64,000 nucleotides of DNA. Origin: Bacteroidales bacterium (GTDB taxonomy: Bacteria; Bacteroidota; Bacteroidia; Bacteroidales; JAIOZK01). The notes under the pieces were generated by a model. The model did not search any database. It was not told where the DNA came from and saw only the letters and a list, made by a program, of their open reading frames with translations. Both the position numbers and the translations under genes were made by a program. Shown here piece by piece: positions 1 through 64,000 of this stretch. The stretch lies in the NCBI GenBank assembly GCA_021738625.1, contig JAIPBS010000005.1:51478-115477 (forward strand). The letters are read 5' to 3'. Every line of letters starts with the position of its first letter. Position 1 is the stretch's first letter.

Positions 1-1449
1 GGAGATGGCAAAGAAATCAAGGTCATTCTTCTCTGAAGGAATGTAACCTCCCGGGCCACTTGTGGGTTCATCCAGGTTGAAGGTATATGTAACCCACTCA
101 TCCATCACTTCTGCGGCAGCATCATATTGGATGTGTGCAGTCCACCACTGTTCGGTCATGCTGTGTTCGCCAATGATAATTGCAATATCCTTGGTCAGGG
201 TACCGGAATAGTCATTTGAGCTGGGCATGTATACATCAAGAGAAACAGTTGTAAAATTATCGAATTGGATATCATAGTCCATGAAAAACTGAAGTTCCTG
301 ATAAGTTCCAGCTCTGTAATATTCAGCGACATTGGTTGCGCCACCTGCCGGGTCAGCAACACCTATAGTCAGTTGCATACCACCGTTGGCGGCTGAGGTA
401 GCGCCATTGGCTCTGGCCGTATCCAAAACAACATAGCTGTCGGGTGTTTCAAATGTATTGTACATTTCATCAGGTGTAAGATCAGGAAGATCTTCACCAT
501 AAGGTTCTTCTTCTTCCACCACTTCAGGTTCCAGTGAAGGATCGGAATAGTTTACATAAACAATTTGCCAGTAACCACCATCACCATAGTTAAAGCTAAC
601 GGTCATCAGATCATAGCCTGTTTCTTGGGTAATTTCAACATTGAAGGTTGTGCTTTCAACAGGGACGGTTGTTTCACCTGTGGTGGTCAACTTGGGTATT
701 CCAATCCAGGCGCCCATTCCGTTTATCGTTGCAGTTCCCACAGAGGGATCATAAGTAAATGAATGCACTCCTGAAAGCCATGCACTTACATCGATGCCGT
801 CTAAGTTGATCATATTTTCAGGAATAGCCTCAAAACAGATCTCATAGTTCCACTGCCCGTCAAACACTCCGTATTCACCCCAAAACATTCCATTGTCATC
901 AAATTCATAGGAGCCGTCATAATAAAAGGTGAACTCCTGATAGTACAAACAAGGTCTTTCACCATTGTTTTCCAGACCAGGCCACCAACTTCCAGGATTT
1001 TCAGGATTTTCTCCTAATGACATGGAAACACCCTCCCTGTATAGTTTCCATGTTTTGGAAACATCACCGGTTAACAATTTGTAAGCCTCATCCGGGTCAG
1101 TGAGTGTAATGGCTTTAGAGAAATCCGCACTGGAGCCTGCTGAGTTTTTGGCAACCAGTTTTACGGTGTAATCTCCGGCAGCATCATAAACATGCACCGG
1201 GTTTTCTTCTGTTGATGTATTGCCATCGCCAAAATCCCAGGCGTAAGAGCTTGCATTTTTTGAAAAGTTTGTGAAACTGACTTCCAGGAAATTTGTTTCA
1301 CTTATTTCAAACTGGAAACTGGCAACGGGGTCTTGTGTTTGAGGCTCATTGTCCTCGTCGTCCTTTTTACATGAACTTAGAACCAGTGAGGATATGGCTC
1401 CGATAACCAATAGGTTCATGAATAGTTTTCTGAAATTCTTTTTCTTCAT
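1..1449 (-). CDS. PKD domain-containing surface lipoprotein (possible glycan-binding protein). It is partial: the 3' end lies beyond the left window edge.
   Basis: Checked by hand: the plus-strand frame-1 triplets from 1 to 1449 contain no TTA, CTA or TCA, so the minus-strand frame is open throughout. It is absent from the ORF track because it has no stop in the window. ATG at 1447-1449. The N-terminus MKKKNFRKLFMNLLVIGAISSLVLSSC is a lipoprotein signal with a lipobox Cys. A PKD-like segment follows (SYAWDFGDGNTSTEENPVHVYDAAGDYTVKLVAKN). Confidence 0.75.
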   Translation of the reverse strand, partial: MKKKNFRKLFMNLLVIGAISSLVLSSCKKDDEDNEPQTQDPVASFQFEISETNFLEVSFTNFSKNASSYAWDFGDGNTSTEENPVHVYDAAGDYTVKLVAKNSAGSSADFSKAITLTDPDEAYKLLTGDVSKTWKLYREGVSMSLGENPENPGSWWPGLENNGERPCLYYQEFTFYYDGSYEFDDNGMFWGEYGVFDGQWNYEICFEAIPENMINLDGIDVSAWLSGVHSFTYDPSVGTATINGMGAWIGIPKLTTTGETTVPVESTTFNVEITQETGYDLMTVSFNYGDGGYWQIVYVNYSDPSLEPEVVEEEEPYGEDLPDLTPDEMYNTFETPDSYVVLDTARANGATSAANGGMQLTIGVADPAGGATNVAEYYRAGTYQELQFFMDYDIQFDNFTTVSLDVYMPSSNDYSGTLTKDIAIIIGEHSMTEQWWTAHIQYDAAAEVMDEWVTYTFNLDEPTSGPGGYIPSEKNDLDFFAIS

Positions 1450-1678
1450 AATATTAGGTTAAAGTTTAAAAAAAGATGAATGTCGCAACTAAAGTATAGG
1501 CATGAAAACCTCAATCCAAATTATTTGCATTCACAAAAACTCATCAAATAGCCATTATTAATACATCAAAATTACATCATTATAATGTTAAACCCCTGTT
1601 TGTTAGATTTATACAATCTGTTAATGTTAATTTATTGTTTCTCAAAAATAGGCGCTTTATTTCAGATGTGTTTTGAGT

Positions 1679-4567
1679 TTAGAACGACATGATGAAACTG
1701 GTAAGATTTGTATCCCGGTCAAGTCCAAACTTCTTTCGGATCCGATATCTGCTAATTTCAACGCCTCTTGTGGAAATATTCATCAGGGTTGCAATTTCTT
1801 TGCTGGAGATGTTCAGGCGTAAATACGCACAAAGTTTTAACTCCCTTGGCGTCAAATCGGGGTGTTGGGCTTTCAGCTTTTTTAAGAATTCTTCATGTAC
1901 GCTCTCAAAGTGCTTTTCAAAAACATCCCACTGGTTTTCGGTATCTATTTCACGGTTGATTTTTTTAATAAGCCTGTGGATCTGTTCTTTGCTGGATTCA
2001 TCATCAACAATCCTTGTCATCGCATTTAATTCCTTTTTAATTGCACTCAACGACTTACTTTTCTGAATCATTTGCATGGTGTTGTTTGCCAGCTCTTTGT
2101 CTTTCTGCCGCATTTCTGAGGCAAGCTTTTCATTTCTGAGTTTGATCACTTCTTTTTCGGCTTCCAATGTTTCGGTTTTAAGTTGTTTTTCGCGTTCGCT
2201 AAAAAGTTTCCGTTGCCTGTTTTCTTCTTCCTTTTTTGATTGTTTGATTCTATACCTGATATACATTGACATCAAGATAGTCAACAGACCTACAATGATA
2301 AGATAAACGACATAGGCCCACCATTGAAGGTACCAGGGAGGAAGTATTTCGATCCTGGCAGAACTAACATTGCTTTGTGTATCAAATATGTTTTTTGCCT
2401 TTACATGAAAGGTATATTCGCCGCGGGGCAGGTTTGAGAAATCTCTGACGGCTTTGGTTTGCCATGAGCCCCAATCCTCCTCGAAGCCTTCCATGTATGT
2501 GGCATATTGAACATTTTCCGGATTCTCAAATTCATTTGCAGCGAATTTGAAACGGATTTGGTTGTATTTGTACGGCAAAGTTTTAAGCAAGGTCTTATTC
2601 AAATGACCTCCGTGATAGATAAGCGAGTCGAAAGCTGCTAGTTCGATTTGGCGAATAAATGCTTGTAAATCCTTATTGTAGTTTTTTGGGAAAGCCGGTG
2701 CATAATGTACAAATCCGTCTTGTGTGCCAAAAAACACGTTTTCTTCATCCAGGGGATAAACGAATTGGAACCATTTTATAAAGCGGCCTTGTAGCTCTCT
2801 GAAAGGAAGTTCAACATTAACATAAGTTCCGTCTTCCTGAAGCCGAAAAACACCTGCATTATCTGATGTGAAATACCAGATGTTACCTTTGTCGTCTTCA
2901 TAAATTTTCTGGATATTTATAACAGGAAAAGTCTCCTGGAGATTGTGATCAGCTGTGAAAGAATTTGATCTTGAATCGTATTTATAGAAGCCGTTTTCAG
3001 TTGTGAAAACTACTTGATCCCGGATTTCAAAAACGCTGATGTTTTTAGCGGACGGCAACCCTTGTTTTTCGTTGTATACCTCCACTTTGATCACACTATC
3101 ATAACTTTCATTAAAATGCATTCGAAAAACACCCAAATACCCATGCGTCATCCAGAGCATATTTTTCCCTGCATTCGCCAAAAACCTTGAAGATTCTTCA
3201 AACCCTTTGATTTTCATCCCCTTTTTCCAGCTATCACTTTCTTTCTCAAACTTAACCAACGAAGTGTAGGTGCCGCATATTAGAATGTCATCCCTGTTCC
3301 TGGGTTGAATAAATGTCCATCCGCCCTGCACATCCGATACTTTTCTGACGGATGTACCGGATATGATGAAAATACCTGAATTGTGCCCGCAAAAGAGGGT
3401 TTCATCCACAACTTTGAGCTCCCAGACCTGACCTTGTGTTCCGGGAACAAGGTCGAATTCCTGACTGATCCGGTAAGAATTCAGGTCTTCCCATTTTTTA
3501 TAAAAAACACCCCGGTTTGTTCCAAAATAAAGAATCCCCTTGTGTAAGATGGCCGAATAACCGGCGCTGATATTATGATAACTTGTAAAATAGCTGATCG
3601 GACTGTTTATTTCCACATAGTCGATTCCATTATCAAGTCCCAGCCACAAGTTGCCGTATTGATCGGGCTTTATACTTAAAACCGTATTGTTTTGCAGACC
3701 CTTTTTTTGGTTCAAATGCTGGAGAATTTGTCCGGCCGAATCGCATATAAACAAGCCATCCTGTACCGTACCAAATGCAAACATATCTTCACTTAGTGCA
3801 TAACCGCAATAAATCTGACGTTCTTTAATAAGATCCTGCAGGTTTGACTTCCATTCTTCCAGATTCAATCCGTCAAATTCATAAATGCCATTTTCGGCCG
3901 TGGAGATAAGCAAATTATTTCCTTTGGGAATTATCGACCAAATGAGTTGACCTTTCAGTTTGGAAGCTGCGGGTATGCTTACAAGACGATCATGTGCCAA
4001 CCTGAATAAGCCCTGGCTTTGATCGTTGATGAAAAGCTCATTGTTTACTTTAAAAGAAAAATGAAAAAGATCAGGCGCTTTGATGATGTCAATCGCTCCA
4101 TCATTATATATCATGAGCTGCTTGTATGATTGAAAAACAATACCGTAAGGGAGCTCATGGATTTTCCAAACTTCACCAAAATTTCGATATAATTCCGGTA
4201 AGCGCTCCGTTAAAGATTTGAAAGCCATTCTACCCAGAGTATCGGGATACAGGTATCCAATCTGGTTGAACCCCCCTGCATAAATCTTTCCGTCATTACT
4301 GGCTTCGACAGCACGGACAACGATACTACCGGGCAAAGGGTATTTTTTCCAATTTTCGCCGTCAAATTCTATAACACCATCATTATTTGCAAAATATGCC
4401 AAACCAGCTTTACTGATATCCATCATCCATGTTTGCGCACCGGCATTTATTGACGATCTTTCATAGTTTCGAATATATGGAATTCCAAACTCTTTTATTT
4501 GAGGGTGCAATGCCAGAGAAACTGAGCAGAAGAGAATGAGCAGGCAATATTTTTGAAATGATCTCAT
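1679..4567 (-). CDS. Transmembrane one-component regulator: beta-propeller / Y_Y_Y sensor domain, TM helix, coiled coil and a C-terminal LuxR-type HTH
   Basis: 962-aa ORF with a signal peptide and a long N-terminal region of propeller-like repeats. It has a Y_Y_Y-like segment (RGEYTFHVKAKNIF) and one TM helix (WWAYVVYLIIVGLLTILMSMYI). A K/E-rich coiled coil precedes the C-terminal LuxR HTH (LTPRELKLCAYLRLNISSKEIATLMNISTRGVEISRYRIRKKFG). There is no kinase or receiver domain. Confidence 0.85.
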   Translation of the reverse strand: MRSFQKYCLLILFCSVSLALHPQIKEFGIPYIRNYERSSINAGAQTWMMDISKAGLAYFANNDGVIEFDGENWKKYPLPGSIVVRAVEASNDGKIYAGGFNQIGYLYPDTLGRMAFKSLTERLPELYRNFGEVWKIHELPYGIVFQSYKQLMIYNDGAIDIIKAPDLFHFSFKVNNELFINDQSQGLFRLAHDRLVSIPAASKLKGQLIWSIIPKGNNLLISTAENGIYEFDGLNLEEWKSNLQDLIKERQIYCGYALSEDMFAFGTVQDGLFICDSAGQILQHLNQKKGLQNNTVLSIKPDQYGNLWLGLDNGIDYVEINSPISYFTSYHNISAGYSAILHKGILYFGTNRGVFYKKWEDLNSYRISQEFDLVPGTQGQVWELKVVDETLFCGHNSGIFIISGTSVRKVSDVQGGWTFIQPRNRDDILICGTYTSLVKFEKESDSWKKGMKIKGFEESSRFLANAGKNMLWMTHGYLGVFRMHFNESYDSVIKVEVYNEKQGLPSAKNISVFEIRDQVVFTTENGFYKYDSRSNSFTADHNLQETFPVINIQKIYEDDKGNIWYFTSDNAGVFRLQEDGTYVNVELPFRELQGRFIKWFQFVYPLDEENVFFGTQDGFVHYAPAFPKNYNKDLQAFIRQIELAAFDSLIYHGGHLNKTLLKTLPYKYNQIRFKFAANEFENPENVQYATYMEGFEEDWGSWQTKAVRDFSNLPRGEYTFHVKAKNIFDTQSNVSSARIEILPPWYLQWWAYVVYLIIVGLLTILMSMYIRYRIKQSKKEEENRQRKLFSEREKQLKTETLEAEKEVIKLRNEKLASEMRQKDKELANNTMQMIQKSKSLSAIKKELNAMTRIVDDESSKEQIHRLIKKINREIDTENQWDVFEKHFESVHEEFLKKLKAQHPDLTPRELKLCAYLRLNISSKEIATLMNISTRGVEISRYRIRKKFGLDRDTNLTSFIMSF

Positions 4568-4894
4568 TGATGTACAGAATCATATTGATTTATACTGATT
4601 CGGAACAGGTTTGTAATGATTGACCTCCTGCTCCAATCGGTATAACTGAACCTAACAGAAAAATATTTTATATTCATAGTAAGATTCAGTATAAACAAGA
4701 AGTGTAAAAATAATAAAAATACACAGTATGCCAAATAATCATAAAGCTCTGCAGGCTTTCCGATGGCACTGTTAAGAGCGATTTACTGCAATTTACAATT
4801 CATTTTAGGATAAGTGGAAGTTTAAGATAAAGAAACTGCCAATCAGTTTAGATTAAACAAAATAGAAAGTTATTCCTTATGGATCGGTTGTCTT

Positions 4895-5485
4895 TTACTT
4901 TTTCGCATTTTGATTTTGCCGGCTTTGAAGAATTTTCATAAGAAGAAGGCTTTTCTCTTGCACGTCGTTTGTGATGCCATAAGCTGAAATTGTTGCACCG
5001 GATATGGCATCTATCTGTTTACCGACTTCAAGTTTTTCCATAGGGCTATGGCCAATGAATTGCTTAAGCCATCCATTTGCCCCTATTTCGTATCCATGGG
5101 TGGCCTGATAGTTGAAAACCTTTACAAGTTTTATCTGACATTCTTTATTAAAAAGAATAAAATAATCGAAATATTCATGCGTGTTTTCCGCTTCATTTGG
5201 CTTTGATGACAAAGAACATCCCCCTGCGCGACAACTGTAAACCCGCCCAACATACAGATAACCTAAAGACTGCTTTTTTGGCTCAGCGTTTAATAACTCA
5301 AAAAACCGGCCGTTAAGATGCAATGAATGGTCTGCATTATTTGTTTGCAAATCGATACATTTTCCCTCCAAACCATTCAGCTTTTTAATCGCTCGGCCAA
5401 TACTTCGATGGTTATAGTTTATGCTGTCCTGGGCCGGAAGCAATAAACTTGAAATCATAATGAAGGTCAATAAAACACTTTTCAT
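4895..5485 (-). CDS. Exported FMN-binding domain protein with a flavinylation-type motif
   Basis: 196 aa with an N-terminal signal peptide (MKSVLLTFIMISSLLLPAQ). The C-terminal QIDAISGATISAYGI matches the D-x-x-[ST]-G-A-[ST] FMN_bind motif seen in NqrC and RnfG. Confidence 0.7.
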   Translation of the reverse strand: MKSVLLTFIMISSLLLPAQDSINYNHRSIGRAIKKLNGLEGKCIDLQTNNADHSLHLNGRFFELLNAEPKKQSLGYLYVGRVYSCRAGGCSLSSKPNEAENTHEYFDYFILFNKECQIKLVKVFNYQATHGYEIGANGWLKQFIGHSPMEKLEVGKQIDAISGATISAYGITNDVQEKSLLLMKILQSRQNQNAKK

Positions 5486-5494
5486 ATCGGATTA

Positions 5495-6700
5495 TTAAAA
5501 CATGACTCCGAAACCAAGATTCAACATTTTGTCAGGTTGATCATCCTGACGGGATTGTATCCATTGCATATCAGCTTTAAAAACTGCACCTGGTGCCATT
5601 TCCCAGCTAAGTCCTGAAGTAATTGCAGTATTGTTATATATATCCATTCCGGACAATCCTTGTTCAACAGTATTTTGTGTATTGAAGCGCTCGTACCTTA
5701 TAAAAGGAATAAGTGATGAAGCTGTGCTTTCAGTGTTTTTTAAGAGGTTATAACCGGCTTCCAGATAATATCCTATCATTGAGCTTCCAAGGTCGTTTAG
5801 CGTTTGTTCGCTGGCAGTGAAGTGATTGTATTCAAGCGTATTGCTAATCCAGGCATAATAGTACTGTCCTCTTATTTGGAAACCTGCTATCGAGTATCGC
5901 CCATCCAGTCCGAGCATGGTTAATCCAACGATTGAAGAATCCGCGGTGTTTATGGCTGAAGTGCTTCCATCATTAATGTTTTCATATAAAGCACTTTCGG
6001 TTTTACCTGAGTAGAGAGATACCCCTATATTCAGGCCGCTCACTCCATAATACTCAATTTTTCCGGTAATGTCGGGTGAACTCATGAACGATTCAGCCCC
6101 TTTTTGTCTTGCTTTCCTGAATCCGTATTTTCCGTTCAAAAAGGCCTTATCATCGTAGCTCTTAAAACCGTTGACAAGGTATAACTGATATTTTAGCCTT
6201 GCTGGGAAAACGTTACCGGATATCCCTGCTCCAATTTCGCGCCAGGTTGTCGGTACAATGTATTTGTCCACGAAAGGACGCTCAACGCCATTGAATGTGG
6301 TCGGCTCATGATATTCATTGATGATACCCATCGGGGTCAACAGCAAACCCGCCCTGAGATTAATATAATTATTGATCTTATGTTGCAGGAAGGCTTGCTC
6401 AACATAAACTTCTTTAACATGCTCAAACTCAATTTCTGATATAAATTTTGTTTTATCGCTAAAATTATATCCGAAAAGAAGTACTATTCGATGGACATCC
6501 AAATGTGAATTATGACGAAATTCATGATCAACTTCCTTATTGAAATGAACTTCTCCGTAACCTCCTATTGTGAGCTTGTTATCTGAAGAAAGCAATAGCT
6601 CTGCCATGTTTTTATAGCTGCCCTGCAGTGAGTCCGTTTGCTGGGCAGAAACACCGATAGCTAGAAAAAATAAAGCAATAATGACGGTATTTGTTTTCAT
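5495..6700 (-). CDS. Outer-membrane beta-barrel (porin-like) protein
   Basis: 401 aa with a signal peptide (MKTNTVIIALFFLAIGVSAQQ). Alternating hydrophobic and aromatic strand patterns run throughout, and the C-terminus NLGFGVMF ends in Phe, as is typical of OM barrels. It is 9 nt upstream of the FMN-binding gene on the same strand. Confidence 0.55.
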   Translation of the reverse strand: MKTNTVIIALFFLAIGVSAQQTDSLQGSYKNMAELLLSSDNKLTIGGYGEVHFNKEVDHEFRHNSHLDVHRIVLLFGYNFSDKTKFISEIEFEHVKEVYVEQAFLQHKINNYINLRAGLLLTPMGIINEYHEPTTFNGVERPFVDKYIVPTTWREIGAGISGNVFPARLKYQLYLVNGFKSYDDKAFLNGKYGFRKARQKGAESFMSSPDITGKIEYYGVSGLNIGVSLYSGKTESALYENINDGSTSAINTADSSIVGLTMLGLDGRYSIAGFQIRGQYYYAWISNTLEYNHFTASEQTLNDLGSSMIGYYLEAGYNLLKNTESTASSLIPFIRYERFNTQNTVEQGLSGMDIYNNTAITSGLSWEMAPGAVFKADMQWIQSRQDDQPDKMLNLGFGVMF

Positions 6701-6914
6701 TTTGTGAAGTTTTAATAAAAGTTTAACAAATAAATGATACCCTTTTTCCCCGATGCTTGATTAATTCCGGGATATTAAAGCAATCGAAAAGATCCCTGAA
6801 AAAATAGCTTTTCCGAATCAGTATCGCGGTCAAAACTAATTTATCAGGATAAGTTGGTTATCCCCAGAAATTGGGATTTTGATTCTAAATAAGGAATTGT
6901 AAATTGGAATGCAA

Positions 6915-6947
6915 GAAAAAAGCCCCCGGCATTAATTGCCGGGGGCT
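6915..6947 (-). terminator. Rho-independent terminator after the tricorn-like protease gene
   Basis: An 11-bp perfect stem pairs agcccccggca (6921-6931) with tgccgggggct (6937-6947) around a 5-nt loop. An A-run at 6916-6921 on the plus strand gives a U-tract on the minus-strand RNA. The site is 23 nt downstream of the stop at 6970. Confidence 0.6.
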
Positions 6948-6969
6948 TCCAAACAATGGTCCGTTTCAT

Positions 6970-9900
6970 TTATTCTGTCTTATCAGGATACCCGGGCTTT
7001 TCGGGTAACTCTTCATGATCTTCAAGTTCTTCCAGGATCACTTCTATTGCCATGTTGAGCTGCTGGTCAATCCCCTGATATTCCATTGCAGGATCATTCA
7101 CTACACGGATATCCGGTTCCACTCCGTAGCCCTCAATAACCCAGCGTTTTCCTTCCACATCAAAGGGTGCGAATTCTGGTTTTCTCAGGCTTCCACCGTC
7201 AATAAAGGGCATGGAACCCCGGATGCCGACAACACCGCCCCACGATCGAACTCCGATGACCGGTCCGATCTCAAGCTTTTTGAATTGGTAGGGGAACAGA
7301 TCCCCGTCGGAGGCGGAGTACATATCGATTAGGAGTACTTTCGGTCCTATATGCATTTCGCCCGGCTTGGTTGTAGTTGTTTTGGTGTTCCTGGCAGATC
7401 CAAGTAGTACGAGCTCCCTGTTCAATCGTTCGATAAGCATCGGGCTAACGTTTCCGCCGCCGTTGCCGCGATCATCAATGATCAGTCCTTTTTTCCGAAG
7501 CTGGGGATAAAAGTATTTTACAAACTGATTCAGTCCCCCGGGACCCATATCCGGTACGTGAATATAACCTACCTGCCCGTTAGTGGCTTCTTCAACTTTC
7601 TTGATGTTGTTCCTGACCCAGTTGAAATAATAGATACCGCTTTCATCATCCGTCGGGATCACAATCACTTTGCGGCTGCCCTCCATTTCAGGTTCATTGT
7701 TGATGATAAGCTCTACCTGTTCGCCTGCCTCATCGAGCAATGCCCGGTAAATGTTTTCCATATTGTTTACCGGCTTGCCGTTAACCGCCAGGATATAGTC
7801 TCCTTCGAAAATATCCACTCCGATTTCAGTTAGAGGTGACCGCGTATTGTCCATCCAATTTTCACCTTCCAGGATTTTAGTGATCCTGTAATAGCCGGAT
7901 TCATCTCTTTCCACTTCAGCCCCCAGCAGGCCCACTTTGATCCTTTCGGGCTTTGGCCGGTCACCCCCGCCAACATAGGCATGCCCCACATTCAACTCGC
8001 CTATCAATTCACCGATCACATAGTTGAGATCATTGCGGTTTTCAACATGATCAACCAAAGGGGCATATTTCTCGTGCATGGCTTCCCAGTCGACGCCATG
8101 CATGTTTGGATCGTAAAAGAAATCGCGCATTTGCCGCCAGGACTCATTGTATATTTGCGTCCATTCCTCACGATAGTTCACCCAAACCTTCATATTATCC
8201 AGGTCGAGGTGGTCGGAAACCTTGATGGGGGAGGAGGGCAGATCGATTACGGTATATTTCCCGCTTTTTGACAAAAGCATTTTTTTATGATCAGTTGATA
8301 TCGTATAGTTGCCGTAGTCACCCAAATCAGTTTCTTTTTTCTTTTCTAAATCAAAGAGTCTGAGCGAAGAAGATTTATCACTGCTTTTTCTTCTTACATA
8401 GTAGACGTTTTTATCAACAACATTGATTCTCCCGTAATTGGCGGCTTCGATCGGCAGTACTTCAATCCGGTCGAATATACCGTCAAATTCTATACCCTTG
8501 TCAGCACCGTTCTCTTCCTCTGTTTCTTCTGTCTTGTTTTCATCGGTTTCAACTTCATCATTCTCAGGACGCAGCGGATTAGGGACGGATTTACGCAGGG
8601 TAAGGAAGTAAACTTTTTCCATATCCCTATAGGCATGATTCCATTCTGTATGGCTGTATATGGGGTTGAAATCCCTGGATGAAGTAAAGAAAAGGTAATT
8701 TCCGTCAGAACCGAATACCGGGTTGCCTGAATTGTACCATTGATCGGTGACCGGTTTTTTTTCTTCTGATTCGGTATCATATATCCAGATCCTGGTGGAG
8801 GCTTTGTTTTTGGGAATGGTGTATGTAATCCACTTGCTGTCGGGGGACCAGTTGTACTGCCTGATCTCCCAATCTTCTGCCTGATCAACCTGAATGATTT
8901 TTTTTGTTTCTACATCTAAATATTGTAATCTGAGTTTTTTGTCGCTCCACAAAAGCTTTTTGCTGTCGGGCGACCAGATGGGATTGTATTTATAGGTATC
9001 GCTGTTTTTGGTAAGCTGCATAGGGGGTTCGCTGCCATCCTGTTTGATGATGTAAATTTCATCTTCCCCGGTACGATCCGAAATGAATGATATGAATTTT
9101 CCGTCCGGAGACCATTCAACATTCCTGTCATGTACGCCGGGGGTTTGAGTTAAATTTCGTATGATCCCTTTGTTTGCAGGCACTGTGAATACATCACCGC
9201 GTGCGCCGAAAACCACGCGTTTACCGTCCGGGGCAATGGCATGGGAGCTAATGTATTTGCTTGCGTCAACCAGTTCGTCACGTCCATGAATGAAGTCATT
9301 GGCAAAAAGTACCTCTATTTTGTAGGGCTTTTCTTCCTGGAGATCGAAACGATAAAGGTACCCACCATTTTCATAAATGATCTCCTGATCTCCAAGTGAA
9401 GGAAATTTTATATCGAAATTCGTGTAGTCGGTGAGTTTGCGGGTTTCCTTGCTGTTCAGGTCATACACAAAAAGATTCATGGTGCGGTCGCGATCTGAAA
9501 GATAATAGATCTTTTCACCATGCCACATTGGGAATATATCCTGGGCATCGTTGTTTGTGATGTTTTCCGTTTCGCTGTTTTCAAAATTAAAAATCCAGAT
9601 ATCGTCGGCCATCCCACCCCTGTAATACTTCCAGGTTCTGAACTCCCTGAAAACGCGATTGTAGGCCAATTTTTTCCTGTCGGGTGAATAGCTGCACCAA
9701 CTTCCCACGTTGAGTGGCAATTGATAGGGCAATCCACCTTCGACCGAAATACTGAAGAGCTGTCCTTTAAAGGCGTTGAAAGATTTCATTCTTGACCTAA
9801 AAACAATTTGCTCATTGTCTTTCCAGGTCATCACAATATTGTTCGGCCCCATCCGGTCGGAGATATCATCTCTGCTTAGTGTGGCTGTGTATGTTAGCCG

Positions 9901-10197
9901 CCTGGGTTCTCCACCCTGTGCAGGCATCAGATAAACTTCCGTATTGCCGTCGTACTGGGCTGTGAATGCAATCTGGCTTCCATCTGGTGAGAAGCGTGCG
10001 AACATTTCATATCCTTCATCATTTGTAAGCTTACGTGCAACTCCACCGTTTTTTTCAACCGTGTACAAATCGCCAGCGTAGCTAAACACGACCTGCTCTC
10101 CATGTATGGCCGGAAAGCGCATCAAGCGGCCTTCTTCCTGACCTGTCAGCCGTATAAACATAATAATAGAAAAAAGCAAAATTCCCATCTTTCTCAT
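6970..10197 (-). CDS. Tricorn protease homolog (beta-propeller + PDZ + S41-type peptidase)
   Basis: 1075 aa with a signal peptide. The N-terminus RLMRFPAIHGEQVVFSYAGDLYTV is characteristic of tricorn homologs. It has TolB/WD40-like repeats (WSPDGK, WSPDSK), a PDZ-like segment (GDYILAVNGKPV) and a C-terminal peptidase region (DDRGNGGGN, MYSASDGD). Confidence 0.85.
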   Translation of the reverse strand: MRKMGILLFSIIMFIRLTGQEEGRLMRFPAIHGEQVVFSYAGDLYTVEKNGGVARKLTNDEGYEMFARFSPDGSQIAFTAQYDGNTEVYLMPAQGGEPRRLTYTATLSRDDISDRMGPNNIVMTWKDNEQIVFRSRMKSFNAFKGQLFSISVEGGLPYQLPLNVGSWCSYSPDRKKLAYNRVFREFRTWKYYRGGMADDIWIFNFENSETENITNNDAQDIFPMWHGEKIYYLSDRDRTMNLFVYDLNSKETRKLTDYTNFDIKFPSLGDQEIIYENGGYLYRFDLQEEKPYKIEVLFANDFIHGRDELVDASKYISSHAIAPDGKRVVFGARGDVFTVPANKGIIRNLTQTPGVHDRNVEWSPDGKFISFISDRTGEDEIYIIKQDGSEPPMQLTKNSDTYKYNPIWSPDSKKLLWSDKKLRLQYLDVETKKIIQVDQAEDWEIRQYNWSPDSKWITYTIPKNKASTRIWIYDTESEEKKPVTDQWYNSGNPVFGSDGNYLFFTSSRDFNPIYSHTEWNHAYRDMEKVYFLTLRKSVPNPLRPENDEVETDENKTEETEEENGADKGIEFDGIFDRIEVLPIEAANYGRINVVDKNVYYVRRKSSDKSSSLRLFDLEKKKETDLGDYGNYTISTDHKKMLLSKSGKYTVIDLPSSPIKVSDHLDLDNMKVWVNYREEWTQIYNESWRQMRDFFYDPNMHGVDWEAMHEKYAPLVDHVENRNDLNYVIGELIGELNVGHAYVGGGDRPKPERIKVGLLGAEVERDESGYYRITKILEGENWMDNTRSPLTEIGVDIFEGDYILAVNGKPVNNMENIYRALLDEAGEQVELIINNEPEMEGSRKVIVIPTDDESGIYYFNWVRNNIKKVEEATNGQVGYIHVPDMGPGGLNQFVKYFYPQLRKKGLIIDDRGNGGGNVSPMLIERLNRELVLLGSARNTKTTTTKPGEMHIGPKVLLIDMYSASDGDLFPYQFKKLEIGPVIGVRSWGGVVGIRGSMPFIDGGSLRKPEFAPFDVEGKRWVIEGYGVEPDIRVVNDPAMEYQGIDQQLNMAIEVILEELEDHEELPEKPGYPDKTE

Positions 10198-10208
10198 AAT
10201 TCAATCGT

Positions 10209-13200
10209 TTAAGTTAAATAATTCAGTTCTATTTCGTCATCAATGTAAATAATCAACATTTTTATATTCTTATAGCCCATGGCAGCAGCAATATCTTTGT
10301 ATTGCTGAAGTTGCTGTTTATGATTTGGGCGTTTTTGTCCTGTTTTATAATCAATGATCCAGGTTTCATTATCCAGTATTACGAAACGATCTGGACGATG
10401 AATAGAGCCATGCTCATCGATCATTTCTGCTTCGTTTTTTACCTGAATGCCCTTTTTGAAAAATCTTTTCAACCCGGTATGATTGATCAGTCCGGTGATT
10501 TTCTGAAGGATTGTGGGGTAGTCTTTTTCTTCGAAATATCCTTTGATCAGAAATTCATGAACCGTTTTCTCCACCTGGTCGGCATAGCTAATTTCCGAAA
10601 GGATCAAATGAATGAGTTTACCCCACTCTTCTCTTGTTTCACTCTGATCGAGGTTCCATACACGCGGTGCGGCCCTTGACAGGATCAGCCTGTCGTGGTA
10701 ATCAATGGAAACTGGTTGATAACTTTTCTGTTTTTCCGGTTTTTTTTGCTTGTGCTTTGCTGCATGGAATTCACCAAACTCATAAACATTCACATCTTCT
10801 CTCAGTCTTTCTTTTTGTTCGAGAAAATAATTGATCAGTTCGGGAATCGAACTGATTTCGTCTTTTGGTTGGACCCTTGTTGTTAGTATGTAAAGCTTTT
10901 GTTTGGATCTGGTTAATGCCACGTAAAGCAGATTCAGCATATCAATGAACGAGAGGTTCATTTCCATTTCATATTCCTGCTGGTGCCTTGTTTTGAGCAT
11001 ATCTTTTGTGGTTGGAACAAGAGCAACAGGAAGAAAATTTTCCATTTCGACATCGGGCTTTATCCAGAGGTTTGCTTTTGTGGGACGCACCTTCTGGATG
11101 GCAAAAGGATATATAACATTGTTGAAAGCCAGTCCTTTGGCTTTGTGTATTGTCAATATTTGAACTGCATCTTCCAAACCGGAGGAAAGCACTGAAAAAG
11201 TACTTTTATTTTCATGCCAGTATTGAAGGAATTCTTGTAATGCGGGATTGTGTTGTACGGTGAATTGATGAACCACATTCAGAAACTGCTCAAGAAAAGC
11301 ATCTTCTTCCTGGTTCAGTCCGAATATACGTATTGTTTCCTCAACCAGGTCGTACAGATTCAGCTGACGCAAAAAACCCGGCCGGACTTTATAATTCAAC
11401 TTTTTTATAAACTCCTGAAAACCCAGGTTTCTTTCTCCATTTAGCTTTTCATACAAGCTGCTGATATTTTCTGATTGTATCTTTTCCTGCATGTAAAGAT
11501 ATGTGATGATATGCACCTGATATATTTTTTCGGAGGGTTCATTTAGATACTCAAGAACAGCGATCAGAAAATTGCATTTGGGATGATTGGCAAGCAAAAG
11601 GGATTCGGAAGAGATCACATTATACCCATTGGCAACAAGGTGGTTTGCCACCCGGCTTGCTTCTTGGTTCGACCTGCATAATACAGCCGTGTCTGATAGC
11701 TTTGATTCGCCCGATTGGATATCGCTGACGATGCGTTCGACCGCTTCCAGGTTATCTTCAATCAGTTCGGCTTTCCTTTTATTTTCAAACAATTCGATGC
11801 GGACATATCCTTTATTGCGATCCGGATTGAATTGCTGGACCGGATTTTTATAAAGGCTGCGATACTTTTCAGGAATAAGGCTGGCGACTGAACCGAAGAA
11901 TTCATTGTTAAACCTTACGATCTGCGCTTCTGAGCGGAAATTGGTTTTCAATTCTTCTGCCAAATAACTTCTTTTAAGGGTAGCTTCCCGTTCACCGATC
12001 AGGGGATTCTCTGTCGATCCCGGCAGGGAAGGCAGATTGATGAATTGTTCAAAGTCACCGCTGCGCCAGCGGTAAACCGCCTGTTTGGCGTCTCCAACAA
12101 GCATGTTGTAATTTCCGCTTGCCAGGGCATTTTCGATCAATGGCAGCATGTTTTGCCATTGCAAAAGGGAGGTGTCTTGAAATTCATCAATAAGAAAGTA
12201 TCTGTATCTTTCTCCAAGTCTCTCATAAATGAATGGAATGGGCTCATTCAATACAATTGCGGCGATCCTTTTGTTGAACTCGGAAATATGGATCATGTTT
12301 TTTTCTTCCCGGTAGGCTTCAATAATCTTTTCGATCTCATTCAAAACGGCAAGTGAATATATGTTGCGTTTTATGAGCACCAGGAGCTTGTATTCCGGAT
12401 AGTCATGATCTATCAAGACTTGCATGTTCCCGTATATACCTGAAAGTTCATCTGTCAAAAATTCGGGCAGTTCAATGGGTTTCGATTTGGAGGTCCATTG
12501 TTCTTCCTGAATTGTTTTAATGACATTCGTGTTGGGTTCGATTTTGCTGAAGTCTTCATTTGCCAGGCGCAAGAAATACCCATAAATTCCTCTTTTCCCC
12601 TGGAAAAGGGATTTCTCGTCAAGGCCTGCTTTATGAATTTGGCCAAGGGCTTTTCCAGCCATCCCGGAAAGCTTGTTTTCAAAGTTGTTGCAAAACCCGT
12701 TTATGCGTTTGTTCAATGAAAGAAAGTCATCAATATCATAGTTTTTCAGTTGTTCAAAAAACTGTTGTCCTTCTTCTTTTAACAGGTTGGAGGCAATCTT
12801 TTTCAATTCGTTATCGATGTTCCAGTATTTTTCCTCTTCTATTCGCGAAAGGGTAAAAGCGATCAGGGCACGGGTGAGTTTTGTATCTGTTCCGGCCTTG
12901 CTGATCAGCAGATCGACCGCTTGTGAAATAAGCCTGTCTGCATCCAGTTCAACTTCAAAATTCAGGGGGATGTTCAGATCGTAGGCAAAGGTTTTGACAA
13001 TGCGATGCACAAAACTGTCGATGGTTCCAATTGCAAATTCTGAATAATTATGCAGGATCAGCTCAAGAACCCGTCCCGAATTATCTCTTATCGCCTCCCC
13101 GGTCAAATTAAGTTCTTCTTCCAATTGACGGAGTAAAACGATTGTTTCGGGATCACTGGTTTGTTCGCCTTTTTCTGAAAGAATTTTCAAATACCTAATG

Positions 13201-13358
13201 ATGCGTTCTTTCATCTCATTGGCTGCCTTATTGGTAAAGGTGATGGCCAGGATGTTTTTATAGTTTTCAGGTTTGCTGATGGCAATCTTGAGATACGCTT
13301 TTACAAGGGTAAATGTTTTTCCTGATCCGGCCGATGATCGATAAACAACGAAAGGCAT
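10209..13358 (-). CDS. UvrD/AddA-type helicase with a C-terminal PD-(D/E)XK nuclease domain
   Basis: 1049 aa. Walker A is SAGSGKTFTL and helicase motif II is LIDEFQDTS. The C-terminal nuclease-like motif is RPDRFVILDNETWIIDYKTG. Confidence 0.85.
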   Translation of the reverse strand: MPFVVYRSSAGSGKTFTLVKAYLKIAISKPENYKNILAITFTNKAANEMKERIIRYLKILSEKGEQTSDPETIVLLRQLEEELNLTGEAIRDNSGRVLELILHNYSEFAIGTIDSFVHRIVKTFAYDLNIPLNFEVELDADRLISQAVDLLISKAGTDTKLTRALIAFTLSRIEEEKYWNIDNELKKIASNLLKEEGQQFFEQLKNYDIDDFLSLNKRINGFCNNFENKLSGMAGKALGQIHKAGLDEKSLFQGKRGIYGYFLRLANEDFSKIEPNTNVIKTIQEEQWTSKSKPIELPEFLTDELSGIYGNMQVLIDHDYPEYKLLVLIKRNIYSLAVLNEIEKIIEAYREEKNMIHISEFNKRIAAIVLNEPIPFIYERLGERYRYFLIDEFQDTSLLQWQNMLPLIENALASGNYNMLVGDAKQAVYRWRSGDFEQFINLPSLPGSTENPLIGEREATLKRSYLAEELKTNFRSEAQIVRFNNEFFGSVASLIPEKYRSLYKNPVQQFNPDRNKGYVRIELFENKRKAELIEDNLEAVERIVSDIQSGESKLSDTAVLCRSNQEASRVANHLVANGYNVISSESLLLANHPKCNFLIAVLEYLNEPSEKIYQVHIITYLYMQEKIQSENISSLYEKLNGERNLGFQEFIKKLNYKVRPGFLRQLNLYDLVEETIRIFGLNQEEDAFLEQFLNVVHQFTVQHNPALQEFLQYWHENKSTFSVLSSGLEDAVQILTIHKAKGLAFNNVIYPFAIQKVRPTKANLWIKPDVEMENFLPVALVPTTKDMLKTRHQQEYEMEMNLSFIDMLNLLYVALTRSKQKLYILTTRVQPKDEISSIPELINYFLEQKERLREDVNVYEFGEFHAAKHKQKKPEKQKSYQPVSIDYHDRLILSRAAPRVWNLDQSETREEWGKLIHLILSEISYADQVEKTVHEFLIKGYFEEKDYPTILQKITGLINHTGLKRFFKKGIQVKNEAEMIDEHGSIHRPDRFVILDNETWIIDYKTGQKRPNHKQQLQQYKDIAAAMGYKNIKMLIIYIDDEIELNYLT

Positions 13359-13367
13359 AAAACAAAT

Positions 13368-16300
13368 TTACTGCATATCGGGTTTGATTTGATTTTTTGT
13401 TTTGTTCTTTCTCGGGAACAGTGCATCGAATTCTTTTCTCCAGGATATCCCGATCCCCTGGGTGTAAGGCGCAATGTCGTCAAGGGTGTTGATGTCGTAT
13501 ATGGAATTGATGTTGGAGCGATTAAATGCCCTGACCCGGAATCTGCCGTCTTCGGTAAGCTTGACTTCAATATTGACATCCCCGACAATATTGCTGGCAT
13601 TTCTGGTTGCTTCATCGCCGACCACTCCAAAATTCCCGTCAATGATAACACGGTCGTCGAATAGCTGGGTAGAAAGGGCCACTTCCAGTTCTTCCTGCGA
13701 GATTTGATCACCGGGTCTGTAATTCACACCTACATTAAAATCCTTACTGATCTGCGATAGCAAATTGCTCAATTGATTTGAGATCAGCTTGGCGGAGGCG
13801 GTGGAGGCATTGAATCCGGAGGTTTTGTAGCTAAAACTGCCCAGTACAAGCAATGAGATCATCTGCTGGTTCATTTGCGCATTGTCTGTTGTATCGAGGA
13901 CGGAGTAAACCAACTGACGGGTTTGATCATCCACATTCGGTAATTCGATGCTGAATTTTATATCGGGATCGAAGAGTTGGTTTTTCAATGTAATAATGCA
14001 GTTCACATTTATCCTTTGTGAGAAGGAAGATGTGGTGTCGATCTGCAGACCAAGGCCGTCGAGTGATGTTTTCAGGCGGTAAAGGGCTCTCACGTCAATT
14101 TCTGCATCGTAGGGGTTTCCCGTCCAGGATATTTTCCCACCCTTCAGTATCTGGAATCTTCTGTTTACAAGGTTTCGAAGTGTGAACAAAAAGGTACCGT
14201 CATTGATCACATAGTCTCCGTTCATCTGGAAATCGCCTTGCGGATCGATACCAATCTTAATATTTCCCTCGCCTGTTGCCTTGATCTCACCCATATTCAT
14301 TGGCAAGAACAACTCAATCTCCGCCTGCGGGGTTACGTTCACTTCCAGGTTCATATCCAGGCCTTCAAGATTTACATCATAATCTGGTTTTTTTGATTGT
14401 ATGGTGTCTCCCGAAGGATTCACAAAAACGATATAATCATTCTCGTACAATTCTGTTTCCGTGCTGATGGGAATACGAATATGTGTTCCTTTATTGCTTC
14501 TGGCTTTCACATTGAATTTCAGGTTGTCGAAGGGTCCAAATATTTCAGCTATCCCGGTGGCATAAGCCTCACCGTAGAAACTTTTGTTTTGATTGTAATT
14601 GGTGCTGAGGACAAGAAGATCATTTGGTTCGATATCGAGCTTGAGTTGCCAGTCGGTAAGCTTCTTATGAGTCAGCCGGCCGTTAAGCAGCGCTGAATTT
14701 CTGATGGAATCGTAAATACGCATGTTTTCGATTGATATAAGACCCTCAGAGAATTGAACATCATGCGAAAATGTATAATATACATCAAGGTAATCAACAC
14801 GCAATCCACCTCTCATAATCCTCACAGAGCCCAGCAATTTGGGATTACCGGCTTTGCCCCTAATGCTCAGCTGTCCTGAGGCCAATCCTTCAATGTCGCT
14901 GAAAATGCCCCGAACCATAGGGTTAAGCGGGTATAATTGCATGTTGGCTAAATTCAGATCAAAGTGTAAACTGTCTCTTTCCGGACTGGCAAAATAGTGA
15001 CCGCTTCCTTTCAGGATTGTATCTGCTTTTGCAGCACCTTTAACAATTTCGGCTCTTGCAAACAATGCATTGGACTGATGGTCCCAATTGCTGAATAGAT
15101 TGAAATCCCCTAATTCATGTTTGTTGAAATACATATCATGTATCGACAAATTGGATATAAAGTGCGGCGAATGATAAAGGTCCCAAAGGCTGACTTCTCC
15201 GTTGATTTCACCATCAACGTCCAGAGCCTTGCCTGCATAGATTAGGTCAAAATTGGAAACTTTCCAGTTGCTGAACTTCAGGTTGAGCGTGTCGGAGGGA
15301 TTGTAGCTTATTTTGCCGTTAACACTGAAATCCTGTTCATGGCTTCTGATATCGAAATCTCTGATAGCAACACTACTGGAATCAATGATGAGCAAATTGT
15401 TTTTATTGATACGCCAGTTGGTGTCGTTCACATGAATTTTCGCACTTGTGATTTTTGCCCGGATTTCAGGATGTTTTCTGAAGTTCACATAACCTTTGAT
15501 ATCGGCAACATTCCAATCAACATCTTCCTGATCGTCCCAGCCCATTCTAAATCTGATGCTGTCGTTAATAAAGGTCGAGGTGAAATAGACGCTGTCAAGC
15601 CCCAGTTCAACCGAATCAACTTCCGAAGATTCCCTGAAAATTATTTTTCTGCCATTGGTATTAACTGTTAAATCTTTCTGCGTGGCAGCAGTGCTGAGAG
15701 ACCAGTCACGTATCTTCAGGCCGCCATACTGAACGGAGTCCGCATTTGCATTAACATCAAGCCGATTGTCAGAAAAATTGTAAACTCCGTTTAATAAGGT
15801 ATGGTCCGACAATTGAAGGTTGGGTAGGAATAACTCTGTTAGAGGATCTGAATTGATCAGATCAACGGAGAAGGTGAGATGCTGATTTTTTAAACTGTCG
15901 GTTACAGGGATCTGCTCATCCATCAGTGCATCCACATATTTGTCATTGAATAATTTAAAGGAAGGTATAAGCTTACTGAACTGGAAAAATCCATTTAAAT
16001 CTGCATGGATATAATCTGATTTCAGCGATACCGACTGTAGACCCATAGTGTCAGGGCTGATCGTTAGGAGCAGGCTGTCCATCACATAATACCGGTCACC
16101 TTCTTTGTAGGTTGTACTGTCAATTTCGATACGCCCCGACATTTCATCCAACTCAAGGCCCCTGAAGTTGATTTTCAAAATTGAGGAAAGGAGCATAAGG
16201 GTATCCCTTTTTAGCAGGTTTAGTTCGTAAAGATTGGCGTCATCAACCTTTGCATAGAAATCAAATACTGGGGTTTCGCTTTGAAAATCAACAACTCCGT

Positions 16301-17816
16301 TAAAATACATATTCAACAATTCATCGGATACCATAAGATCGCCCTGGAACTTTTTATTGGCAAGTTTTCCGTTTATGTTTATTTTTTCAAATTGTTCTTG
16401 TTGAAAGATCATCGAATCAATAATCCCATGTATCACGATCTCAACATTTTCGGCAGTAAGTCCCTGGCCATCTATATCTGCGTCCATACTCATTTTTCCC
16501 AGTATTTTTCTGCTGTCGAGGAATTTTCCCAGGTCAAATTCCGTTGCCTTAACATGTCCTTTATACTTAAATTCATTGGTTTGTTTTTTGTGCCTGAGGG
16601 TTACATCGGTGCGAATTTTACCGATGGAAGTTTTAATTTTTGCATTGGCTGCGAAGTCGTTATAAAATCCAGTGAATAAACCACTTAAGTGAATGGTCTT
16701 CATGCTTTCAATGTTTTCGGGCAATTTAATATTTTGTCCGCTACCGGGAAGCTGAAGGGATTCGATATCATTTTTGTTTGTGTTTAACCGGTTGATGTTC
16801 AGATCAACAAATGTTTCCATTACATCAGGCAATCCCCGTAAGAAAACGTTACCATGGAGATAGGAGTTATGACCGAATCCCAGTTTCATGTTTTTGCCCC
16901 GCAGGCTGCTGACCGGCCCCAGGAACGTACCCGATATTTCGATTGTGTTTTTCATATCGAACAAAACAGGAGCGAAGTAACCCAGATCATGCATGTATAG
17001 ATCGGATTTACCGATCACTGTGTTCAGGTTGACGTCATTCAGAAAATCGTTGAAGGCGGCATATTGATCGTAGTTGAACTCCAGGTTCATGGATAATTCC
17101 GATTGATTGGTGATTACTTTCAAATGCTCGGCACGAATGCCTTTATTGCTTACTGCAAATTCACCTTTAAGTTTATTCAGTTGAAACCCACTTTTTTCAA
17201 TGGCATTCAATTCATCTACTTTAAAGCGGATCGTATCCGATTCACCGCCCAGGGAAATATCATCCAGGTAAAGTCTTATATCATAAACCCCGAGATGCTT
17301 GAAGTCCATTCCGGAGTCAGTCGGGGCGATATTCAGATCGTTGAGCGTGAATTTGCCATCGGTCATCCTAAAACGCTCCATTTCGATTTCCCACTGGCCG
17401 GTATCCGATCGGGGATTGTCGGATTTAATGCTTTCCAATACATGGTTGATGTTCATTAGGCTGTCACCTTTATACATTGCCAGGTGGAAAACTGTCTTTA
17501 AAAGACTCAGCTTGTTGATTTTTAAAGTTTTTTTAGCAGGGCTGAGTTTGCTGATATCAAGATTGATGTAAATCCTGTCCGATGTAAGTAAATCATTTTT
17601 CCGGTGGTCCTGTATTTGGACCTTTCTCATTTCTATGGTAAGCAGGGGATTAATTGTAAGGCTTTCGATATGGACCTTGGTTTGCAGTTGTTTCGAAAGA
17701 TAAGCCGATCCGGTCCTGGCAAGAAATGTTTGCACCAGGGGTTCCCTGAGGATGGAAAATAAAACGAAGGGTGTAACCAGAATGGCCACCATCAGATGCA
17801 ATAATATTTTTTTCAA
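13368..17816 (-). CDS. tamB: TamB-like translocation and assembly module protein (DUF490 C-terminus)
   Basis: The long ORF (13368-17951 in the track) has an N-terminal TM anchor (KKILLHLMVAILVTPFVLFSIL). The body is a huge predicted beta-rich region, and the TamB-type C-terminus reads DDRVIIDGNFGVVGDE...VKLTEDGRFRVRAFNRSN. The start is placed at the in-frame TTG at 17816; an ATG at 17792 is also possible. The track start at 17951 would overlap the divergent tsaD gene and its promoter. Confidence 0.8.
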   Translation of the reverse strand: MKKILLHLMVAILVTPFVLFSILREPLVQTFLARTGSAYLSKQLQTKVHIESLTINPLLTIEMRKVQIQDHRKNDLLTSDRIYINLDISKLSPAKKTLKINKLSLLKTVFHLAMYKGDSLMNINHVLESIKSDNPRSDTGQWEIEMERFRMTDGKFTLNDLNIAPTDSGMDFKHLGVYDIRLYLDDISLGGESDTIRFKVDELNAIEKSGFQLNKLKGEFAVSNKGIRAEHLKVITNQSELSMNLEFNYDQYAAFNDFLNDVNLNTVIGKSDLYMHDLGYFAPVLFDMKNTIEISGTFLGPVSSLRGKNMKLGFGHNSYLHGNVFLRGLPDVMETFVDLNINRLNTNKNDIESLQLPGSGQNIKLPENIESMKTIHLSGLFTGFYNDFAANAKIKTSIGKIRTDVTLRHKKQTNEFKYKGHVKATEFDLGKFLDSRKILGKMSMDADIDGQGLTAENVEIVIHGIIDSMIFQQEQFEKININGKLANKKFQGDLMVSDELLNMYFNGVVDFQSETPVFDFYAKVDDANLYELNLLKRDTLMLLSSILKINFRGLELDEMSGRIEIDSTTYKEGDRYYVMDSLLLTISPDTMGLQSVSLKSDYIHADLNGFFQFSKLIPSFKLFNDKYVDALMDEQIPVTDSLKNQHLTFSVDLINSDPLTELFLPNLQLSDHTLLNGVYNFSDNRLDVNANADSVQYGGLKIRDWSLSTAATQKDLTVNTNGRKIIFRESSEVDSVELGLDSVYFTSTFINDSIRFRMGWDDQEDVDWNVADIKGYVNFRKHPEIRAKITSAKIHVNDTNWRINKNNLLIIDSSSVAIRDFDIRSHEQDFSVNGKISYNPSDTLNLKFSNWKVSNFDLIYAGKALDVDGEINGEVSLWDLYHSPHFISNLSIHDMYFNKHELGDFNLFSNWDHQSNALFARAEIVKGAAKADTILKGSGHYFASPERDSLHFDLNLANMQLYPLNPMVRGIFSDIEGLASGQLSIRGKAGNPKLLGSVRIMRGGLRVDYLDVYYTFSHDVQFSEGLISIENMRIYDSIRNSALLNGRLTHKKLTDWQLKLDIEPNDLLVLSTNYNQNKSFYGEAYATGIAEIFGPFDNLKFNVKARSNKGTHIRIPISTETELYENDYIVFVNPSGDTIQSKKPDYDVNLEGLDMNLEVNVTPQAEIELFLPMNMGEIKATGEGNIKIGIDPQGDFQMNGDYVINDGTFLFTLRNLVNRRFQILKGGKISWTGNPYDAEIDVRALYRLKTSLDGLGLQIDTTSSFSQRINVNCIITLKNQLFDPDIKFSIELPNVDDQTRQLVYSVLDTTDNAQMNQQMISLLVLGSFSYKTSGFNASTASAKLISNQLSNLLSQISKDFNVGVNYRPGDQISQEELEVALSTQLFDDRVIIDGNFGVVGDEATRNASNIVGDVNIEVKLTEDGRFRVRAFNRSNINSIYDINTLDDIAPYTQGIGISWRKEFDALFPRKNKTKNQIKPDMQ

Positions 17817-17827
17817 ACGTTTTTTAA

Positions 17828-17835
17828 TAATTTTG
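17828..17835 (+). promoter_or_regulatory. Bacteroidota-type -7 promoter box (TAATTTTG) for tsaD
   Basis: Exact match to TAnnTTTG, 21 nt upstream of the tsaD ATG at 17857. Confidence 0.4.
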
Positions 17836-17856
17836 TTCCCCTGATTAAACGTTAAA

Positions 17857-18888
17857 ATGGGTCTGTATATTCTCGGAATAGAATCATCGTGTGACGATAC
17901 ATCTGCGGCAGTTAGCAATGACACCCACATTCTTGCCAATACCGTGGCCAACCAGGATATTCACAGGAATTTTGGCGGTGTTGTGCCGGAACTGGCCTCC
18001 AGGGCACATCAGCAGAACATTATTCCGGTAATCGAGCATGCGCTCAAACAGGCAAATATAAGCAAAAATCAACTTCATGCCATAGCATTTACACGCGGAC
18101 CGGGGCTTCTCGGGTCGCTACTGGTGGGGGGGTCATTTGCAAAATCAATGGCCCTGGCCCTGGGTATTCCGATTATTGAGGTGGATCATATGCAGGCTCA
18201 TATCCTGGCACATTTCATTTCCAATGAAAAAAAAACGGTTCCCCTTTTTCCCTTTCTTTGTCTGACGGTTTCGGGAGGGCATACCCAGATCGTGAAGGTG
18301 AATGATCATTTTGATATGGAAATACTGGGTCAAACCATTGATGATGCTGCCGGTGAGGCATTTGATAAAGCTTCTAAGATCATGGGGGAGACATACCCCG
18401 GAGGACCTGTAATCCAGCGCCTGAGTCAAAAAGGAAATTCTGATGCGATCCGGTTTCCTAAGCCTGATATCCCGGATTTGAATTTTAGTTTTAGCGGTTT
18501 GAAAACATCTTTTCTCTATCATATCAGGGATCAGCTCAAAAGTAACCCCCATTATGTGGAAGAAAACAAAAACGACCTGGCTGCCTCAATTCAAAAAACC
18601 ATAGTTGAAATTCTGACTGAAAAACTTAAACAGGCCGCACAACTGCACAACATCGACCAGATTGCCATAGCGGGAGGGGTGTCAGCCAATGCCGCGTTAA
18701 GAGATAAATTAAAGGAACTCGGCAAGAAACACCAATGGGATGTCTTTATTCCCCGCTTCGAATATACTACTGATAATGCTGCAATGATAGCCATTACAGC
18801 TTATTTTAAGTACCTGAAAAAGGATTATTCTTCTCTTAAGGTTGCTCCCTATACCCGCCATAAATCGCATCCCCGTGAAATGAAATAA
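17857..18888 (+). CDS. tsaD: tRNA N6-adenosine threonylcarbamoyltransferase TsaD
   Basis: 343 aa. The N-terminus ILGIESSCDDTSAAV and the motifs VPELASRAH, LTVSGGHT and IAGGVSAN are typical of the Kae1/TsaD family. Confidence 0.95.
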   Translation: MGLYILGIESSCDDTSAAVSNDTHILANTVANQDIHRNFGGVVPELASRAHQQNIIPVIEHALKQANISKNQLHAIAFTRGPGLLGSLLVGGSFAKSMALALGIPIIEVDHMQAHILAHFISNEKKTVPLFPFLCLTVSGGHTQIVKVNDHFDMEILGQTIDDAAGEAFDKASKIMGETYPGGPVIQRLSQKGNSDAIRFPKPDIPDLNFSFSGLKTSFLYHIRDQLKSNPHYVEENKNDLAASIQKTIVEILTEKLKQAAQLHNIDQIAIAGGVSANAALRDKLKELGKKHQWDVFIPRFEYTTDNAAMIAITAYFKYLKKDYSSLKVAPYTRHKSHPREMK

Positions 18889-18917
18889 TAGCCAATTGGT
18901 TCTGCAAGCCAGATTAC

Positions 18918-20327
18918 TTATTCATCACGTAGCATAGCATCATAGTTTTCCAGGAAATCCGGTATTTGTTCAGCAGCAATTCTTTTGGCAATGATCTGCT
19001 TTTCTTTATTAAGGAGGTAAATGACGGGTGTGCTATAGATATCGTAAAGGTCATGATAGTCAGCTGTAACACTGCGTGTTCCGTTAACATGTTGCCAGTT
19101 AAGTTGATTTTCAACGATATAGTTCTTCCATTTCTTCAGACTGGTATCCGTGCAAATAGCGAAAATCTTAATATCCATCTTCGTACTGTCGGTAAATGCC
19201 TTCAGGTGCTTGATTTCTTTTTTGCAAACCCCGCAACCATGATCCCAGAATAAAATAATCAGATAGTCAGACTGTATGCCGTAAAATGACTGAAACCCTC
19301 CGGCCGTGTCCATCATGATCAGATTAGGCGGGCGTTGGCCGATTAACAGGGGTTTGAGTTTTTCGGCCCGTTCAATGATATTTTTTCTGATATTCGATGA
19401 AGCATCCACCCGTTCATCATTTTTGAAATATTTTTCAGCCACATGAACAAACACCTTGTCCTGCCCCATAATCTCTGTCCCATCAAAGTTTTCAATTAGA
19501 TACCAGATGATGTAGTTAAACAAATCATTGTTGTCGCCGGTCTTTTCCAGGATCATGTCAGCCGCGGCGATAAGCGAATCGGGCATGGGTAAAATCACTT
19601 TTTCGAAATAGGTTGAAAACTTGTTATGCAAAACGGGAGTCCTGAGCAAACGTTCGTCCGTTAAATCGATGCCATCCCAATAGTGATCTTTGTACCAGGA
19701 GTATTTTTGCCCGGGATTTTTGTAAACGCTGTCGGGCATCTTTTCGGTTATCTGCGATTCATTTGCCAGTTCAAGTATAAGCGAAGTGATATGATCGGGA
19801 TGATTTCGCATAAAGTCCTTTTTGAATTGGATGACTTCCTTGTTGATATCCTTCATCATTTCTTTGTAAATTAGAAGGCTGTCTGTTGCTTTGGGGTTAT
19901 TTATGCGCTTTTTCAGGGAGTTCAGTTTTTTAAATTTCCTTTCACTGAAAGCCAGATATTCAAAAAGGATATTATTCTCCGGGGATTTTGAAAAGCTGGT
20001 GTTTTGAACTGTTTCTTCGGTTGAGGTTTGAATCTTGAATTTTTGATTTTCTTCAACAACAAATTCCATCAGCTTGTTCTTATCCTGTCTTATGATCATA
20101 TACAGGCCGTGTGGTAATGATTTCTTACCTTCAACAACGAATTTGCCTTTGCTTCCGTACGCCGTGTCAACGGATACAATCCTGTCACCGTAATAACTTC
20201 CCAAATAAACAACCGAATCGTTTATTCCATCAATGTTGATCTTAATCTTATAGCCATCGTCCTGGGCGGTTGCGTTTAAAGAAGTAAAACACAAGACCCA
20301 GGTTATTATACTTAAACACCTGATCAT
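18918..20327 (-). CDS. Exported thioredoxin-fold thiol:disulfide oxidoreductase (TlpA/ResA-like) with an N-terminal extension
   Basis: 469 aa with a signal peptide. The C-terminal thioredoxin-like domain carries a CxxC motif (FWDHGCGVCKKE). Confidence 0.75.
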   Translation of the reverse strand: MIRCLSIITWVLCFTSLNATAQDDGYKIKINIDGINDSVVYLGSYYGDRIVSVDTAYGSKGKFVVEGKKSLPHGLYMIIRQDKNKLMEFVVEENQKFKIQTSTEETVQNTSFSKSPENNILFEYLAFSERKFKKLNSLKKRINNPKATDSLLIYKEMMKDINKEVIQFKKDFMRNHPDHITSLILELANESQITEKMPDSVYKNPGQKYSWYKDHYWDGIDLTDERLLRTPVLHNKFSTYFEKVILPMPDSLIAAADMILEKTGDNNDLFNYIIWYLIENFDGTEIMGQDKVFVHVAEKYFKNDERVDASSNIRKNIIERAEKLKPLLIGQRPPNLIMMDTAGGFQSFYGIQSDYLIILFWDHGCGVCKKEIKHLKAFTDSTKMDIKIFAICTDTSLKKWKNYIVENQLNWQHVNGTRSVTADYHDLYDIYSTPVIYLLNKEKQIIAKRIAAEQIPDFLENYDAMLRDE

Positions 20328-20386
20328 TGTTTTTTTGACTTTTGCTTATTTCAACGGTTTTGCAACGGTATTATTTGGGAAGGGAT

Positions 20387-20419
20387 AAAAAAAAGCGCCC
20401 GGCAAGAGGCACCGGACGC
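20387..20419 (-). terminator. Rho-independent terminator after the orphan histidine kinase gene
   Basis: The minus-strand RNA reads GCGUCCGG-UGCCUCUUG-CCGGGCGC followed by U8. The stem is 8 bp including one G-U pair. The site is 33 nt downstream of the stop at 20452. Confidence 0.6.
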
Positions 20420-20451
20420 ATTTACTCCCCAAAAGTTGTGAATTAAGGCTA

Positions 20452-21399
20452 TCATGCCCTGAAGTTATGAACATGTGAAAAGAGGGTGTAATCGTGAATA
20501 TTTTTGTTTAATTCTTTATATTTTGAATTAACATACATGTTTTCTCCCAGAATGCGCTTTTTATCACCAAAGATCTCATTGTAATGTTCAGTTATTTCCG
20601 TCTGTATTTCTTTACAGGGCAGTTCGATGCAAAACTCCGATCCTTTTCCAACGGTTGATTTCACCCAAATGCAACCCCCCATGCTCTCCAGAAGATTTTT
20701 TGAAATGGTCAAACCGATACCCAAGCCGTTATAATTTCTTCTGTATGAGTTTTCAATCTGGTTGAACATGCTGAATATTGCGTTCAGTTTACTCTGCGGA
20801 ATTCCTATGCCACTGTCTTTGACGTAAATTTTCACTTTGTTGTGTGTCAATGGTTCGTATCCTATTTCAATGTGGCCTTCCTCAGTGAATTTAATAGCAT
20901 TTTCAAGCAGATGTGAAACCACAATTGAAAGTTTTTCTCTATCTGTTTTTACTAAAACTTTTTTTTTATGATTTCTGGAAAACCTGATTTCAATATGCTT
21001 CTTTCCCACCTGGAATTTTTCCCGTTCATGATGTTTAACCACTTCATTCAAAATATCTTCAACAACACATTCGCATTCATTGATTTGTATCTTTTCTGTT
21101 TCTGTCTTTGCGGCCAGTATAAGGTTGTCTATCAGTTTAAGCAGGTTGAAACTGCTTTTATTAATGCCTTCAATAAAGGTTACCCGTTCTTCGTAAGTGA
21201 GATCAGCATCTTTAAGCAGGTTTGAAAACCCGAGAATGGCATTCATTGGCGTTCTGACCTCATGCGAAATATTTGATAAAAAAGAGGCTTTCAGGTTTTC
21301 AACTTCCTCACTCTTTTGCACGATCTCCTTTTGTAGCCTACCTACCTGTCTTTTAAGTCGTTCCAGTTCAGTACTCCTATGTTTAGCTCCTTCATCCAT
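20452..21399 (-). CDS. Soluble, sensor-less histidine kinase (coiled coil + HisKA + HATPase_c)
   Basis: 315 aa with no TM segment. The H-box is SHEVRTPMNAILGF, and the N and G boxes are LLENAIKFT, DSGIGIP and GLGIGLTISK. Confidence 0.85.
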   Translation of the reverse strand: MDEGAKHRSTELERLKRQVGRLQKEIVQKSEEVENLKASFLSNISHEVRTPMNAILGFSNLLKDADLTYEERVTFIEGINKSSFNLLKLIDNLILAAKTETEKIQINECECVVEDILNEVVKHHEREKFQVGKKHIEIRFSRNHKKKVLVKTDREKLSIVVSHLLENAIKFTEEGHIEIGYEPLTHNKVKIYVKDSGIGIPQSKLNAIFSMFNQIENSYRRNYNGLGIGLTISKNLLESMGGCIWVKSTVGKGSEFCIELPCKEIQTEITEHYNEIFGDKKRILGENMYVNSKYKELNKNIHDYTLFSHVHNFRA

Positions 21400-21428
21400 T
21401 CATAAGACAATTTAGATTCCGATACTTC

Positions 21429-21459
21429 TTAATTCCGCTTTACCCGAAAAGGTAACCCT
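21429..21459 (-). promoter_or_regulatory. Bipartite motif copy A (GGTTACCTTTT-N9-CGGAATTAA): candidate alternative-sigma promoter or operator upstream of the orphan kinase
   Basis: In gene orientation it reads AGGGTTACCTTTTCGGGTAAAGCGGAATTAAG and ends 29 nt before the ATG at 21399. The blocks and spacing are the same as in copies B and C. Confidence 0.5.
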
Positions 21460-21726
21460 AAAAACGTAACTTTTTTTGTCAGATCTTTTTTTTACGACAA
21501 AAAAATCAGAAATCCTGAATGTGGAAATCATCCTTTATGTCATTTATTTGTCTCAAATAAAGGCGATTAAGTTGTAAATTTGTTTTGGATATAAGCTGCA
21601 AAGGGATTGTTTAGGCGAGAAATCAAAAATTAACTTTCGTTTTGTATGTAACAAAACCCAATATTTTACGAAAAATAGAAGACAAAATGAAAGATTTGCA
21701 GATTTTTTAAAAAAAAATGCATTTTG

Positions 21727-21757
21727 AGGGTTACCTTTTAATAGAAAACGGAATTAA
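21727..21757 (+). promoter_or_regulatory. Bipartite motif copy B (GGTTACCTTTT-N9-CGGAATTAA) upstream of the T9SS cohesin/dockerin-like gene
   Basis: It reads GAGGGTTACCTTTTAATAGAAAACGGAATTAATG and ends 30 nt before the ATG at 21788. Confidence 0.5.
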
Positions 21758-21787
21758 TGAACGCACAATAGTAAACATACAAAAATT

Positions 21788-23032
21788 ATGAAAACGAAAA
21801 TCAGACTTTATTTTGCTGTATTTGCTTGTATCTTTCTAACAAGCAGCGTATTGGCACAGACAGACCTAAGTGGCTCTGTTGATTATCACAACGATCCTGA
21901 TATCCCGATCGAAGATGTTTTGGTAAAGCTAGTTGATAACAGTGGTACTGAGATCGACAGTTGTTTGACCGACACAAATGGTGATTATATCTTTTATGAT
22001 GTGGTTGACGGGACTTATCAACTCATCTGCAACACTGAAATCGATCCGGGGGGAATCGATTTGGCCGACTCTTTCCTGATATTTTTGCATTTGTGCAATT
22101 TTTACACACTCAATCCGATAGAGTTTCTTGCTGCGGATGTGAATGGAAGCGGAACTGTTACATGGAGCGATTACTGGACCATCTTGATTGGTTGGCTTGT
22201 GAATGGGTATCCCTTCCCGGCTGGTGAATGGGTATTCCAGGAACCAACCGTAGTGATCAATTCGGCCACCAAAGATTCGTTGGTGCAAGGTGTCGGCGGT
22301 TCCAGTACGGGAGATGTTGATGGATCATTCATGCCTGGAACCAAACCCGAACCGCTGATTAATATTTACCAGGGATCACAGCAATTGGTTACAACCAGTG
22401 AGCAGGTAGAAATACCGGTTACCATTGATTGGCCTCATGCCGTTGGCGGCTTTGCGCTTACATTGAATTATCCGGGGCATCTTTTCGAGTTGACGGGCAT
22501 AAAGAGCGATATAAAGAGTTTCAATTATGAAATTTTTGATAATTATGTGAAACTATCCTGGATGGATACAAAATTCTCCAATACCACCTTTGATGATAAA
22601 CCACTGTTTTTCCTTGTTGGCCGCACAACCAATCATTTGGTCAATGGGCAGAAAGTGACTTTTACGGCGGGCATTCAAAGCCATCTGATGGATGGAAAAG
22701 GAAATATACTGGAATCCGTAACCATGAGTATGCCTTCACTTGAGGGTGAACAAGTAAGCACTTTATTCGGACAGGTATATCCCAATCCCGTAAAATCGGA
22801 ATTTACGGTTGATTATAAGCTCGAGAAGGAAGGACAGGTTAAAGTTGGTTTATATAATCAGAACGGACAGCTTGTTGCATTGCTTCTTGACGAGAACAAA
22901 AATGCAGGGGTACACAACTTTAAAGCAACTATAGATTCCTACGATTTAAATGCAGGGGTGTATATCCTGGTAATGGAAGCTCCGGGAAATAAAATCCAGA
23001 AAAATATACAACAACTGATTGTGTCAAAATAG
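21788..23032 (+). CDS. T9SS-secreted protein with CarboxypepD_reg-like, dockerin-like and cohesin-like segments
   Basis: 414 aa with a signal peptide. The dockerin-like Ca-binding loop is AADVNGSGTVTWSDY. The cohesin-like segment is VEIPVTIDWPHAVGGFALTLNYPGHLFELTGI. The C-terminal T9SS sorting domain is VYPNPVKSEFTVDYKLEKEGQVKVGLYNQNGQLV. Confidence 0.8.
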   Translation: MKTKIRLYFAVFACIFLTSSVLAQTDLSGSVDYHNDPDIPIEDVLVKLVDNSGTEIDSCLTDTNGDYIFYDVVDGTYQLICNTEIDPGGIDLADSFLIFLHLCNFYTLNPIEFLAADVNGSGTVTWSDYWTILIGWLVNGYPFPAGEWVFQEPTVVINSATKDSLVQGVGGSSTGDVDGSFMPGTKPEPLINIYQGSQQLVTTSEQVEIPVTIDWPHAVGGFALTLNYPGHLFELTGIKSDIKSFNYEIFDNYVKLSWMDTKFSNTTFDDKPLFFLVGRTTNHLVNGQKVTFTAGIQSHLMDGKGNILESVTMSMPSLEGEQVSTLFGQVYPNPVKSEFTVDYKLEKEGQVKVGLYNQNGQLVALLLDENKNAGVHNFKATIDSYDLNAGVYILVMEAPGNKIQKNIQQLIVSK

Positions 23033-23060
23033 AGTTTAATTTTCGTTTTCATCAACTAAA

Positions 23061-23098
23061 AAAAGGGATACATAATTAGGTATCCCTTTTTTTTGTTT
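23061..23098 (+). terminator. Rho-independent terminator after the T9SS protein gene
   Basis: The stem pairs gggatac (23065-23071) with gtatccc (23080-23086). Flanking A- and T-runs extend the stem, and it is followed by ttttttttgttttttt. Confidence 0.65.
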
Positions 23099-23134
23099 TT
23101 TTGGGCAGGCAATGTTTGATTATTGGAGTAGAAT

Positions 23135-26100
23135 TTGCATATTCGTAGTGTGAAAAAAATAACAAGGTTGAGGAGTAATTGCAAGAAAGCTAGGTGGTTT
23201 ATAAACTTCCTTATCACAATAGTAACCTTTTACGCACTTCTTCAGATAGATATTGCGTCTGGTCAAGCTATTAAAAGTCCGGATCAAGCATCTTTATACT
23301 TTGAGAAGGGTACCAGAGCTTATAATCTATCAAAATATGATAGTGCATCATATTATTATAGAAGTGCAGCAAATCTTTATGATGTACTTGGAAATGATGT
23401 TGAATATTTACGTTCACTCATAAATGTTGCGAATTGTCAGCGTGCAATAGGTGAGTTTTCATCCGCCCTTAATATACTGGTTACTGTTGAAGAATTCCCT
23501 GAGTTCAACTTGAATAATCATCATCTGCTGAAATCTGAGCTGTTGCATGTTAAAGGTAGTATCTTTAGCAACATTGGTAAGGCTAGTGAGGGTGTCGAAT
23601 TGCTCACTGAATCTATTGCATTGAGGGAACAATATAGTGATGCAAATGATTCATTGCTTGCATATTCATACAATAACCTTGGTAACAATTATTTTTATGA
23701 AGGTAACCGTGAAAAGGCCCTTGAGAGTTATAAGAAAGCTCTTGAAGTAGCGTTAACCTCAAAAAGAAGCATCATAGATCCTGACATTGCACTTTACTAT
23801 CAGAACATTGGAATAATTCACGCTTTAAGAGGTGATTTCAAAATTACAACTGAGTATTTTTTGAAGAACCTATCAATCAATAAGCAAATTTATGGTTCTG
23901 ATCACCCAAGTCTTGGAGTTACCTATCTGAACATGGGACGTTTAAAATACCTTTTGCATGAGCTTGATGAGGCAAAACAATACCTTGATAAGGCAGATAC
24001 AATTTTCACGAAACATTTTGGTCCAAATTATTATGGTCTTGGTACAGTTTACATGAATATGGGAAATGTTTTTAATTCTCAAAACGATTACGAAAAAGCA
24101 CTGGAATACTATAAGAAAGCACAACGAATATATAACAAGCAACTTGATAAAAGACATCCCAATATCTACAAAATCGTAAACAATATTGGATCAATTTTAC
24201 TTAAAAAGAAAGAATTCAGCGCAGCATTGGAGAATTATATGAAAAGCTATTCAGCCACCAAAGATCCAATATCAAAAACATTAATTGCCAGGAACCTTGG
24301 AAACATATTCCATGAGCTTGGCGATAGCGGACGTGCTGAGTATTATTATAAGCAATCGATAATACAAGCTGTTAGTAAATTACAGGATAATCATTACGAA
24401 ACCGGCCACAGCTATATTGCATACAGTAAGTTTTGCCTTCAAAACGGAAAATTAGATACGGGTTTGCAATATGCCGCAAAAGCCTATCGCATCTTTCTTG
24501 AAAACTTCGGCTTCAAAAATCCAAATGTTTCCGAAGCCTTAAGTACCATGGGGGAATTCTACTATCAAGAAGGAGGTTATGCAAAAGCCCTCAATCATTT
24601 TCAGCAGGCATTGATCAGCAATGCTTATGGTTTTACCGACACCAATGTATACCATAATCCTAAAGTAGACAGCATCATACTTGAATCCCAATTGCTTGAA
24701 CCACTGATTGGAAAAGCCAAATCTTTCAGAAAGCTTTCTCAAAGCAGGGGGGGCGATCTGAATGCATTAAAGGCCAGCCTCGAAAGTTGTAAATTGGCTT
24801 CCAGGATTGTGGATAGGATACGCCTGACCCTGAGGCAGGAAAGTAAACTGTATTTCTCCGGTGATGTGGATAATATTTATGCCAATGCGATCTATGTGGG
24901 ATATGATTTATATCAGCTTTCAGGAGATCCCGAATATCTCGAACAATCTTTTCTTTTTTCTGAAAAAAGCAGATTTTCGGTTTTGCTTTCAGGTTTACGC
25001 GACATTGAAGCAGTGGAATTTGGGGGGATACCGGATTCACTAAAACAACTCGAAAAAGAACTTAAAGAGAAAATCAGCTTGAATGAGAAATGGATATATG
25101 AAGAAAAGCAATCAATCGGGCAAGACCAGGATAAGATTAGCAACTGGGAATCGAATCTCTTTATGCTGCATACCCGTTACGATAGTCTGATCAATACCTT
25201 TGAAAAGGACTATGAAGATTATTACAGGTTGAAGTATGATACCGAAATTGCTGATGTTAAAACAATCAGAAAACAATTGCGATCCGATCAGGCCATACTT
25301 GAGTACTTTATAATCGATACCGTACTTTTTACTTATTTGATTGATCCTTCGGGTATCAGTTTAATAAAAACGCCTGTGGGTGAGGATTTTAACTATCACC
25401 TTGAAAACCTGAGACAATTCTACCAGGCCAGCATCTTAAATCATACCAAAGATGTATACTGGGGATATATCGAATCGGCTTCAGTTCTTTACAGCTATTT
25501 GATCAAACCCCTTCAGCAAAATTTATCGAAAAAAAGCCTGATCATCATTCCCGACGGTCAACTGGGTTACATCCCCTTTGAAAGTCTCATTTCCAATGTG
25601 CCCCAGGGCAAAAAACTCGATTACCGTAACCTTGATTATTTGCTAAATAAGCATCCTGTAAGTTATAGCTATTCGGCAACAATTCTTTTCGATAAGCTTA
25701 AGCGAAAAACCTTTAATGAGATGGTACTGGCCATGGCGCCTGTTTATCAAGGTGATAATATTCGAAACCAGCGGCTTAGCGAGGGAGATGACTTTATACT
25801 TGGCCCGATTTTTCATTCAGAATATGAGGTATCGGAAATTGACAATATGTTTGATGGGGTGGTACTAAAGGAAGAAAATGCAACAGAAGAAAATTTCAAG
25901 ATATTATCCGATGATTTCAGCATTTTACATCTTTCAATGCACACCATTATTGATGATGACAACCCCATGTATTCCAAGCTGATATTCTCCGAATATTCTG
26001 ATACTTCCTCCACTGAAGATGGATTCCTGCACACCTATGAATTATATAATTTGCAACTGAAAGCCCAGTTGGCTGTGCTGAGCGCCTGCAATACAGGTAA

Positions 26101-26476
26101 GGGGAGATTACACGAAAGTGAAGGTGTTATCAATCTGGCCAGGGGTTTTACATATGCAGGAGTGCCGAGCATTGTTATGACCCTGTGGGAAGTAGAAGAT
26201 AAAGCAGGCGCTGAGATCATGCTGAATTTTTATGACAACCTAAGAAAAGGCTTGCAAAAAGATGAGGCCCTCAGGCAGGCCAAGATGGATTACTTGAAAC
26301 AAAAGCCGCAATTCAGGGCACATCCTTATTTTTGGTCGGCTTACGTATTGATTGGAAATACAGATCCGATTGTTGAACCAAAGTGGAGAACACCTGCCTT
26401 GCTGGCAGGTTTCGGGTTTGTTTTGATTGTGGTTGTTTTTGCATTGCAAAACCAACGCAGACGTCAAAAAAAATAA
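23135..26476 (+). CDS. Envelope-anchored TPR-CHAT protein (tetratricopeptide repeats + caspase-like CHAT protease domain)
   Basis: 1113-aa ORF. The TTG start at 23135 is uncertain, and the in-frame GTG at 23150 (VKKITRL) is an equally good start. The N-terminal hydrophobic anchor or signal is WFINFLITIVTFYALLQIDIASGQ. About 500 aa of TPR-like repeats follow (YNNLGNNYFYEGNREKALESYKKAL and similar). The CHAT His is in LHLSMHT (codon 25940-25942) and the Cys is in VLSACNTG (codon 26087-26089). The C-terminal TM helix LLAGFGFVLIVVVFAL is followed by QNQRRRQKK. Confidence 0.9.
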   Translation: MHIRSVKKITRLRSNCKKARWFINFLITIVTFYALLQIDIASGQAIKSPDQASLYFEKGTRAYNLSKYDSASYYYRSAANLYDVLGNDVEYLRSLINVANCQRAIGEFSSALNILVTVEEFPEFNLNNHHLLKSELLHVKGSIFSNIGKASEGVELLTESIALREQYSDANDSLLAYSYNNLGNNYFYEGNREKALESYKKALEVALTSKRSIIDPDIALYYQNIGIIHALRGDFKITTEYFLKNLSINKQIYGSDHPSLGVTYLNMGRLKYLLHELDEAKQYLDKADTIFTKHFGPNYYGLGTVYMNMGNVFNSQNDYEKALEYYKKAQRIYNKQLDKRHPNIYKIVNNIGSILLKKKEFSAALENYMKSYSATKDPISKTLIARNLGNIFHELGDSGRAEYYYKQSIIQAVSKLQDNHYETGHSYIAYSKFCLQNGKLDTGLQYAAKAYRIFLENFGFKNPNVSEALSTMGEFYYQEGGYAKALNHFQQALISNAYGFTDTNVYHNPKVDSIILESQLLEPLIGKAKSFRKLSQSRGGDLNALKASLESCKLASRIVDRIRLTLRQESKLYFSGDVDNIYANAIYVGYDLYQLSGDPEYLEQSFLFSEKSRFSVLLSGLRDIEAVEFGGIPDSLKQLEKELKEKISLNEKWIYEEKQSIGQDQDKISNWESNLFMLHTRYDSLINTFEKDYEDYYRLKYDTEIADVKTIRKQLRSDQAILEYFIIDTVLFTYLIDPSGISLIKTPVGEDFNYHLENLRQFYQASILNHTKDVYWGYIESASVLYSYLIKPLQQNLSKKSLIIIPDGQLGYIPFESLISNVPQGKKLDYRNLDYLLNKHPVSYSYSATILFDKLKRKTFNEMVLAMAPVYQGDNIRNQRLSEGDDFILGPIFHSEYEVSEIDNMFDGVVLKEENATEENFKILSDDFSILHLSMHTIIDDDNPMYSKLIFSEYSDTSSTEDGFLHTYELYNLQLKAQLAVLSACNTGKGRLHESEGVINLARGFTYAGVPSIVMTLWEVEDKAGAEIMLNFYDNLRKGLQKDEALRQAKMDYLKQKPQFRAHPYFWSAYVLIGNTDPIVEPKWRTPALLAGFGFVLIVVVFALQNQRRRQKK

Positions 26477-26507
26477 CCATCAACCTCCGAAGAGGTATAA
26501 TGGTTAT
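26465..26507 (-). terminator. Candidate terminator for the sigma/anti-sigma operon (overlaps the CHAT stop codon)
   Basis: ataaccat (26473-26480) pairs with atggttat (26500-26507). An inner stem pairs cctc with gagg around a cgaa loop. The plus-strand A-run at 26466-26473 becomes a U-tract on the minus-strand RNA. Confidence 0.4.
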
Positions 26508-26532
26508 TATGAACTCCCAAGACAAATTTTTG

Positions 26533-27279
26533 CTATAAATTTTTCAATATTTTTTTCGCGTCGGTTTGATAAATATTGTCGCTGTTGGCTATTCTGGTCA
26601 GCAATTCTTTTGCTTTTTCATATTCATCTATTTTAAGATAGGAAAGACCCAGATACCATTCGGCTTGCTCAACAAAAAGGTTTTCCTGGTGCGAAATAAG
26701 CTCATTAAATAACTCAATGGCTTTTTTAGAATTGCCTGTTTCCATATAGCTCAAACCCATGTAAAACTTTGCCAGATTGTTCTGCGGTTCCTGGCTGAAC
26801 AGTTCGATCGCACTTTCGTAATTTTTATCCTGATAAGCCATCATCGCCTCCTTCAATGTAATATCTTCGGTATTTCCGCCTGAACGTACGATGGTTATTG
26901 CTTCTTCTGGGTTATAATAATTGGAGTAGAGAGAATTGTTGCTAACATGATCACCTTTGCTGAAAAGCAAAATGCCACCAATGATCAGTATGATGGATGC
27001 GGCAGCTGCAATACTACCAAACAAATACCGGTTTGGAGGGAACATGCGGATGATTTTATTGCGGCTGGTCCTTTGTTTGGCCTGAATAGATTTTAACTCA
27101 TTGCGAAGCTTCATAATATCTTTTTCCAGCAAGGCCGCATTTATTTCCTTATGAAGGTTGACCTCTTTTCTGAACCATGGATTGTTGCTGAGCATCTTTT
27201 CAAACTCGCTCAGTTCGTTTCCTCTCAGGTCCTGGTTAAGGTAACGATCAATTAATTCAAGTGTACTTTTTGTTGTCAT
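26533..27279 (-). CDS. Single-pass anti-sigma-like protein with an extracytoplasmic TPR domain
   Basis: 248 aa with a cytoplasmic N-terminal region of about 85 aa. The TM helix is YLFGSIAAAASIILIIGGILLF. The C-terminal TPR-like repeats include YESAIELFSQ, AKFYMGLSYMETGNSKKAIELF and AEWYLGLSYLKIDEYEKAKELL. Its start overlaps the sigma gene stop by 4 nt, which suggests translational coupling. Confidence 0.6.
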   Translation of the reverse strand: MTTKSTLELIDRYLNQDLRGNELSEFEKMLSNNPWFRKEVNLHKEINAALLEKDIMKLRNELKSIQAKQRTSRNKIIRMFPPNRYLFGSIAAAASIILIIGGILLFSKGDHVSNNSLYSNYYNPEEAITIVRSGGNTEDITLKEAMMAYQDKNYESAIELFSQEPQNNLAKFYMGLSYMETGNSKKAIELFNELISHQENLFVEQAEWYLGLSYLKIDEYEKAKELLTRIANSDNIYQTDAKKILKNL

Positions 27280-27848
27280 GTCAATTCTGTATATTTTGGG
27301 TCCTTTTTTATGCTTTCAATCAGTCTTTCCTTGCACAGGTATTTCTTTTTCTTTGCGTATTTTTCACTTCCATACCCCATCTTGCTTGCGATTTCGCGAA
27401 GTGAATACTTTTCGAGTGTCAGTTCAAGAATTCTTTTACAATCGCTCTGCAGTCTGCTGAAATGCTTCTGAAAAAGTTTATACTTTTCGGATTTTTCATA
27501 AACTATTAAAAGATCGTCCTGCTCGAAATCGCTCACGTTTTCTTGTTCGGCCAGTTCATCAGGCCTGATCCTTTTCTTTTCGAGCTGTTTAAGCCAGAGC
27601 AATTTGCAAACTGAGTACAAATAAGTATTAAAAGAACAATTTTCAATTTCAAGTTCTCCCGCCTTTAACTTTCTGTAGATAACAATCAGGGCTTCCTGAT
27701 ATATATCCTCTGCATCATTTTGAGTCCCGCTGTTTGAAATTACCAGATACTTGATTTGATCATAGTAAGTCTGGTAAATATGTTCCAACACTACCGTGTG
27801 GTGCTCTCTGATGCCATCAAGTATTTCATCAACACTTAATTCCCTCAC
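27276..27848 (-). CDS. Sigma-70 family (ECF-like, regions 2 and 4) RNA polymerase sigma factor
   Basis: 190 aa with a GVG-free GTG start and an in-frame TGA two codons upstream. Region 2-like sequence is DAEDIYQEALIVIYRKL...FNTYLYSVCKLLWLKQLEKK. Region 4 HTH-like sequence is YSLREIASKMGYGSEKYAKKKKYLCKERL. Confidence 0.85.
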   Translation of the reverse strand: MRELSVDEILDGIREHHTVVLEHIYQTYYDQIKYLVISNSGTQNDAEDIYQEALIVIYRKLKAGELEIENCSFNTYLYSVCKLLWLKQLEKKRIRPDELAEQENVSDFEQDDLLIVYEKSEKYKLFQKHFSRLQSDCKRILELTLEKYSLREIASKMGYGSEKYAKKKKYLCKERLIESIKKDPKYTELT

Positions 27849-27858
27849 TTGTCATTGA

Positions 27859-27889
27859 TTAATTCTGATTTAACAAAAAAGGTAACCTC
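27859..27889 (-). promoter_or_regulatory. Bipartite motif copy C (GGTTACCTTTT-N9-CAGAATTAA) immediately upstream of the sigma factor gene
   Basis: In gene orientation it reads AGAGGTTACCTTTTTTGTTAAATCAGAATTAATC and ends 10 nt before the GTG at 27848. Confidence 0.5.
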
Positions 27890-28176
27890 TATTTTCTAAC
27901 TTTATTTAAACAATTTCATAACACCGGTTTTAAGGGTCTGATAAACAGGTTTTTGTGTTTTAAAAAAAACATGCTTCCAAAACTGTAAATAAGGTTTTAA
28001 CATGATCCCTTCATAACTGCTTCCAAAAATATACAAACTTTTCTAATATCAGCATTCAGTTGCTTAGAATTAAGACCTGCTTGCGAGCTGAACTATTTCA
28101 TAATTATTACGAGAAAATATCGAAATGGTTCAGTGAATTGAAAAAAAATTGTAAGTTAGCTATAAAGAATAAGACC

Positions 28177-29208
28177 ATGCCATTTAGCTTTTTGCTGGCG
28201 ATTGCTTTAGTTTTGACTTTGACCTTGAATGTTGAAGCACAGGATAAACCAATCAAAGTAATGTTTTATAATGTTGAGAATCTGTTTGATATTGCAGATG
28301 ACAGCCTTACGGATGATGATGAGTTTACCCCGGGAGGTAGAAAGCATTGGACCAATAAAAGATTGGGCAGGAAGTTGAACGGAATTTATAAGGTCATCAT
28401 GGCCGCTGGTGATTATGACCCCCCTCAATTAATTGGTTTGGCCGAGGTTGAAAATAGTGAGGTGCTTGATATGCTAATCTCATATACCCCTCTGAAAGCT
28501 TTTGGCTATCAGCATATCCATTTTGATTCCGATGATAGACGGGGGATCGATGTGGCCCTGTTATACAGAGTGGATTTTTTTCAGCCTGTAACTGAAAATG
28601 TAATAGAAGTCATGTTTCCATTTGAACCAGGAACAAAAACAAGAAATATTTTACACGTGAAAGGCTGTTTTGCAGATTCGGTGACCCTAAATGTGTTTGT
28701 AAATCATTGGCCATCAAGGTATGGGGGTGTGAACGCCTCCGAGCAAAAGAGAATATATGCAGCTGAAACCTTGTTTAACTACCTCGAGTCCTTCTTCTGC
28801 GAAGAAGATATTTCTGACGAAAATATTTTGATTATGGGAGATTTTAATGATGAACCTCAAGATATAAGCCTGGAAATTCTCTCGAATAGCAAAAAAATTG
28901 AAACCTTTGAGTGCCCCTTGCTGTATAATCTTTTCTTTAAAAGCATGCCGAAACAACCAGGTACAATAAAATATCAGTCAAGCTGGTTTGTTTTTGACCA
29001 GATCATCGTTTCCCGATCTTTGGTCAACGGAAGAAAGGGATTGAAAGTGGATGGGGGAATGGAAATATTTGCTCCGGATTTTTTGTTGGTTGATGATGAG
29101 CGGAATATGGGTAAAAAAACATTCAGAACATACATGGGGCCCAGATATATTGGGGGAGTCAGTGATCATTTACCCGTAATGGTAAATCTTAAATTTGTTG
29201 ATGAGTGA
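28177..29208 (+). CDS. Exported endonuclease/exonuclease/phosphatase (EEP) family protein
   Basis: The track ORF starts at a TTG at 28060. I prefer the ATG at 28177, which gives MPFSFLLAIALVLTLTLNVEAQ, a clean signal peptide. EEP-type motifs are VMFYNVENLFD, GLAEVEN, NHWPSR, GDFND and SDHLPV. Confidence 0.8.
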   Translation: MPFSFLLAIALVLTLTLNVEAQDKPIKVMFYNVENLFDIADDSLTDDDEFTPGGRKHWTNKRLGRKLNGIYKVIMAAGDYDPPQLIGLAEVENSEVLDMLISYTPLKAFGYQHIHFDSDDRRGIDVALLYRVDFFQPVTENVIEVMFPFEPGTKTRNILHVKGCFADSVTLNVFVNHWPSRYGGVNASEQKRIYAAETLFNYLESFFCEEDISDENILIMGDFNDEPQDISLEILSNSKKIETFECPLLYNLFFKSMPKQPGTIKYQSSWFVFDQIIVSRSLVNGRKGLKVDGGMEIFAPDFLLVDDERNMGKKTFRTYMGPRYIGGVSDHLPVMVNLKFVDE

Positions 29209-32200
29209 TATGCAGGAAACAGAGAAACCTCATAAAATAAAAAGAAAAAGTCGCAGGAAGAAATGGTTAAAGCGGGTTTTGATAATACTGGCTGGGTTAA
29301 TGATCACACTTGGTTTGTTGATCTATTTTTTCTTTGATGACCTGATCAAAACTTCACTTTATGATTTCGTGCTGGTTGAAAGTAAGGAAGTATACAAGCT
29401 TAAATTTCAGGAAGTTGATTTTCAGTTCAAAAACAGCACTTTAACGATAAAAGGTGTTCATTTACAACCCGATACGAATCGCTATAAGAGCCTGGTTAAA
29501 GACGGGGGAAAACAAAAACCTCTCTATACGGTACGAATTGAAGAGATACAGCTTCAAAAGTTTAATTTCTTGGAATTATATTACGACGGACGTCTTGAGA
29601 TTGATAAGATCCTCGTAATAGATCCCGTGGTAGACCAGATTGGTATCCATCATGAAGATGTTTCAAAACCGCATAAAAAGTTTATTGAGGTTCTTCAAAA
29701 TGTTTCCAACAAATACCTGGAGGAGACGCAGATCAATGAGATCGTATTGAGGAACGGAAACTTTGGATTTTACAGTGCCATTGGAGACACCCTTACCGAT
29801 GCTGGGATTGATGGCATTTCAATATATCTGAAGGAATTCAGAATAAACGATGCTACAGTTGTTTCTGACAAAAAGATACTTTTCTCTGAGGACATCGAAA
29901 TTAATCTTGAAAAAATTGAAGCCATCCTCATAAACAACTCTCACTGGCTTACAATTGATTCGATCAGCTTTTCTACAATCGACAGTAGTTTGAATACACA
30001 TGGGGTTAAAGTAGAACCGGTTGATTCGTTGAAAAGAGGCCGGGGTGTGGAAGATAAACTGTTGATCAATTTTGATATGCCGTCGATTTCCTTTGCTGAT
30101 GTAAATATAAACAAATTATTTTTTGAGGATTATCTTGCAAGCGATAGCCTTATTTTCAAAAAACCCGTGCTCAAACTTTATGGCCAGCCAAAAAAAGGTT
30201 CGGATAATAGAATAGACCAGCAGTTTAACAAACGGTTCCTACTTGATTTGTTTTCTGATTATCTGGTAGGAATTGATGTAAATCATTTGTTTTTGGAGCA
30301 TGGAAATTATGTTGCATATGACGGCATAACAGACACAGTGCCCAGAACACACGCCGAAAGCATTGATTTTAGTTTGAACGGAATACACATTGATACTGCC
30401 CATCTTGACGACCAACAGGAGCTTATAATCGCTGATGATGCTTCACTTATTGTTGAACGGTTTGTTTCGCGTTTACAGAAGACAAGGCATCGTTTGACGA
30501 TTGAAAAAATTCACTTTGATTCCTATTCTGAATTTATAGCGCTTTCCCAGCTCAGTCTGGTGCCTGATGGGAATGTAAGTGATAGTATAACAGCCGGTTT
30601 GCCATTCCTGAGAATATCTCAGGTGAACTTCAGGAAGTTGCTGAACTCCGGTGAGGTCATTGCCGAAAAAGTCTATGTCAAGAAACCTGATATCACTGCC
30701 AACATGCTTTTAGACGCTTCAAAACAAAATAAAACAGCGGATAACAACAAGCCCTTTAAAATGATTGCTTTCGATTCATTATATCTGGACAGTTGCCGCT
30801 ATACGATAAAACTTAGGGATAGCATGGGGGTAGTTCAGTCGGAATTGCATTGCAGGCTTTTATTACTTGAGTTGTTGAATGATACCATAGACTTTTCTCA
30901 TACCGAACTTTTTGAAATGGGAGCGATCGATCTCATACAGGAAGATTTCCATTTCTCTATACCTTCGATAAATAGAAAAATTGAAGTTGGGCAGATGCAT
31001 ATTTCATCAGTTGATTCAACAGTATATCTCAAAAATGCATCTATGCTGACTGTTGATGACTCCCAGGAGTTGGCAGATGCGAATGGCATCCCCGGACGGA
31101 TAGACATTCCTGAATTGATTTTAAGCCGGATTGATCCTGTTGAATATTTCCGGGACAAAAATCTCCTGGCCCAAAATCTTGTTGTTACAAATCCTTACCT
31201 CGAACTTGCTGTAACAAACAAATTCTCAGGCAATGAACACCTCACGAAAAAATTGCTCAGAAAGAAAATGAGTGAAGTGTTTGCGGTTTTCAGTATAAAT
31301 AAGGTCCAACTTAAGAATTTGAAAATTGGATTATCCGGGAATGATCAACCACCTTTAATTCAACATATAGGAGATCATGGACTTACGATCGGGATTGATG
31401 GCTTTGCATTTAACAAGCATTTGCCTGATCCGGATCGCTTTCTTTTTAGTGAAGATATTACTCTGAATATAAACGATCTTACAGTTCCTTTCCAGGGCAC
31501 ATTCTATAGTATGTCTATCAAGGATCTATATCTTTCCACCATGGGGCGTAATGTCAAGCTTACAGGATTGCGACTGAATACAAGCGAAAATGAGTCACTG
31601 AGCCTGAATTTGCCCCGTTTTGAAATAAACCGGATTGATTTTGAGAAGCTTTTGTTTGGCAGGCAGATTGAAGTAGGTTCTATTGAATTGCTCGCACCCG
31701 ATTTGTTTCTTAAACCCCATTTCAATAAGCAACCCGATGGGGAAATGGATTTCGTGGTTCAAAATCCCGGGATCATAAAAACTACATCAATTGACAGTGT
31801 TTTAATTAACTATGGCGAACTTTATTATGAAAATCAGGACGGAATGATTGACAGCCTGAAAACTGATTTTAAAGTTCTGGTTCGTGATGTCAATTTAGAG
31901 GAGGGAGTATCTTACCGGTTTGGAAAAGATTCTTTGATTACCGATAAAATTGAATTGACAGTTAAAAATCTTTTCTCACGCGGTATGCGTGGTTTTTACA
32001 CCTTTTCATTGGCAGATGGGAACATCCGCATCGACAGCGGAAAAATGGCTCTGCATGGGTTAAAGCTACATCCTGCATATCCGCAACTCCTAACAGATGA
32101 TATGAGGGAGGATACCATGAATCATGTAATTTCGGTTGAAATTCCTCATGCTACGATTGATGGTATTGGATTTGAAGATTTGATAAGGTTAAATGGCTTG

Positions 32201-33544
32201 CATATTGGAGATATCGGCTTTAAGAAAACCAATGTTGGTTTGTTTTCACTGAAAATTCCCGTCGGTGATGAAAACCCGAAAGAGCAGACTAAACTGAGGC
32301 TTCCCAAAAGTTTGCCCGAGCTATCGATTGGAAATGTTGATTTTGGTGATGTAAATTTTAAATGGCATCAGGTGTTCCCAGATTCTGTTACATCATTTAT
32401 ACTGGATGATTTATTGTTGAAAGTGAATCGTTTACAACTAGATAGCGCCAGCATAAACGGGCCGCATAATTTCATGTTTGCAGAAAATATCGAATTGGAA
32501 AGCGACCATTATGGTTTCAATACAAAAAATGGCATGTATGAGATGTATTTTGGTAAACTCAAACTTTCAACAGGAGCAAATAAAGTTACATTGGATTCGT
32601 TTAGTCTGCGTCCGAGATTTGAAAAATATGAATTTGCCCGGCGGGTCGGACATCAGACTGATAGAATGATACTTAGCGTGGAGGATATCAGTATCAACAA
32701 GCTGGATTTTAAAGCGCTGACTCAAAGCAGCAGCATTATATCAGAGCGGATTGATATTGGCAGCTTTCAGTTTGAAGCTTTCCGTGATAAGAGCGTTCCC
32801 TTTCCTGAAGATCAGCTTCGCGGGATGCCCAGACAGATGCTGAAGCAGATTCCCCTGAAAACAATTATCGATACCATTGCTTTGAACAACGGTAAAATTA
32901 CTTACGGTGAGCGTATGCATAAAACCTGGTCGGACGGTGAGGTAATCCTGGACGACTTTAATGGCACCATAACCGGATTGAAAAATGATTGGAGTAAAGA
33001 TGACACTCTTGTAGCAAAAGTGGACTTTAAGCTAATGAAAGAGGGAGACGCCCATATTAAGCTTGGTGTTCCTTTGGCCTCAAAGGCGGACACCTTCTTT
33101 TTGCATGGCGAGCTAAACCGTATGGACTTGTCGGCTTTCAACTCAATGACCAGAAGCCTGTTTGGGGTTGCCATAAAAAAAGGTATGGGAGAAGTTGATG
33201 ACATTCGCATGCATGGAAACGCTGAAAACATGACCGGTGAGTTGATCTTTCCTTTTAGAAAACTAAAAATTCAATTGATCAATCCCCGAACAGGCGAAAG
33301 GGGGGGGATAGGAGATGGGATCATGACTTTTTTGGCCAATGAAATTTTACTGAGGAGCAATAACCCTCGATTTTTGCGCAAAATTCGTGTCGGAACCGTT
33401 TATGCGCCCCGTGACCCCAAACGTTCCATATTCAATTATATATGGAAAGGAATACTTAGTGGAATTGAATCTACACTGGGATACAGCGATAAGGAACAAA
33501 GACAGCAAAGAAGGGAGTTACGAAAAAAGCAACGGAAGGAATGA
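29201..33544 (+). CDS. Very large N-terminally anchored envelope protein, AsmA/DUF748-like (tentative)
   Basis: About 1447 aa. A basic N-terminus (KIKRKSRRKKWLKR) is followed by one TM helix (VLIILAGLMITLGLLIYFFF). The long beta-rich body has no enzymatic motifs that I recognise. The ATG at 29201 overlaps the EEP stop by 8 nt (ATGAGTGA). The family assignment rests on architecture only. Confidence 0.5.
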   Translation: MSDMQETEKPHKIKRKSRRKKWLKRVLIILAGLMITLGLLIYFFFDDLIKTSLYDFVLVESKEVYKLKFQEVDFQFKNSTLTIKGVHLQPDTNRYKSLVKDGGKQKPLYTVRIEEIQLQKFNFLELYYDGRLEIDKILVIDPVVDQIGIHHEDVSKPHKKFIEVLQNVSNKYLEETQINEIVLRNGNFGFYSAIGDTLTDAGIDGISIYLKEFRINDATVVSDKKILFSEDIEINLEKIEAILINNSHWLTIDSISFSTIDSSLNTHGVKVEPVDSLKRGRGVEDKLLINFDMPSISFADVNINKLFFEDYLASDSLIFKKPVLKLYGQPKKGSDNRIDQQFNKRFLLDLFSDYLVGIDVNHLFLEHGNYVAYDGITDTVPRTHAESIDFSLNGIHIDTAHLDDQQELIIADDASLIVERFVSRLQKTRHRLTIEKIHFDSYSEFIALSQLSLVPDGNVSDSITAGLPFLRISQVNFRKLLNSGEVIAEKVYVKKPDITANMLLDASKQNKTADNNKPFKMIAFDSLYLDSCRYTIKLRDSMGVVQSELHCRLLLLELLNDTIDFSHTELFEMGAIDLIQEDFHFSIPSINRKIEVGQMHISSVDSTVYLKNASMLTVDDSQELADANGIPGRIDIPELILSRIDPVEYFRDKNLLAQNLVVTNPYLELAVTNKFSGNEHLTKKLLRKKMSEVFAVFSINKVQLKNLKIGLSGNDQPPLIQHIGDHGLTIGIDGFAFNKHLPDPDRFLFSEDITLNINDLTVPFQGTFYSMSIKDLYLSTMGRNVKLTGLRLNTSENESLSLNLPRFEINRIDFEKLLFGRQIEVGSIELLAPDLFLKPHFNKQPDGEMDFVVQNPGIIKTTSIDSVLINYGELYYENQDGMIDSLKTDFKVLVRDVNLEEGVSYRFGKDSLITDKIELTVKNLFSRGMRGFYTFSLADGNIRIDSGKMALHGLKLHPAYPQLLTDDMREDTMNHVISVEIPHATIDGIGFEDLIRLNGLHIGDIGFKKTNVGLFSLKIPVGDENPKEQTKLRLPKSLPELSIGNVDFGDVNFKWHQVFPDSVTSFILDDLLLKVNRLQLDSASINGPHNFMFAENIELESDHYGFNTKNGMYEMYFGKLKLSTGANKVTLDSFSLRPRFEKYEFARRVGHQTDRMILSVEDISINKLDFKALTQSSSIISERIDIGSFQFEAFRDKSVPFPEDQLRGMPRQMLKQIPLKTIIDTIALNNGKITYGERMHKTWSDGEVILDDFNGTITGLKNDWSKDDTLVAKVDFKLMKEGDAHIKLGVPLASKADTFFLHGELNRMDLSAFNSMTRSLFGVAIKKGMGEVDDIRMHGNAENMTGELIFPFRKLKIQLINPRTGERGGIGDGIMTFLANEILLRSNNPRFLRKIRVGTVYAPRDPKRSIFNYIWKGILSGIESTLGYSDKEQRQQRRELRKKQRKE

Positions 33545-33558
33545 TTATTTTATCCGCC

Positions 33559-34728
33559 TTACTCCCAGACACCTGCAATTTGCTTGCCGCAGTTGCCGCA
33601 AATGCCTTTTTCCATATTTTTGAATGACGTCCTGAATCCCCGCCTCTGTATAACTATTTCACCACAATCCGGACAATAAGTATGCTCGCCAATCCCCGGT
33701 ACATTCCCGATATATACATAATTTAATCCGGAAGAAAGGCCAATTTCCCTGGCCATGTTTAAAGTTTCCACCGGGGTAGCAGGTATGTTTTTTAGTTTAT
33801 ACATTGGATGAAACCTGCTAAAATGCAGGGGCACATCATTGAATCCATTTTCATAGAGCCAGTCACACATTTTCCTGATCATATCCGTGTCATCTGTCCA
33901 GCTGGGAACTACCAGGTTTGTTATTTCAAGCCAAACGCCCTCTTCTTTCAAAATTTTAAGACTCTCAAGCACAGGTTCCAGGGTGCCGGCATTCAGCATT
34001 TCATAGGTTTCATTGCTGAATGATTTCAGGTCAATGTTGGCTGCATCGATGTATTTGCACCAGTTTCTGAGCGGTTCCTCATTGATATAGCCTGCAGAAA
34101 TAATCACATTCTTGATGTTTTTTTCTTTTGCCAGTTTTGAGGTATCCAAGGTGTATTCGTAGAAAGCGATCGGATCGGAATAAGTATAGGCGATGGAGCG
34201 GCAATCGTAAGCCTGGCATTGCTCAATTACATCGGCTGGCATCAGGTCATGGTTTCGCGTATCATAGGGGGATGACTGGGATATTTCCCAGTTCTGGCAA
34301 TTGAGGCAGGCCAGGTTGCAACCGGCAGTGGCAATGCTGAACGCGCGAGAGGAGGGAAGAAAATGATAAAGCGGTTTTTTTTCGATCGGATCAACATGCA
34401 CTGCACACGGATTTCCATAAGTAATGCTGAAGAGTTTTCCATCCTCACGCAGATTTGTTTTGCAATCGCCGGTTTCTCCTTCTTTTAGCACACAAGCCTG
34501 CGGACAAAGGCGGCATTTGATCCCTCTGGGGGTGTTTACATAGTAAATGGCCTCCTTGCTCCATTTCCATAATTTACCCGGATTTAAAGGTGGTGCTGTT
34601 GCTTTACCGTTAAATGAATTTGCGATGGACGCCATTCCACTCAAACAAAAAGCGAGTCCGCAACTTCCCACGATCCCCTGTTTGATAAACTCCCGTTTGT
34701 TGATTCTTTTGTTGTCTTTCTTGCTCAT
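33559..34728 (-). CDS. amrS: AmmeMemoRadiSam system radical SAM enzyme with an N-terminal Tat-like signal
   Basis: 389 aa. The radical SAM cluster motif is CNLACLNCQNW (CxxxCxxC). An upstream Cys cluster reads CRLCPQACVLKEGETGDC. The C-terminal zinc-ribbon-like segment is CPDCG...CGNCG. The N-terminus NKREFIKQGIVGSCGLAFCLSGMASIANS resembles a twin-arginine signal, with KR in place of RR. Confidence 0.85.
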   Translation of the reverse strand: MSKKDNKRINKREFIKQGIVGSCGLAFCLSGMASIANSFNGKATAPPLNPGKLWKWSKEAIYYVNTPRGIKCRLCPQACVLKEGETGDCKTNLREDGKLFSITYGNPCAVHVDPIEKKPLYHFLPSSRAFSIATAGCNLACLNCQNWEISQSSPYDTRNHDLMPADVIEQCQAYDCRSIAYTYSDPIAFYEYTLDTSKLAKEKNIKNVIISAGYINEEPLRNWCKYIDAANIDLKSFSNETYEMLNAGTLEPVLESLKILKEEGVWLEITNLVVPSWTDDTDMIRKMCDWLYENGFNDVPLHFSRFHPMYKLKNIPATPVETLNMAREIGLSSGLNYVYIGNVPGIGEHTYCPDCGEIVIQRRGFRTSFKNMEKGICGNCGKQIAGVWE

Positions 34729-34764
34729 CTTGTTTTCTGATCCAGTAAATGCAAAATTAGTTAT

Positions 34765-36903
34765 TTAAGTTATTAATTTTTTGTGCTTCAGATAGATTAA
34801 AAGTGCCACCAAAAAATTGAAACCAGCCAGAACATAAGTCGAAGCTGTAATGCCCAGCAAAGGAACCAAGATAATGGAGGTGAGGATCGCGCCTGCTGCC
34901 GAACCGAACATGTCTGCGCTGTATGTTACTGCAGCTAACGGCTTAATACCGGATTGCTGAATTCTGGTTGAATAAGCAAATTGAAGACCCACCAACATTC
35001 CACCGGTAAATGTGAACAGCAGGAACAAAGCGTGCATGATCAATTCCATCGACACGAGCTCTCTTAACAATAACAAAACCAATGGTGTGGAAATTGCATA
35101 AACGCCGATTAAAAGCTGTATCCCGGAGTATGTTTTAAGATTAAATACCCAAACAGATTTGATCAGCCGCAGGGCGCCGAATGCCAGCCCGCCCATGAAT
35201 ACGGGTATGATGAATCCCAGGAAAAGATAGACATAGCCGTAAATGATCTGATAAGAGAAAAGCAAAATAAACTCGATGGAGGCGGCGGTGAAACCTCCAG
35301 TGTAAAGGGCTGTATTCACCAGCTTGTTTCCCGCAACCGGAACAATGATCAACAATGCAAGCAAACCGATCAATATCCACCGGTTGTATTCGAAATGCTT
35401 CAACCACTGGTTGATCTCGGCAAAATATAAAACCGGCCTGAAATCTTTGTTTGGTTTTGTTTGCTCAGGCAGTTGTTCCCTGATTATTTCACTCTGATGT
35501 TTAAGCAAAGATGAATCAAGGTAAAAGCTGTTGACATAGTCCGTTTGGATGTTGTGTTTTTCAATATTGTTAAGAAAACCATAATCCAACCGGCCGTCTG
35601 AGGCGAGATAATAATTCCGGTTACCGGCGATCAACTGAACATGCTTAAAAACCTTTTTAAGGCTATGATGTAGAATGGCATTGGTCAGGGCGGATTCTTC
35701 ACTCATATAATTGGCCGTTGATGAAAGTGAAATTGAAATCAGCCCGGAACTTGTGAGATGCTGTTTCAGTCTTTTGAAAAAGTCGATGGTGAAATACCTG
35801 TTAAACTGAGCGGTGGAGGGATCGGGTGTGTTGATCAATGCCACATCAAATTTCTTTTCGGTTTCATTGAGGAATATCCGCGCATCTTTATGCAAAACCT
35901 TTACTTCACTGGTTTTAAATAAAGAATCCGTTTCCGGTATGAAATGTTTTGCAAGCTTGACCAGGTATTTATTTGGTTCGAGCAGAACGATTTCCTCCAC
36001 ATCAGGATATTTAACGATCTCATTCGCCGACCCGAACAAACCTCCCGAAATCATCAGGATCTGTTTTGCATATGGCCGCTGAAGCATAGCAAAATGTACC
36101 CTCTCTTCCAGCCTGGTGATACTTCTTGAAGAATACACCGCCTGTCCGCTTTCATAAAAATTCACCTGCCCGTTGGATTCTGTTACAGCCAGCTCCCCAA
36201 ATGGAGTTTGCTCAACAGATAATATTTCCTGGCCGCGGAAAAGTTCTTCTCTCAGGCAATACTTGGGGCAAATGAATATAAGATATAAAGGTAGGATCAG
36301 GCATATCAGGATGAACAAGATGCGAACGGCAGTGTATTGACCTGTTTGCAGATTGTAAAAAACAAACAAAATATTGATCAACATAACAACCGACAGCACA
36401 ACGTCAGATGAAAAAAAATTGATCATCAGCAGGTTGAATATTACGCCCCCGCCTATGCTGCCGATTCCTTCCCATGCATATACTTCACCTACAGTGTCTT
36501 GTTTCTTGCTACTGTTGTATAGTGCGGATAGAAGAGGGAATGAAATTCCACCGAGCAAACAAAATGGAGCAAGCATAACCAGACTGAGCAAAATGATCTC
36601 ATATAATCCAACCGCTACCCCATACGTAAAAATATCATGAAAGAAAATATTCAGGCTGGTTACACTTCCCAATGCAATCAGGCTGAGCAGGAGGGGGTTA
36701 TAGTAAAGTGCATAATTTCGAAGTCCGGAAGGCAAAAATTTCGTAAGCAGCGCACCTGCCGCGGTCAGCAACATCCAGCTTGCAAGGATGATTCCCATAA
36801 CCAGTTCGTTTCCGCCGGCAACAATCATAAATTCGCGCATCATGATGATTTGCGTGATGATGGAGGTAAATCCCAGTAGGACTGCTGCTATTCTTATCTT
36901 CAT
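34765..36903 (-). CDS. Polytopic membrane protein with an embedded spermidine-synthase-like (aminopropyl/methyltransferase fold) domain
   Basis: 712 aa with multiple TM helices at both ends. The central soluble domain has spermidine-synthase-like motifs (ILMISGGLFGSANEIVKYPDVEEIVLLE, DVALINTPDPSTAQFNRYFT). Confidence 0.75.
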   Translation of the reverse strand: MKIRIAAVLLGFTSIITQIIMMREFMIVAGGNELVMGIILASWMLLTAAGALLTKFLPSGLRNYALYYNPLLLSLIALGSVTSLNIFFHDIFTYGVAVGLYEIILLSLVMLAPFCLLGGISFPLLSALYNSSKKQDTVGEVYAWEGIGSIGGGVIFNLLMINFFSSDVVLSVVMLINILFVFYNLQTGQYTAVRILFILICLILPLYLIFICPKYCLREELFRGQEILSVEQTPFGELAVTESNGQVNFYESGQAVYSSRSITRLEERVHFAMLQRPYAKQILMISGGLFGSANEIVKYPDVEEIVLLEPNKYLVKLAKHFIPETDSLFKTSEVKVLHKDARIFLNETEKKFDVALINTPDPSTAQFNRYFTIDFFKRLKQHLTSSGLISISLSSTANYMSEESALTNAILHHSLKKVFKHVQLIAGNRNYYLASDGRLDYGFLNNIEKHNIQTDYVNSFYLDSSLLKHQSEIIREQLPEQTKPNKDFRPVLYFAEINQWLKHFEYNRWILIGLLALLIIVPVAGNKLVNTALYTGGFTAASIEFILLFSYQIIYGYVYLFLGFIIPVFMGGLAFGALRLIKSVWVFNLKTYSGIQLLIGVYAISTPLVLLLLRELVSMELIMHALFLLFTFTGGMLVGLQFAYSTRIQQSGIKPLAAVTYSADMFGSAAGAILTSIILVPLLGITASTYVLAGFNFLVALLIYLKHKKLIT

Positions 36904-36955
36904 CTATATCCGAAAAAAATTTGTATTTTTATTTTTAACCTTAACTGTTAAGTTA

Positions 36956-36963
36956 TAATTTTG
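36956..36963 (+). promoter_or_regulatory. Bacteroidota-type -7 box (TAATTTTG) upstream of the amrB-amrA fusion gene
   Basis: Exact TAnnTTTG match, 36 nt upstream of the ATG at 37000. Confidence 0.35.
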
Positions 36964-36999
36964 AGTTAATAAAGCTGCTGAGACTAAATTAACCAAAAA

Positions 37000-38505
37000 A
37001 TGAGAAGCTTAAAAAACATACTCTTGCTTATGATGATCCTAAATCTGTTCAATCTGGGCGCTTCTTCACAAGAAGAACATACAAAAGACCGACAACCCTA
37101 TGCCGCCGGAAGGTTTTTTAATTCAAATCCTCATGAACTAATGGAAGAACTGAAACATTTGTTCGGTTTGGCAATTCCTCGAAAATATGAAAACCCTGTT
37201 GCCCTGATAACCCCGCACGCTGGATACGTATACTCCGGAGAAGTAGCCGCATGCAGTTTCAACCAGCTCGATCCGGATGCAGAATATGAAAATATTTTTC
37301 TCATCGCTTCAAGTCACAGAGTGACTTTGGGCGGTGCTTCGATCTATCACCAGGGGAATTATCATACACCCCTGGGAGAAGTGGAAGTGAACCGTGAACT
37401 CGCCAAAAAACTGATCGATGAGCATGATGTTTTTACCTTTCGTGAAGATGCCCATACTTATGAGCATAGCCTTGAGGTGCAAGTGCCCTTTCTCCAGTTT
37501 CATATGAACAAAAAATTCAGAATTGTTCCAATTATCATGGGCACCCAAAGCATAAGCGATTGTAAAAAGGTAGCCGAAGCATTGAAACCTTATTTTAATG
37601 ACAACAATTTGTTCGTGATCAGCACGGATTTTTCACATTATCCGTCTTATCAACAGGCTGCTGAAGTTGACCGCAACACCGCGGATGCCATCCTGAAGAA
37701 TAATGTGAATGCCTTACAAAATGTCCTGGCTAAAAACGAGCAAAAAGGATACAAGGATCTCGCAACAAGTCTTTGCGGGTGGAGTTCTGTTTATACCCTG
37801 TTGTATTTAACAGCGGATGATCCTGATTTTGAATATCATAAACTGAAATACATGAATTCGGGTGATCAGCCTTTTGGTGATAGATCCTCTGTGGTGGGAT
37901 ACTATGCTATAGCGGTAACGAAAAAAAAAAGTAGTTCTGCAGAAAACCCCCAATTCTCCTTAAGCCGCAAAGACCGTGATATTTTACTTGGAATCGCACG
38001 GCATACGATAAACTCCTATATAAAGGAAGGTATCAAACCTGAACTTGATCCCAGTGGCTATTCTGAAAGACTATTATCAGAATGCGGGGCCTTTGTCACC
38101 TTGCGCAAAGATGGGGCCTTAAGAGGCTGCATTGGACGTTTTACAAGCAATGAACCCCTGTATCGCGTAGTAAGTGATTTGGCCATTGCCAGTGCCACGC
38201 AAGATCACCGGTTTCCGCCTGTTACAGCGCGGGAGATCGATGATCTGGAAATTGAGATATCGGTGCTGACACCCCTCAGAAAGATCAATTCCTTTGATGA
38301 GATCGAATTGGGCAGGCATGGAATATATATCAGCAAGGGTTATCGCTCAGGAACTTTTTTACCGCAAGTGGCGACCGAAACAGGCTGGACTTTGGAAGAG
38401 TTTCTTGGGCATTGCGCAAGAGATAAAGCGGATATAGGGTGGAATGGCTGGAAATCAGCTGACATATATATTTATGAAGCTCTGGTATTCGGTGAAAAAG
38501 AATAG
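37000..38505 (+). CDS. amrB-amrA: Fused AmmeMemoRadiSam system protein B (MEMO1-like) and protein A (AMMECR1-like) with an N-terminal Sec signal peptide
   Basis: 501 aa. The signal peptide is MRSLKNILLLMMILNLFNLGASSQ. The MEMO-type motif is ALITPHAGYVYSGEVAA...STDFSHY. The AMMECR1-type motif is GAFVTLRKDGALRGCIGRF...GTFLPQV. Confidence 0.85.
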   Translation: MRSLKNILLLMMILNLFNLGASSQEEHTKDRQPYAAGRFFNSNPHELMEELKHLFGLAIPRKYENPVALITPHAGYVYSGEVAACSFNQLDPDAEYENIFLIASSHRVTLGGASIYHQGNYHTPLGEVEVNRELAKKLIDEHDVFTFREDAHTYEHSLEVQVPFLQFHMNKKFRIVPIIMGTQSISDCKKVAEALKPYFNDNNLFVISTDFSHYPSYQQAAEVDRNTADAILKNNVNALQNVLAKNEQKGYKDLATSLCGWSSVYTLLYLTADDPDFEYHKLKYMNSGDQPFGDRSSVVGYYAIAVTKKKSSSAENPQFSLSRKDRDILLGIARHTINSYIKEGIKPELDPSGYSERLLSECGAFVTLRKDGALRGCIGRFTSNEPLYRVVSDLAIASATQDHRFPPVTAREIDDLEIEISVLTPLRKINSFDEIELGRHGIYISKGYRSGTFLPQVATETGWTLEEFLGHCARDKADIGWNGWKSADIYIYEALVFGEKE

Positions 38506-38511
38506 AAAAAA

Positions 38512-39318
38512 CTACCGTATATATTTATACAGAAATCCCAGCACCGAATTGGTAAAGCTTTTAGAGGCCTCTGAATGTATGGAATGAGCGGTTTTCTCAA
38601 CGTAGGTGGGATAGGAGGAGCGGGAAATCCCCTGATAAAGCAATTCTGCTTCCTTGGGCTTGATCAATATGTCTTCCTCTCCAATCATGATCAGGGTTTC
38701 CGATTGTATTTTATGAAGCTTGTTGCGGGCGTCGAATTCCTCAATGGCTTTAATCTGACCGTGGAAACCTTCAATGGATTGCGGGTATGGATAATCGAGT
38801 GTGTATTTGATATAGGATGAAATGAATTTCTCATTCTCCATGGTTTTGGTTGAGAAAATCCAGAAAAGAAATTGTTGCAGCCACAACTCCATATCCATTC
38901 CTGATTTCCAGGCTTTGTAAAGATTGTTAAAGAGAAAGTTGTTTCTTTTGGAGCTGAAAGGAGCAGTGCTTTCCAGGATCAGTTTTCTGACCCGCTCGGG
39001 ATATTTGATCGCAAATTCCTGTGCGATAAACCCACCCATGGAATGGCCCAGGATGTGTATTCTTTCAATATTCAGATAATCCAGCATTTTTAGCAGGTCG
39101 GTGGCCATGTCCTCTATGCTGTATGGTGGGCTGGGACTGTCGCTGCGGCCTACGCCCCGGTTGTCGAAAATGATGGTTTGAAAATGATTTGACAAATCAT
39201 TTATAACAAATTGCCAGCTTTGACTGTCACTGCCCAATCCGGCAATCAAAACCAGGGGTTCTCCTTCTCCGTGTATTTCGTAATATATGTTGATGTTGTT
39301 TACCTGGGCAACGGGCAT
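38512..39318 (-). CDS. Alpha/beta-fold hydrolase
   Basis: 268 aa. The nucleophile elbow is GHSMGG, and HGEGEPLVLIAGLG matches the oxyanion region. It is 30 nt downstream of cheB on the same strand. Confidence 0.8.
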   Translation of the reverse strand: MPVAQVNNINIYYEIHGEGEPLVLIAGLGSDSQSWQFVINDLSNHFQTIIFDNRGVGRSDSPSPPYSIEDMATDLLKMLDYLNIERIHILGHSMGGFIAQEFAIKYPERVRKLILESTAPFSSKRNNFLFNNLYKAWKSGMDMELWLQQFLFWIFSTKTMENEKFISSYIKYTLDYPYPQSIEGFHGQIKAIEEFDARNKLHKIQSETLIMIGEEDILIKPKEAELLYQGISRSSYPTYVEKTAHSIHSEASKSFTNSVLGFLYKYIR

Positions 39319-39348
39319 GTTTCATAGTGTTTGTTCAAAGATATAAAA

Positions 39349-39942
39349 TTAGTGTATCCGGGGATCTCGATATTTATTTTTCCTGTTGATTTCATTTAAT
39401 AATTCAGCAATGCTTTCCAGTTTAAGTACATAATGTGGCCGGAAGAGGTCTATTGCCGAGCGCGGCATTGTATCCACCTCGGCGGTCGTGGGATCCTGCA
39501 CGATGGTTAAACCGCCGTGTTCTTTTATTGTTTTCAATCCTTTGGCCCCGTCATTGTTGGCTCCCGTTAGGATTATACCGATTAATCGATTGCCGTATGC
39601 AAATGCAGCAGTTTCGAACATGATATCAATGGAGGGGCGGGCATAGTTCACCTTATCTTCTACCGATAACGAAATGCTGTAATCCTCTTCGACAAGCATA
39701 TGAAAGTTGGGGGGAGCGAAATAGGCTTTACCTTTCTCGATTTTTTCTTTTTCATCCGCTTCTTTCACCGTCATTTTACACAGAGAATTGAGGTGTACTG
39801 TCATGTAATTGTCGGAATGTGCGCTGATATGTTGGGTTACAAGCAGGGGTATGCTGAATTCTGCATCCAGCCCTGTTAAGATGGTCTTGAGGGCGTTCAA
39901 CCCACCTGCAGATGCTCCTATGACTATAGCGCTGTATTCCAT
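39349..39942 (-). CDS. cheB: CheB-type protein-glutamate methylesterase, catalytic domain only (no receiver domain)
   Basis: 197 aa. The motifs are VIGASAGG, TQHISAH and LTGANNDGAKG, representing the Ser, His and Asp regions of CheB. Confidence 0.8.
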   Translation of the reverse strand: MEYSAIVIGASAGGLNALKTILTGLDAEFSIPLLVTQHISAHSDNYMTVHLNSLCKMTVKEADEKEKIEKGKAYFAPPNFHMLVEEDYSISLSVEDKVNYARPSIDIMFETAAFAYGNRLIGIILTGANNDGAKGLKTIKEHGGLTIVQDPTTAEVDTMPRSAIDLFRPHYVLKLESIAELLNEINRKNKYRDPRIH

Positions 39943-39946
39943 TTTT

Positions 39947-40825
39947 TCATCTCAGATAAAAGTTTTTTTTGTAAATTTTTTCCTTGTCATCTATCTCCTG
40001 AAAATGTTTGTAGGCGCTGGAAAACCGAAGCGATTCTTTTGATCCGAGGCAAAGATATCCACCTGGCATCAGGCTTTGCTCAAACAAGCTCAATACACGT
40101 TCCTGAAGCTCCTTATTGAAATAAATAAGAACATTGCGGCAGATCACCAGGTTGACTTCAGCGAAAACGTTGTCTGTCACCAGATTGTGTTCTGCAAATA
40201 CAATGTTTTTCTTCAGTGATGAATCCAGGATGACGGATTCATATTTGGCGGTATAATAATCAGAAAAAGCATTTTTGCCACCCGCCCGCTGATAATTGCG
40301 TGTGTACTCCTTGATCTTATCGATGGGGTAAATTCCTTCTCTCGCTTTTTTTAAGGCCAGTTGGTTAAAATCGGTGGCGTAGATTTGGGTTCTCTCGAAC
40401 AGCTTTTCTTCCTTAAGAATGATGGCCATTGAATATACCTCCTGTCCGGTTGAACAGCCTGCATGCCAGATCTTCAGGTAAGGATAAGTTTTTAAGAGGG
40501 GAATGATCTCCTCACGTAGTCTCTTATAAAAGGTGGGATCTCTGAACATTTCGGTAACTGTTATGGAAAGGTCCTCAAGGATTAGTTTGATGAAACTGTC
40601 ATTATAAATTACCTCGTGTATCAGTTCTGAAATGTTTTTTAGATTGGAACCGGACAAACGGTGTAAAACTCTTCTTTTGATATGTGCCTGCCCGTAATTT
40701 CTGAAATCATATCCATATTTTTGGTAAATAGCTTCAAGCAATAATTTGATTTCCAGGTTGATGTTTTTGTTCACCACATCTGTATCGGGCTCTCGGTTTT
40801 GTTTTTCTGCTTTGGGTTTGTTCAT
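39947..40825 (-). CDS. cheR: CheR-type protein-glutamate O-methyltransferase
   Basis: 292 aa. It has TEMFRDP and an IWHAGCSTGQEVYSMAI SAM-binding motif, plus CRNVLIYF. Confidence 0.85.
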   Translation of the reverse strand: MNKPKAEKQNREPDTDVVNKNINLEIKLLLEAIYQKYGYDFRNYGQAHIKRRVLHRLSGSNLKNISELIHEVIYNDSFIKLILEDLSITVTEMFRDPTFYKRLREEIIPLLKTYPYLKIWHAGCSTGQEVYSMAIILKEEKLFERTQIYATDFNQLALKKAREGIYPIDKIKEYTRNYQRAGGKNAFSDYYTAKYESVILDSSLKKNIVFAEHNLVTDNVFAEVNLVICRNVLIYFNKELQERVLSLFEQSLMPGGYLCLGSKESLRFSSAYKHFQEIDDKEKIYKKNFYLR

Positions 40826-40854
40826 TTTCTTTCCCGGATCGTACCTGCTTCTGT

Positions 40855-43800
40855 TTAGTTATTGTACAGCCAAACCCGCAATAGGCTGATCAATTTGTCT
40901 GTATTCACGGGCTTGGCCAGATAGTCGTTTGCGCCTGCTGCGATGCATTTGGCCCGGTCTTCTTTCATGGCTTTGGCGGTAAGTGCTATGATTGGAAGCT
41001 TTTCAAACTTTTTCTGCTTGCGTATTTCCATCATGGCTTCATAACCATCCATTTCAGGCATCATAATATCCATGAGTACAAGATTGGTGTCGGGGTTGTT
41101 ATTGAGTTTTTCAACACCCTCCCGTCCGTTTTTTCCAATGATCACCTTCATGCCGTTTTCTTCAAGAACACTTGCAAGAGCGAATACATTTCGCATATCA
41201 TCATCCACGATAAGGACTTTTTTGCCCTTAAGGGTATCGGGTTTCCCCTGCAGTTTTTCAAGCATGCTTTGTTTGTCTTTCGGCATGTCTTTATGAACCT
41301 GATGCAAAAAGAGGGTGGCTTCGGACAACAATCTTTCAAAGGACCGGGCGCCCTTCAGGATGATGGAGTCGGCATATTTTTGAAGCTTTTCATTTTCTTC
41401 AGGAGAAAGATCCTGTCCGGTATAAATGATCACAGGCAGGTCATTTATTTTTTTGTCTCTCCTGATTTGTTCCAACAGATCAAAACCGCTGAGTTCTTTT
41501 AGTCCCAAATCGAGTATCAGGCACTCGAACCTTTGCTTTTTAAGCAGTTCAATTGCCTTTTCTCCTGAGTCAACCGATTTGATCTCAACATTTCCTTCAT
41601 CCAGCAATTTAACAATGCTTTTTCTCATAATGGGATCATCTTCAACTACAAGAGCTTTTTTAATGGGGCGGGAAATTACGTTTTCAAGCTTTTTAAATAC
41701 CTCTTCCAATTTGCCGTGATCAACGGGTTTGGTAAGGTATCCAATGGCGCCCATTTTCATGGCATCCAGGGATTTATCGGCTGCGGAGATAATGTGTACG
41801 GGAATATGCCGTGTTCTGGAATTCTCCTTTAGCCTTTTCATAACCTCATACCCATCGATTCCAGGTAATCCTATGTCGAGAATAATTGCCTCGGGTAGAT
41901 AATAATCGGCATAATGCAGGCCGGTTTCACCATCCAGCGCAATAAGCGCTTTGAAATTCTTTTCGTGCGATAACTCATACAGGACTTGACAGAAATTCAC
42001 ATCATCCTCAATGATCAGGATGTAATGATCTCCCTGGTTTATGTCGTCCTTGTCATCAATGATCTCATGGTACTTATCCTGTTTACCTTTTATTTTTTCC
42101 CGGGTTTTTTTACTGGCTACAGCTTTTGCTTCTTCGTTTTTATCAGGTTTGTATTGTTCAGCAGGTTCACCTGTTTTGTTGAAGTTTTCGGGCAAAATAA
42201 GGGTAAATGCAGAACCCATGTTTTCTTTACTTCTGGCGATCAGAGCTCCCTGCAAAAGTTCGGTGAATTTGCGTGAGATGGTTAATCCGAGCCCTGTTCC
42301 GCCAAATTTCCTGCTTGTTGTTCCATCGGCTTGTTTAAAGGCCTCGAAAATATACTCCAGCTTATCCTCAGGTATACCAATGCCTGTATCGATAACAGAA
42401 AAGGCGACCGAATCCTCTTTTTTAAGGTTGAAAATACCGCTCAACATATCATTATCCGGTCGACCGACACTCAATTTCACTTCTCCTTCTTTTGTGAATT
42501 TGACGGCATTGGATATCAGGTTTTTAAGTATTTGCATCAGCCGTTGTGAATCCGTTCGTAATACCTTGGGGACGTCTTTTTTCTGTTCAAAATTCAACTC
42601 AAGCCCTTTTTCATTGGTCAGAGGTTTGAAGGTGCCCATTACAAATGATTTGACCTCACTGAGGTAAGTGTCCTCAATCTCAAGTTCTAATTTGCCGCTT
42701 TCAACCTTGGAAAGATCCAGAATTTCATTGATAAGTTCAAGCAAGTCGGATCCGGATGTGTTGATCGTTTTGGCAAATTGTATCTCCTTTTGGTCGAGAT
42801 GATCTTTCCTGTTTTCGGAAAGCAGTTGCGACAGAACAAGTATGCTGTTAAGCGGCGTACGCAGTTCATGCGACATATTGGCCAGAAATTCGGATTTATA
42901 TTTGCTGGCCTGTTCCAGGTCCCTGGCCTTTATCTCAATTTCCTCCCTGGCCTTTTTCAGCTCTTCATTTTTCTTTCGGATGTTGTCGCGTTCCAGTTCC
43001 AGGTCGTTGGTTCTTTCTTCAAGCTCCTCATTGGTTACACGCAGTTCTTCCTGTTGTGATTTCAGATTTTCTTCCGAGAGCTTGAGCGCCTTGGTTTGTT
43101 CTTCGAGTTCCTCATTGGCCTGCCGCAGTTCTTCCTGCTGCACCTGCAATTCATTTGCCTGTTTCTGTGTTTGTTTCAGCAAGCGCTGAACACGAGTGTG
43201 GACCTGTATGGTGTTGATTGCAACGGCAATGTTGTCAAGGCAACTGCTAAAAAAGTCGAGCTGCAATTCGCTGAATTCTTTCAAACTCCCAATCTGAATA
43301 ACACCCTTGGTCTCATTTTCGAAGATCACTGGGGCTGTGATCAGGTGTAAGGGTTTTCTTTCATCAATGCCGATGTTGAGCTTAGGTGTTATCTCTGCGG
43401 GTAGGTTAAAAGCCATTTGTTTCTGATCCTTGGCTACCTGACCGATAATTCCCTGACCCACTTCAAATTCGGTGAATTTATTTTGTATATCCTTGTATGC
43501 GTATGTAGCCTCAAGTTTTAACTTCCCATCCTCATATATATATAGCAATCCGATCTGTGCTTCCAGGTAATGAATCAGGAAGTTTATGATCTCATCGGTG
43601 AGTTTCCTGATGTTTTTTAAGCCGCTGAGTATGCTTTCCAGCTGGTTCATTCCACTTTTAAACCAATCCTGCTGCTGCACTTCAGTGGATGTTTCCCGCA
43701 GGGTTTTCGTCATTTTATAAAGTGCGATCCCCAGGGTGTCTTTGTCGCTGCGGGGGGTTATGTTGGTTGAATAATCCCCTTTGGCGATGCGGTTGGCCTG

Positions 43801-45213
43801 ATCGACAACATTTCTGAAACTCTCAACCATCTGGTTCATGGATTTCCCCAAAACATCTTCTTTACTTCTTATCATAACGGTTTTGGAATAATCACCATAG
43901 GCGGCCGATTCACTTACCTTTGCGTAGGATTGAAGTGATTCTACCAAATTGTTGAAGGTGTCCACCATTTCGCCCACCTCGTTTTTGGGGGCTTTCACTT
44001 TTTTACTGACCAGTTCTCCCGATCCCACCTGCTTGGCCCATGCTGAAAGTTTTTTGATGGGGGTGACGATTTTTTTGGTTACCAGCACCGAAATAAAAAA
44101 AACGATAATGGCAGTCAGGATAAAAGATATTTTGGCAATATCAGATAGCTGTTGTGCATAGCCGTATGCTTCAGTTTGATGTATTTCTTCAAGCAGGGCC
44201 CATTCAACGCCAAATTTTTCAAGATAATCCAGATGCCGATAAATACCAAGCACATATTTACCTTTGAAGTTAGGGTAGATAGAGATTAGCTCACGGTTTT
44301 GTTCCTGATCTCTCAGGTATTGTTCATCGTCCTTGTTCCGGATGTACTTTTGCCATTCCAGTGTTTTCGAGGTTCGCGCTTCCTGTTGCAGGATGGTCGT
44401 TTCATCATCAAAACGGGTGGCCGAGCGCAATCTCAGATCGGGTCCAACAAGATAAGCCTCTCCGGTCTCACCCAGTCCCACATCATCCTGTATGATGTTG
44501 TTGATGCGCTCCATGGTGATCTGTATGGCCAGTATGCCGATCATCTGATTTTGATCATCAAGTATCGGATGTCCGAAAAAGCCTGCAATCCGGTTGTTGG
44601 AGGGGGCATAATGAGCAAGATCGGAAAACAGAGGTTTTCTCGCTTCGATTATTTTCCTGCCGGTTTCGGCAAAGGGCGTATCTGAATATTTTCCCCGGAA
44701 AAGGTTTGTGCCCAGATCGTTTTGTTTCTTTAACGAGAAAAGTATATCACCGCGATTGCTGATGAAATAAATGTTATAATATCCCAGTTTTCGGGTCATT
44801 GCTTGCAGATCGTTGCGGCGGGTTTTGGCAATGCGCTCCCACTCATTGCTTGATGTAAACTCCTGCAGGTTCATGTCAGACTTTCTGTAGGCCTCTTCAA
44901 GCTGTTCCAAAAATCTGGTGTTGGATTGCAGGTTTGCCTGTATATCAAGATAATTAGCAATCTCTTTGAAGTAGGTGTTCAGGTACTCTACCCGAAGTTG
45001 GGAGGTGGTTATCAACGATTTTTCGGCCACGACATTTAATCCGGCATATGCAAAATAATAGTTAATAATACTCATCAGCAAAAGCGGGATCACCGAAATG
45101 CCGAGAAACCAGATCAGAAGAGATTTACCTACGCCAATGTATAATTTGGCTTTTAACCATTCTCTAAACCTGTCGAAACTAGTTTGTTTGTTGTTATTAC
45201 GATGTTCATTCAT
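40855..45213 (-). CDS. Giant hybrid sensor histidine kinase: Cache-like periplasmic domain, HAMP linkers, GAF-like domain, long coiled coil, HisKA/HATPase and three receiver domains
   Basis: 1452 aa. Two TM helices flank an extracytoplasmic domain of about 300 aa. The HAMP-like segment is TPIKKLSAWAKQVGSGEL...EVGEMVDTFNNLVESL. The H-box is MSHELRTPLN (His codon 42868-42870), and GGTGLGLTISRKF marks the HATPase. Three REC domains follow (ILIIEDD..., ALVVEDDP..., VLIVDDDMRN...MDIMMPEMDG). Confidence 0.9.
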   Translation of the reverse strand: MNEHRNNNKQTSFDRFREWLKAKLYIGVGKSLLIWFLGISVIPLLLMSIINYYFAYAGLNVVAEKSLITTSQLRVEYLNTYFKEIANYLDIQANLQSNTRFLEQLEEAYRKSDMNLQEFTSSNEWERIAKTRRNDLQAMTRKLGYYNIYFISNRGDILFSLKKQNDLGTNLFRGKYSDTPFAETGRKIIEARKPLFSDLAHYAPSNNRIAGFFGHPILDDQNQMIGILAIQITMERINNIIQDDVGLGETGEAYLVGPDLRLRSATRFDDETTILQQEARTSKTLEWQKYIRNKDDEQYLRDQEQNRELISIYPNFKGKYVLGIYRHLDYLEKFGVEWALLEEIHQTEAYGYAQQLSDIAKISFILTAIIVFFISVLVTKKIVTPIKKLSAWAKQVGSGELVSKKVKAPKNEVGEMVDTFNNLVESLQSYAKVSESAAYGDYSKTVMIRSKEDVLGKSMNQMVESFRNVVDQANRIAKGDYSTNITPRSDKDTLGIALYKMTKTLRETSTEVQQQDWFKSGMNQLESILSGLKNIRKLTDEIINFLIHYLEAQIGLLYIYEDGKLKLEATYAYKDIQNKFTEFEVGQGIIGQVAKDQKQMAFNLPAEITPKLNIGIDERKPLHLITAPVIFENETKGVIQIGSLKEFSELQLDFFSSCLDNIAVAINTIQVHTRVQRLLKQTQKQANELQVQQEELRQANEELEEQTKALKLSEENLKSQQEELRVTNEELEERTNDLELERDNIRKKNEELKKAREEIEIKARDLEQASKYKSEFLANMSHELRTPLNSILVLSQLLSENRKDHLDQKEIQFAKTINTSGSDLLELINEILDLSKVESGKLELEIEDTYLSEVKSFVMGTFKPLTNEKGLELNFEQKKDVPKVLRTDSQRLMQILKNLISNAVKFTKEGEVKLSVGRPDNDMLSGIFNLKKEDSVAFSVIDTGIGIPEDKLEYIFEAFKQADGTTSRKFGGTGLGLTISRKFTELLQGALIARSKENMGSAFTLILPENFNKTGEPAEQYKPDKNEEAKAVASKKTREKIKGKQDKYHEIIDDKDDINQGDHYILIIEDDVNFCQVLYELSHEKNFKALIALDGETGLHYADYYLPEAIILDIGLPGIDGYEVMKRLKENSRTRHIPVHIISAADKSLDAMKMGAIGYLTKPVDHGKLEEVFKKLENVISRPIKKALVVEDDPIMRKSIVKLLDEGNVEIKSVDSGEKAIELLKKQRFECLILDLGLKELSGFDLLEQIRRDKKINDLPVIIYTGQDLSPEENEKLQKYADSIILKGARSFERLLSEATLFLHQVHKDMPKDKQSMLEKLQGKPDTLKGKKVLIVDDDMRNVFALASVLEENGMKVIIGKNGREGVEKLNNNPDTNLVLMDIMMPEMDGYEAMMEIRKQKKFEKLPIIALTAKAMKEDRAKCIAAGANDYLAKPVNTDKLISLLRVWLYNN
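43009..43140 (-). repeat. Intragenic duplicated 48-nt unit encoding QQEELR(QA/VT)NEELEE(Q/R)T within the kinase coiled coil
   Basis: Unit 1 is at 43093-43140 and unit 2 at 43009-43056. By hand count they are 38/48 nt and 13/16 aa identical, separated by 36 nt. Confidence 0.6.
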
Positions 45214-45269
45214 CTTCGAGAACCTGATTCGTTATCGAAATTGTTACTAAAATGTTTGTTTAGGTAAGT

Positions 45270-47324
45270 TTATTTATCCTTTTGGGTAAACTTGTCTATT
45301 GCTTTATAAAGTTCATTGGGATCAACCGGTTTGGAAACATAATGATCCATTCCGACCGCCAGGCATTTTTCCTTATCGCCTTTCATGGCATGTGCAGTCA
45401 TGGCGATAATAGGTGTTTTGTGTTCTTTATCTTTTTCATGTTTCCGGATTAGCCGGGTTGCGTCAAAACCATCCATTTCAGGCATCTGAACATCCATCAA
45501 AATAACATCAAAATTCTGATCGCGCGCTTTGTCGGATGCTTCTTTACCGTTTTCGGCCAGGCTAACTTTATAGCCCTTTTTTTCAAGCAGCTGATTTACA
45601 ATTTTCCGGTTGATCATTTGATCCTCAGCAATCAGCACATGAATTTTCTTTTTGTTTGTTTCAGGTTTTTCGTCTGAGCGATCGGATTTTTTGGCGGCTT
45701 CCGTTACTTTTTGATTGAGCTTGCGCATCAACAATGACTGCAATTCGCGCTGATGAACCGGTTTGGCCAGGGTGTTTTTTAAATCAAGGTCGGAGGCTTT
45801 TTTCTTCGCATAGGCATATTGAGGCGTGGTCAGGTAAACAATTTCGGGAAGAAATTTCTTTTCGGTGTTTTCTTTTATTTCTTTGCTAACATCCGTTCCT
45901 TTCATTTTGGGCATATAAAAATCAACCAATAAAAAGTCATATTTCAGTTCTTTATCCGATAATTGTTTGATTTTTTTCAGAGCGTCATCACAATTTGATG
46001 AGATATCGGTGTGAATGTTCCAGTAATCCAAATACTTTTTAATGATAGACGCACTTTCCAGATTATCGTCAACAACCAAAATACGGATGTCTTCTTTGGG
46101 TTCATCCAGGTCGAGCTTCAACAGGTCTTTGTTTTGCTTTCCAGGTTTAAAATCAATCATAAAGTAAAACCTGCTTCCTTTGCCCTGTTCGCTTTCTGCA
46201 CCGATTTCACCACCCATCATATCGACGAGTTTCTTGGAGATGTTCAATCCCAGGCCGGTTCCGCCATGTGTTCTGGTGGTTGTTTTATCAATTTGCTGGT
46301 AGGACTGAAATAATTGTCCGATCTTGTCTTTTGCAATACCGATTCCCGTATCAACAACAGAAAATTCAAGTTTTAGGTAATCTTTGCTCTGGTCAAGTTC
46401 TTTGATATAGACGCCGACTTTCCCCTCATCAGTGAACTTGATGGCATTTCCAACCAGATTGATCAGTACCTGTCTTAATCTTATTGGGTCGCCAACCAGG
46501 GAGTCTGGCAAATCCGGTGGAATTTCACAAATGAATTCAAGTTTCTCCTGGAAGATCTTGACGGAGAGCAATCTTGTAACTTTCTCCATTACATCCCTGA
46601 TGCTGAATTCGACCGATTCGAGTTCCAGCTTATCAGCTTCTATTTTAGAAATGTCAAGTATTTCATTGATAATGTCCAGCAATGATTCGCCTGATTGTTT
46701 GATATCCAGTATTCTTTCCCGTTGAATGTCGTTTAGCTCTTCATCCATCAGAGCCAGGTCGGCCATGCCGATGATACCGTTCAGCGGGGTGCGTATCTCA
46801 TGGCTCATATTTGCCAGGAAAGAGCTCTTGGCCGTGGTGGCTTCTTCGGCAATTTTTTTGGCGTCGTGTAGTTCATTTACTGTGTTTTCCAGTTTTCTGG
46901 TGGTTTGTATAAGGGTGTGTTTTTGCTTGAAAAACTCAATATAAGCCTGAATTTTGCTTTGCAGGATCTCCAGATCGAGTGGTTTATAAAGGTAATCAAC
47001 CGCACCTGCCTTATACCCCCTGAAAACATGTTCGCGCTGTTTGCTGATGGCCGTGACGAATATGATGGGGATGTGTTTGTACTTTTCATTTTGCCGCATA
47101 AGCTCTGCTGTTTCAAAGCCGTCCATATCCGGCATTTGCACATCCATCAGGATCATGCTTATTTCATGTTCCAGTAAAAGGCCCAGGGCTTCGTTGCCTG
47201 ATTGTGCCTTTATTATGTTCAACTCAGGGCTTTCGAGTATCCCTTCAAGGGTAATCAAATTTTCTTCCCTGTCGTCAACAATCAGAATATTGAATTTCGA
47301 GGAGTCTTGTTCTGTCATGTTCAT
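45270..47324 (-). CDS. Hybrid histidine kinase/response regulator (REC-HisKA-HATPase-REC-REC)
   Basis: 684 aa. The N-terminal REC is [11 protein letters not shown]...[12 protein letters not shown]. The H-box is [11 protein letters not shown] and the HATPase has [11 protein letters not shown]. Two C-terminal REC domains follow (ILVVDDN...[10 protein letters not shown] and [10 protein letters not shown]...[12 protein letters not shown]). Confidence 0.9.
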
Positions 47325-47405
47325 ATGTTTGTTCTGTGATGTAAATGTATGAAAAATAATATTAATTCAAACTACCTGATTTGGTTGTGTTGGTCATCGG
47401 GCTGA

Positions 47406-50267
47406 TCATATGGTTTCACGCTGACAAATTCCTTTGAATGTGCAGTGCTTGCAATTTTCCTGATTTTCGGTTTGCCTGAAAGTTAAATTGGGATTGAAAA
47501 TTTCTTCGATTTGATGAACTAAGATTTCTTCAAAGGAATTATTGATGTCGTCATAATTATTTGAAGGTGTTCTCAGTTTGATCAAACCTGCAGAAGGTGT
47601 TCTCAGGCTGAGGATTCCCAGTGAAACATCTTTTTGTTCGGAGAAGATTTCGCTGCAAAGCCATCCGTAAAACAACAATTGATAGGCTTTGCTCAATCCG
47701 GGGTCATCAATAAGATCGCTCCATTCATTTACTTTCAATTCCTGCTGACTTGCACTACCGGTTTTGTAATCAACTATCCTGAACTGGTTATTGTAGCGGT
47801 CAATGCGGTCGGCTTTTCCATGCAGCTTTATTGATTGCGTACCGTTTATTACAATTTCCTTGTATGAATATCTTTCAAGTTCAACGATTTCAATTACCGC
47901 ACCTTTAGATATCACTTCGATCTCCTGATCAATGAGTTTTTTCAGACTGGCATTTATCACTTCTGTAAGCAGGTAGTTTTTTCCAAAAGTTGTTTCTCCT
48001 CCCGGGAAATACTTTCTAAAGGCTATGGCCGCAATTTCTCTCAGGTTGCTTTTTTCTTTTCTAAGCAAGGCGGTATCAATGCTTTTTCCTTCAAATGGCT
48101 TATAAATGATTTCGAGGGCTTCATGTATGATCGATCCCAGTATAGGGGCGTCAGCGCTGGCCTCGATTTTTTGCGGCTCGGGAATTTCCAGAATATATGT
48201 GAAATAAAAGCGAAGCGGACATAAACGATAAGTATCCAGACTGCTTGGTGAAAAACCTTTTTCAGCTTTCCGGCCGAGCTTGCTTATAATAGGTTCTGTT
48301 TTGGGTACTGATATTTGCTGCGCTCCGGATTCTTTTGGAATTTGTGTGTTATAGGTTTGTTCTTTAATGCAAATATCAGGATTATAGCGTTTAAGTTCAT
48401 GTAATATCTGACTGATGAACCTGCTTTTATCTGCGCTTTTCAAGCCATCCTGTTCGCTATTGTATATAATTGTGATCTCGCGGGTACGGCTGATCAACCT
48501 GTAGAAATGATAGGCGTAAATGGCGTCGTTATCTTTATAGGTAGGCAGATGATAATTGCTTCTGATGTCGAAGGGAATAAAAGACTGACGATGCCGGTTC
48601 GCCGGGAGAATGTCTTCATTGGCCGATAGCAGTATGATTTTTTCAAAATCGAGTGTGCGTGTTTCAAGCATTCCCATGATTTGCATCCCTTTAAGCGGTT
48701 CTCCATAAAAGGCCAATACATCTGTTCTGACGATATGTCTGAAAATCTCATGCAGGCTACTCAGCTTGTCCAGGAACTGGTTCCTGGTCAACATGCTTTC
48801 TATTCTGTTTAAAATATTGTTGAGATGGAATAAATACTCAATTTCCAAAAAGTGCTGTGCTTGCTCATCATCTTTGTTAAGAAAGTTATTTTTGAGAATA
48901 TTATTCAGTTTGATCAGCAATTCGGGAATGTGGTTGATTTTTTTCTCTGGATCGAGGAAAAGCAAATCAAGCAAATCCGGATCAACTTTAGGCGGAAAAA
49001 CTTTCTTCAATGCTTCCTTCTCAAAAAACACCTTTCCTGATTTGATCATATCACTGGCCTTGAGGTTGAAATCCTCAAGAGACAGCCCGAAAAGTTGTTC
49101 CGAATAATGCAGGATATAAGGATGCTTTAGTATGCTTATGATATCTGAGAGATAAAATTTCACCTTGTTGGTGCCGCGCATTTGCTGCAGGTTGGAAGCA
49201 TTTATACCAACCCTGATCAGGCTGTCATACAATTGGTAGGCTGGCGTCAGGAAAAGCGGTAGCCCCATGGTTACATTGAATTTGCCAATATTTTCAGGGA
49301 TGGAATTCAGCAAGGGGATCAATAGGGTTTCATCTGCAAGTACAACCGACATGTGGTCGAAATCTTCCGTGTGTTGCCTTGCGCCTTCCAATAGATTGCC
49401 CACAACTTTAACCTGGTTGACATTTCCTGATGTGCTAATAATATCAATCTTTTTCGGCTTTATTTTAAAATTATCTTCTATCCATTCGGGCTTGCGAAAA
49501 ACTTTCTTTTTAAAATGTCTGTTAAGGAATTTTCCGGCTTCCTGCAGGTTTTGTCCGGATCCGGATTTGAGGAGGTAGTATGCATCCGCATCCCAAAAAA
49601 TCTCTGCACGTTCATTTTCAATAAGCCTTGTAATGATTTGTTCTTCAGCCTTGTTAAGTGCGTTAAATCCGAAAAAAACATATTTGTGAACTTCCTGGTC
49701 CTGGTAGCCATTTTCAATGGCTTGTGCAGCCAAACGATAAGCCATTCCACGATAGGCCTGTTTTTTTTTAATGAGGTTTTCAGTCAATTCTTTGTAATAA
49801 AAATACAGGGACCTGAAAAACCTGATGTAGCCTTGTTCAAATTCTGTCAGGGGTTTTTCGCCCAGATTCCACACCTTGAGCGCCTTTATTTCGTTAAGCT
49901 CGTTAAACAATGATTTTGCATCTACCAGGTTCTCATCTATGTCGTTGAAATCAGCGATCAGGGTATGTGCCCATTGCAAAAATTTCTCGAAAGACTGTGC
50001 CGTGTCTTTTTCAATTTTCCTGTGCGCACGGTAAAGGTCAAAAACAAGTTCAAAATGATCGGTCAGTGACACGCCTGCAATTTTGACAATAAAGTCCTCG
50101 ATGCCATATACTTTCGGCAACCAAAGAGGTTTGCTAATTTGCCTGGAGAGGTATTTTTTAAAAAACAGCCCTGCGCGCCGATTTGGAAACACAATGCATA
50201 AGTTTCCGGTTTTCTCCGGATAATCATGCATGATCTTTTCGGCGCATTTTTCAAGAAATGCCTGCAT
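47406..50267 (-). CDS. PD-(D/E)XK nuclease family protein, AddB-like (inactivated helicase fold + Fe-S nuclease)
   Basis: 953 aa. The C-terminal nuclease motif is GKADRIDRYNNQFRIVDYKTG. The Cys residues (YRLCPLRFYF ... NCKHCTFKGIC) match the AddB-type 4-Cys arrangement. Confidence 0.75.
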   Translation of the reverse strand: MQAFLEKCAEKIMHDYPEKTGNLCIVFPNRRAGLFFKKYLSRQISKPLWLPKVYGIEDFIVKIAGVSLTDHFELVFDLYRAHRKIEKDTAQSFEKFLQWAHTLIADFNDIDENLVDAKSLFNELNEIKALKVWNLGEKPLTEFEQGYIRFFRSLYFYYKELTENLIKKKQAYRGMAYRLAAQAIENGYQDQEVHKYVFFGFNALNKAEEQIITRLIENERAEIFWDADAYYLLKSGSGQNLQEAGKFLNRHFKKKVFRKPEWIEDNFKIKPKKIDIISTSGNVNQVKVVGNLLEGARQHTEDFDHMSVVLADETLLIPLLNSIPENIGKFNVTMGLPLFLTPAYQLYDSLIRVGINASNLQQMRGTNKVKFYLSDIISILKHPYILHYSEQLFGLSLEDFNLKASDMIKSGKVFFEKEALKKVFPPKVDPDLLDLLFLDPEKKINHIPELLIKLNNILKNNFLNKDDEQAQHFLEIEYLFHLNNILNRIESMLTRNQFLDKLSSLHEIFRHIVRTDVLAFYGEPLKGMQIMGMLETRTLDFEKIILLSANEDILPANRHRQSFIPFDIRSNYHLPTYKDNDAIYAYHFYRLISRTREITIIYNSEQDGLKSADKSRFISQILHELKRYNPDICIKEQTYNTQIPKESGAQQISVPKTEPIISKLGRKAEKGFSPSSLDTYRLCPLRFYFTYILEIPEPQKIEASADAPILGSIIHEALEIIYKPFEGKSIDTALLRKEKSNLREIAAIAFRKYFPGGETTFGKNYLLTEVINASLKKLIDQEIEVISKGAVIEIVELERYSYKEIVINGTQSIKLHGKADRIDRYNNQFRIVDYKTGSASQQELKVNEWSDLIDDPGLSKAYQLLFYGWLCSEIFSEQKDVSLGILSLRTPSAGLIKLRTPSNNYDDINNSFEEILVHQIEEIFNPNLTFRQTENQENCKHCTFKGICQRETI

Positions 50268-50275
50268 ATCTTTAT

Positions 50276-51025
50276 CTATTCAGTATATAGTTTAATGACC
50301 TTTCTGATTTCCCTGTCCTTGTTCAGCCTATTGAACTCTGCTGCTTTTCCTGCATCCGCCCAAAAGTCTTCCTGATGAGGGAAAGCTTTGATTTCGTGTT
50401 TTGCAGCCAACCCAAGATAGGCGTCAATGATGCTGAAGGTTTCCTGAGCAGGAAAAAACCGGAATATTTTCGATGACATGCAATGTATCCCACTGAAAGC
50501 CATTTCCCCTTGTTTGTTGTTGGGTTTTATCATTCTTTCTTCCCCGGTTTTTATGTTTTTCCAGCCACACAAGCTTCCATTCTCGTCAAATAGTAAATAC
50601 CTGCTGGTAATGCGATCTCTAACCGCTATGGTGCTTAGGGCATTTGATGCCTGATGTTTTTGCATGAAATAATGCAGATCGAGGTTTGTGATCACATCTA
50701 CATTGATAACAAGAAAGTTGCTTACATCCCTGAAAAACCAGGCCGCTCTTTTGACAGCACCTCCCGTATCGAGCAATTTATCGCGTTCGTCAGAGAATTC
50801 GATACTGGCATCGAACCTGCTTTTATGAATGTGCTCGCAAAGCATGTTGGCCCAATGATGGACATTAACAAGTATATGTGTAAATCCACCGGCAATAAGC
50901 TTTTTAATCTGAAAATCAATGAGGGGAACTCCTTGCAATTCCACCAGTGCTTTCGGCTTATCTTCTGTATATGGCATCAGCCGGCTGCCAACGCCTGCCG
51001 CAAGTATCATGGCTTTTTTAATCAT
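50276..51025 (-). CDS. murU: Sugar-1-phosphate nucleotidyltransferase, MurU-like
   Basis: 249 aa. The N-terminal NTP-transferase motif is MILAAGVGSRLMPYTEDKPKALV. It lies immediately downstream of an AmgK-like kinase, matching the AmgK-MurU pairing known from Pseudomonas and Tannerella cell-wall recycling. Confidence 0.6.
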   Translation of the reverse strand: MIKKAMILAAGVGSRLMPYTEDKPKALVELQGVPLIDFQIKKLIAGGFTHILVNVHHWANMLCEHIHKSRFDASIEFSDERDKLLDTGGAVKRAAWFFRDVSNFLVINVDVITNLDLHYFMQKHQASNALSTIAVRDRITSRYLLFDENGSLCGWKNIKTGEERMIKPNNKQGEMAFSGIHCMSSKIFRFFPAQETFSIIDAYLGLAAKHEIKAFPHQEDFWADAGKAAEFNRLNKDREIRKVIKLYTE

Positions 51026-51156
51026 ATACCAACGGGTTTACACAGGTGTTTTTCTTTCCTTGCCACGGCCTTGCATTTTTTGCAGCTGAATCTGGCTTCC
51101 CACTGTTTTTTATCAAGCTTCTTTTTGTCTTTTATTTTACATATGCTTTTCGACAT
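51022..51156 (-). CDS. Unannotated 44-codon lysine-rich 4-Cys micro-ORF (MSKSICKIKDKKKLDKKQWEARFSCKKCKAVARKEKHLCKPVGI)
   Basis: Hand-translated, and below the ORF-track size cutoff. Its ATG at 51154-51156 lies 20 nt inside the 3' end of the upstream kinase gene. Its TGA overlaps the MurU ATG (ATGA, 51022-51025). It fills the otherwise empty 111-nt gap. The Cys pattern is C-x18-CxxC-x10-C. Confidence 0.35.
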   Translation of the reverse strand: MSKSICKIKDKKKLDKKQWEARFSCKKCKAVARKEKHLCKPVGI

Positions 51157-52579
51157 CAACCTTGTTTTTTAGGTTCGTGTGTATAACAATGACATTGGCA
51201 TCCATTTTTTGTTCAAGATGCTCCCTGCATTTTTCTGCGCAGTAGACCGAACGGTGCTGTCCCCCCGTACAACCAAATGCAATCATCAGGTTTGAAAATC
51301 TTCGTTTTTTGTAATTCGAAACGGATTGATCAATCAGGGCAAAGGCATTTTTCAGGAAAGCATCAACTTCTTTATATTGCTTCAGGTAATCGATCACCTC
51401 CGTGTCCTTGCCGTTGAACTCTTTGTATTTTTGCTCCCTGCCGGGGTTAGGCAGTGCTCTGCAATCAAATACGAATCCACCTCCGTTTCCCGAAGGATCG
51501 CCAGGTATGCCTTTCTTATATGAAAAGCTGGTGAGATATACATTAAGTTTACCATTTTTGAACGAAGGCTGTTTTTGAATCGCCTTTTGGGGTATCTCTT
51601 GCAATACATCATTCAGATACTCCAGCCTGGGAGGTAGGGGATGGTTTTCAATTAGCCATTCCAGGTTTTTCACCGCGAAAGGTATACTTTTTATGAAATG
51701 CTGTTTCTGTTCGATTTTCCCTCTGAAACCATAGGCGCCCAGTACCTGAAAAATTCTGAGGTAAACAAACAGGTAATAGGTATCCATAAAACGATCAAAA
51801 GCAACGGGATCGTTGCCTTGAAGTTCATGCAGGTAATGATCCAGCAATTCCTGCCGTAGCTCATTGCTGAGGTTTGCCCTGGCTTGCCAAAGCAAGGAGG
51901 CAACATCATATTGCAGGGGGCCTTTTCTGCCACCCTGGTAATCAATGAAGTATGGTTGATCGTTGTAAATCATGATGTTCCTGGACTGAAAGTCGCGGTA
52001 CATAAAATAATGGGCGGGAGCAGCCAGTAGTCTGTTTATTAGTTTTCCGAAATCCTTTTCCAGTTTCTGCTCGTCAAATGGAAGGTCGAACAATTTTAAA
52101 AAGTAGTACTTGAAGTAATTCAGATCCCATTGCATGCTTTGCCTGTCGAAAGCCGATCGTGGATAACAATAGCTGAAATCAATATGGGAAGGGGTTTCCA
52201 GTTGAAATCGGATCAACTGGCTTAGCGTTTCCTTATATAATTGTTCAATTGATTTCGAATTTCTTTTATTGCCAGCCTCTAATTTGGAGAACAAGTTTTC
52301 AATGCCCAGATATTCAAGCAAATAAATATTGTTTTCGGCCTGGTAATGATAAACTTCCGGCACATGTAATTTGCATTCTCTGAATACCTTGCTGAAATGC
52401 ACGAAGGCGTCATTTTCCTTTTTATCCGGATTGTATGCCCCCAATGCTTTCGTATTTTCCAATGTGAATAAAAAATACTTACGGTTTGAACCTGATGACT
52501 GAGCAAGCGGTTCAACAACAGCCGGAGGTTTGCCGCACCAGTTCCTGAATATTTCTGAAAGTTGATCAATGTAATCCAT
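51137..52579 (-). CDS. Fusion protein: AmgK-like (aminoglycoside-phosphotransferase fold) sugar kinase + RapZ C-terminal-like domain
   Basis: 480 aa. The N-terminal 340 aa or so are APH/AmgK-like (YMYRDFQSRNIMIYNDQPYFIDYQGG). The C-terminal 130 aa or so align by eye to the E. coli RapZ C-domain: SFSYKKGIP vs SFGFKYGIP, FVFDCRALPNP vs YVFDVRFLPNP, and AFGCTGGQHRSVY vs AIGCTGGKHRSVY. Confidence 0.75.
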   Translation of the reverse strand: MDYIDQLSEIFRNWCGKPPAVVEPLAQSSGSNRKYFLFTLENTKALGAYNPDKKENDAFVHFSKVFRECKLHVPEVYHYQAENNIYLLEYLGIENLFSKLEAGNKRNSKSIEQLYKETLSQLIRFQLETPSHIDFSYCYPRSAFDRQSMQWDLNYFKYYFLKLFDLPFDEQKLEKDFGKLINRLLAAPAHYFMYRDFQSRNIMIYNDQPYFIDYQGGRKGPLQYDVASLLWQARANLSNELRQELLDHYLHELQGNDPVAFDRFMDTYYLFVYLRIFQVLGAYGFRGKIEQKQHFIKSIPFAVKNLEWLIENHPLPPRLEYLNDVLQEIPQKAIQKQPSFKNGKLNVYLTSFSYKKGIPGDPSGNGGGFVFDCRALPNPGREQKYKEFNGKDTEVIDYLKQYKEVDAFLKNAFALIDQSVSNYKKRRFSNLMIAFGCTGGQHRSVYCAEKCREHLEQKMDANVIVIHTNLKNKVDVEKHM

Positions 52580-52691
52580 TCGGATTTTATTTAAGAATTA
52601 CGGATACAGCCTGGTTTTTGGCGCAGGCATATTACAATCACAAAAATAAAGAATTAATAGGCATTTAAAAGAAAGGTAAAATCTAAAACCA

Positions 52692-52699
52692 TATCTTTG
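52692..52699 (+). promoter_or_regulatory. Bacteroidota-type -7 box (TATCTTTG) upstream of the rubrerythrin-like gene
   Basis: Exact TAnnTTTG match, 27 nt upstream of the ATG at 52727. Confidence 0.35.
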
Positions 52700-52726
52700 T
52701 GGATAGTACCCTAAAAATAAGAGATT

Positions 52727-53230
52727 ATGGAAAAGAAAACGGCATTGGATATTCTAAAAACAGCAATATTGCTCGAAAAGAAAGGAAAAGCTTTTTATAC
52801 TCATGTTGCAGAGCAAAGCAAAAGCCAGGCAGTAAAGAAAGTGTTCAACACAATTGCCGAAGAAGAGGAAGCACATATTCAGTTCTTGTCAAAACAATAT
52901 ACCAGTTTTGAAAAAGACAGGAAGTTTTTACAAAGCGATATACCTCAGCAAGGCGATCGTGCGGATGCCGAGGAGATATTGGCGGAAGATATTAAAAAGG
53001 AAATTTCAGCAGCCGGTTTTGAAGCAGCAGCCATCTCCGCGGCTATAGATTTTGAAAACCGGGCCATTGAGGTATATTCAACACGTGCCAAAGAAGCCAC
53101 CGATCCGAACGAGAAAGAAACCTACCAAATGCTGGCGGACTGGGAGAAAACGCATCATCGCCTTTTAAAACGGATGAATGACGATCTTAAAGAGGAAATC
53201 TGGTTTGATAATAAATTCTGGCCTTTTTGA
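52727..53230 (+). CDS. Ferritin-like / rubrerythrin-family diiron protein (no rubredoxin domain)
   Basis: 167 aa predicted as a four-helix bundle. Two E...ExxH pairs are present: LEKKGKAFY...AEEEEAHIQFL and FENRAIEVY...ADWEKTHHRLL. Confidence 0.7.
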   Translation: MEKKTALDILKTAILLEKKGKAFYTHVAEQSKSQAVKKVFNTIAEEEEAHIQFLSKQYTSFEKDRKFLQSDIPQQGDRADAEEILAEDIKKEISAAGFEAAAISAAIDFENRAIEVYSTRAKEATDPNEKETYQMLADWEKTHHRLLKRMNDDLKEEIWFDNKFWPF

Positions 53231-53289
53231 TTGCTTTTATTCAAAAATCATTTGGGTAATGAGCATATGTTCGTTATCTTTGTCCGGTT

Positions 53290-53907
53290 ATGACACCACG
53301 GCCTAAAAGAAACAGAAGAATCGGACGTCCCCCTTTTGCCGCTATGTTCATACCGGAAGGTATGAGTGAAGAGGTGGGCAGCCCTGTAATACTGAGTTAT
53401 GATGAGTACGAAGCCATCAGGCTGGCGGATTATGATGGCATGTCGCAAGTTAATGCTGCAAGGGAAATGGATGTCTCCCGGCCAACCTTTACGCGCATAT
53501 ACGAACGCGCCAGGTATAAAGTTGCCTGTGCTTTGACCGAATCCGTTGCTTTGATGATAGAAGGCGGCCATGTTCTGTTTCTTGAAAACTGGTATGCTTG
53601 CGATCATTGCGGAAGTTCATTTGGCGTTAAAACTGATGTCGAGGTCACAGCATGTAAGGTATGCAGTTCCGATGCCATACGCTTGCTCAACAAAGCTTCT
53701 GAAGACAGGCATCAGGGACCGATGCGCGGAAAGGGCGGTAAGGGAAAGGAAGGATTTTGCATTTGCCCGGGCTGTGAAAAAAACTATCCGCATGAAGCCG
53801 GGATTCCCTGTCGGATCAAGGTTTGTCCTGACTGTAATGTCAGCCTGGTGCGGGCTGGATCGGAGCACCATCTTAACATTCTTAAAAAGAAGAACAAAAA
53901 CAAATAA
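53290..53907 (+). CDS. DUF134 (UPF0251) family putative DNA-binding protein with a C-terminal double zinc-ribbon extension
   Basis: 205 aa. The N-terminus is MTPRPKRNRRIGRPP...FIPEG, and the HTH-like core is LSYDEYEAIRLADYDGMSQVNAAREMDVSRPTFTRIYERARYKVACAL. These are typical of DUF134. The extra C-terminus carries CDHCG...CKVCSS and CICPGCE...PCRIKVCPDC. Confidence 0.8.
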   Translation: MTPRPKRNRRIGRPPFAAMFIPEGMSEEVGSPVILSYDEYEAIRLADYDGMSQVNAAREMDVSRPTFTRIYERARYKVACALTESVALMIEGGHVLFLENWYACDHCGSSFGVKTDVEVTACKVCSSDAIRLLNKASEDRHQGPMRGKGGKGKEGFCICPGCEKNYPHEAGIPCRIKVCPDCNVSLVRAGSEHHLNILKKKNKNK

Positions 53908-53927
53908 CCTTAAAAATATCACAGGAA

Positions 53928-55103
53928 ATGGAATTAAAAAAAGCAGGAATCAATTCAAAGTTAGTTCATGCAGGCGAAAAAGTTGAGTGCCTGGGAAGTG
54001 CGGTTCAGCCGATCTTTCAAACTTCCACCTTTCAATTTGAGAATGCCGAACACGGAGCCCGATGCTTTTCGGGCGAGTCGGACGGATATATATACACGCG
54101 TTTGAGTAATCCGACAATAAAGGACCTCGAGAAGGCTGTTGCAGCAGTTGAAAATGGATTTGACGGTATCGCGACATCTTCCGGCATGGGAGCTATCAAT
54201 ACAGTCTATTTGGCCTATCTCGGTTCAGGAGATCACATGATCAGTACCGATGCGGTTTACGGTCCCTCACGCGGGATTATGGAAAGCCTTTATCCGAAAC
54301 TCGGTATTGAATCATCCTATATCGATACAACTGATATCCAAAAGGTGAAAGACGCCATAATGCCAAACACCAAGCTGATATATATTGAAACACCGGCCAA
54401 CCCCACCATCAGCATCACAGACATAAAAGCTGTGGCTGAGATCGGCAAAGAGGCGGGTATACCGGTTTGTGTTGACAACACCTTTTGCAGTCCCTATCTT
54501 CAAAGACCTTTGGATTTAGGCGCTGACATTGTATTGCATTCAATGACCAAATTTATCAATGGCCACGCCGATATCGTAGCCGGAATGATTGTGACCAAAA
54601 CCGGAGAAGAATACAAAAAAATCAGAGCAATTATGACCAATCTGGGTTGTAATATGGATCCTACACAGGCCTTTATGACCAGGCGCGGGTTGAAAACACT
54701 CGGCATCAGAATTGAACGTGCACAACAAAATGCAATTAAAATTGCGGAATTTCTTGAAAACCATCCCGCAGTGGCATGGGTAAAATATCCCGGCTTGAAA
54801 AGTCATCCGCAGTATGAACTTGCTAAAGTTCAGATGGACGGTCCCGGGGCCATGATGAGCTTTGGCCTCAAAGGCGGATTTGAAGCAGGTAAAAAAATGA
54901 TGGATCATGTTAAGCTGGCCTTGCTTGCCGTATCCCTCGGTGGAATTGAGACACTCATACAGCATCCCGCTTCCATGACCCATTCCAAGTTAAGTAAAGA
55001 CAGCAAAGAAGCTGCAGGTATCACAGACGAACTGGTAAGGCTTTCGGTTGGGATTGAAGAGGTGCAAGATATCATTGCAGACCTGGATCAGGCCATGAAA
55101 TAA
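53928..55103 (+). CDS. Methionine gamma-lyase-like PLP enzyme (Cys/Met metabolism family)
   Basis: 391 aa. It has GYIYTRLSNPT, and the PLP-lysine motif is HSMTKFINGHAD. The C-terminus has HPASMTHS. Assignment to gamma-lyase rather than gamma-synthase or sulfhydrylase is by resemblance only. Confidence 0.75.
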   Translation: MELKKAGINSKLVHAGEKVECLGSAVQPIFQTSTFQFENAEHGARCFSGESDGYIYTRLSNPTIKDLEKAVAAVENGFDGIATSSGMGAINTVYLAYLGSGDHMISTDAVYGPSRGIMESLYPKLGIESSYIDTTDIQKVKDAIMPNTKLIYIETPANPTISITDIKAVAEIGKEAGIPVCVDNTFCSPYLQRPLDLGADIVLHSMTKFINGHADIVAGMIVTKTGEEYKKIRAIMTNLGCNMDPTQAFMTRRGLKTLGIRIERAQQNAIKIAEFLENHPAVAWVKYPGLKSHPQYELAKVQMDGPGAMMSFGLKGGFEAGKKMMDHVKLALLAVSLGGIETLIQHPASMTHSKLSKDSKEAAGITDELVRLSVGIEEVQDIIADLDQAMK

Positions 55104-55131
55104 AATTGAAAAATAACCGAAATAAAAAAGG

Positions 55132-55163
55132 CATCCTGCGTTATTATAATGCAGGATGTTTTT
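55132..55163 (+). terminator. Rho-independent terminator after the methionine gamma-lyase-like gene
   Basis: catcctgc (55132-55139) pairs with gcaggatg (55151-55158) around an 11-nt loop and is followed by ttttt. Confidence 0.6.
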
Positions 55164-55219
55164 CGTGAGGATGTTTTTTTTAATTTTACGCAATCCGTTT
55201 GCATTGGCATAATTTCCTG

Positions 55220-57514
55220 ATGGTTATGATTTTAAGATTAGCTCTATTTTTTATTGTATCCGTGGGAAGCCTGGTTCCGGTTGCCGGTCAACGCGTAGCT
55301 CTTGTATTGAGCGGTGGCGGTTCTAAGGGAGTAGCTCATATTGGAGTGATCAAAGCACTGGAGGAAAACAAAATCCCCGTTGATTACATTGCCGGCACTT
55401 CTATGGGTGCGATCATCGGAGCCATGTATGCCAGTGGTTACAGTCCGGCGGAAATGAAGGACTTGATGACTTCGGGAGAAATTCAGAACTGGGCGTCAGG
55501 GAATATCGATGATAAATATATTTACTACTTCAAAAGAAGAAATCCGGATGCTTCCATGATCAGCATCCCATTTAATATCAAGAAAAAATTTGTTCCCAAT
55601 CTTCCCGCCAATATTGTTTCACCGATACAGATGGATTTTGAACTGATAGAATACCTCTCTGGTTCCGTTGCGGTTGCCGATTACAACTTCGATAGTTTGT
55701 TTGTGCCATTTCGATGTGTTGCCGCCGATATCGATTCAAATAAATTCGTTGAATTGAAAAGAGGTCAATTGTCAAGCGCGGTAAGGGCCTCAATGACCTA
55801 TCCGTTTTATTTTCGACCGATTGAAATTGATGGGGTTCTATTGTTCGATGGTGGTATGTATAATAATTTTCCTGTTGATGTTGCTATCCGGGATTTCGAT
55901 CCGGATGTGATCATTGGTAGCAAAGCGGCCGGTAATTATGATTCTCCAACGAAAGACGATATTATTTCTCAGCTTCAGAATATGCTGATGGAGAATACTG
56001 ATTATAGTTTGAGAGAACACAAAGGAGTATTGATCAACCCGGATTTACCATCAACCAATGTAATTGATTTTAGCAGGGCAGAGATTTTTATCGATAGTGG
56101 TTACATTGCTACCCTGCAAAAGATTGATGAAATCAAATCTATTGTGAATCGCCGGATTGATCCTGAAGAATTACAGCAAAGGAGAGCGGCTTTCAAAGAA
56201 AAAGAACCGGCCCCCATCATTGATTCCATTTATATTTATGGCCTAAACAACCGTCAAAGTGATTATTTCAGACGTGAATTGATGAATAAGAGAAAACTTG
56301 TTACCCTGGAAGAACTTAAACAGGAGTACTTTAAGTTGATCGCCGATGAACACGTTGATTTTATTTATCCCCAACTTTATTACAACAAAAAAACAGGTTT
56401 TTATGACCTCTATCTGGATGTGAGCCTGTCGGAACAATTTACAGCCAGGTTTGGAGGGAACATTTCGTCGGTTGCCGTGAATGAAGCTTTTGTCGGGCTT
56501 CAGTACAATTTTCTGGGTAAAAACGCAACAACCTTGCTGACCAACGCTTATTTCGGCAGATTTTACAGTTCCTTTAAACTTAATGGTCGTTTTGATTTTG
56601 CTTCCATCATACCATTTTTTCTTGAGCTTGATATGACCTATAATCATTACGATTATTTCAAAAACACCACCTACTTTTTTGAAGATAAGGAACCTTCTTT
56701 TTTAGTACAGAATGAGAATTACACGAGTATGGCCTTCGGTTTTCCTGCTACCAATAAAGGAAAACTGATGATGGGTGCAAGTGTGGGACGGATCAAAAGC
56801 GAGTATTATCAGATGAACAACTTTAGCCGCACCGATACAGCAGATAACACCTATTTTAACCTGATCACACCATATATCACTTACGAACTAAACTCACTAA
56901 ACCGTAAACAGTTTGCGACCGCGGGTGCCAGATTTTTACTTTCTACACGCTACGTTTCGGGCAAAGAAAGGAATATTCCCGGTTCAACCGGTCTGCAGAG
57001 CGGCGAATATGAAAGTTTTCACGATTATTTCAGTTTAAGGATGATCTGGGAAAACTATTTTTATTCAAGAGGGCACTACACGCTTGGTGTTTATAGTCAT
57101 GTTTATATCTCCAATCAGAAACTTTTTAATAATTATACTTCAAGTATTCTTTCCGCCCAGGCCTTTCAGCCATTTCCTGAAAGTAAAACCCTGTTTCTTC
57201 CCAATTACCGGGCGCATAATTTTGCCGGCTTGGGTTTGGTGAATATTATACATGTGTTTAATAATTTCAACTTCAGGATAGGAGGCTATGTGATGCAACC
57301 ATACAGGCAAATCATGCAGGATCTGGAAACCAGGAAAGCATATTATGGGAATTCGTTTGCTACAAGAGCTTATATCGGATCCGCTGCAGTTGTTTATCAC
57401 ACACCCATTGGCCCTATAAGCCTGAGTTTTAATTATTACGACAGAACGCATGATAAGTTGTCCTTTATTCTGAATTTCGGATACATCCTCTTCAATGGTT
57501 CTGTTTTGGAATAA
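55220..57514 (+). CDS. Patatin-like phospholipase fused to an Omp85-type beta-barrel (PlpD/FplA-like, type Vd autotransporter architecture)
   Basis: The track ORF starts at a TTG at 55199. The ATG at 55220 gives MVMILRLALFFIVSVGSLVPVAGQ, a signal peptide. The patatin motifs are SGGGSKGVAHIG (oxyanion), GTSMGA (GxSxG) and LFDGGMYNNFP (catalytic Asp). The C-terminal 400 aa or so have alternating beta-strand patterns. Confidence 0.8.
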   Translation: MVMILRLALFFIVSVGSLVPVAGQRVALVLSGGGSKGVAHIGVIKALEENKIPVDYIAGTSMGAIIGAMYASGYSPAEMKDLMTSGEIQNWASGNIDDKYIYYFKRRNPDASMISIPFNIKKKFVPNLPANIVSPIQMDFELIEYLSGSVAVADYNFDSLFVPFRCVAADIDSNKFVELKRGQLSSAVRASMTYPFYFRPIEIDGVLLFDGGMYNNFPVDVAIRDFDPDVIIGSKAAGNYDSPTKDDIISQLQNMLMENTDYSLREHKGVLINPDLPSTNVIDFSRAEIFIDSGYIATLQKIDEIKSIVNRRIDPEELQQRRAAFKEKEPAPIIDSIYIYGLNNRQSDYFRRELMNKRKLVTLEELKQEYFKLIADEHVDFIYPQLYYNKKTGFYDLYLDVSLSEQFTARFGGNISSVAVNEAFVGLQYNFLGKNATTLLTNAYFGRFYSSFKLNGRFDFASIIPFFLELDMTYNHYDYFKNTTYFFEDKEPSFLVQNENYTSMAFGFPATNKGKLMMGASVGRIKSEYYQMNNFSRTDTADNTYFNLITPYITYELNSLNRKQFATAGARFLLSTRYVSGKERNIPGSTGLQSGEYESFHDYFSLRMIWENYFYSRGHYTLGVYSHVYISNQKLFNNYTSSILSAQAFQPFPESKTLFLPNYRAHNFAGLGLVNIIHVFNNFNFRIGGYVMQPYRQIMQDLETRKAYYGNSFATRAYIGSAAVVYHTPIGPISLSFNYYDRTHDKLSFILNFGYILFNGSVLE

Positions 57515-57617
57515 TTTATGGTCATGTCGATTGAGCCGTTTTATAATCCACTTGATGCCTGTATGTTGGCATTTTGATAATACCTGAATAAAAATTTCCT
57601 CTTCTTTAAAATATTTC

Positions 57618-57625
57618 TAATTTTG
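57618..57625 (+). promoter_or_regulatory. Bacteroidota-type -7 box (TAATTTTG) 155 nt upstream of the DUF349 gene
   Basis: Exact TAnnTTTG match. It is followed immediately by a perfect 8-bp hairpin, gtcctttt-agat-aaaaggac (57629-57648). Confidence 0.3.
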
Positions 57626-57780
57626 CAGTCCTTTTAGATAAAAGGACAAGCGAAATAACAGCAACATATGCTGAACCCAGAAATTCAATACAGACATTTT
57701 TTAACACAACAGCTTAATCATAATCCTTTGCTGGTTGGTATAACCTGCATGGGAGGAGAATTCCATTACAATTAAATCTT

Positions 57781-60012
57781 ATGACAATGAGTGAAGAAAG
57801 AACCTCCAAACCTGCATTAGAACAGGACGATAAAGAAAAAAAGACCAAAGAAAAAAAACAGGGACAAACAAGGGATGAAAGCCAGACTGGCAACAGTCCG
57901 GTAAGTGATGAACCTCAGGTTGAGGCAACAGGAAAGGAAACCGCCGGATCATCCGAAATAGTTGAAGAACCAGCTACCTCCGTTGAAAACAAGACAGAAC
58001 TCTCCGCAGGAGAAGAAAAGGCCGGGGATGTGTCGCCCGGTGCATCGTCCCCTGAGCAGTCTGATAAGAAAAAAAGTAAAGATGATGAGCCGGCGGCAAA
58101 ACCGTTGAATAAAGAAAAAGATAATGAAGCTGTAAAAGAGAAAGAAAAGGGTGAAATAAAAGAGGAGAAAGAGGAGAAGCAACCGGTTAGCGAAACTGCG
58201 AAATCTGAAGAAACGGATTCCGGTGATTCCGCAGAGACAGAAATAGATGAGGATGAAGTTGCAGAAGAAGATGATGATGATTTGGAGGGAGATGATCTGC
58301 AGGAAAAATATGATAAGCTGAACAGGCAGGAACTTGTTAGTTTGATGGAAGAAACCGTTAAAGAAACAGATGTCTCAAAGATAAAAACCAAGGTAGCCCT
58401 GATAAAAGTTGCCTTTTTAAAAACCACCAAAGAAGAGCAGCATACGGATCTTGAGAAATCCATGTCTGATGAAAGCCTCGAGGCAAAACCGGATGATGAT
58501 CCCTTGCAGGAGCGCTTCAATCTTGCCTTTGGCGTTTACAAACAAAACAAAATTGCCTATCAGGCTGAACAGGAAAAGAATAAGAAGAAAAACCTGGACG
58601 CCAAATTACAAATCCTCGAAGAACTCAAAGAACTGATCAACTCAGAGGAAACCCTAAAAAAGACCTATGACGAATTTAGGGTCCTTCAGGATAGATGGAA
58701 AGAAACCGGAATGGTGCCACGCAGCGAAGTGAACAATCTTTGGCAAAGCTATCATTTCCTGGTTGAGAAGTTTTTTGATAAGGTTAAGATCAACAAAGAG
58801 TTGCGTGATCTGGACCTGAAAAAAAATCTTGAAAAAAAGATAGAGCTTTGTGAGCAGGCTGAAGAATTGCTACTGGAAACTTCTATCATAAAATCCTTCA
58901 AGCAATTACAAAAATTGCATGAGCAATACAAAGAGATCGGTCCCGTACCTGCGGATAAGAAAGATGAAGTTTGGGAACGATTTAAAATGGCTACCGATAA
59001 AATCAACCAGCGCAGACGGGAGCATTACAGCAAGTTGGCGGAGCAACAAAATAGCAATTATGAGGCCAAGCTGGCTCTTTGTGAAAAAGCCGAGGAAGTT
59101 TTGAGCCGGAAGAACGATACCATGAAGGAATGGCAGAAAAATACCAACAGTATGAACGAGCTCTTCAAGGTTTGGAGAACTATCGGACCGGCCCCCAAGA
59201 AATCCAATGATGAAATCTGGAAACGTTTCAAATCATCTTTGAACGTATTTTTTGAGAACCGCCGCGAATACTTCAATAAACTGAAAGAAGAACAACTTAA
59301 CAATTATAATCTTAAGCTCGATCTTTGCACCCAGGCAGAAGCGCTTCAGGATAGCACCGATTGGCGTAAAACCACGGATGACCTGATCCGACTGCAAAAG
59401 GACTGGAAGAAAATCGGCCCGGTTCCGCGCAAATATTCCGATAAAATATGGAAACGCTTCAGGACGGCCAACGATTATTTTTTCAACAAAAAATCGGAAT
59501 ATTTTGCCCATATCCATGAACATGAAGCTGATAACCTGAATGCCAAAAAGGAGCTTATTCAAAAAGTGAAAGACTTTGAATTTGGTGATGATAAAAATAA
59601 AAATCTAAATGTGATCAAGGATTTCCAGCGGCAATGGATGGAAATTGGCCATGTGCCGATAAAAGAGAAAGACAGCATTCAGGATGAGTTCAGGAAAACC
59701 GTCGATGCCGAGCTTGAGAAACTTAAGATCAGCGCTGTGGAGATCAGTACCCTGAATTACAAGGCAAAAGTGGACGCCATTAAAGAAGTGCCTAATTCAA
59801 AGCGCAATCTGGCTCGCGAACGCAATTACCTGAGCAACCGAATTGGGAAGCTCAAAGAAGATGTCATCCTCTGGGAAAACAATGTGGGTTTTCTGGCGGA
59901 CAGTAAAAAGGCAGATGTGCTGAAAAAAGAATTCAACAAAAAAATTGAAAAGGCCAAACAGGATATTAAGATCATGGAGGCTAAACTAAAGTACTTGAAT
60001 ACGCAGGCATAG
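57781..60012 (+). CDS. DUF349 repeat protein with an acidic, low-complexity N-terminal region
   Basis: 743 aa. The first 180 aa or so are E/K/D/S-rich. Five DUF349-type repeats follow, for example WKETGMVPRSEVNNLWQSYHFLVEKFF, WRTIGPAPKKSNDEIWKRFKSSLNVFF and WKKIGPVPRKYSDKIWKRFRTANDYFF. Confidence 0.75.
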   Translation: MTMSEERTSKPALEQDDKEKKTKEKKQGQTRDESQTGNSPVSDEPQVEATGKETAGSSEIVEEPATSVENKTELSAGEEKAGDVSPGASSPEQSDKKKSKDDEPAAKPLNKEKDNEAVKEKEKGEIKEEKEEKQPVSETAKSEETDSGDSAETEIDEDEVAEEDDDDLEGDDLQEKYDKLNRQELVSLMEETVKETDVSKIKTKVALIKVAFLKTTKEEQHTDLEKSMSDESLEAKPDDDPLQERFNLAFGVYKQNKIAYQAEQEKNKKKNLDAKLQILEELKELINSEETLKKTYDEFRVLQDRWKETGMVPRSEVNNLWQSYHFLVEKFFDKVKINKELRDLDLKKNLEKKIELCEQAEELLLETSIIKSFKQLQKLHEQYKEIGPVPADKKDEVWERFKMATDKINQRRREHYSKLAEQQNSNYEAKLALCEKAEEVLSRKNDTMKEWQKNTNSMNELFKVWRTIGPAPKKSNDEIWKRFKSSLNVFFENRREYFNKLKEEQLNNYNLKLDLCTQAEALQDSTDWRKTTDDLIRLQKDWKKIGPVPRKYSDKIWKRFRTANDYFFNKKSEYFAHIHEHEADNLNAKKELIQKVKDFEFGDDKNKNLNVIKDFQRQWMEIGHVPIKEKDSIQDEFRKTVDAELEKLKISAVEISTLNYKAKVDAIKEVPNSKRNLARERNYLSNRIGKLKEDVILWENNVGFLADSKKADVLKKEFNKKIEKAKQDIKIMEAKLKYLNTQA

Positions 60013-60034
60013 CAAAGCAGTTTTCAAAAAAATC

Positions 60035-60067
60035 AAAACCGGTCTATCCAATAAAGGCCGGGTTTTT
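60035..60067. terminator. Candidate bidirectional terminator between the convergent DUF349 and small membrane protein genes
   Basis: aaaaccggtc (60035-60044) pairs with ggccgggtttt (60056-60066) with one bulged G. T-runs follow on both strands. Confidence 0.4.
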
Positions 60068-60314
60068 ATCTGCCTGAACGATATCTGTTCCTGACCAATA
60101 AAAAAAAACCCAGCAGGATGGGTACTGCGATCAGGGCGACCGTAGCTCCGATGTTCAACAGTTCCTGCAATGGACTTTCCTGTATATAATTTTGCGATGG
60201 ATAAAAATCGATCAGGCCTTCAAAAACAGCACGTGCAAGCATAAAAACACCAGCTGAGATAAAAAGTATCCCTAAGATTTTTCTAATCATTTTCATAAAA
60301 AATAATGGCTTCAA
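60066..60314 (-). CDS. Small two-TM membrane protein
   Basis: 82 aa with two hydrophobic helices (ILGILFISAGVFMLA and ATVALIAVPILLGFFLLV). It is 9 nt downstream of trmD. No family was recognised. Confidence 0.45.
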   Translation of the reverse strand: MKPLFFMKMIRKILGILFISAGVFMLARAVFEGLIDFYPSQNYIQESPLQELLNIGATVALIAVPILLGFFLLVRNRYRSGR

Positions 60315-60323
60315 AGACCATAC

Positions 60324-61004
60324 CTATTGATCTTTAAGCATTCCGGGCCGGCGTTCTTCGGTTCTTTTCACGGCTTGTTCATGCCGCCATTCATCTATTT
60401 TCTTATCATTCCCCGAGAGAAGAATTTCGGGTACTTCATATCCTTTGTAATTTCTGGGCCTTGTATAAACCGGAGGAGAAACCAGATTGTTCTGAAATGA
60501 ATCCGACAGGGCGGAAGTTTCATCACTGAGTACACCCGGCAAAAGCCTTACGATGCAGTCGGTAAGCACGGCTGCCGCGAGCTCTCCCCCGGAAAGAACA
60601 TAGTTTCCTATGGATACCTCTTTGGTTATAAGTTGCTTTCTTATTCTTTCATCAATGCCTTTATAGTGACCACATAGCAAGATAAGGTTTTTGCTGAGGG
60701 AGAGGCGGTTAGCCATGGGCTGGTTGAGCAAGTTTCCGTCGGGGCTCAGGTAAATGACATCATCATAATTATGTTTCGCCTTTAAGATACTGATGCATCG
60801 GTCAACCGGTTCAATCATCATAACCATTCCCGCACCACCGCCATATGCGTAGTCATCCACACTTCTGTGTTTATCTGTTGTGTGATCACGAAGATCATGT
60901 AAAAAAATTTCCACACGTTTTTTATCAACAGCTCTTTTAACGATGGAATGAGAAAAGGGACCTTCAAACATTTGTGGAAATATCGTGATAATGTCGATGC
61001 GCAT
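60324..61004 (-). CDS. trmD: tRNA (guanine37-N1)-methyltransferase TrmD
   Basis: 226 aa. [43 protein letters not shown] and [14 protein letters not shown] are canonical TrmD motifs. Confidence 0.95.
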
Positions 61005-61144
61005 AAAATGAAAGATTTCAACAAAACTACGAATTGTTCATCAATAAACTGTTAAAAGCCGGAGCTTGCCCGATAATGTATCTTTGATAAAATGCAGGTT
61101 TATAAGCAATTGCTCAGAAGAAAAGAAAGCTGCTGATAGCATCC

Positions 61145-62503
61145 TTAAGCCATCCAAACCGTTTTAACATTCACAAACTCCCTGATGCCAAACTGGCTGA
61201 GTTCCCTGCCATAGCCCGATTTCTTAATTCCTCCGAAAGGTAAGCGTGGATCAGATTTTACAAGGCCATTGATGAAAACAGAGCCGGCTTTTATATCTCT
61301 AGCCAGTTGTTGGGCTTTCTGCCGGTCACTGGTCCACAGGCTGGCACCCAGGCCAAAACTGCTGTGGTTGGCAAGTTCTATGGCATGCTTCTCACTTTTG
61401 GCCCGTACAAGTGGCATAACCGGTCCGAAGGTTTCTTCTTTGAAAACCGTCATATCAGGTTCCACATTAATCATAAGTGCCGGTTCATAGAAATTACCGC
61501 TCTCCCCGGCTTTTCTTCCACCACTTAACAATTCAGCTCCCGCTTCAACCGATTCATTCACCTGCCGTTCAATATCATCCACCAAATCTGGACGGGCCAG
61601 GGGCGCAACGGTGGTTGATTCTTTCATAGGATCGCCGCAGCCAAGTTTCTGAAACAAAGCTTTTGTTCGCTCAAGAAATTCATCGTAAATGTCTTTTTCC
61701 AGAATAAATCTCTTGGCTGCAATACAGCTTTGCCCCGCATTGATCATTCTTGCTTTTACAGCTGTTTCCGTTGCTTTTTCCAGGTTGGCATCCTTTAATA
61801 CAACAAATGGATCCGAGCCACCCAGTTCGAGCACTTGTTTTTTGATCTCATGACCTGCCTGCTCCGCTACCTTGCTTCCTGCAAGTTCACTGCCGGTCAG
61901 CGTGACGGCTTTTACCAGTTTGTTTCGGATAACCGTCTGAACCATGGCAGAAGGTATCAGAAAAGTTGTGAAAATATTCTGAGGAAAACCCGCCTCGACG
62001 AATATTTCCTCAATAGCAAGGGCGCAACCAGGTACGTTGGAAGCATGTTTTAGCAGGGCGGTATTGCCTGCGATCAAAGCAGGTGCTGCAAAACGAAACA
62101 CCTGCCAAAATGGGAAATTCCAGGGCATTACAGCCAGGACCACACCAAGAGGCTCAAAACCGACAAAGCTTTTTGATGCATCGGTTTCAATGATTTCATC
62201 CTCCAGATGGGAGGGTGCATGATCGGCATAATACTCACATACCCAGGCGCATTTTTCGATCTCAGCAACCGATTCGCCAATAAGTTTGCCCATTTCAAGG
62301 GTGATCAATTGACCGAGCCCGTCTTTTTTGTTGCGTAGCACCTTAGCGACATTTCGCATCAATTCGCAGCGTTCTTTTATGCTGCGTTTGCTCCAATCGC
62401 CGAAGGCCAAAGCGGATGAACGAATTTTATCATCGAGTTCTGTAAAGGTGTGTTTCTTATATTCTCTGATTATCTTGTTATTGTATGGATTGATGCTTTT
62501 CAT
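61145..62503 (-). CDS. NAD(P)-dependent aldehyde dehydrogenase, succinate-semialdehyde dehydrogenase-like
   Basis: 452 aa. ALDH motifs are FPFWQV, KHASNVPG, LELGGSDP, the catalytic Cys in GQSCIAAKR and EETFGPV. Confidence 0.85.
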   Translation of the reverse strand: MKSINPYNNKIIREYKKHTFTELDDKIRSSALAFGDWSKRSIKERCELMRNVAKVLRNKKDGLGQLITLEMGKLIGESVAEIEKCAWVCEYYADHAPSHLEDEIIETDASKSFVGFEPLGVVLAVMPWNFPFWQVFRFAAPALIAGNTALLKHASNVPGCALAIEEIFVEAGFPQNIFTTFLIPSAMVQTVIRNKLVKAVTLTGSELAGSKVAEQAGHEIKKQVLELGGSDPFVVLKDANLEKATETAVKARMINAGQSCIAAKRFILEKDIYDEFLERTKALFQKLGCGDPMKESTTVAPLARPDLVDDIERQVNESVEAGAELLSGGRKAGESGNFYEPALMINVEPDMTVFKEETFGPVMPLVRAKSEKHAIELANHSSFGLGASLWTSDRQKAQQLARDIKAGSVFINGLVKSDPRLPFGGIKKSGYGRELSQFGIREFVNVKTVWMA

Positions 62504-62729
62504 AGTTGGTTTGTTTTTTTGTTTTACTAAGTTACAAAAATATGCGGATGGAAATTAACTCTGATCAAAAGTATCTTTTTATATGTCTGCAATTCAGTAT
62601 GATTATAGCTGAAATGTTGGGGTTTACCGGGCATGAAATTTTATCAACTGTGTTAACTTGATAAACATATCTCAAACTAAGCTGTTTTATTTATAAATTC
62701 GCAATCATTAACTAATTAACGAAAACAAC

Positions 62730-64000
62730 ATGAAATCCCTATTATCTATACTTTTATTAACATCAGCGCTGTTGCTGAACGCGCAGGTAGCCCCCGACAA
62801 GTACTTTGTCAAATTCTCTGACAAAAACAACTCTCCCTATTCTATCGATCAGCCTGAAGAATTTCTTACACAGCGCGCAATCGACAGAAGAGACCGTTAT
62901 GATATTGAGATTACTGAGCAGGATATTCCTGTGAATCCCGGCTATCTTGATGGTGTTGCAGCAACGGGCGCTCAGTTGTTGAATGCTACCAAATGGTTGA
63001 ACGGTGTTACGATCTATACGGACGATCCGGCTGTGCTTGATGCAATAAGTGAGCTGCCTTATGTTGAAGGAACATACAAAGCAAGTCATTCCCGCGCAGG
63101 TGTCAAACCCAAGCCATTTTTTGCATCTGAATATATTATTACGGAAAACTATGAATATCAAATCTTTAAATCAGGAAATGAACTGGATTATGGAGGTGCT
63201 TACAACCAGATTGAGATGTTGAACGGAATACCGCTCCACAACAATGGCTATCGGGGTCAGGGTATGGTCATCGCGGTGCTGGATGCTGGTTTTATGAATG
63301 CGGATTACCTGGAAGTTTTCGATACGCTTTGGAACAACAACAGAATTCTCGGGTCAAAAGATTTTGTTGATCACAGCGGCACCGTATATGATTATAGCAG
63401 CCATGGAACAAGTGTATTATCAACAATGGGAGGATACATTGCCGGCGAACTGATAGGAACTGCACCTGATGCAAGTTACTGGCTGTTGCGTTCGGAAGAG
63501 TCGATCAACGGGTCTCCTGAAAATCTTATTGAGGAATACAATTGGGTTTCGGCGGCCGAGTTTGCTGATAGTGTTGGAGCAGATCTGATCAATTCATCAC
63601 TCGGATATACTGAATTTGACGACCCGGAAATGAATCATACTTATGAGGATCTGGACGGCAACACCACAGTTATTACCAGGGGAGCTGATATTGCAGCAAA
63701 CAAAGGAATCCTGGTAGTAAACAGCGCCGGAAACAGCGGTGGAAGCCTTTGGTATTACGTTGGTGCCCCGGCTGATGGCGATAGCGTTTTTTCAATTGGT
63801 GCGGTTACCCCTGAAGGCGAACTTGCAGGTTTTAGCTCACATGGGCCCACCTCGGATGGGAGAATCAAACCCAATGTGGTTGGACAGGGTGCTCCTGCAC
63901 ACGTGGCCTTTGCTTTTGGCGGATATGGTGGAGGTTATGGGACTTCTTTTTCTTCTCCTGTGATTGCAGGTATGACCGCCTGTTTGTGGCAGGCCCATCC
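62730..64000 (+). CDS. Secreted S8 (subtilisin-family) serine peptidase. It is partial: the 3' end lies beyond the right window edge.
   Basis: Hand-translated open frame from the ATG at 62730 to the window end. It is absent from the ORF track because it has no stop in the window. The signal peptide is MKSLLSILLLTSALLLNAQ. The catalytic triad motifs are VIAVLDAGF (Asp), SSHGTSVLS (His) and GTSFSSPVIAG (Ser). Confidence 0.85.
   Translation, partial: MKSLLSILLLTSALLLNAQVAPDKYFVKFSDKNNSPYSIDQPEEFLTQRAIDRRDRYDIEITEQDIPVNPGYLDGVAATGAQLLNATKWLNGVTIYTDDPAVLDAISELPYVEGTYKASHSRAGVKPKPFFASEYIITENYEYQIFKSGNELDYGGAYNQIEMLNGIPLHNNGYRGQGMVIAVLDAGFMNADYLEVFDTLWNNNRILGSKDFVDHSGTVYDYSSHGTSVLSTMGGYIAGELIGTAPDASYWLLRSEESINGSPENLIEEYNWVSAAEFADSVGADLINSSLGYTEFDDPEMNHTYEDLDGNTTVITRGADIAANKGILVVNSAGNSGGSLWYYVGAPADGDSVFSIGAVTPEGELAGFSSHGPTSDGRIKPNVVGQGAPAHVAFAFGGYGGGYGTSFSSPVIAGMTACLWQAH

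Follow-up and report, generated by a model that had tools for sequence, protein, structure and literature searches.

Within the 64-kb stretch of DNA analyzed here (hereafter, the window), three genes are each preceded by the same two short sequence blocks at a fixed distance from one another: a gene for an ECF-type sigma factor, one for a sensor-less histidine kinase, and one for a secreted T9SS protein. What is this element, and what reads it? Comparative genomics supports the view that the three-copy motif is most likely a promoter for the neighboring alternative sigma factor. Such a switch would be commonplace in bacteria; the gene family that has it here is one that nobody has studied. The surrounding module (sigma factor, putative single-pass TPR anti-sigma factor, and separate periplasmic TPR-CHAT protease) is uncharacterized.

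Three oriented copies and the genes that they face

The original prediction described three strictly spaced copies of GGTTACCTTTT-N9-CRGAATTAA, each just before a gene start, and no further full copy. A pattern search of the whole 64-kb window bears this out, with exactly three matches against a chance expectation of 0.01 (the mean number of matches in dinucleotide-preserving shuffles, of which 0/100 reached three) and no additional match at up to three mismatches to the full pattern. The cores alone, GGTTAC-N16-GAATTA, match perfectly at the same three sites and at no others in the window; with one or two mismatches, 8 matches are found versus 5.5 expected, which is chance level. The copies are listed below with their predicted elements and their scores under the weight matrix described in the next section.

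27859..27887, minus strand: copy C, before the sigma/anti-sigma operon; predicted autoregulatory ECF promoter (exact match; 29.0 bits); -35 GGTTAC at 27887-27882, T-tract at 27881-27877, -10 GAATTAA at 27865-27859
21429..21457, minus strand: copy A, before the sensor-less histidine kinase gene; predicted ECF promoter (exact match; 33.9 bits); -35 at 21457-21452, -10 at 21435-21429
21729..21757, plus strand: copy B, before the T9SS cohesin/dockerin-like protein gene; predicted ECF promoter (exact match; 33.9 bits); -35 at 21729-21734, -10 at 21751-21757

All three copies are intergenic and directed toward a gene start, at the distances originally claimed: 29 nt to the kinase ATG (21399), 30 nt to the T9SS protein ATG (21788), and 10 nt to the sigma GTG (27848). 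The spacing between the cores is an identical 16 nt, and the spacer sequences are unrelated. Beyond the motif and an A/T-rich run immediately upstream of it, the copies share no likeness and so are not duplicates of some larger repeat. No site is common to the divergent kinase and T9SS genes; each has a separate copy in its own orientation, 270 nt apart. The gene labels also hold (HisKA/HATPase_c for the kinase, a T9SS sorting domain for the secreted protein, TIGR02937 for the sigma factor), and the cluster reads as follows.

27276..27848, minus strand: ECF-type sigma factor gene, GTG start, 190 aa; its product is the proposed motif reader
26533..27279, minus strand: putative anti-sigma factor, 248 aa (hydrophobicity scan; TPR matches)
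20452..21399, minus strand: cytoplasmic, sensor-less histidine kinase, 315 aa (HisKA, HATPase_c); predicted regulon member
21788..23032, plus strand: secreted T9SS protein, 414 aa (Pfam, NCBIfam); predicted regulon member
23135..26476, plus strand: TPR-CHAT protease, ~1100 aa (CHAT PF12770, E=2.7e-58)

The sigma factor matches the ECF sigma-70 superfamily model TIGR02937 over residues 21-160 (52.6 bits; cut-off 42.9), and none of the curated ECF subfamily models scores above its cut-off. Region 2 (Sigma70_r2) was found in a Pfam search, in which region 4 was not detected; a family profile matches the SigW and SigH structures, the nearest solved ones, over sigma residues 6-157. The GTG start is supported by an N-terminus conserved among homologues from residue 2 on. 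The anti-sigma gene overlaps the sigma stop codon by 4 nt, which indicates a single sigma/anti-sigma operon, and it adjoins the sigma gene in 22 of the 23 large loci anchored on a sigma homologue. A hydrophobicity scan of its product gives ~80 residues in the cytoplasm followed by a single membrane helix (aa 85-106), and TPR matches place a TPR domain in the periplasmic C-terminal part; the product's matches to anti-sigma models are weak (E about 3e-4 to 4e-3).

A domain search and a hydrophobicity scan found neither a membrane helix nor a sensor domain in the kinase. The T9SS protein consists of an Ig-like domain, a dockerin-like helical Ca-loop segment, a cohesin-like module, and a C-terminal T9SS sorting domain; its AlphaFold model (pLDDT 84.9) aligns in Foldseek with type-I cohesins over ~140 residues (target-normalized TM-score 0.7-0.78). 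A terminator scan placed terminator-like hairpins 3' of the kinase gene (20395-20419) and, more strongly, of the T9SS gene (23058-23093), which suggests that both are single-gene units and that the CHAT gene, which has no motif of its own in the window, probably lies outside the regulon.

The TPR-CHAT protease is predicted to carry a signal peptide, to expose its TPR and caspase-like domains to the periplasm, and to be anchored in the membrane by its C-terminus (membrane segments: aa 22-43 and 1084-1103). Its catalytic dyad, with His in HL(A/S)MH(T/A) (HLAMHT in the window) and Cys in LS(A/G)C(N/E/K)TG (LSACNTG), is invariant in 18 homologues, and the gene is a conserved partner of the sigma/anti-sigma pair, present in 21 of the 23 large loci. 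A phmmer search of the CHAT part found no sequence similarity to solved structures. None of the five cluster proteins matched a named defense-system model in PADLOC, where the weak matches were of the kinase to candidate model PDC-M43B and of the CHAT protein to a generic TPR model.

Conservation and occurrence in relatives

The original prediction had called for a search of orthologous sigma loci and for a genome-wide scan with a weight matrix. In syntenic loci with sigma identities of 96%, 65%, 57%, and 53%, the motif is kept at the same three positions, and the spacer and flanks have diverged. The sigma-side position (copy C) is conserved in loci L001-L007; the kinase-side site (copy A) is conserved before kinase orthologues in L001, L002, L004, L129, and L130 and is weaker in some relatives, such as L006; and the T9SS-side site (copy B) is conserved before orthologues of the T9SS protein in 9 sigma-anchored loci. 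When six kinase/T9SS intergenic regions (170-390 nt) are aligned, the two motif copies are the sole invariant blocks.

We assembled a motif-independent sample of 56 metagenome loci picked by sigma homology alone, in 34 of which the motif lies 9-13 nt before the sigma start. About 40% of the sigma homologues in this sample lack such a site, so not every member of the family would be autoregulated. Subfamilies with no motif before the sigma gene still carry it before the adjacent peptide gene. De novo dyad counting in 49 non-redundant upstream regions recovered GTTAC-N16-GAAT and ACCTT-N13-GAAT in 15-17 sequences; in a control region, no dyad exceeded 5. Of 33 aligned external sites, 29 have their blocks 16 nt apart and 4 have them 15 nt apart; in 32, the distance from the end of the motif to the sigma start is 9-13 nt. 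The information content is 1.3-2.4 bits per position in the blocks versus about 0-0.7 bits in the spacer.

A weight matrix trained only on external metagenome sigma-upstream sites, with none from the window, scores the three window copies at 29.0-33.9 bits and the next best site there at 12.5 bits. Applied to 642 kb of related loci at a threshold of at least 16 bits, it gives 123 raw matches versus 0 in shuffles. These collapse to 84 sites, of which 73 face a sigma gene (41), a gene for a double-glycine-leader peptide (16), a T9SS protein gene (9), or a kinase gene (7). A scan of 185,579 species genomes found 119 stretches with the motif, nearly all in Bacteroidota. The main Bacteroidota/FCB group accounts for 111 sites: 103 are not within any long open frame, and of the 8 that are, 6 fall in an upstream extension of the sigma ORF itself; among the non-Bacteroidota matches, 5 of 8 are inside ORFs. 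The outcome against which the prediction had been staked, a motif common irrespective of gene starts, thus did not materialize. All the sequence-based checks proposed with the prediction came down on its side.

The mini-regulon originally proposed, consisting of the sigma/anti-sigma operon, the kinase, and the T9SS protein, stands as a predicted set whose sites are conserved, and it appears wider in relatives. There, motif-preceded genes include double-glycine-leader peptides, C25 peptidases (in Marinifilum and Labilibaculum), and a small RNA candidate. In Labilibaculum, the peptide/kinase arrangement is found near a C39-peptidase ABC exporter. A gene for a LytTR DNA-binding protein follows the motif in some genomes.

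What reads the motif

The family consensus, a -35 block GGT(T/A)AC with a T-tract, a spacer of 16±1 nt, and a -10 block G(A/T)AT, has what is, on sequence grounds, the architecture of an ECF promoter. The -35 element of ECF promoters typically contains 'AAC' and the -10 element 'CGT', and near-consensus sites are needed; about half of ECF sigmas autoregulate, and their regulons are often small and local (PMC7776599; PMC9723704). The window blocks GGTTAC and (C/A)(G/A)GAAT deviate from these canonical cores. However, GGTAAC occupies the same -35 position in L131, L138, L139, L154, L155, L159, and L164, and the canonical CGTA-form CGTATTAA occupies the same -10 position in L129 and L132; the family therefore spans the canonical form from which the window sites deviate, and these relatives fit the established properties of ECF promoters. 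Other -10 variants among relatives are GAATAAA, GTATTAA, and GGATTAT. The conserved -35 block is unusually long at 13 nt (AGGGTTACCTTTT).

We consider it probable (about 0.82) that the motif is a promoter read by RNA polymerase with the ECF sigma factor encoded at 27276-27848, driving three units. The original proposal that GGTTAC-16 nt-GAATTA is the cognate promoter of the adjacent sigma factor thus gains support from the orthologous footprint, the 34/56 sigma loci, and the matrix. Sigma region 4 would contact the -35 block (A/G)GGTTAC and the following CTTTT; 16 nt (rarely 15) downstream, region 2 would engage and melt the -10 block G(A/T)AT(T/A)A(A/T). The units driven would be the sigma/anti-sigma operon, with which copy C is co-oriented, in positive autoregulation; the sensor-less histidine kinase; and the T9SS-secreted cohesin/dockerin-like surface protein. 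Because 10 nt separate copy C from the sigma GTG (27848), we infer that sigma transcription starts within those 10 nt and that the mRNA is leaderless or nearly so. The sigma factor is presumably restrained by the co-transcribed single-pass TPR anti-sigma factor until a periplasmic signal releases it, plausibly via cleavage by the neighboring membrane-anchored TPR-CHAT protease.

A paralogous ECF sigma factor encoded elsewhere might instead read the promoter, with the neighboring sigma gene merely one of its targets. Bacteroidota genomes encode many ECF sigmas (PMC7826278), overlapping ECF specificities are known (PMC9723704), related sigmas of just 31-35% identity in Chitinophagaceae-like genomes share the motif, and some genomes have motif sites on several contigs. 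We nevertheless regard this as improbable, because the motif travels with the sigma family in nearly every locus examined, including contigs chosen by sigma homology, and precedes the adjacent peptide gene where it is missing before the sigma gene. In each of L132, L133, and L174, sigma site and target site have the -10 variant GTAT in common, which points the same way, with few independent cases.

The alternative raised with the original prediction, an operator for a dimeric transcription factor or response regulator (e.g., a partner of the orphan kinase), fares worse, and we judge it very improbable. GGTNACC is formally a 7-nt palindrome, GAATT is partly self-complementary, and both the kinase in the gene set and the LytTR genes of some relatives would suit such a regulator. 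However, the -10 variants break any palindrome in the second block, and the two blocks do not repeat one another, whether directly or inverted. Neither two-fold symmetry nor orientation independence is seen: all 73 classified sites face their gene, and the divergent genes have two separate oriented copies. The fixed 9-13 nt to the sigma start leaves no room for a separate downstream promoter, and the sigma factor is always present, in contrast to DNA-binding regulators, none of which is conserved in the cluster.

Nothing beyond the general A/T richness of intergenic DNA speaks for copies that match by chance, or were left behind by a small mobile or repetitive element, and have no regulatory role. 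Both possibilities are refuted as far as sequence analysis goes by the shuffle statistics, by similarity that ends at the motif borders, by orthologous positions kept across genera in diverged surroundings (as in the intergenic alignment), and by sites that lie almost wholly outside long ORFs and face genes; we give this reading next to no weight.

Beyond the promoter reading itself, we tentatively put forward a broader picture that we think rather unlikely in its full form: an envelope module widespread in Marinilabiliales-type Bacteroidota, in which TPR-CHAT acts as a site-1 protease that frees the sigma factor from the TPR anti-sigma factor, and a secreted product feeds back on periplasmic TPR sensors. 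If true, the sigma factor would drive that product (the T9SS cohesin/dockerin protein here, double-glycine-leader peptides in relatives), forming an ECF-based autoinducing, quorum-sensing-like loop whose additional outputs would be the kinase and, in one subfamily, a small RNA. This would be a previously undescribed signaling module, with the motif as its output promoter.

Comparison with known systems

The promoter consensus of E. coli sigma-E is GGAACTT-N16-TCAAA, and that of B. subtilis sigma-W is TGAAAC-N16-CGTA. Like autoregulated ECF (group 4 sigma-70) promoters, the motif has two short blocks, a rigid spacer of ~16 nt, and T-rich sequence after the -35 element, and relatives of this sigma factor use GGTAAC and CGTA, with the canonical 'AAC' and 'CGT' cores. 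It also shares their general properties (PMC7776599): a position directly before the sigma/anti-sigma operon, near-consensus sites, and a regulon predicted to be small and local. The window's GGTTAC/GAATTAA form, the 13-nt -35 block, the almost leaderless sigma mRNA that we predict, and a sigma factor that fits no curated ECF subfamily model are unlike canonical cases.

As a whole, the module resembles, by analogy, a split version of Myxococcus xanthus DdvS/DdvA, in which DdvS is an ECF sigma factor and DdvA a transmembrane anti-sigma factor whose TPR-CHAT domain is periplasmic (PMC11506125). Both systems encode together an ECF sigma factor, a single-pass anti-sigma factor (putative in our case), and a periplasmic TPR-CHAT part with an intact His-Cys dyad, and both have sigma-dependent promoters, predicted in our case, for the sigma operon and neighboring units. 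The DdvS operon includes a C25-type peptidase (PMC11506125), and the C25 peptidase genes of Marinifilum and Labilibaculum carry the present motif. A DdvA-type single polypeptide is not what we find: anti-sigma and TPR-CHAT each have their own gene, on opposite strands, in the window as well as in the 21 related loci that encode the two. The TPR-CHAT protein has its own signal peptide and C-terminal anchor rather than being fused to the anti-sigma factor, which has a small periplasmic TPR domain of its own. The phylum differs, and the cluster contains no CBASS or CRISPR genes.

Craspase (type III-E CRISPR), in which the TPR-CHAT protease Csx29 cleaves Csx30, itself associated with the ECF-like sigma RpoE (PMC10028731), offers a precedent for a CHAT protease that releases a sigma factor. 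There as here, the TPR-CHAT protease has genetic ties to an ECF sigma and to a putative sigma-binding inhibitor. Craspase is cytoplasmic and RNA-activated, whereas the protease here is predicted to be periplasmic, with no CRISPR genes nearby. The PorY-PorX-SigP cascade of Porphyromonas gingivalis, also in Bacteroidota, likewise ties an ECF sigma (functionally in that case) to an orphan histidine kinase and to T9SS-related genes; there, a two-component system acts upstream of the sigma factor and the targets are T9SS machinery genes (PMC4800418). In the present cluster, which has no response regulator, the predicted sigma targets are the sensor-less kinase itself and a T9SS cargo protein.

In the pheromone circuits of Firmicutes that use double-glycine-leader peptides (ComCDE, Blp, Pln), the promoter element consists of two direct repeats, to which a LytTR response regulator binds. 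The present element is a sigma-type bipartite promoter by prediction, and the window has no gene for a double-glycine-leader peptide. In relatives, however, the motif precedes short peptides with an ELxxIKGG-type leader, adjoining a kinase gene, and by analogy with these circuits this layout suggests an autoinduction loop.

Three copies of a bipartite motif

Three genes of this locus are preceded by a bipartite motif, GGTTACCTTTT-N9-CRGAATTAA, which we regard, with a probability of about 80% and as far as sequence analysis allows, as the promoter of the neighbouring ECF-type sigma factor.

Matches to GGTTACCTTTT-N9-CRGAATTAA in the window
21429-21457, minus strand: copy A; ends 29 nt before the start codon of the kinase ORF (20452-21399, minus strand)
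21729-21757, plus strand: copy B; ends 30 nt before the start codon of the T9SS-protein ORF (21788-23032, plus strand)
27859-27887, minus strand: copy C; ends 10 nt before the start codon of the sigma ORF (27276-27848, minus strand)

The strict spacing and the three copies claimed in the original prediction hold: dinucleotide-preserving shuffles give 0.01 matches to the full pattern on average, and three or more in 0 of 100. The claimed distances to the three starts agree with the ORF coordinates, and the impression, gained by eye, that there is no further full copy proved right, as the 64-kb window holds no fourth match even with three mismatches. Perfect matches to the cores, GGTTAC-N16-GAATTA, fall on the same three sites only, and imperfect ones are at chance level (8 versus 5.5 expected). 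When the copies are aligned with 60-nt flanks, identity is confined to the motif and an A/T-rich stretch upstream, so the copies do not belong to a larger repeat. A weight matrix trained solely on external metagenome sites, not on the window copies, scores these at 29.0 (copy C), 33.9 (copy A), and 33.9 bits (copy B); the next best score in the 64 kb, 12.5 bits, is background. A weak motif-like sequence inside the kinase ORF (CGGGTAACCTTTATTGAAGGCATTAATAAA, 21186-21157, minus strand), with a spacing one nt below the usual, was rejected as a fourth site at that background score.

Conservation, distribution, and the choice between promoter and operator

Homologues of the sigma factor form at least 364 clusters, mostly from Bacteroidales, Prolixibacteraceae, Marinifilaceae, and Labilibaculum. 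The gene order sigma, anti-sigma, TPR-CHAT (a caspase-like protein), T9SS protein, kinase is kept in loci with 96%, 65%, 57%, and 53% sigma identity, and so is the motif at all three positions, amid spacers and flanking DNA that differ; its presence at orthologous sigma loci, which the original prediction implied, is thereby confirmed down to 53% identity. Across six aligned kinase/T9SS intergenic regions (~170-390 nt), the sole invariant blocks are two motif copies, one per gene. At the level of alignments, invariant copies amid diverged DNA are the classical phylogenetic-footprint signature of functional sites.

For a sample independent of the motif, metagenomes were scanned with the sigma alignment, yielding 68 loci, 56 of them with enough upstream DNA. 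GGT(T/A)AC-N16(15)-G(A/T/G)AT(T/A)A(A/T) lies directly upstream of sigma in 34/56 (at most two core mismatches). A de novo search for 5-mer/gap/4-mer dyads returned ACCTT-N13-GAAT and GTTAC-N16-GAAT in 15-17 of 49 non-redundant upstream regions, versus 5 sequences for the top-ranking dyad of a control region taken 100 nt farther upstream. The aligned sites carry 1.3-2.4 bits per position in AGGGTTACCTTTT and G.AT.A. and 0-0.7 in the spacer, with a spacing of 16 nt in 29 of 33 sites and 15 nt in the other 4. In 32/33, 9-13 nt separate the end of the motif from the start codon of sigma. That codon is well placed, given that conservation of the sigma protein begins at residue 2; the sigma mRNA should therefore be leaderless or nearly so. 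Leaderless mRNAs are unusual but documented in Bacteroidota (5.5% in Flavobacterium psychrophilum, where the median 5' UTR is 24 nt; PMC9723704).

The weight matrix, applied to 642 kb of sigma-anchored loci, gave 123 raw matches at ≥16 bits versus 0 in shuffles, which collapse to 84 sites; all classified sites face the downstream gene.

Location of the 84 matrix sites
Before sigma genes: 41/84
Before short double-glycine-leader peptides: 16/84
Before T9SS-protein orthologues: 9/84
Before kinases: 7/84
Before other features: 7/84
At contig ends: 4/84

We also scanned one genome per species (185,579 species) for GGTTACCTTTT-N11-GAATWAA and found at least 119 stretches, where our own arithmetic with equal base frequencies gives ~35 by chance. 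Among the matches listed, 8 lie outside Bacteroidota/FCB and 4 in Flavobacteriales, the remainder belonging to Marinilabiliales-type Bacteroidales, Chitinophagaceae, and Ignavibacteria. The motif is not common regardless of gene starts: again among the matches listed, only 8/111 main-group sites fall within an open frame of ≥150 aa, 6 of the 8 being the sigma ORF's own upstream extension, and 5 of the 8 non-Bacteroidota sites lie inside ORFs, as expected of chance matches. Sigma genes 10-12 nt behind the motif recur across species, including sigmas of only 31-35% identity, as do genes for double-glycine-leader peptides, T9SS C25 peptidases, and small lipoproteins.

ECF promoters are bipartite, with a rigid ~16-nt spacer and near-consensus sites; about half autoregulate, and the regulons are often small and local (PMC7776599). 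The motif matches this established architecture. At the same positions, relatives have GGTAAC (canonical 'AAC') and CGTATTAA (canonical 'CGT'), although the window copies themselves deviate from both cores. In another Bacteroidota species, an ECF motif whose -10 box contains CGT is already on the map (PMC9723704).

The original prediction also allowed that near-palindromic blocks might form an operator for a dimeric regulator. This reading is not supported. Second-block variants (GAATAAA, GTATTAA, GGATTAT) break any palindrome, and neither block resembles the other, read directly or inverted. All sites point at their own genes, the divergent kinase and T9SS genes carry separate copies, and with just 9-13 nt between motif and sigma start, no further promoter would fit downstream. 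The cluster, moreover, lacks a conserved DNA-binding regulator, and the sigma factor is always conserved there. A LytTR-style direct repeat was rejected, the two blocks having only GG in common.

A scan for E. coli-type sigma-70 promoters was uninformative in the window (24 matches versus 24.1 expected). The housekeeping -7 box TAnnTTTG occurs at 21575-21582 (plus strand) and 28031-28024 (minus strand), one ahead of copy B and one ahead of copy C at a distance of ~150-170 nt, with TTTG ~20-25 nt upstream of each box. These could be basal promoters, but their number is within chance (60 matches to TAnnTTTG in the window).

Transcription units, gene products, and targets in relatives

Terminator-like hairpins follow the T9SS gene (23058-23093, 14-bp stem plus T-run) and the kinase gene (20395-20419). 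The predicted mini-regulon of sigma/anti-sigma operon, kinase, and T9SS protein therefore stands, refined to what are probably three units: sigma with anti-sigma, kinase alone, and T9SS protein alone. The TPR-CHAT gene (23135-26476, plus strand), which has no motif, is probably expressed independently. In about 40% of sigma homologues the motif is missing before the sigma gene itself, which makes autoregulation common without being universal; in these subfamilies the motif still precedes the adjacent peptide gene. Since a close relative, GCA_964468645.1, has further sites outside the cluster, e.g., before a lipoprotein/T9SS-protein pair, the source genome's regulon may exceed three promoters.

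The predicted gene labels are borne out by domain, topology, and structure-model evidence. With 52.6 bits, the 190-aa sigma factor clears the cut-off (42.9) of TIGR02937, the ECF sigma-70 superfamily model, and it contains Pfam Sigma70_r2; it passes none of the specific ECF subfamily models, and Pfam does not recognise its region 4. Its nearest solved structures in a family profile search are SigW and SigH. C71, C81, C137, and C172, three invariant and one nearly invariant in the family, are unusual for ECF sigmas; a redox or metal role is possible.

The anti-sigma gene overlaps the sigma stop codon. Its 248-aa product (~80 cytoplasmic residues, a membrane helix at aa 85-106, a TPR domain) has the layout of a single-pass anti-sigma factor, and we treat it as a putative one. 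An N-terminal E-K-D/E-hydrophobic-x-x-L-R-x-x-L motif occurs once in this protein; it appears ~4 times in the cytoplasmic part of the ~500-aa anti-sigmas of some subfamilies, before the membrane helix and TPR domain (L136 8572-10071, plus strand; similar in the related loci L008, L133, L140, L158, L166, L169, L177).

The TPR-CHAT gene is convergent with the anti-sigma gene; its product, ~1100 aa long, combines TPR repeats with a caspase-like CHAT domain (E=2.7e-58), and a PDB sequence search matched the TPR repeats only. In near-identical contigs the gene is called from ~23168 (1102 aa) and not from the TTG at 23135. A signal-like segment at the N-terminus and, at the C-terminus, a membrane helix with the basic tail RRRQKK, both conserved in homologues, imply that the TPR-CHAT part should be periplasmic. 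As 18 homologues also share, without exception, the C-terminal anchor and the catalytic His and Cys, we predict an active caspase-like protease that is anchored in the inner membrane and faces the periplasm.

The kinase consists of HisKA and HATPase_c domains, with no membrane or sensor domain. The 414-aa T9SS protein has a T9SS sorting domain, and its AlphaFold model (pLDDT 84.9) contains a cohesin-like module similar to type-I cohesins (Foldseek TM-score 0.7-0.78, target-normalised). An Ig-like domain and a dockerin-like Ca-loop/helix (aa ~92-139; helical segment with loop AADVNGSGTVTWSDY) lie in the same chain, and some homologues match Pfam Dockerin_1. Such a chain may form a surface scaffold that associates with itself. 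With 37 clusters the family is small, and it appears linked to this sigma cluster. The gene content is identical in the NCBI MAG contig JAIOZJ010000006.1 (GCA_021740665.1, Bacteroidales bacterium), to which the window is also tied by its gene order and a 100% identical T9SS protein; a sister MAG, GCA_021740625.1, has the gene cluster in its 57%-identity version.

In relatives, the motif lies 44-58 nt upstream of 30-51-aa double-glycine-leader peptides (L007 14542-15400, Labilibaculum antarcticum AP018042.1; L008 13548-13761; also L133, L136, L140, L144, L146, L152, L153, L161, L166, L169, L177). Examples, as leader+mature part, are MKNFEIVSQEELQNIKGG+YNEMTDTCTLDDCIV and MKTLFANNETKNFDSFSFDVLTAEELSLVKGG+KSQDAYCDLN. 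In Labilibaculum there are five copies in tandem, at ~12 kb from the gene of an ABC exporter with a C39 peptidase (L007 778-2985). With acidic mature parts of only 10-15 aa, the products look more like signalling peptides than bacteriocins. Further products that recur in different species behind the motif include a 73-aa Cys-rich protein (MENSYTNFYGLIFTCP..., 37-38 nt downstream; L011, L034, L046, L057) and a 60-aa protein (MAFNYYLDNVGFISR...; L018, L021), neither matched by a Pfam or NCBIfam model, small HTH_11 proteins (L014, L033, L113, L104), and 110-aa LytTR-domain proteins (L056, L063, L083). T9SS-secreted C25 (gingipain-family) peptidases of 982 aa follow ~110 nt behind the motif (L029 626-3714, Marinifilum sp. 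D714; also L016, L030, L101), on contigs away from the sigma cluster.

A sigma subfamily with N-terminus MKNYSDEQILKGILRHDN has an extra motif copy, divergent from the sigma promoter and followed by a ~80-nt unit with no ORF.

Loci of the ~80-nt ORF-less unit, all minus strand
L136 7632-7746; L135 1700-1813; L141 7483-7595; L142 1592-1707
Further loci: L157 466-581; L158 7625-7738; L163 843-953

Conserved in the unit are a hairpin at the 5' end (GAAGG/CCTTC), with two compensatory pair changes, and a single-stranded CAACCATTAAATC; as it also has an intrinsic terminator, it is a candidate sigma-dependent small RNA. It is absent from the window; Rfam has no match in the candidate loci and no known RNA family in the whole 64 kb.

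Significance and relation to known systems

The promoter itself is ordinary, a member of a well-known ECF class and textbook biology; its sigma family is uncharacterised and fairly widespread in Bacteroidota, common in marine and sediment members. What the analysis adds for this unstudied family is a promoter definition precise enough to be tested, together with a minimal regulon. The TPR-CHAT partner and the secreted-peptide targets make the family a reasonable experimental subject. The near-invariant 13+7-nt promoter is a possible orthogonal expression part for Bacteroidota, and the double-glycine-leader link raises the possibility of peptide signalling there.

A full-text literature search found no description of the motif or of the sigma/anti-sigma/TPR-CHAT module, which occurs together in 21/23 large sigma-anchored loci. 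Cultured relatives with the module include Labilibaculum antarcticum (AP018042.1, sigma at ~2,341,912), Marinifilum breve JC075, Ancylomarina longa, and Sunxiuqinia dokdonensis. DdvS and Craspase would suggest, by analogy, a defence island; we rejected this, since no named PADLOC system is matched (the only matches, all weak, are of the kinase to a candidate model and of the CHAT protein to a generic TPR model) and no CBASS/CRISPR genes lie nearby. A review links the group ECF54 to CHAT proteins (PMC8999054); it was rejected as the sigma's group because it lacks an anti-sigma and was identified in Actinobacteria, according to the ECF reclassification paper, whose main text does not mention CHAT (PMC7826278).

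The closest described system is DdvS/DdvA of M. xanthus, in which the anti-sigma itself bears a periplasmic TPR-CHAT domain, the proposed site-1 protease, and whose DdvS operon includes a C25-type peptidase (PMC11506125), recalling the C25 peptidase genes behind the motif in relatives. Here, however, the TPR-CHAT protease is a separate protein, so the module is not a DdvA-type anti-sigma; the conserved triad is a genetically split counterpart of Myxococcus DdvA. Judging by domain content and topology, it may work similarly, in that the protease would act on the anti-sigma and release the sigma factor, an idea that the split would allow to be tested in trans; a precedent, though a cytoplasmic one, is Craspase, in which a TPR-CHAT protease acts on an inhibitor of a sigma factor (PMC10028731).

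Follow-up and report, generated by a model that had tools for sequence, protein, structure and literature searches.

A possible three-component envelope signalling module in Bacteroidota: an ECF sigma factor, an anti-sigma-like protein and a separate TPR-CHAT protease

Classical regulated intramembrane proteolysis (RIP) of ECF anti-sigmas is exemplified by RseA, DegS and RseP with sigma-E, by RsiW, PrsW and RasP with sigma-W, and by MucA and AlgW with AlgU. Site-1 cleavage in the known cases is by serine proteases or metalloproteases (DegS and AlgW, which have PDZ domains, and PrsW) whose genes, to our knowledge, are usually not adjacent to that of the sigma factor. Separase and the HetF-type CHAT enzymes are cytoplasmic or nuclear and act on unrelated substrates. 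In the type III-E Craspase (Cas7-11-Csx29), Csx29 was shown to cleave Csx30, an inhibitor of the ECF-like CASP-sigma (PMC10028731). In Myxococcus, DdvA joins a transmembrane anti-sigma and a TPR-CHAT in the periplasm within one protein and was proposed to be its own site-1 protease; its catalytic mutants have no phenotype in unperturbed cells, its TPR-CHAT bulk blocks RseP, and DdvA-like fusions have been reported only from Myxococcota and one Comamonas species (PMC11506125).

We analyzed a stretch of 64,000 nucleotides from a Bacteroidales contig, hereafter the window, in which the gene of a TPR-CHAT protease adjoins those of an ECF sigma factor and of a 248-aa anti-sigma-like protein. We tentatively propose that an ECF sigma, a single-pass anti-sigma and a separate, membrane-anchored periplasmic TPR-CHAT protease may form an envelope signalling module of three components, found widely in Bacteroidota. 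The recurrence of the gene set across the phylum suggests an undescribed switch, with the protease setting the sigma factor free, and in the literature searched we found no description of the split sigma/anti-sigma/TPR-CHAT module. An earlier note on this DNA had likened the locus to Craspase. The likeness stands in so far as Csx29 is among the best structural matches, but the closest precedent is DdvA-DdvS of Myxococcus, and the concept was therefore partly anticipated.

The protease and the sigma/anti-sigma pair

The protease gene (23135..26476, plus strand) is an ORF of 1113 aa that matches Pfam CHAT and TPR models. Its start is uncertain: TTG at 23135 is the first in-frame start, TTG at 23168 would give 1102 aa, and the database protein P0001, which is 1102 aa long, is 100% identical over these 1102 aa. 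Residues 781-1075 form the CHAT caspase-like protease domain (25475..26359, plus strand), as indicated by Pfam (E=2.7e-58; 198 bits, cut-off 24), the structural model and the alignment. N-terminal to it lie a TPR superhelix, residues 49-495 (23279..24619, plus strand), with five TPR_12 matches and others to TPR_1, TPR_10 and many further TPR models, and a helical linker, residues 517-714 (24683..25276, plus strand), delimited by AlphaFold2 secondary structure. In the AlphaFold2 model (pLDDT 85, pTM 0.80) the superhelix consists of about 21 helix pairs. The top full-length Foldseek matches of this model are human separase, which ranks first (E ~6e-16), Craspase Csx29 (8d9f_A, E=2.4e-13, TMt 0.56) and DdvA (8rot_A, E=1.2e-12, TMt 0.46).

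The His/Cys dyad that the earlier note had reported as retained corresponds to His936 (codon 25940..25942, plus strand, in LHLSMHT) and Cys985 (codon 26087..26089, plus strand, in VLSACNTG), both of which are invariant across 28 homologues (alignment A1). The TPR region, presumed to be the sensor or partner-binding part, is the most variable portion of the protein, with a mean pairwise identity of 23-26% as compared to 38% in the CHAT domain; the value for the linker is 30%. Because the dyad and the nearby motifs do not vary and conservation peaks in the CHAT domain, catalysis appears to be under selection.

Both ends of the protein are hydrophobic. The N-terminal segment, residues 22-45 (FINFLITIVTFYALLQIDIASGQA; 23198..23269, plus strand), was detected by hydropathy, is seen in most homologues and is preceded by basic residues; it may be either an N-in membrane anchor or a signal peptide, perhaps cleaved after ASG. 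At the other end, only about 9 residues separate the CHAT domain from a C-terminal TM helix, residues 1084-1107 (Kyte-Doolittle maximum 2.48; 1085-1112 in the AlphaFold2 model), which together with its basic, cytoplasmic tail RRRQKK occupies 26384..26473 on the plus strand. This two-anchor layout is kept in about 70 of 86 homologues. On the basis of hydropathy, the positive-inside rule and the AlphaFold helices, the CHAT body and the TPR domain of the anti-sigma-like protein are predicted to lie on the same, extracytoplasmic side of the membrane, as the earlier reading had it.

The gene of the 248-aa protein (26533..27279, minus strand) converges on the CHAT gene at a distance of 56 bp. It was recognized as an ORF with TPR matches, weak matches to anti-sigma NCBIfam models and a structure model. 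Its start overlaps the stop of the ECF sigma gene (ATGA), which results in translational coupling. The sigma gene (27276..27848, minus strand) has a GTG start and encodes 190 aa that pass TIGR02937 sigma70-ECF (52.6 bits against 42.9) and Sigma70_r2. The closest solved relatives of the product are AlgU, SigW and RpoE, all three of which are released by regulated proteolysis. The CHAT ORF, its TPR repeats and anchors, the 56-bp gap and the ATGA overlap, all noticed before, thus hold at the coordinates given here.

The model of the 248-aa protein comprises a three-helix, cytoplasmic N-domain, residues 1-70 (27070-27279, minus strand), a TM helix, residues 86-107 (26959-27024, minus strand), which is the sole one and is also found by hydropathy, a flexible linker, and a periplasmic TPR domain of three repeats, residues 138-247 (26539-26868, minus strand), which is backed by TPR matches. 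The juxtamembrane linker, residues 113-137 (26869-26943, minus strand), is conserved in the family alignments A2 and A7 and contains the motif L-(Y/F)-x-x-Y-(Y/F)-x-P...R-(S/G). The arginine of this motif, Arg132 (codon 26884..26886, minus strand), has an equivalent in 25 of 33 sequences in A2 and in 28 of 45 in A7, and lies within residues 122-137, a non-helical stretch of lower model confidence between the TM helix and the TPR domain. Arg132 is a candidate cleavage or recognition site. For the N-domain, zf-HC2 ranks first in 10 of 27 family members (best E-value 9.4e-5); in the window protein itself this match is below threshold and the zinc ligands are absent, and a Foldseek search with the model returned TPR matches only. 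Gene position and the weak domain matches suggest that the 248-aa protein is an anti-sigma, which would bind the sigma factor.

Linkage across Bacteroidota and the promoter-like motif

The association of the three genes, reported earlier for this locus, is conserved and occurs in every orientation. A sigma/anti-sigma pair lies within 3 kb of CHAT in 19 of 41 well-flanked TPR-CHAT loci, compared to an expected frequency of about 3-5% (binomial 1.6e-14 against ECF density); seen from the sigma side, 12 of 18 well-flanked loci include a CHAT gene at this distance or less. Unbiased neighbour clustering returned these two families as the only widespread neighbours of CHAT (37 and 36 of 80 loci), and throughout Bacteroidota the conserved neighbourhood of the pair is dominated by TPR-CHAT and that of TPR-CHAT by the pair. 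Their layouts are convergent, divergent or co-directional and include operon fusions with gaps of -4 to 32 nt, and they span Bacteroidales, Saprospiraceae, Cytophagales, Flavobacteriales and others, with differing flanking genes. The linkage is facultative, since the partner is missing nearby in about half of the CHAT loci and a third of the sigma loci. In one close lineage the two halves of the locus are separated, and in some loci the sigma adjoins CHAT either without an intervening 250-aa anti-sigma or with proteins of 440-510 aa in that place. CHAT and anti-sigma divergence are correlated (r=0.43-0.54, Mantel) at least as closely as sigma and anti-sigma divergence (r=0.34), both values being confounded by shared phylogeny.

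An ECF-type promoter-like motif, GGTTAC-N16-GAATTA, marks the output genes that the earlier note had proposed. It occurs 5' of the sigma operon (AGAGGTTACCTTTTTTGTTAAATCAGAATTAAT; 27858..27890, minus strand, PWM 27.5 bits), of a T9SS-tail gene (21726..21758, plus strand, 30.8 bits) and of a histidine-kinase gene (21428..21460, minus strand, 28.7 bits), and the T9SS-tail and sigma-operon sites show extended identity. Judging by its position, the motif would be recognized by the window sigma. It is kept upstream of sigma genes across the phylum, where 35 of 114 score at least 18 bits, whereas it was found upstream of 0 of 99 CHAT genes. This result suggests that CHAT stands upstream in the pathway and is not among its direct outputs, which also fits a catalytic domain that is conserved beside a diversifying TPR region.

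The product of the T9SS-tail gene (21788..23032, plus strand) is 414 aa long, is secreted and has a C-terminal T9SS sorting domain (Pfam Por_Secre_tail and SdrD_B), and the motif also precedes homologues of this gene in 10-11 other loci. Wherever both genes are present (16 loci), the homologue directly precedes CHAT in the same orientation, with gaps down to 17 nt. It neighbours CHAT in about 7-16 loci of one subclade, and in this Bacteroidales-type subclade it is a fourth component. Since CHAT follows a motif-driven gene there, read-through could make it partly sigma-dependent; in the window, an intrinsic-terminator-like hairpin (23058..23093, plus strand; 14-bp stem and T run) occupies the gap between the two genes. 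The gene order may also mean that CHAT is functionally tied to the secreted protein and not to the anti-sigma. Another 7 loci have, immediately 5' of CHAT, a motif-driven and divergently transcribed gene for a double-glycine peptide. The histidine kinase (20452..21399, minus strand; 315 aa, Pfam HisKA and HATPase_c) is soluble, with no TM helix seen in it. Its gene position is kept in loci L001, L002 and L165 and the motif also precedes the orthologous gene in L001, L002 and L013; the kinase is a probable regulon member in close relatives.

A proposed switch and its alternatives

In the resting state of the proposed module, the anti-sigma would keep the sigma at the membrane. The variable TPR superhelix, perhaps jointly with the TPR domain of the anti-sigma, would sense a cue from the envelope or from outside the cell, and the CHAT domain, lying on the membrane surface beside its C-terminal anchor, would act as the site-1 protease and cut the anti-sigma within the conserved linker next to the TM helix, where Arg132 is the candidate site. 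The sigma would then be released by a site-2 protease of the RseP type and by cytoplasmic proteases, and would use the GGTTAC-N16-GAATTA promoters of its own operon, of the T9SS-secreted protein gene and of the histidine kinase; in other lineages it may drive double-glycine-leader peptides or small RNAs instead. We infer the binding of the sigma by the 248-aa protein, the recognition of the motif by this sigma and, above all, the cleavage of the anti-sigma by CHAT.

Could the adjacency be functionally meaningless, with gene order retained only among close relatives? L001 (87% identity) and L165 do share plain collinearity with the window for more than 15 kb, but the linkage in several orders, with varied flanks and in all orientations, and the synteny statistics (binomial P ~1e-14 against ECF density) contradict this explanation and leave it highly improbable. 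A quite improbable reading is that the sigma factor controls CHAT as one of its outputs, such as an induced envelope quality-control or attack protease, outside the sensing step. In its favour, CHAT follows the motif-driven T9SS-tail gene both in the window and in its relatives, and some loci place CHAT in the sigma/anti-sigma operon, which would be autoregulated. Against it stand the lack of the motif directly 5' of any of the 99 CHAT genes, the strong hairpin that precedes CHAT in the window, and a phylum-wide adjacency to the regulator in every orientation, which is unusual for ECF regulon outputs, as these are seldom held beside their regulator in this way.

It is unlikely, in our view, that CHAT acts on or with the co-encoded exported product (the T9SS-tail protein or, elsewhere, the double-glycine-leader peptide) instead of the anti-sigma. 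CHAT might then process, mature, retain or degrade this product in the periplasm, and the sigma/anti-sigma pair would be the local regulator of a secretion cassette, triggered by another protease. The constant order of the T9SS-tail homologue and CHAT and the divergent peptide genes agree with this proposal, as does the habit of TPR domains to bind peptides or protein termini. However, the T9SS-tail neighbour is confined to one subclade while the pair recurs in 36-37 of 80 loci from several orders, other lineages fuse CHAT in an operon with the anti-sigma or sigma and no exported-product gene between, and CHAT divergence follows that of the anti-sigma. We consider it improbable that TPR-CHAT is a non-cleaving partner of the anti-sigma, either a co-receptor or an RseB-like shield against another site-1 protease, with protease activity that is self-directed or serves turnover only. 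Linkage and same-side topology would fit any stable complex, TPR modules in both proteins suit protein-protein contact, and the silent catalytic mutants of DdvA and the obstruction of RseP by its bulky TPR-CHAT domain point the same way. Still, even very divergent homologues keep the dyad and surrounding motifs unchanged and no region is better conserved than the CHAT domain, which speaks for selection on catalysis.

Comparison with known systems

Separase and stand-alone bacterial CHAT proteases such as cyanobacterial HetF combine helical repeats with a caspase-like CHAT domain, as does the window protein, but we know of none with membrane anchors or with linkage to a sigma/anti-sigma pair. 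The resemblance to classical RIP lies in a sigma most similar, among solved structures, to AlgU, SigW and RpoE, in a coupled downstream gene for a single-pass protein with a cytoplasmic N-domain and an extracytoplasmic C-domain, and in a protease that is predicted to be membrane-anchored and extracytoplasmic. The difference is that the candidate protease has a caspase fold with a catalytic cysteine, carries a large TPR sensor and is syntenic with the pair that its gene adjoins.

Craspase and the window share a TPR-CHAT protease, a separate inhibitor and a co-encoded ECF-type sigma, with action in trans that in the window is proposed. Craspase, however, works in the cytoplasm, is guided by RNA, belongs to a CRISPR system and is switched on by target RNA by way of Cas7-11. 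The window has no Cas7-11, CRISPR array or Csx30/31: in keeping with what had been noted before, we found no CRISPR-like repeat array and no Cas family among the PADLOC matches of all 35 window ORFs. The window also lacks defence genes. Moreover, its protease is predicted to be extracytoplasmic and membrane-anchored, and its inhibitor is a classical single-pass anti-sigma-like protein.

In both DdvA-DdvS and the window, the gene of an ECF sigma accompanies coding sequences for a membrane anti-sigma and for a TPR-CHAT module outside the cytoplasm with its His/Cys dyad intact. The two also have a proposed logic in common, in which CHAT makes the first, site-1 cut and an RseP-type protease then cleaves within the membrane. 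DdvA is a single polypeptide composed of a zinc-binding anti-sigma domain, a TM helix and TPR-CHAT, for which an in-trans self-cut within the dimer was proposed. In the window these functions are split between separate genes, one for a 248-aa anti-sigma without zinc ligands and with a small TPR domain, the other for a protease with its own signal or anchor, TPR-CHAT and C-terminal TM helix. DdvS controls a CBASS/CRISPR defence island, whereas the proposed local outputs in the window are a T9SS-secreted protein and a histidine kinase. Unlike the DdvA-like fusions, the split form is widespread in Bacteroidota.

The TPR-CHAT protein and its predicted topology

ORF calls on the window returned the three genes of the earlier note where it had placed them. 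The first encodes a protein of 1113 aa (23135-26476, plus strand), whose start is ambiguous because the identical database protein is 1102 aa long, matching a TTG at 23168. Residues 781-1075 match the Pfam CHAT model (PF12770) over profile positions 3-289 of 289 (E = 2.7e-58; 198.2 bits, the cut-off being 24), and TPR matches are numerous at residues ~50-500. The caspase-like dyad described earlier, His936 (25940-25942) and Cys985 (26087-26089), is indeed retained in the motifs LHLSMHT and VLSACNTG. Neither residue varies among 28 aligned homologues, which extend down to 24% identity, and of the 86 homologues from the loci that we collected essentially all retain the dyad motifs.

An AlphaFold2 model built from 28 sequences (pLDDT 85, pTM 0.80) is composed of an N-terminal helix, ~21 TPR-like helix pairs (residues 49-495), a helical linker (517-714), an alpha/beta CHAT domain (719-1074) and a C-terminal helix (1085-1112). 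When we compared this model to solved structures with Foldseek, the best full-length matches were the three known TPR-CHAT classes, namely separase (E ~6e-16), the CRISPR-associated Csx29 (8d9f_A; E = 2.4e-13, TMt 0.56) and the Myxococcus anti-sigma fusion DdvA (8rot_A; E = 1.2e-12, TMt 0.46). A phmmer search of the PDB with the CHAT domain sequence returned no match. Judged from its sequence and model, the window protein is a member of the TPR-CHAT proteases, with predicted endopeptidase activity.

The hydrophobic segments on which the earlier note had based its topology were detected at residues 22-45 and, as a strong TM helix followed by RRRQKK, at residues 1084-1107. Only ~20 basic residues precede the first segment. 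Since basic residues both precede the first and follow the last hydrophobic segment, the simplest topology is a periplasmic body with the C-terminal helix in the inner membrane. An uncleaved N-terminal anchor would possibly provide a second hold at the same membrane; the sequence ASG|Q is also compatible with signal-peptide cleavage. The two-anchor layout with a basic tail is shared by ~70 of the 86 homologues, and this family-wide pattern of terminal hydrophobic segments and basic ends predicts an extracytoplasmic location of the TPR-CHAT part. As the CHAT domain ends ~9 residues before the membrane helix, we expect the active site to lie at the membrane surface. Sequence identity within the protein is lowest in the TPR region (23-26%) and highest in the catalytic domain (38%), as expected of a diversifying sensor on a fixed enzyme.

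The sigma factor, its TPR partner and their linkage to CHAT genes

The gene of the 248-aa TPR protein (26533-27279, minus strand) converges on the CHAT gene across a gap of 56 bp and is joined by an ATGA overlap to the sigma gene (27276-27848, minus strand), both as previously described. The sigma factor matches the ECF superfamily model TIGR02937 (52.6 bits against 42.9, residues 21-160) and Sigma70_r2 (28.4 bits against 24), and its profile matches the structures of AlgU, SigW and RpoE, its closest solved relatives, across both domains. AlgU, SigW and RpoE are all freed by regulated proteolysis. Two sigma-4 cysteines, C137 (27438-27440) and C172 (27333-27335, both on the minus strand), lie in a DCxxIL ... 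CxxxL pattern and are nearly invariant in the sigma alignments A3 and A4, which is unusual among ECF sigmas; a redox or metal role is possible.

The 248-aa protein has one TM helix (residues 86-107), and the same pairing of sigma factor and single-TM anti-sigma recurs in more than 30 loci. In the family alignment the N-terminus follows the pattern IxxYLxGxLxxxExxxFExxLxxDxxLxxEV, in which neither Cys nor His is conserved at the zinc-ligand positions. The TM segment bears an AA motif, the juxtamembrane stretch is conserved as L-(Y/F)-x-x-Y-(Y/F)-x-P...R-(S/G), and an invariant Trp marks the TPR domain, which consists of three repeats. We also searched Pfam with only the first 55-100 residues of family members: zf-HC2 was the top family, matched by 10 of 27 members (best E 9.4e-5) but not by the window protein itself, and RseA_N and RskA_N were matched by one member each. 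The window protein matched NCBIfam anti-sigma models at E = 2.6e-4 and 4e-3, both under the cut-offs, and the RslA anti-sigma structure (3hug_B) was matched weakly, at E = 0.44. In the AlphaFold2 model (pLDDT 80), confident helices at residues 4-14, 20-32 and 34-50 and a fourth helix are followed by a disordered tether, the TM helix, a short helix (114-121), a non-helical stretch of lower confidence (122-137) containing Arg132, and a very confident TPR domain (138-247). Foldseek matched the TPR part alone, to YbgF/CpoB-like and BamD-like modules, and a profile search of the whole protein against the PDB returned mostly TPR proteins, so that the anti-sigma domain is without independent structural support. 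Gene position and architecture fit an anti-sigma factor and the domain evidence is weak; we refer to the protein as anti-sigma-like. In public records its homologues are named 'tetratricopeptide repeat protein', 'TolA-binding protein' or 'hypothetical'.

Two variations on this arrangement were observed. Longer proteins of 438-512 aa, some with C-terminal TPRs and one with no Pfam match, occupy the anti-sigma position or follow a double-glycine peptide gene (L085 2771-4267, L096 8572-10062 and L100 1463-2941; L091 3172-4488 and L094 493-1809, both on the minus strand, and L088 9652-11190). In a Prolixibacteraceae-like subclade the sigma gene converges on the CHAT gene with no gene between them (L011, L014, L088-L090, L117, L123, L124 and L143).

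Conserved linkage of the three genes, which the earlier note had made the main test of its proposal, was observed in both search directions. In the forward direction we scanned one genome per species and retained the best-scoring 80 TPR-CHAT loci, which are not a random sample. They come from Bacteroidales, Prolixibacteraceae, Saprospiraceae/Lewinellaceae, Cytophagales, Flavobacteriaceae, Sphingobacteriales and one Balneolaceae. Genes in all loci were taken from crude ORF calls, and many metagenome contigs are short. By phmmer, the window sigma and anti-sigma matched 39 and 42 ORFs, respectively, in these 80 loci. Of the best-scoring loci, 41 have flanks of 3 kb or more on each side, and in 19 of these a coupled sigma/anti-sigma pair lies no more than 3 kb from the CHAT gene; across all 79 loci, the pair lies within 300 nt in 22. 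Bacteroidetes genomes are given 22.5 ECFs each in PMC7826278; the chance of any ECF lying within 3 kb of a CHAT gene is then 2.4-4.8%, which gives the observed count a binomial P of ~1.6e-14. Unbiased clustering of the neighbours of the best-scoring CHAT loci singled out two families alone as widespread, that of the anti-sigma-like protein (37 loci) and that of the sigma factor (36 loci), followed by a secreted protein with a T9SS tail (7 loci) and by families in at most 4 loci. The reverse scan was run on metagenomes with A4, a narrower sigma alignment, and CHAT genes were counted with an HMM of the CHAT domain only. Its best-scoring 80 loci include 18 with flanks of 3 kb or more on each side, and in 12 of these a CHAT-domain gene lies no further than 3 kb away.

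The trio occurs in convergent (as in the window), divergent and co-directional layouts. Operon-like junctions were also found, with gaps of 7 and 17 nt from anti-sigma to CHAT, and a 4-nt overlap of CHAT stop and sigma start in three loci. Across 27 linked trios, the divergence of the anti-sigma correlates with that of the CHAT protein (r = 0.43 for the CHAT domain, 0.54 for the full length) at least as strongly as with that of the sigma factor (r = 0.34), and none of 2000 permutations reached any of these values; as shared phylogeny contributes to them, they show co-inheritance and not contact.

Linkage is not obligatory, the pair being absent nearby in about half of the best-scoring CHAT loci. 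In one split lineage, whose CHAT orthologue is 56% identical to the window protein, a Trx-HK-T9SS-CHAT block (L002/L003) lies beside T9SS/TonB genes and apart from a sigma-anti-sigma-EEP-TamB-like block (L164), where the pair stands beside an Exo_endo_phos_3 gene and a TamB-like gene (sister samples SRR7048225 and SRR7048224). The full gene order of the window is kept in a 52% identical relative (L165). Two or three TPR-CHAT paralogues can stand in tandem, often behind a single sigma/anti-sigma pair (L037 4776-16180, L064 4923-12871, L043 8629-21122; also L022, L040 and L051); in L064, from an Aquimarina strain, the order is sigma-anti-CHAT-CHAT. Some genomes hold several modules at separate positions (L021 and L043, for example, share a contig). 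These arrangements suggest diversified sensors feeding related switches. Overall, we consider it very probable that the three genes form one functional module.

A conserved promoter motif and its candidate regulon

When 112 non-redundant sigma-upstream regions were searched for enriched k-mers, TACCTTTT was recovered in 28 of them, compared with 0.8 expected. Anchored alignment gave G(G/T)(G/A)TTACCTTTT-N11-GA(A/T)T(A/T)A, which can be read as the ECF-like two-box element GGTTAC-N16-GAATTA. Conservation of the motif before genes of this sigma family extends across Bacteroidota, and many of their start codons lie only ~10 nt beyond its end, implying very short leaders. In the window it takes the form (A/G)GGGTTACCTTTT-N10/11-(C)GGAATTAA, in three copies. 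Exact TTACCTTTT occurs there five times (1.06 expected), and three of these sites carry the whole extended motif (PWM 27.5-30.8 bits): before the sigma operon (27858-27890, minus strand), before the gene of a secreted 414-aa T9SS-tail protein (21726-21758, plus strand; gene at 21788-23032, plus strand) and before a histidine kinase gene (21428-21460, minus strand; gene at 20452-21399, minus strand). The matches at 8690 and 42083 lie inside long ORFs, lack the flanking bases and were taken as chance.

Over ~160 loci, PWM hits of at least 18 bits were found upstream of 36 sigma genes, a count that is partly circular since the PWM was trained on sigma-upstream sites, and, independently of this training, upstream of 10 T9SS-tail genes and 3 histidine kinase genes, of ORFs with a double-glycine leader in 7 loci and of sRNA-like short transcripts in 7 loci; the shuffled null gave 3 hits of at least 16 bits in 3.8 Mb. 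The 250 nt before the CHAT gene lacked the motif in all 99 cases, compared with 35 of 114 sigma genes that carry it. In L002, the split-lineage locus where the sigma gene lies elsewhere in the genome, the motif still precedes the T9SS-tail and kinase genes, which fits a factor acting in trans. ECF sigmas are usually autoregulated, and by this analogy we infer that the motif is recognised by the sigma factor of the module.

A two-copy direct repeat (27972-28003 and 28018-28049, 46 nt apart) with the core TGCTTCCAAAA, or TTTTGGAAGCA on the minus strand, lies ~85-160 nt upstream of the sigma motif, in an intergenic region shared divergently with an Exo_endo_phos_3 gene. We rejected TTTTGGAAGCA as a regulon motif, as it is not enriched elsewhere in the window; the repeat might be the binding site of a regulator.

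An SdrD_B/CarboxypepD_reg-like Ig domain lies at the N-terminus of the T9SS-tail protein, whose DVNGSGTVTWSDYW stretch we take to resemble a dockerin or calcium-loop motif. Proteins of this kind, 400-420 aa long in the Bacteroidales-type subclade, are encoded directly upstream of the CHAT gene and on the same strand in all 16 loci that hold both; in the window a terminator-like hairpin (23058-23093) lies between the two genes.

The double-glycine-leader ORFs encode peptides of 42-47 aa and 34 aa, such as ...EELSLVKGG followed by KVQDAYCDLN, or ...EELATIKGG followed by YGIPVPIIITE. In all seven loci the ORF is divergent from, and immediately upstream of, the CHAT gene (L009 ~1350-1528, L010 ~9700-9878, L084 <126, L091 ~4800-4956 and L094 ~2110-2269, minus strand; L088 9327-9510 and L100 5954-6140, plus strand). 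With cores of only 10-18 residues they are closer in appearance to signalling peptides than to bacteriocins. No gene for a peptide exporter was found beside these loci.

The non-coding transcripts predicted after the motif are ~70-85 nt long and combine a 5' hairpin, a conserved single-stranded AACCAUUAAAUCA and an intrinsic terminator, with folding z down to -4.2. Two types were distinguished, one on the minus strand (L085 ~1700-1782, L095 ~470-550, L096 ~7625-7707, L097 ~2265-2344, L103 ~3720-3796) and one on the plus strand (L093 3116-3200, L148 3707-3790). Neither these transcripts nor the window matched Rfam. We consider these short, terminator-ended transcripts as candidate sigma-dependent small RNAs, resembling the sigma-E-dependent sRNAs of enterobacteria.

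Possible mechanisms and comparison with known systems

The most economical reading of the module, by analogy, would be a split version of the DdvA logic. Protease and anti-sigma are separate, putative membrane proteins with opposite predicted anchoring, the anti-sigma with its N-terminus and the CHAT protein with its C-terminus inside. Such anchoring would bring the CHAT domain and the conserved, probably flexible linker of the anti-sigma (residues 113-137) into the same membrane-proximal layer, and the TPR superhelix would act as a diversifying sensor on a fixed CHAT enzyme. The complete reading, including cleavage of the anti-sigma by the CHAT protein, is tentative and in our judgement falls a little short of probable.

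Several alternatives can be weighed against it. The CHAT protein may process or sense an exported product rather than cut the anti-sigma, as suggested by the T9SS-tail gene invariably found upstream of it and, in another subclade, by the motif-driven peptide gene that diverges from its start. However, such genes are confined to subclades while the link to sigma and anti-sigma is phylum-wide, and we regard this alternative as rather unlikely. It can be combined with cleavage of the anti-sigma: a product induced by the module itself, either the T9SS cargo protein (in the window) or the double-glycine-leader peptide (in other lineages), would bind the periplasmic TPR sensor and switch on the CHAT protease, which would then cut the anti-sigma, with the sigma-dependent small RNAs as a further output arm. 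This ligand-gated version is improbable at present. If true, it would be a new Bacteroidota circuit of peptide autoinduction, similar to quorum sensing, or a surveillance of type IX secretion, for which DegS, which senses the C-termini of unassembled outer-membrane proteins, offers an analogy.

The CHAT protein could also act as a protector or co-receptor that does not cleave. We find this quite improbable given the strict conservation of the His/Cys dyad. Still less likely is that it is purely an output of the sigma factor, because its gene lacks the motif in every one of the cases considered and is preceded in the window by the terminator-like hairpin. Chance adjacency is excluded by the linkage statistics, and we give it almost no weight.

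To our knowledge, ECF sigma/anti-sigma pairs are the most numerous signalling systems of Bacteroidota, and for almost all of them neither the trigger nor the site-1 protease is known. A caspase-fold protease kept beside one sigma/anti-sigma family throughout the phylum is a candidate for this trigger. Since protease and putative substrate are separate proteins, the hypothesis is easier to test than in DdvA. The association also improves the annotation of a partner so far labelled only 'TPR protein' or 'TolA-binding protein', and the conserved motif provides a ready prediction of the regulon, composed of secreted proteins, double-glycine peptides and candidate small RNAs.

Our literature searches on CHAT in combination with ECF, anti-sigma, Bacteroidota, type IX secretion or periplasmic returned only the papers on DdvA and Craspase. 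The main text of the ECF reclassification paper mentions neither CHAT nor TPR anti-sigmas nor peptidases, and a group description in the ECF Hub may note this neighbour.

The surroundings of the module are those of an ordinary chromosome, with TsaD, TamB, a tRNA methyltransferase and metabolic enzymes among the housekeeping genes of the Pfam survey. In agreement with the earlier note, no multi-copy repeat array was detected in the 64 kb, and no Cas family was found by PADLOC among all 35 window ORFs. PADLOC returned no defence-system context, the CHAT protein being a generic TPR hit only. A 50-nt direct repeat (43007-43140; 80% identity, 84-nt spacing) lies inside an ORF of 1452 aa (40855-45213, minus strand) and is probably an internal protein repeat unrelated to the module.

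In type III-E CRISPR systems, the TPR-CHAT protease Csx29 demonstrably cleaves in trans Csx30, the inhibitor of the ECF-like CASP-sigma (PMC10028731). Unlike Craspase, the window has no Cas7-11 (gRAMP) and no CRISPR array, and whereas Csx29 is cytoplasmic and docks to Cas7-11, the window protein has membrane segments at its termini and a predicted extracytoplasmic location. The window module is therefore not a Craspase system. In Myxococcus DdvA, a zinc anti-sigma domain, a TM helix and a periplasmic TPR-CHAT part form a single polypeptide (PMC11506125). Upon a signal, the CHAT domain is proposed to cut the flexible juxtamembrane linker of the partner protomer, and RseP to complete the release of the sigma factor; RseP-dependent degradation of the truncated form is demonstrated, CHAT cleavage only proposed (PMC11506125). 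DdvA-like fusions were reported only from Myxococcota and one Comamonas species (PMC11506125). As in DdvA, an ECF sigma is encoded alongside the window protease, a linkage that we find phylum-wide. In contrast to DdvA, the anti-sigma-like domain is carried by the separate 248-aa protein rather than by the CHAT polypeptide, and CHCC zinc ligands are not conserved in the 248-aa family, which places the window protein outside the DdvA fusion family. A three-helix active-site motif is missing in DdvA; if present in the CHAT model, it would fit a self-sufficient protease acting in trans. The theme of a TPR-CHAT protease that frees a sigma factor, known from type III-E CRISPR and proposed for DdvA, would extend to an ordinary chromosomal context free of defence genes.

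Follow-up and report, generated by a model that had tools for sequence, protein, structure and literature searches.

The DNA analysed (the window) is a stretch of 64,000 nt from a Bacteroidales bacterium (assembly GCA_021738625.1, contig JAIPBS010000005.1, positions 51,478-115,477, forward strand). Four co-directional genes on its minus strand encode two hybrid kinases (HK2 and HK1), a CheR-type methyltransferase and a CheB catalytic domain, and an alpha/beta hydrolase gene follows (Table 1). The intergenic gaps computed from the ORF coordinates were 56, 29, 4 and 30 nt, and together with the Pfam assignments they reproduced the genes, domains and spacing given in the preliminary description. 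The identical gene order was found in a relative with 58% kinase identity (3.97 Mb contig) and in dozens of other genomes, which rules out chance juxtaposition. The hydrolase gene, co-directional with the others, also follows CheB in the related loci L001, L003 and L082-L084, and a hydrolase beside CheB was not detected in the remaining loci with a single-sequence model. The hydrolase is probably outside the signalling system.

Table 1. Features of the CheR/CheB-kinase cluster (positions are those of the window)
Feature	Position	Strand	Basis
HK2, REC-HisKA-HATPase_c-REC-REC, 684 aa	45270..47324	(-)	ORF + Pfam
HK1, membrane sensor hybrid kinase, 1452 aa	40855..45213	(-)	ORF + Pfam
CheR-type protein-glutamate O-methyltransferase, 292 aa	39947..40825	(-)	ORF + Pfam
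CheB catalytic domain only, predicted methylesterase/deamidase, 197 aa	39349..39942	(-)	ORF + Pfam
Alpha/beta hydrolase, 268 aa	38512..39318	(-)	ORF + Pfam Abhydrolase_1
Candidate methylation region, HK1 aa 686-745	42979..43158	(-)	Column counts, 120 sequences
His782 codon, predicted phospho-accepting His	42868..42870	(-)	H-box SHELRTPLN

When the window's 35 non-overlapping ORFs of 90 aa or more were all scanned against Pfam, none matched the MCPsignal, CheW or CheA domains, which bears out the initial statement that no MCP, CheA or CheW is encoded there. The same scan found no SpoIIE/PP2C, STAS or anti-sigma genes and no GGDEF, EAL, HD-GYP or PilZ domains. The sole further kinase in the window was a small HisKA-HATPase protein at positions 20455-21399.

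HK1 matched dCache_1 (residues 64-340), HAMP (378-428), GAF_2 (534-666), HisKA (773-840), HATPase_c (888-1009) and three Response_reg domains in Pfam. Its layout is a transmembrane segment, dCache_1, a second transmembrane segment, HAMP with two more HAMP-like repeats, GAF, a tandem signalling-helix (S-helix) coiled coil, HisKA, HATPase_c and three REC domains. HK2 matched Response_reg, HisKA and HATPase_c followed by two Response_reg domains, and on inspection of the sequence its linker ahead of the H-box was short and lacked repeated Glu-Glu heptads. A gene of the REC-HK(-REC) type accompanies the large kinase in most related loci. HK2, a soluble kinase encoded by the first gene of the run, is likely a phosphorelay partner or modulator of HK1.

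The CheR protein matched CheR_N and CheR in Pfam (E 1.7e-43), with 5ftw as its closest solved relative (119 bits), and scored 86 bits against the NCBIfam CheR equivalog cut-off of 435. Its relatives, at 51-72% identity, were distributed over many phyla and nearly always lay beside the kinase, and 92 columns were invariant in 20 sequences. By these sequence comparisons, CheR is a member of a distinct non-chemotaxis subfamily. The CheB protein matched CheB_methylest alone (E 1.9e-59, profile positions 1-174 of 174), confirming that it has no receiver domain, and it aligned to the solved catalytic domains 3sft and 1chd, with 163 bits against the NCBIfam cut-off of 293. The triad-motif residues Ser11 (GASAGG), His38 (QH) and Asp131 (NDG) were invariant in 66 family members, and a REC domain was found in none of 79 CheB ORFs. 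The invariant triad residues of CheB and the conservation of CheR indicate strong purifying selection on both enzymes. Judged from sequence, they look active and are not chemotaxis equivalogs.

The preliminary description had proposed checking whether CheR/CheB and the kinase stay linked in related genomes. We scanned 185,579 species genomes, one genome per species, with a CheR profile and kept 80 loci, which came from Bacteroidota, Clostridium, Paenibacillus, Leptospira, Alcanivorax, Desulfobacterota, Gemmatimonadota, Acidobacteriota, Spirochaetota and others. Cultured hosts among them included Flavobacterium xanthum, Sunxiuqinia indica, Clostridium puniceum, Paenibacillus and Alcanivorax. 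A GAF-coiled coil-HK-REC kinase matching the coiled-coil profile adjoined CheR in 68 of the 80 loci, and this adjacency was kept in many phyla and in three different gene orders. CheR was almost always accompanied by a receiver-less CheB, and 76 of the 80 loci encode CheB. Of the 12 loci outside these 68, seven were contigs cut inside or next to the kinase, and the other five, with full flanks, had the CheR/CheB subtype and no motif kinase within 10 kb. Gammaproteobacterial and other loci shared the layout, and their neighbours included REC-GGDEF, REC-PAS-GGDEF-EAL and REC-PAS-PilZ proteins; GGDEF/EAL/PilZ-type genes lay downstream of CheB in loci from other phyla. The Bacillaceae relatives (Neobacillus, Oceanobacillus) had a kinase with the QQEEL...NEEL motif beside a lone CheR and no CheB, as in B. 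cereus.

These neighbourhoods bear on whether CheR and CheB serve a conventional MCP/CheA/CheW array encoded elsewhere, with the kinases as mere neighbours. The window covers only 64 kb of the genome and chemoreceptors may lie elsewhere, both enzymes are clear members of the CheR and CheB superfamilies, and many of the bacteria with related clusters, such as Clostridium, Paenibacillus, Leptospira and Alcanivorax, are motile and have chemotaxis systems. However, adjacency to a motif kinase in so many phyla and gene orders is unexpected for an unrelated neighbour. The 64 kb also encode no MCP, CheA or CheW, the NCBIfam scores lie far under the chemotaxis cut-offs, and the receiver domain through which CheB is coupled to CheA is missing; on these three grounds we rejected a canonical chemosensory pathway as the class of the cluster itself. 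To our knowledge, Bacteroidales are generally non-flagellated and lack che genes. The CheR/CheB pair of the equivalent Pseudomonas putida cluster is moreover described as having no role in chemotaxis in PMC4951495, which cites Garcia-Fontana 2013 for the point. Service to a distant array is decidedly unlikely.

As the preliminary description had claimed, a coiled coil lies between the GAF and HisKA domains of HK1, with Leu/Ile every 7 residues over aa 689-766 and an EERT signature. The linker at aa 692-735 is a tandem signalling helix of two S-helix units, QQEELRQANEELEEQT and QQEELRVTNEELEERT, with Leu at one core position of each heptad and a polar residue (Q, N or T) at the other. Glu-Glu pairs occur at 694/695, 701/702, 714/715, 722/723 and 729/730, plus 704/705 and 732/733. 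We aligned HK1 with 119 further full-length homologues of 53-93% identity. Among these 120 sequences, E694 was present in 119, E695 in 120, E701 in 117 and E702 in 120, and E722, E723, E729 and E730 were each present in all. This is about the level of the H-box, whose columns were invariant. Position 704 was Q in 76 sequences and E in 39, and Q/E interchange is typical of chemoreceptor sites deamidated by CheB.

Across phyla, the last unit, QQEEL-xxx-NEELEE[RKQ]T, was near-invariant in the 68 loci; at positions outside the fixed search pattern, Q1 was kept in 66, Q2 in 60, E10 in 62 and E13 in 61. The distance from this unit to the phospho-His was 62 residues in 50 loci and 55 in 16, values one heptad apart, so the heptad register relative to the phospho-His is preserved. 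Spacing between units, read from the listed locus sequences, was 28 or 21 residues, again multiples of 7. Searched against 1.84 billion representative proteins, a profile of the coiled-coil motif matched 1654 clusters; the 150 top-scoring ones were all GAF-CC-HK(-REC) kinases, some as truncated fragments, and included no CheB-CheR fusion. Over the whole coiled coil (75 columns), mean conservation across phyla was 0.55, no higher than the 0.56 of the kinase core. An ERT-containing S-helix is a generic element in many kinases, and part of the helix conservation may come from signalling mechanics, not from enzyme recognition. The consensus around chemoreceptor methylation sites consists of small residues, and the residues flanking the HK1 Glu pairs (e.g. 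R-Q-A-N-E-E-L-E-E-Q) do not fit it, which makes site assignment by analogy weak. The conserved acidic pairs on the S-helix are treated here as candidate methyl acceptors, and HK1 is proposed as the methyl-accepting substrate.

A precedent exists in Bacillus cereus, where the S-helix of RsbK is methylated by the CheR-type RsbM and the kinase is thereby repressed (PMC4574943). Methylation there is a standing repressor of the kinase with no paired esterase, and the authors argue against demethylation as the control step; they also reported 127 RsbK-like kinases in 10 phyla (PMC4574943). The RsbK-RsbM-RsbY module is credited to Chen et al. 2012 and de Been et al., as cited in PMC4574943 and PMC12848376, and the genomic association of RsbK with CheR has been noted (PMC12848376). 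Like that module, the present cluster combines a hybrid kinase with an extracytoplasmic sensor, HAMP, GAF, S-helix, HisKA, HATPase and at least one REC domain (by Pfam and the heptad coiled coil) with an adjoining CheR gene, which starts 29 nt past the HK1 stop in the same direction. It differs in having dCache instead of CHASE3 as the sensor, three REC domains instead of one, a dedicated receiver-less CheB and, where B. cereus has the PP2C response regulator RsbY, a second hybrid kinase. Sigma-B partner-switching genes, present in B. cereus, were not found in the window, and the lack of SpoIIE/PP2C, STAS and anti-sigma genes in the 64 kb indicates that the output branch differs from RsbY/sigma-B, as it does in most other family members. 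RsbK was likened by description and not by alignment, and a third homologue search returned the Bacillaceae relatives with the motif and a lone CheR, though not RsbK itself.

The precedent also bears on the possibility that the target of the enzymes is not the HK1 S-helix but lies elsewhere in the phosphorelay, for example in HK2, in acidic pairs of any of the six receiver domains, or in some other protein. CheR can act on Glu/Asp pairs of a response regulator, and methylation of Salmonella PhoP by CheR is reported in PMC8546571. The last REC domain of the kinase was the most conserved block across phyla (mean identity 0.61), and the methylated helix of the B. cereus kinase works together with its REC domain (PMC4574943). 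On the other hand, the sole studied member of this architecture was reported to be methylated on the S-helix (PMC4574943), the Glu pairs of the helix are near-invariant and in heptad register with the phospho-His, and HK2 has no comparable repeat. Similar (N/K)EE(L/I/F) heptads also follow the CheR domain in a CheB-CheR-PAS fusion, which ties this type of sequence to the enzymes in a second architecture. We consider a substrate other than the HK1 helix unlikely.

It is more improbable still, and the least credible of the explanations weighed, that CheR and CheB are inactive remnants or purely structural and that the helix is conserved for signal transmission alone. S-helices with the ERT signature are common in kinases lacking CheR. 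Mutants of P. putida in other cfc genes kept the CfcA-dependent phenotype, according to an unpublished author remark in PMC4951495. Against these points stand the purifying selection on both enzymes and the catalytic requirement for RsbM in B. cereus (PMC4574943).

A match in gene content is provided by the cfcABCDE cluster of P. putida KT2440, in which cfcA encodes a CHASE3/GAF hybrid kinase and cfcB/cfcC the CheR/CheB pair without a chemotaxis role; the cluster works with the orphan diguanylate cyclase CfcR (PMC4951495; PMC6849547). Each cluster combines a GAF hybrid kinase (the multisensor CfcA in P. putida) with a CheR/CheB pair (there CfcB/CfcC) and one more protein bearing a REC domain (CfcD), which in the window is a second REC-containing kinase. 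Their sensors differ (dCache in HK1, CHASE3 in CfcA), and unlike Cfc with its CfcR, the window contains no c-di-GMP enzyme or PilZ gene, although an unlinked target is possible. CfcA was compared by description, not by alignment, and no methylation test of CfcA was found in the literature searched.

In comparison with adaptation of Tar/Tsr in E. coli, the cluster uses the same two enzyme superfamilies, carries Glu/Gln pairs at 7-residue intervals on a coiled coil that follows HAMP, and shows Q/E interchange at one site. It differs in that the MCP signalling hairpin, CheA and CheW are absent from the window, the flanking residues depart from the chemoreceptor site consensus, and the candidate methyl-accepting helix feeds the DHp domain of the same polypeptide. 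Since CheB has no receiver, CheA-driven feedback is impossible. A CheB consisting of the catalytic domain only is shared with the F3 chemosensory class of Campylobacterota, where it works on chemoreceptors in a CheV/CheA/CheW pathway (PMC9239204), whereas no such pathway is linked to the CheB here. CheB-CheR-PAS(-kinase) fusions likewise occur outside chemotaxis clusters. One of them, in Flavobacterium xanthum, lies beside that species' own cluster and carries the heptads ANEEIVS SNEEFQT LNEELET SKEEIEA TNEELIF after its CheR domain, a run that resembles the kinase motif. In such fusions the enzymes are joined to each other and to PAS domains. CheR and CheB of the window are separate genes 4 nt apart with no PAS domain in Pfam, and the class of CheB-CheR fusion sensors was rejected.

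The preliminary description had suggested the neighbouring HAMP plus coiled-coil kinase, and not a chemoreceptor, as the substrate of CheR and CheB. The linkage in 68 of 80 loci, the near-invariant Glu pairs and the RsbK/RsbM precedent (PMC4574943) support this suggestion. We regard it as probable that the cluster is a Bacteroidales module of the RsbK/RsbM and Cfc type, a phosphorelay whose sensor kinase is the methyl-accepting protein, a kinship judged from published architecture, gene neighbourhood and close taxonomic relatives rather than from an RsbK or CfcA alignment. The idea of kinase methylation is already published with RsbK/RsbM and the RsbK-CheR genomic association, and cfcABCDE has the same composition.

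In the mechanism that we propose for this module, HK1 would sense an extracytoplasmic ligand through its dCache domain, and the signal would pass from the HAMP array through GAF to the tandem signalling helix, which runs directly into the DHp helix with His782. CheR would use SAM to place methyl groups on the conserved Glu-Glu pairs of the exposed helix face, and the receiver-less CheB would remove them and, in kinases with Gln at position 704, may deamidate that residue. The resulting charge neutralisation would alter helix packing and so set the kinase/phosphatase balance of HK1, and it may also alter the contact of HK1 with its own REC domains. Phosphoryl groups would be exchanged among HK2 and the three REC domains carried by HK1. 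We only infer the exact methylation sites, the direction of the effect, the adaptation kinetics and the output.

More tentatively, and with rather less than even confidence, CheR and the receiver-less CheB may provide reversible multi-site adaptation of the kinase in the CheB-containing majority of loci, including this cluster. This would amount to a memory of the chemotaxis type in a system lacking MCP, CheA and CheW, in line with the sensory-adaptation memory suggested in the preliminary description. CheB phosphorylation would play no part in the feedback, whose source would be either the conformation of the substrate helix or the REC domains of the kinase itself. The dynamic range would be set by how many S-helix units a kinase has (1 to 5). 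The literature searched did not show such reversible, CheB-dependent adaptation for any kinase.

The cluster is a good example of a widespread kinase-methylation system and not a new kind. Covalent methylation of sensor kinases is, on this reading, not a peculiarity of Bacillus, as the module is strongly conserved in many phyla, including the non-flagellated Bacteroidales. The signature, QQEEL-xxx-NEELEE(R/K/Q)T units in tandem whose separation from the phospho-His is fixed in heptads, predicts putative methyl-accepting sites, and the otherwise puzzling 'chemotaxis' annotations of CheR/CheB in Bacteroidales receive a corrected functional reading.

Five closely packed ORFs ran in the same direction on the minus strand (38512-47324) and were separated by gaps of 56, 29, 4, and 30 nt. 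Gene order, domain make-up, and gaps agreed with the preliminary description in every detail. Pfam analysis of every non-overlapping ORF of ≥90 aa in the window (35 in total) detected no MCPsignal, CheW, or CheA domain, which bore out the earlier statement that no MCP, CheA, or CheW was encoded in the 64 kb. Promoter-like sites were at chance level (30 vs. 28.2 in shuffled sequences) in a scan that does not model Bacteroidota promoters, and so were terminator-like sites (17 vs. 14.0); thus, the operon assignment relies only on spacing and synteny.

Genes of the CheR/CheB-kinase cluster and how each was identified
Product	Length (aa)	Position	Strand	Basis
REC-HisKA-HATPase-REC-REC kinase (HK2)	684	45270-47324	-	ORF and Pfam
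dCache_1-HAMP-GAF_2-HisKA-HATPase-RECx3 kinase (HK1)	1452	40855-45213	-	ORF and Pfam
CheR (CheR_N and CheR)	292	39947-40825	-	ORF and Pfam
CheB, full-length CheB_methylest without receiver	197	39349-39942	-	ORF and Pfam
Alpha/beta hydrolase	268	38512-39318	-	ORF and Pfam

The alpha/beta hydrolase was considered as a component of the system and rejected, as just a few relatives within Bacteroidales had it after CheB. Besides the single Pfam HAMP match, two more conserved HAMP-like repeats (A-x-G-D-Y-S ... R-S-x-D-x-L-G) were found at aa 430-530 of HK1, which thus has a poly-HAMP array. Some relatives had up to seven HAMP-like segments (locus L077).

The conservation of the cluster was examined with a CheR profile built from 20 sequences, which was searched against 185,579 species, each represented by a single genome, and 80 loci with CheR identities of 51-72% were kept. 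The Pfam scan covered the window, and the ORFs of the 80 loci were annotated with HMMs made from the window's own domains. A kinase with a GAF-coiled coil-HK core, usually with a sensor or HAMP before it and REC domains after it, adjoined CheR in 68 of the 80 loci, and CheB was present in 76. The hosts included Bacteroidota, Clostridium, Paenibacillus, Leptospira, Alcanivorax, Desulfobacterota, Gemmatimonadota, Acidobacteriota, Spirochaetota, and Calditrichota, among others. Gene order varied (HK2-HK1-R-B, HK1-HK2-R-B, or R-B-HK1-HK2) and the gene set was kept. One relative with 58% kinase identity had, on a 3.97 Mb contig, the identical order of PDDEXK nuclease, REC-HK-REC, large kinase, CheR, CheB, and hydrolase. 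Twelve loci lacked the motif kinase; seven of these were on contigs that ended in or at the edge of the kinase, with the REC tail still visible in four, and in the other five no motif kinase was found within full flanks, which extended about 10 kb upstream of CheR and 5-10 kb on the other side. Among these five loci (L015, L030, L036, L049, and L055), L015 had a neighbouring REC-PASxn-GAF-PAS_10-HisKA-HATPase kinase and L036 a REC-HK, and no kinase gene adjoined CheB in L049 and L055.

Other genes of the window were also inspected. A Memo-AMMECR1 fusion gene (37000-38505, plus strand) was located near a radical SAM gene (33562-34764, minus strand), with a 712-aa spermidine-synthase-like protein encoded in between (34765-36903, minus strand). 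We take these genes to resemble the AmmeMemoRadiSam trio, and they also flanked the cluster in three related loci (L082-L084). At 23132-27851, a 1114-aa TPR-CHAT protein (plus strand) adjoined two minus-strand neighbours, a TPR protein and one with sigma-70 region 2; the TPR-CHAT and TPR neighbours recurred in L001, a relative sharing the cluster. Two very large proteins (about 1450-1530 aa) were encoded at 13371-17960 (minus strand) and 29186-33541 (plus strand), one matching TamB and DUF748 in Pfam and the other giving a weak DUF748 match under the Pfam cut-off.

CheB aligned end to end with solved catalytic domains, and Ser11, His38, and Asp131, located in the catalytic-triad motifs, did not vary among 66 family members. 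A receiver domain was absent from all 79 CheB ORFs. The solved structure closest to CheR was 5ftw. Both enzymes were far from reaching the NCBIfam chemotaxis cut-offs (86 bits vs. 435 for CheR and 163 bits vs. 293 for CheB), indicating on sequence grounds that they look active and belong to a separate subfamily linked to kinases. That CheR and CheB are inactive is contradicted by how strongly the two proteins are conserved. In L045, L047, L048, L058, and L067, from Alcanivorax, Alloalcanivorax, and Moraxellaceae, cheR and cheB had a free-standing receiver gene (about 160-185 aa) between them, which looks like a split version of a receiver-controlled CheB. These loci also carried a REC-containing gene after cheB, which was REC-PAS-PilZ in L045, the sole one scanned with Pfam.

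From the GAF domain to the H-box, HK1 contained a long heptad coiled coil with Leu/Ile at 689, 696, 703 ... 766; the other core position was held by polar Q, N, or T. Two units of this linker resembled each other, QQEELRQANEELEEQT (692-707) and QQEELRVTNEELEERT (720-735), and the latter ended with ERT, a signature of signalling helices. When the kinase was aligned with 119 full-length homologues (53-93% identity), the Glu-Glu pairs 694/695, 701/702, 722/723, and 729/730 were conserved in 117-120 of the 120 sequences, the same as the H-box SHELRTPLN, and the pair 714/715 in 119 and 115. Position 704 was Q in 76 sequences and E in 39, and Q/E interchange is of the kind found at deamidated chemoreceptor sites. 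Among 68 kinases, the last helix unit was near-invariant across phyla at the positions left free by the search pattern. Kinases had one to five units (two in 53 of the 68), and the last unit lay 62 residues ahead of the phospho-His in 50 and 55 residues ahead in 16. Units were 28 or 21 residues apart in the listed cross-phylum sequences. As these spacings change in steps of seven, the Glu-pair faces stay in the same orientation relative to the DHp helix.

Mean cross-phylum identity was high throughout the module, with 0.61 for REC, 0.56 for the kinase core, 0.55 for the coiled coil and for CheR, 0.47 for CheB, and 0.33 for GAF. On average, the coiled coil did not exceed the catalytic core in cross-phylum conservation, and this possibility was rejected; only the motif positions stood out within it. 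Methylation of a receiver domain instead of the helix has a precedent in PhoP (PMC8546571), but it would leave the invariant helix unexplained.

A search of 1.84 billion representative proteins with a 75-column motif profile gave 1654 matches at E ≤0.001 and 534 at ≤1e-10. The best 150 of the 1654 matches were all GAF-CC-HK(-REC) family members or fragments. Fused CheB-CheR-PAS proteins, with their NEEL-type repeat, were expected among the top matches, and none was found in the best 150. One such fusion adjoined the CheR-CheB-kinase cluster of Flavobacterium xanthum (L012:7995-11117, plus strand), with five acidic-pair heptads in a row after the CheR domain (ANEEIVS SNEEFQT LNEELET SKEEIEA TNEELIF). 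This run may serve the two enzymes of this fusion as an internal methyl-accepting helix, and its tie to the kinase motif is suggestive only.

The hybrid kinase RsbK of Bacillus cereus consists of CHASE3, HAMP, GAF, S-helix, HK, CA, and REC; its S-helix is methylated by RsbM, a CheR-type methyltransferase from the same operon, and the kinase needs this methylation to remain off (PMC4574943). B. cereus has no paired esterase, and demethylation as a control step was argued against (PMC4574943). The same paper cites 127 RsbK-like kinases in 10 phyla, and the RsbK-CheR genomic association was noted earlier by de Been and colleagues, according to PMC12848376. A profile made from two Paenibacillus GAF-CC-HK segments was used as the query, and RsbK was absent among the 120 matches listed, which were mostly partial metagenomic proteins. 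The profile recovered Bacillaceae relatives (Neobacillus and Oceanobacillus) with the same motif and, like B. cereus, with CheR and no CheB. In both, Neobacillus sp. PS3-34 (L085) and Oceanobacillus bengalensis (L086), a REC-PAS-GGDEF-EAL-GerE regulator was located upstream. The L085 kinase was called as two genes, 4HB_MCP-HAMP (274 aa) followed by GAF-HK-REC (725 aa); either a frameshift or a real division of the gene may account for this.

In Pseudomonas putida, cfcABCDE starts with the CHASE3/GAF hybrid kinase CfcA, which activates the diguanylate cyclase CfcR (PMC4951495, PMC6849547). CfcA is followed by a CheR/CheB pair, described in these papers as having no part in chemotaxis, and then by the REC protein CfcD. 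The other cfc genes gave no phenotype, according to an unpublished remark of the authors (PMC4951495). In other phyla, cheB was followed by genes for REC-GGDEF, REC-PAS-GGDEF-EAL, REC-GGDEF-HD, REC-PAS-PilZ, or REC-HK proteins, consistent with the CfcA-CfcR case. No c-di-GMP or partner-switching genes were linked to the Bacteroidales cluster in the window. A chemoreceptor array elsewhere in the genome as the target of CheR/CheB is unlikely, given the linkage to kinases across phyla, the receiver missing from CheB, and the non-chemotactic P. putida pair. An MCP model based on the Tsr signalling domain, which had no positive control, gave no match in the 80 loci, and this negative was given no weight.

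Cross-phylum linkage, the conserved Glu pairs, and the B. cereus and Cfc literature support the earlier proposal that CheR/CheB acts on an adjacent kinase; the mechanism class itself is already published. On the cluster anatomy and conservation observed here, we built the working model that is most likely. Ligand would be sensed by dCache and the signal passed on via HAMP and GAF. CheR would methylate the Glu pairs of the tandem S-helix and CheB would reverse this, with a chemistry taken from B. cereus. The methylation state would govern how active the DHp/CA core next to the helix is and, if RsbK is a guide, how that core interacts with the REC domains; a phosphorelay with HK2 would follow. 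For this kinase, the methylation sites, the sign of the effect, and its kinetics are inferred. A literature search found no study on the esterase-containing version of the kinase/CheR module. The motif defined here makes it testable whether CheR together with a receiver-less CheB gives the kinase genuine adaptation.
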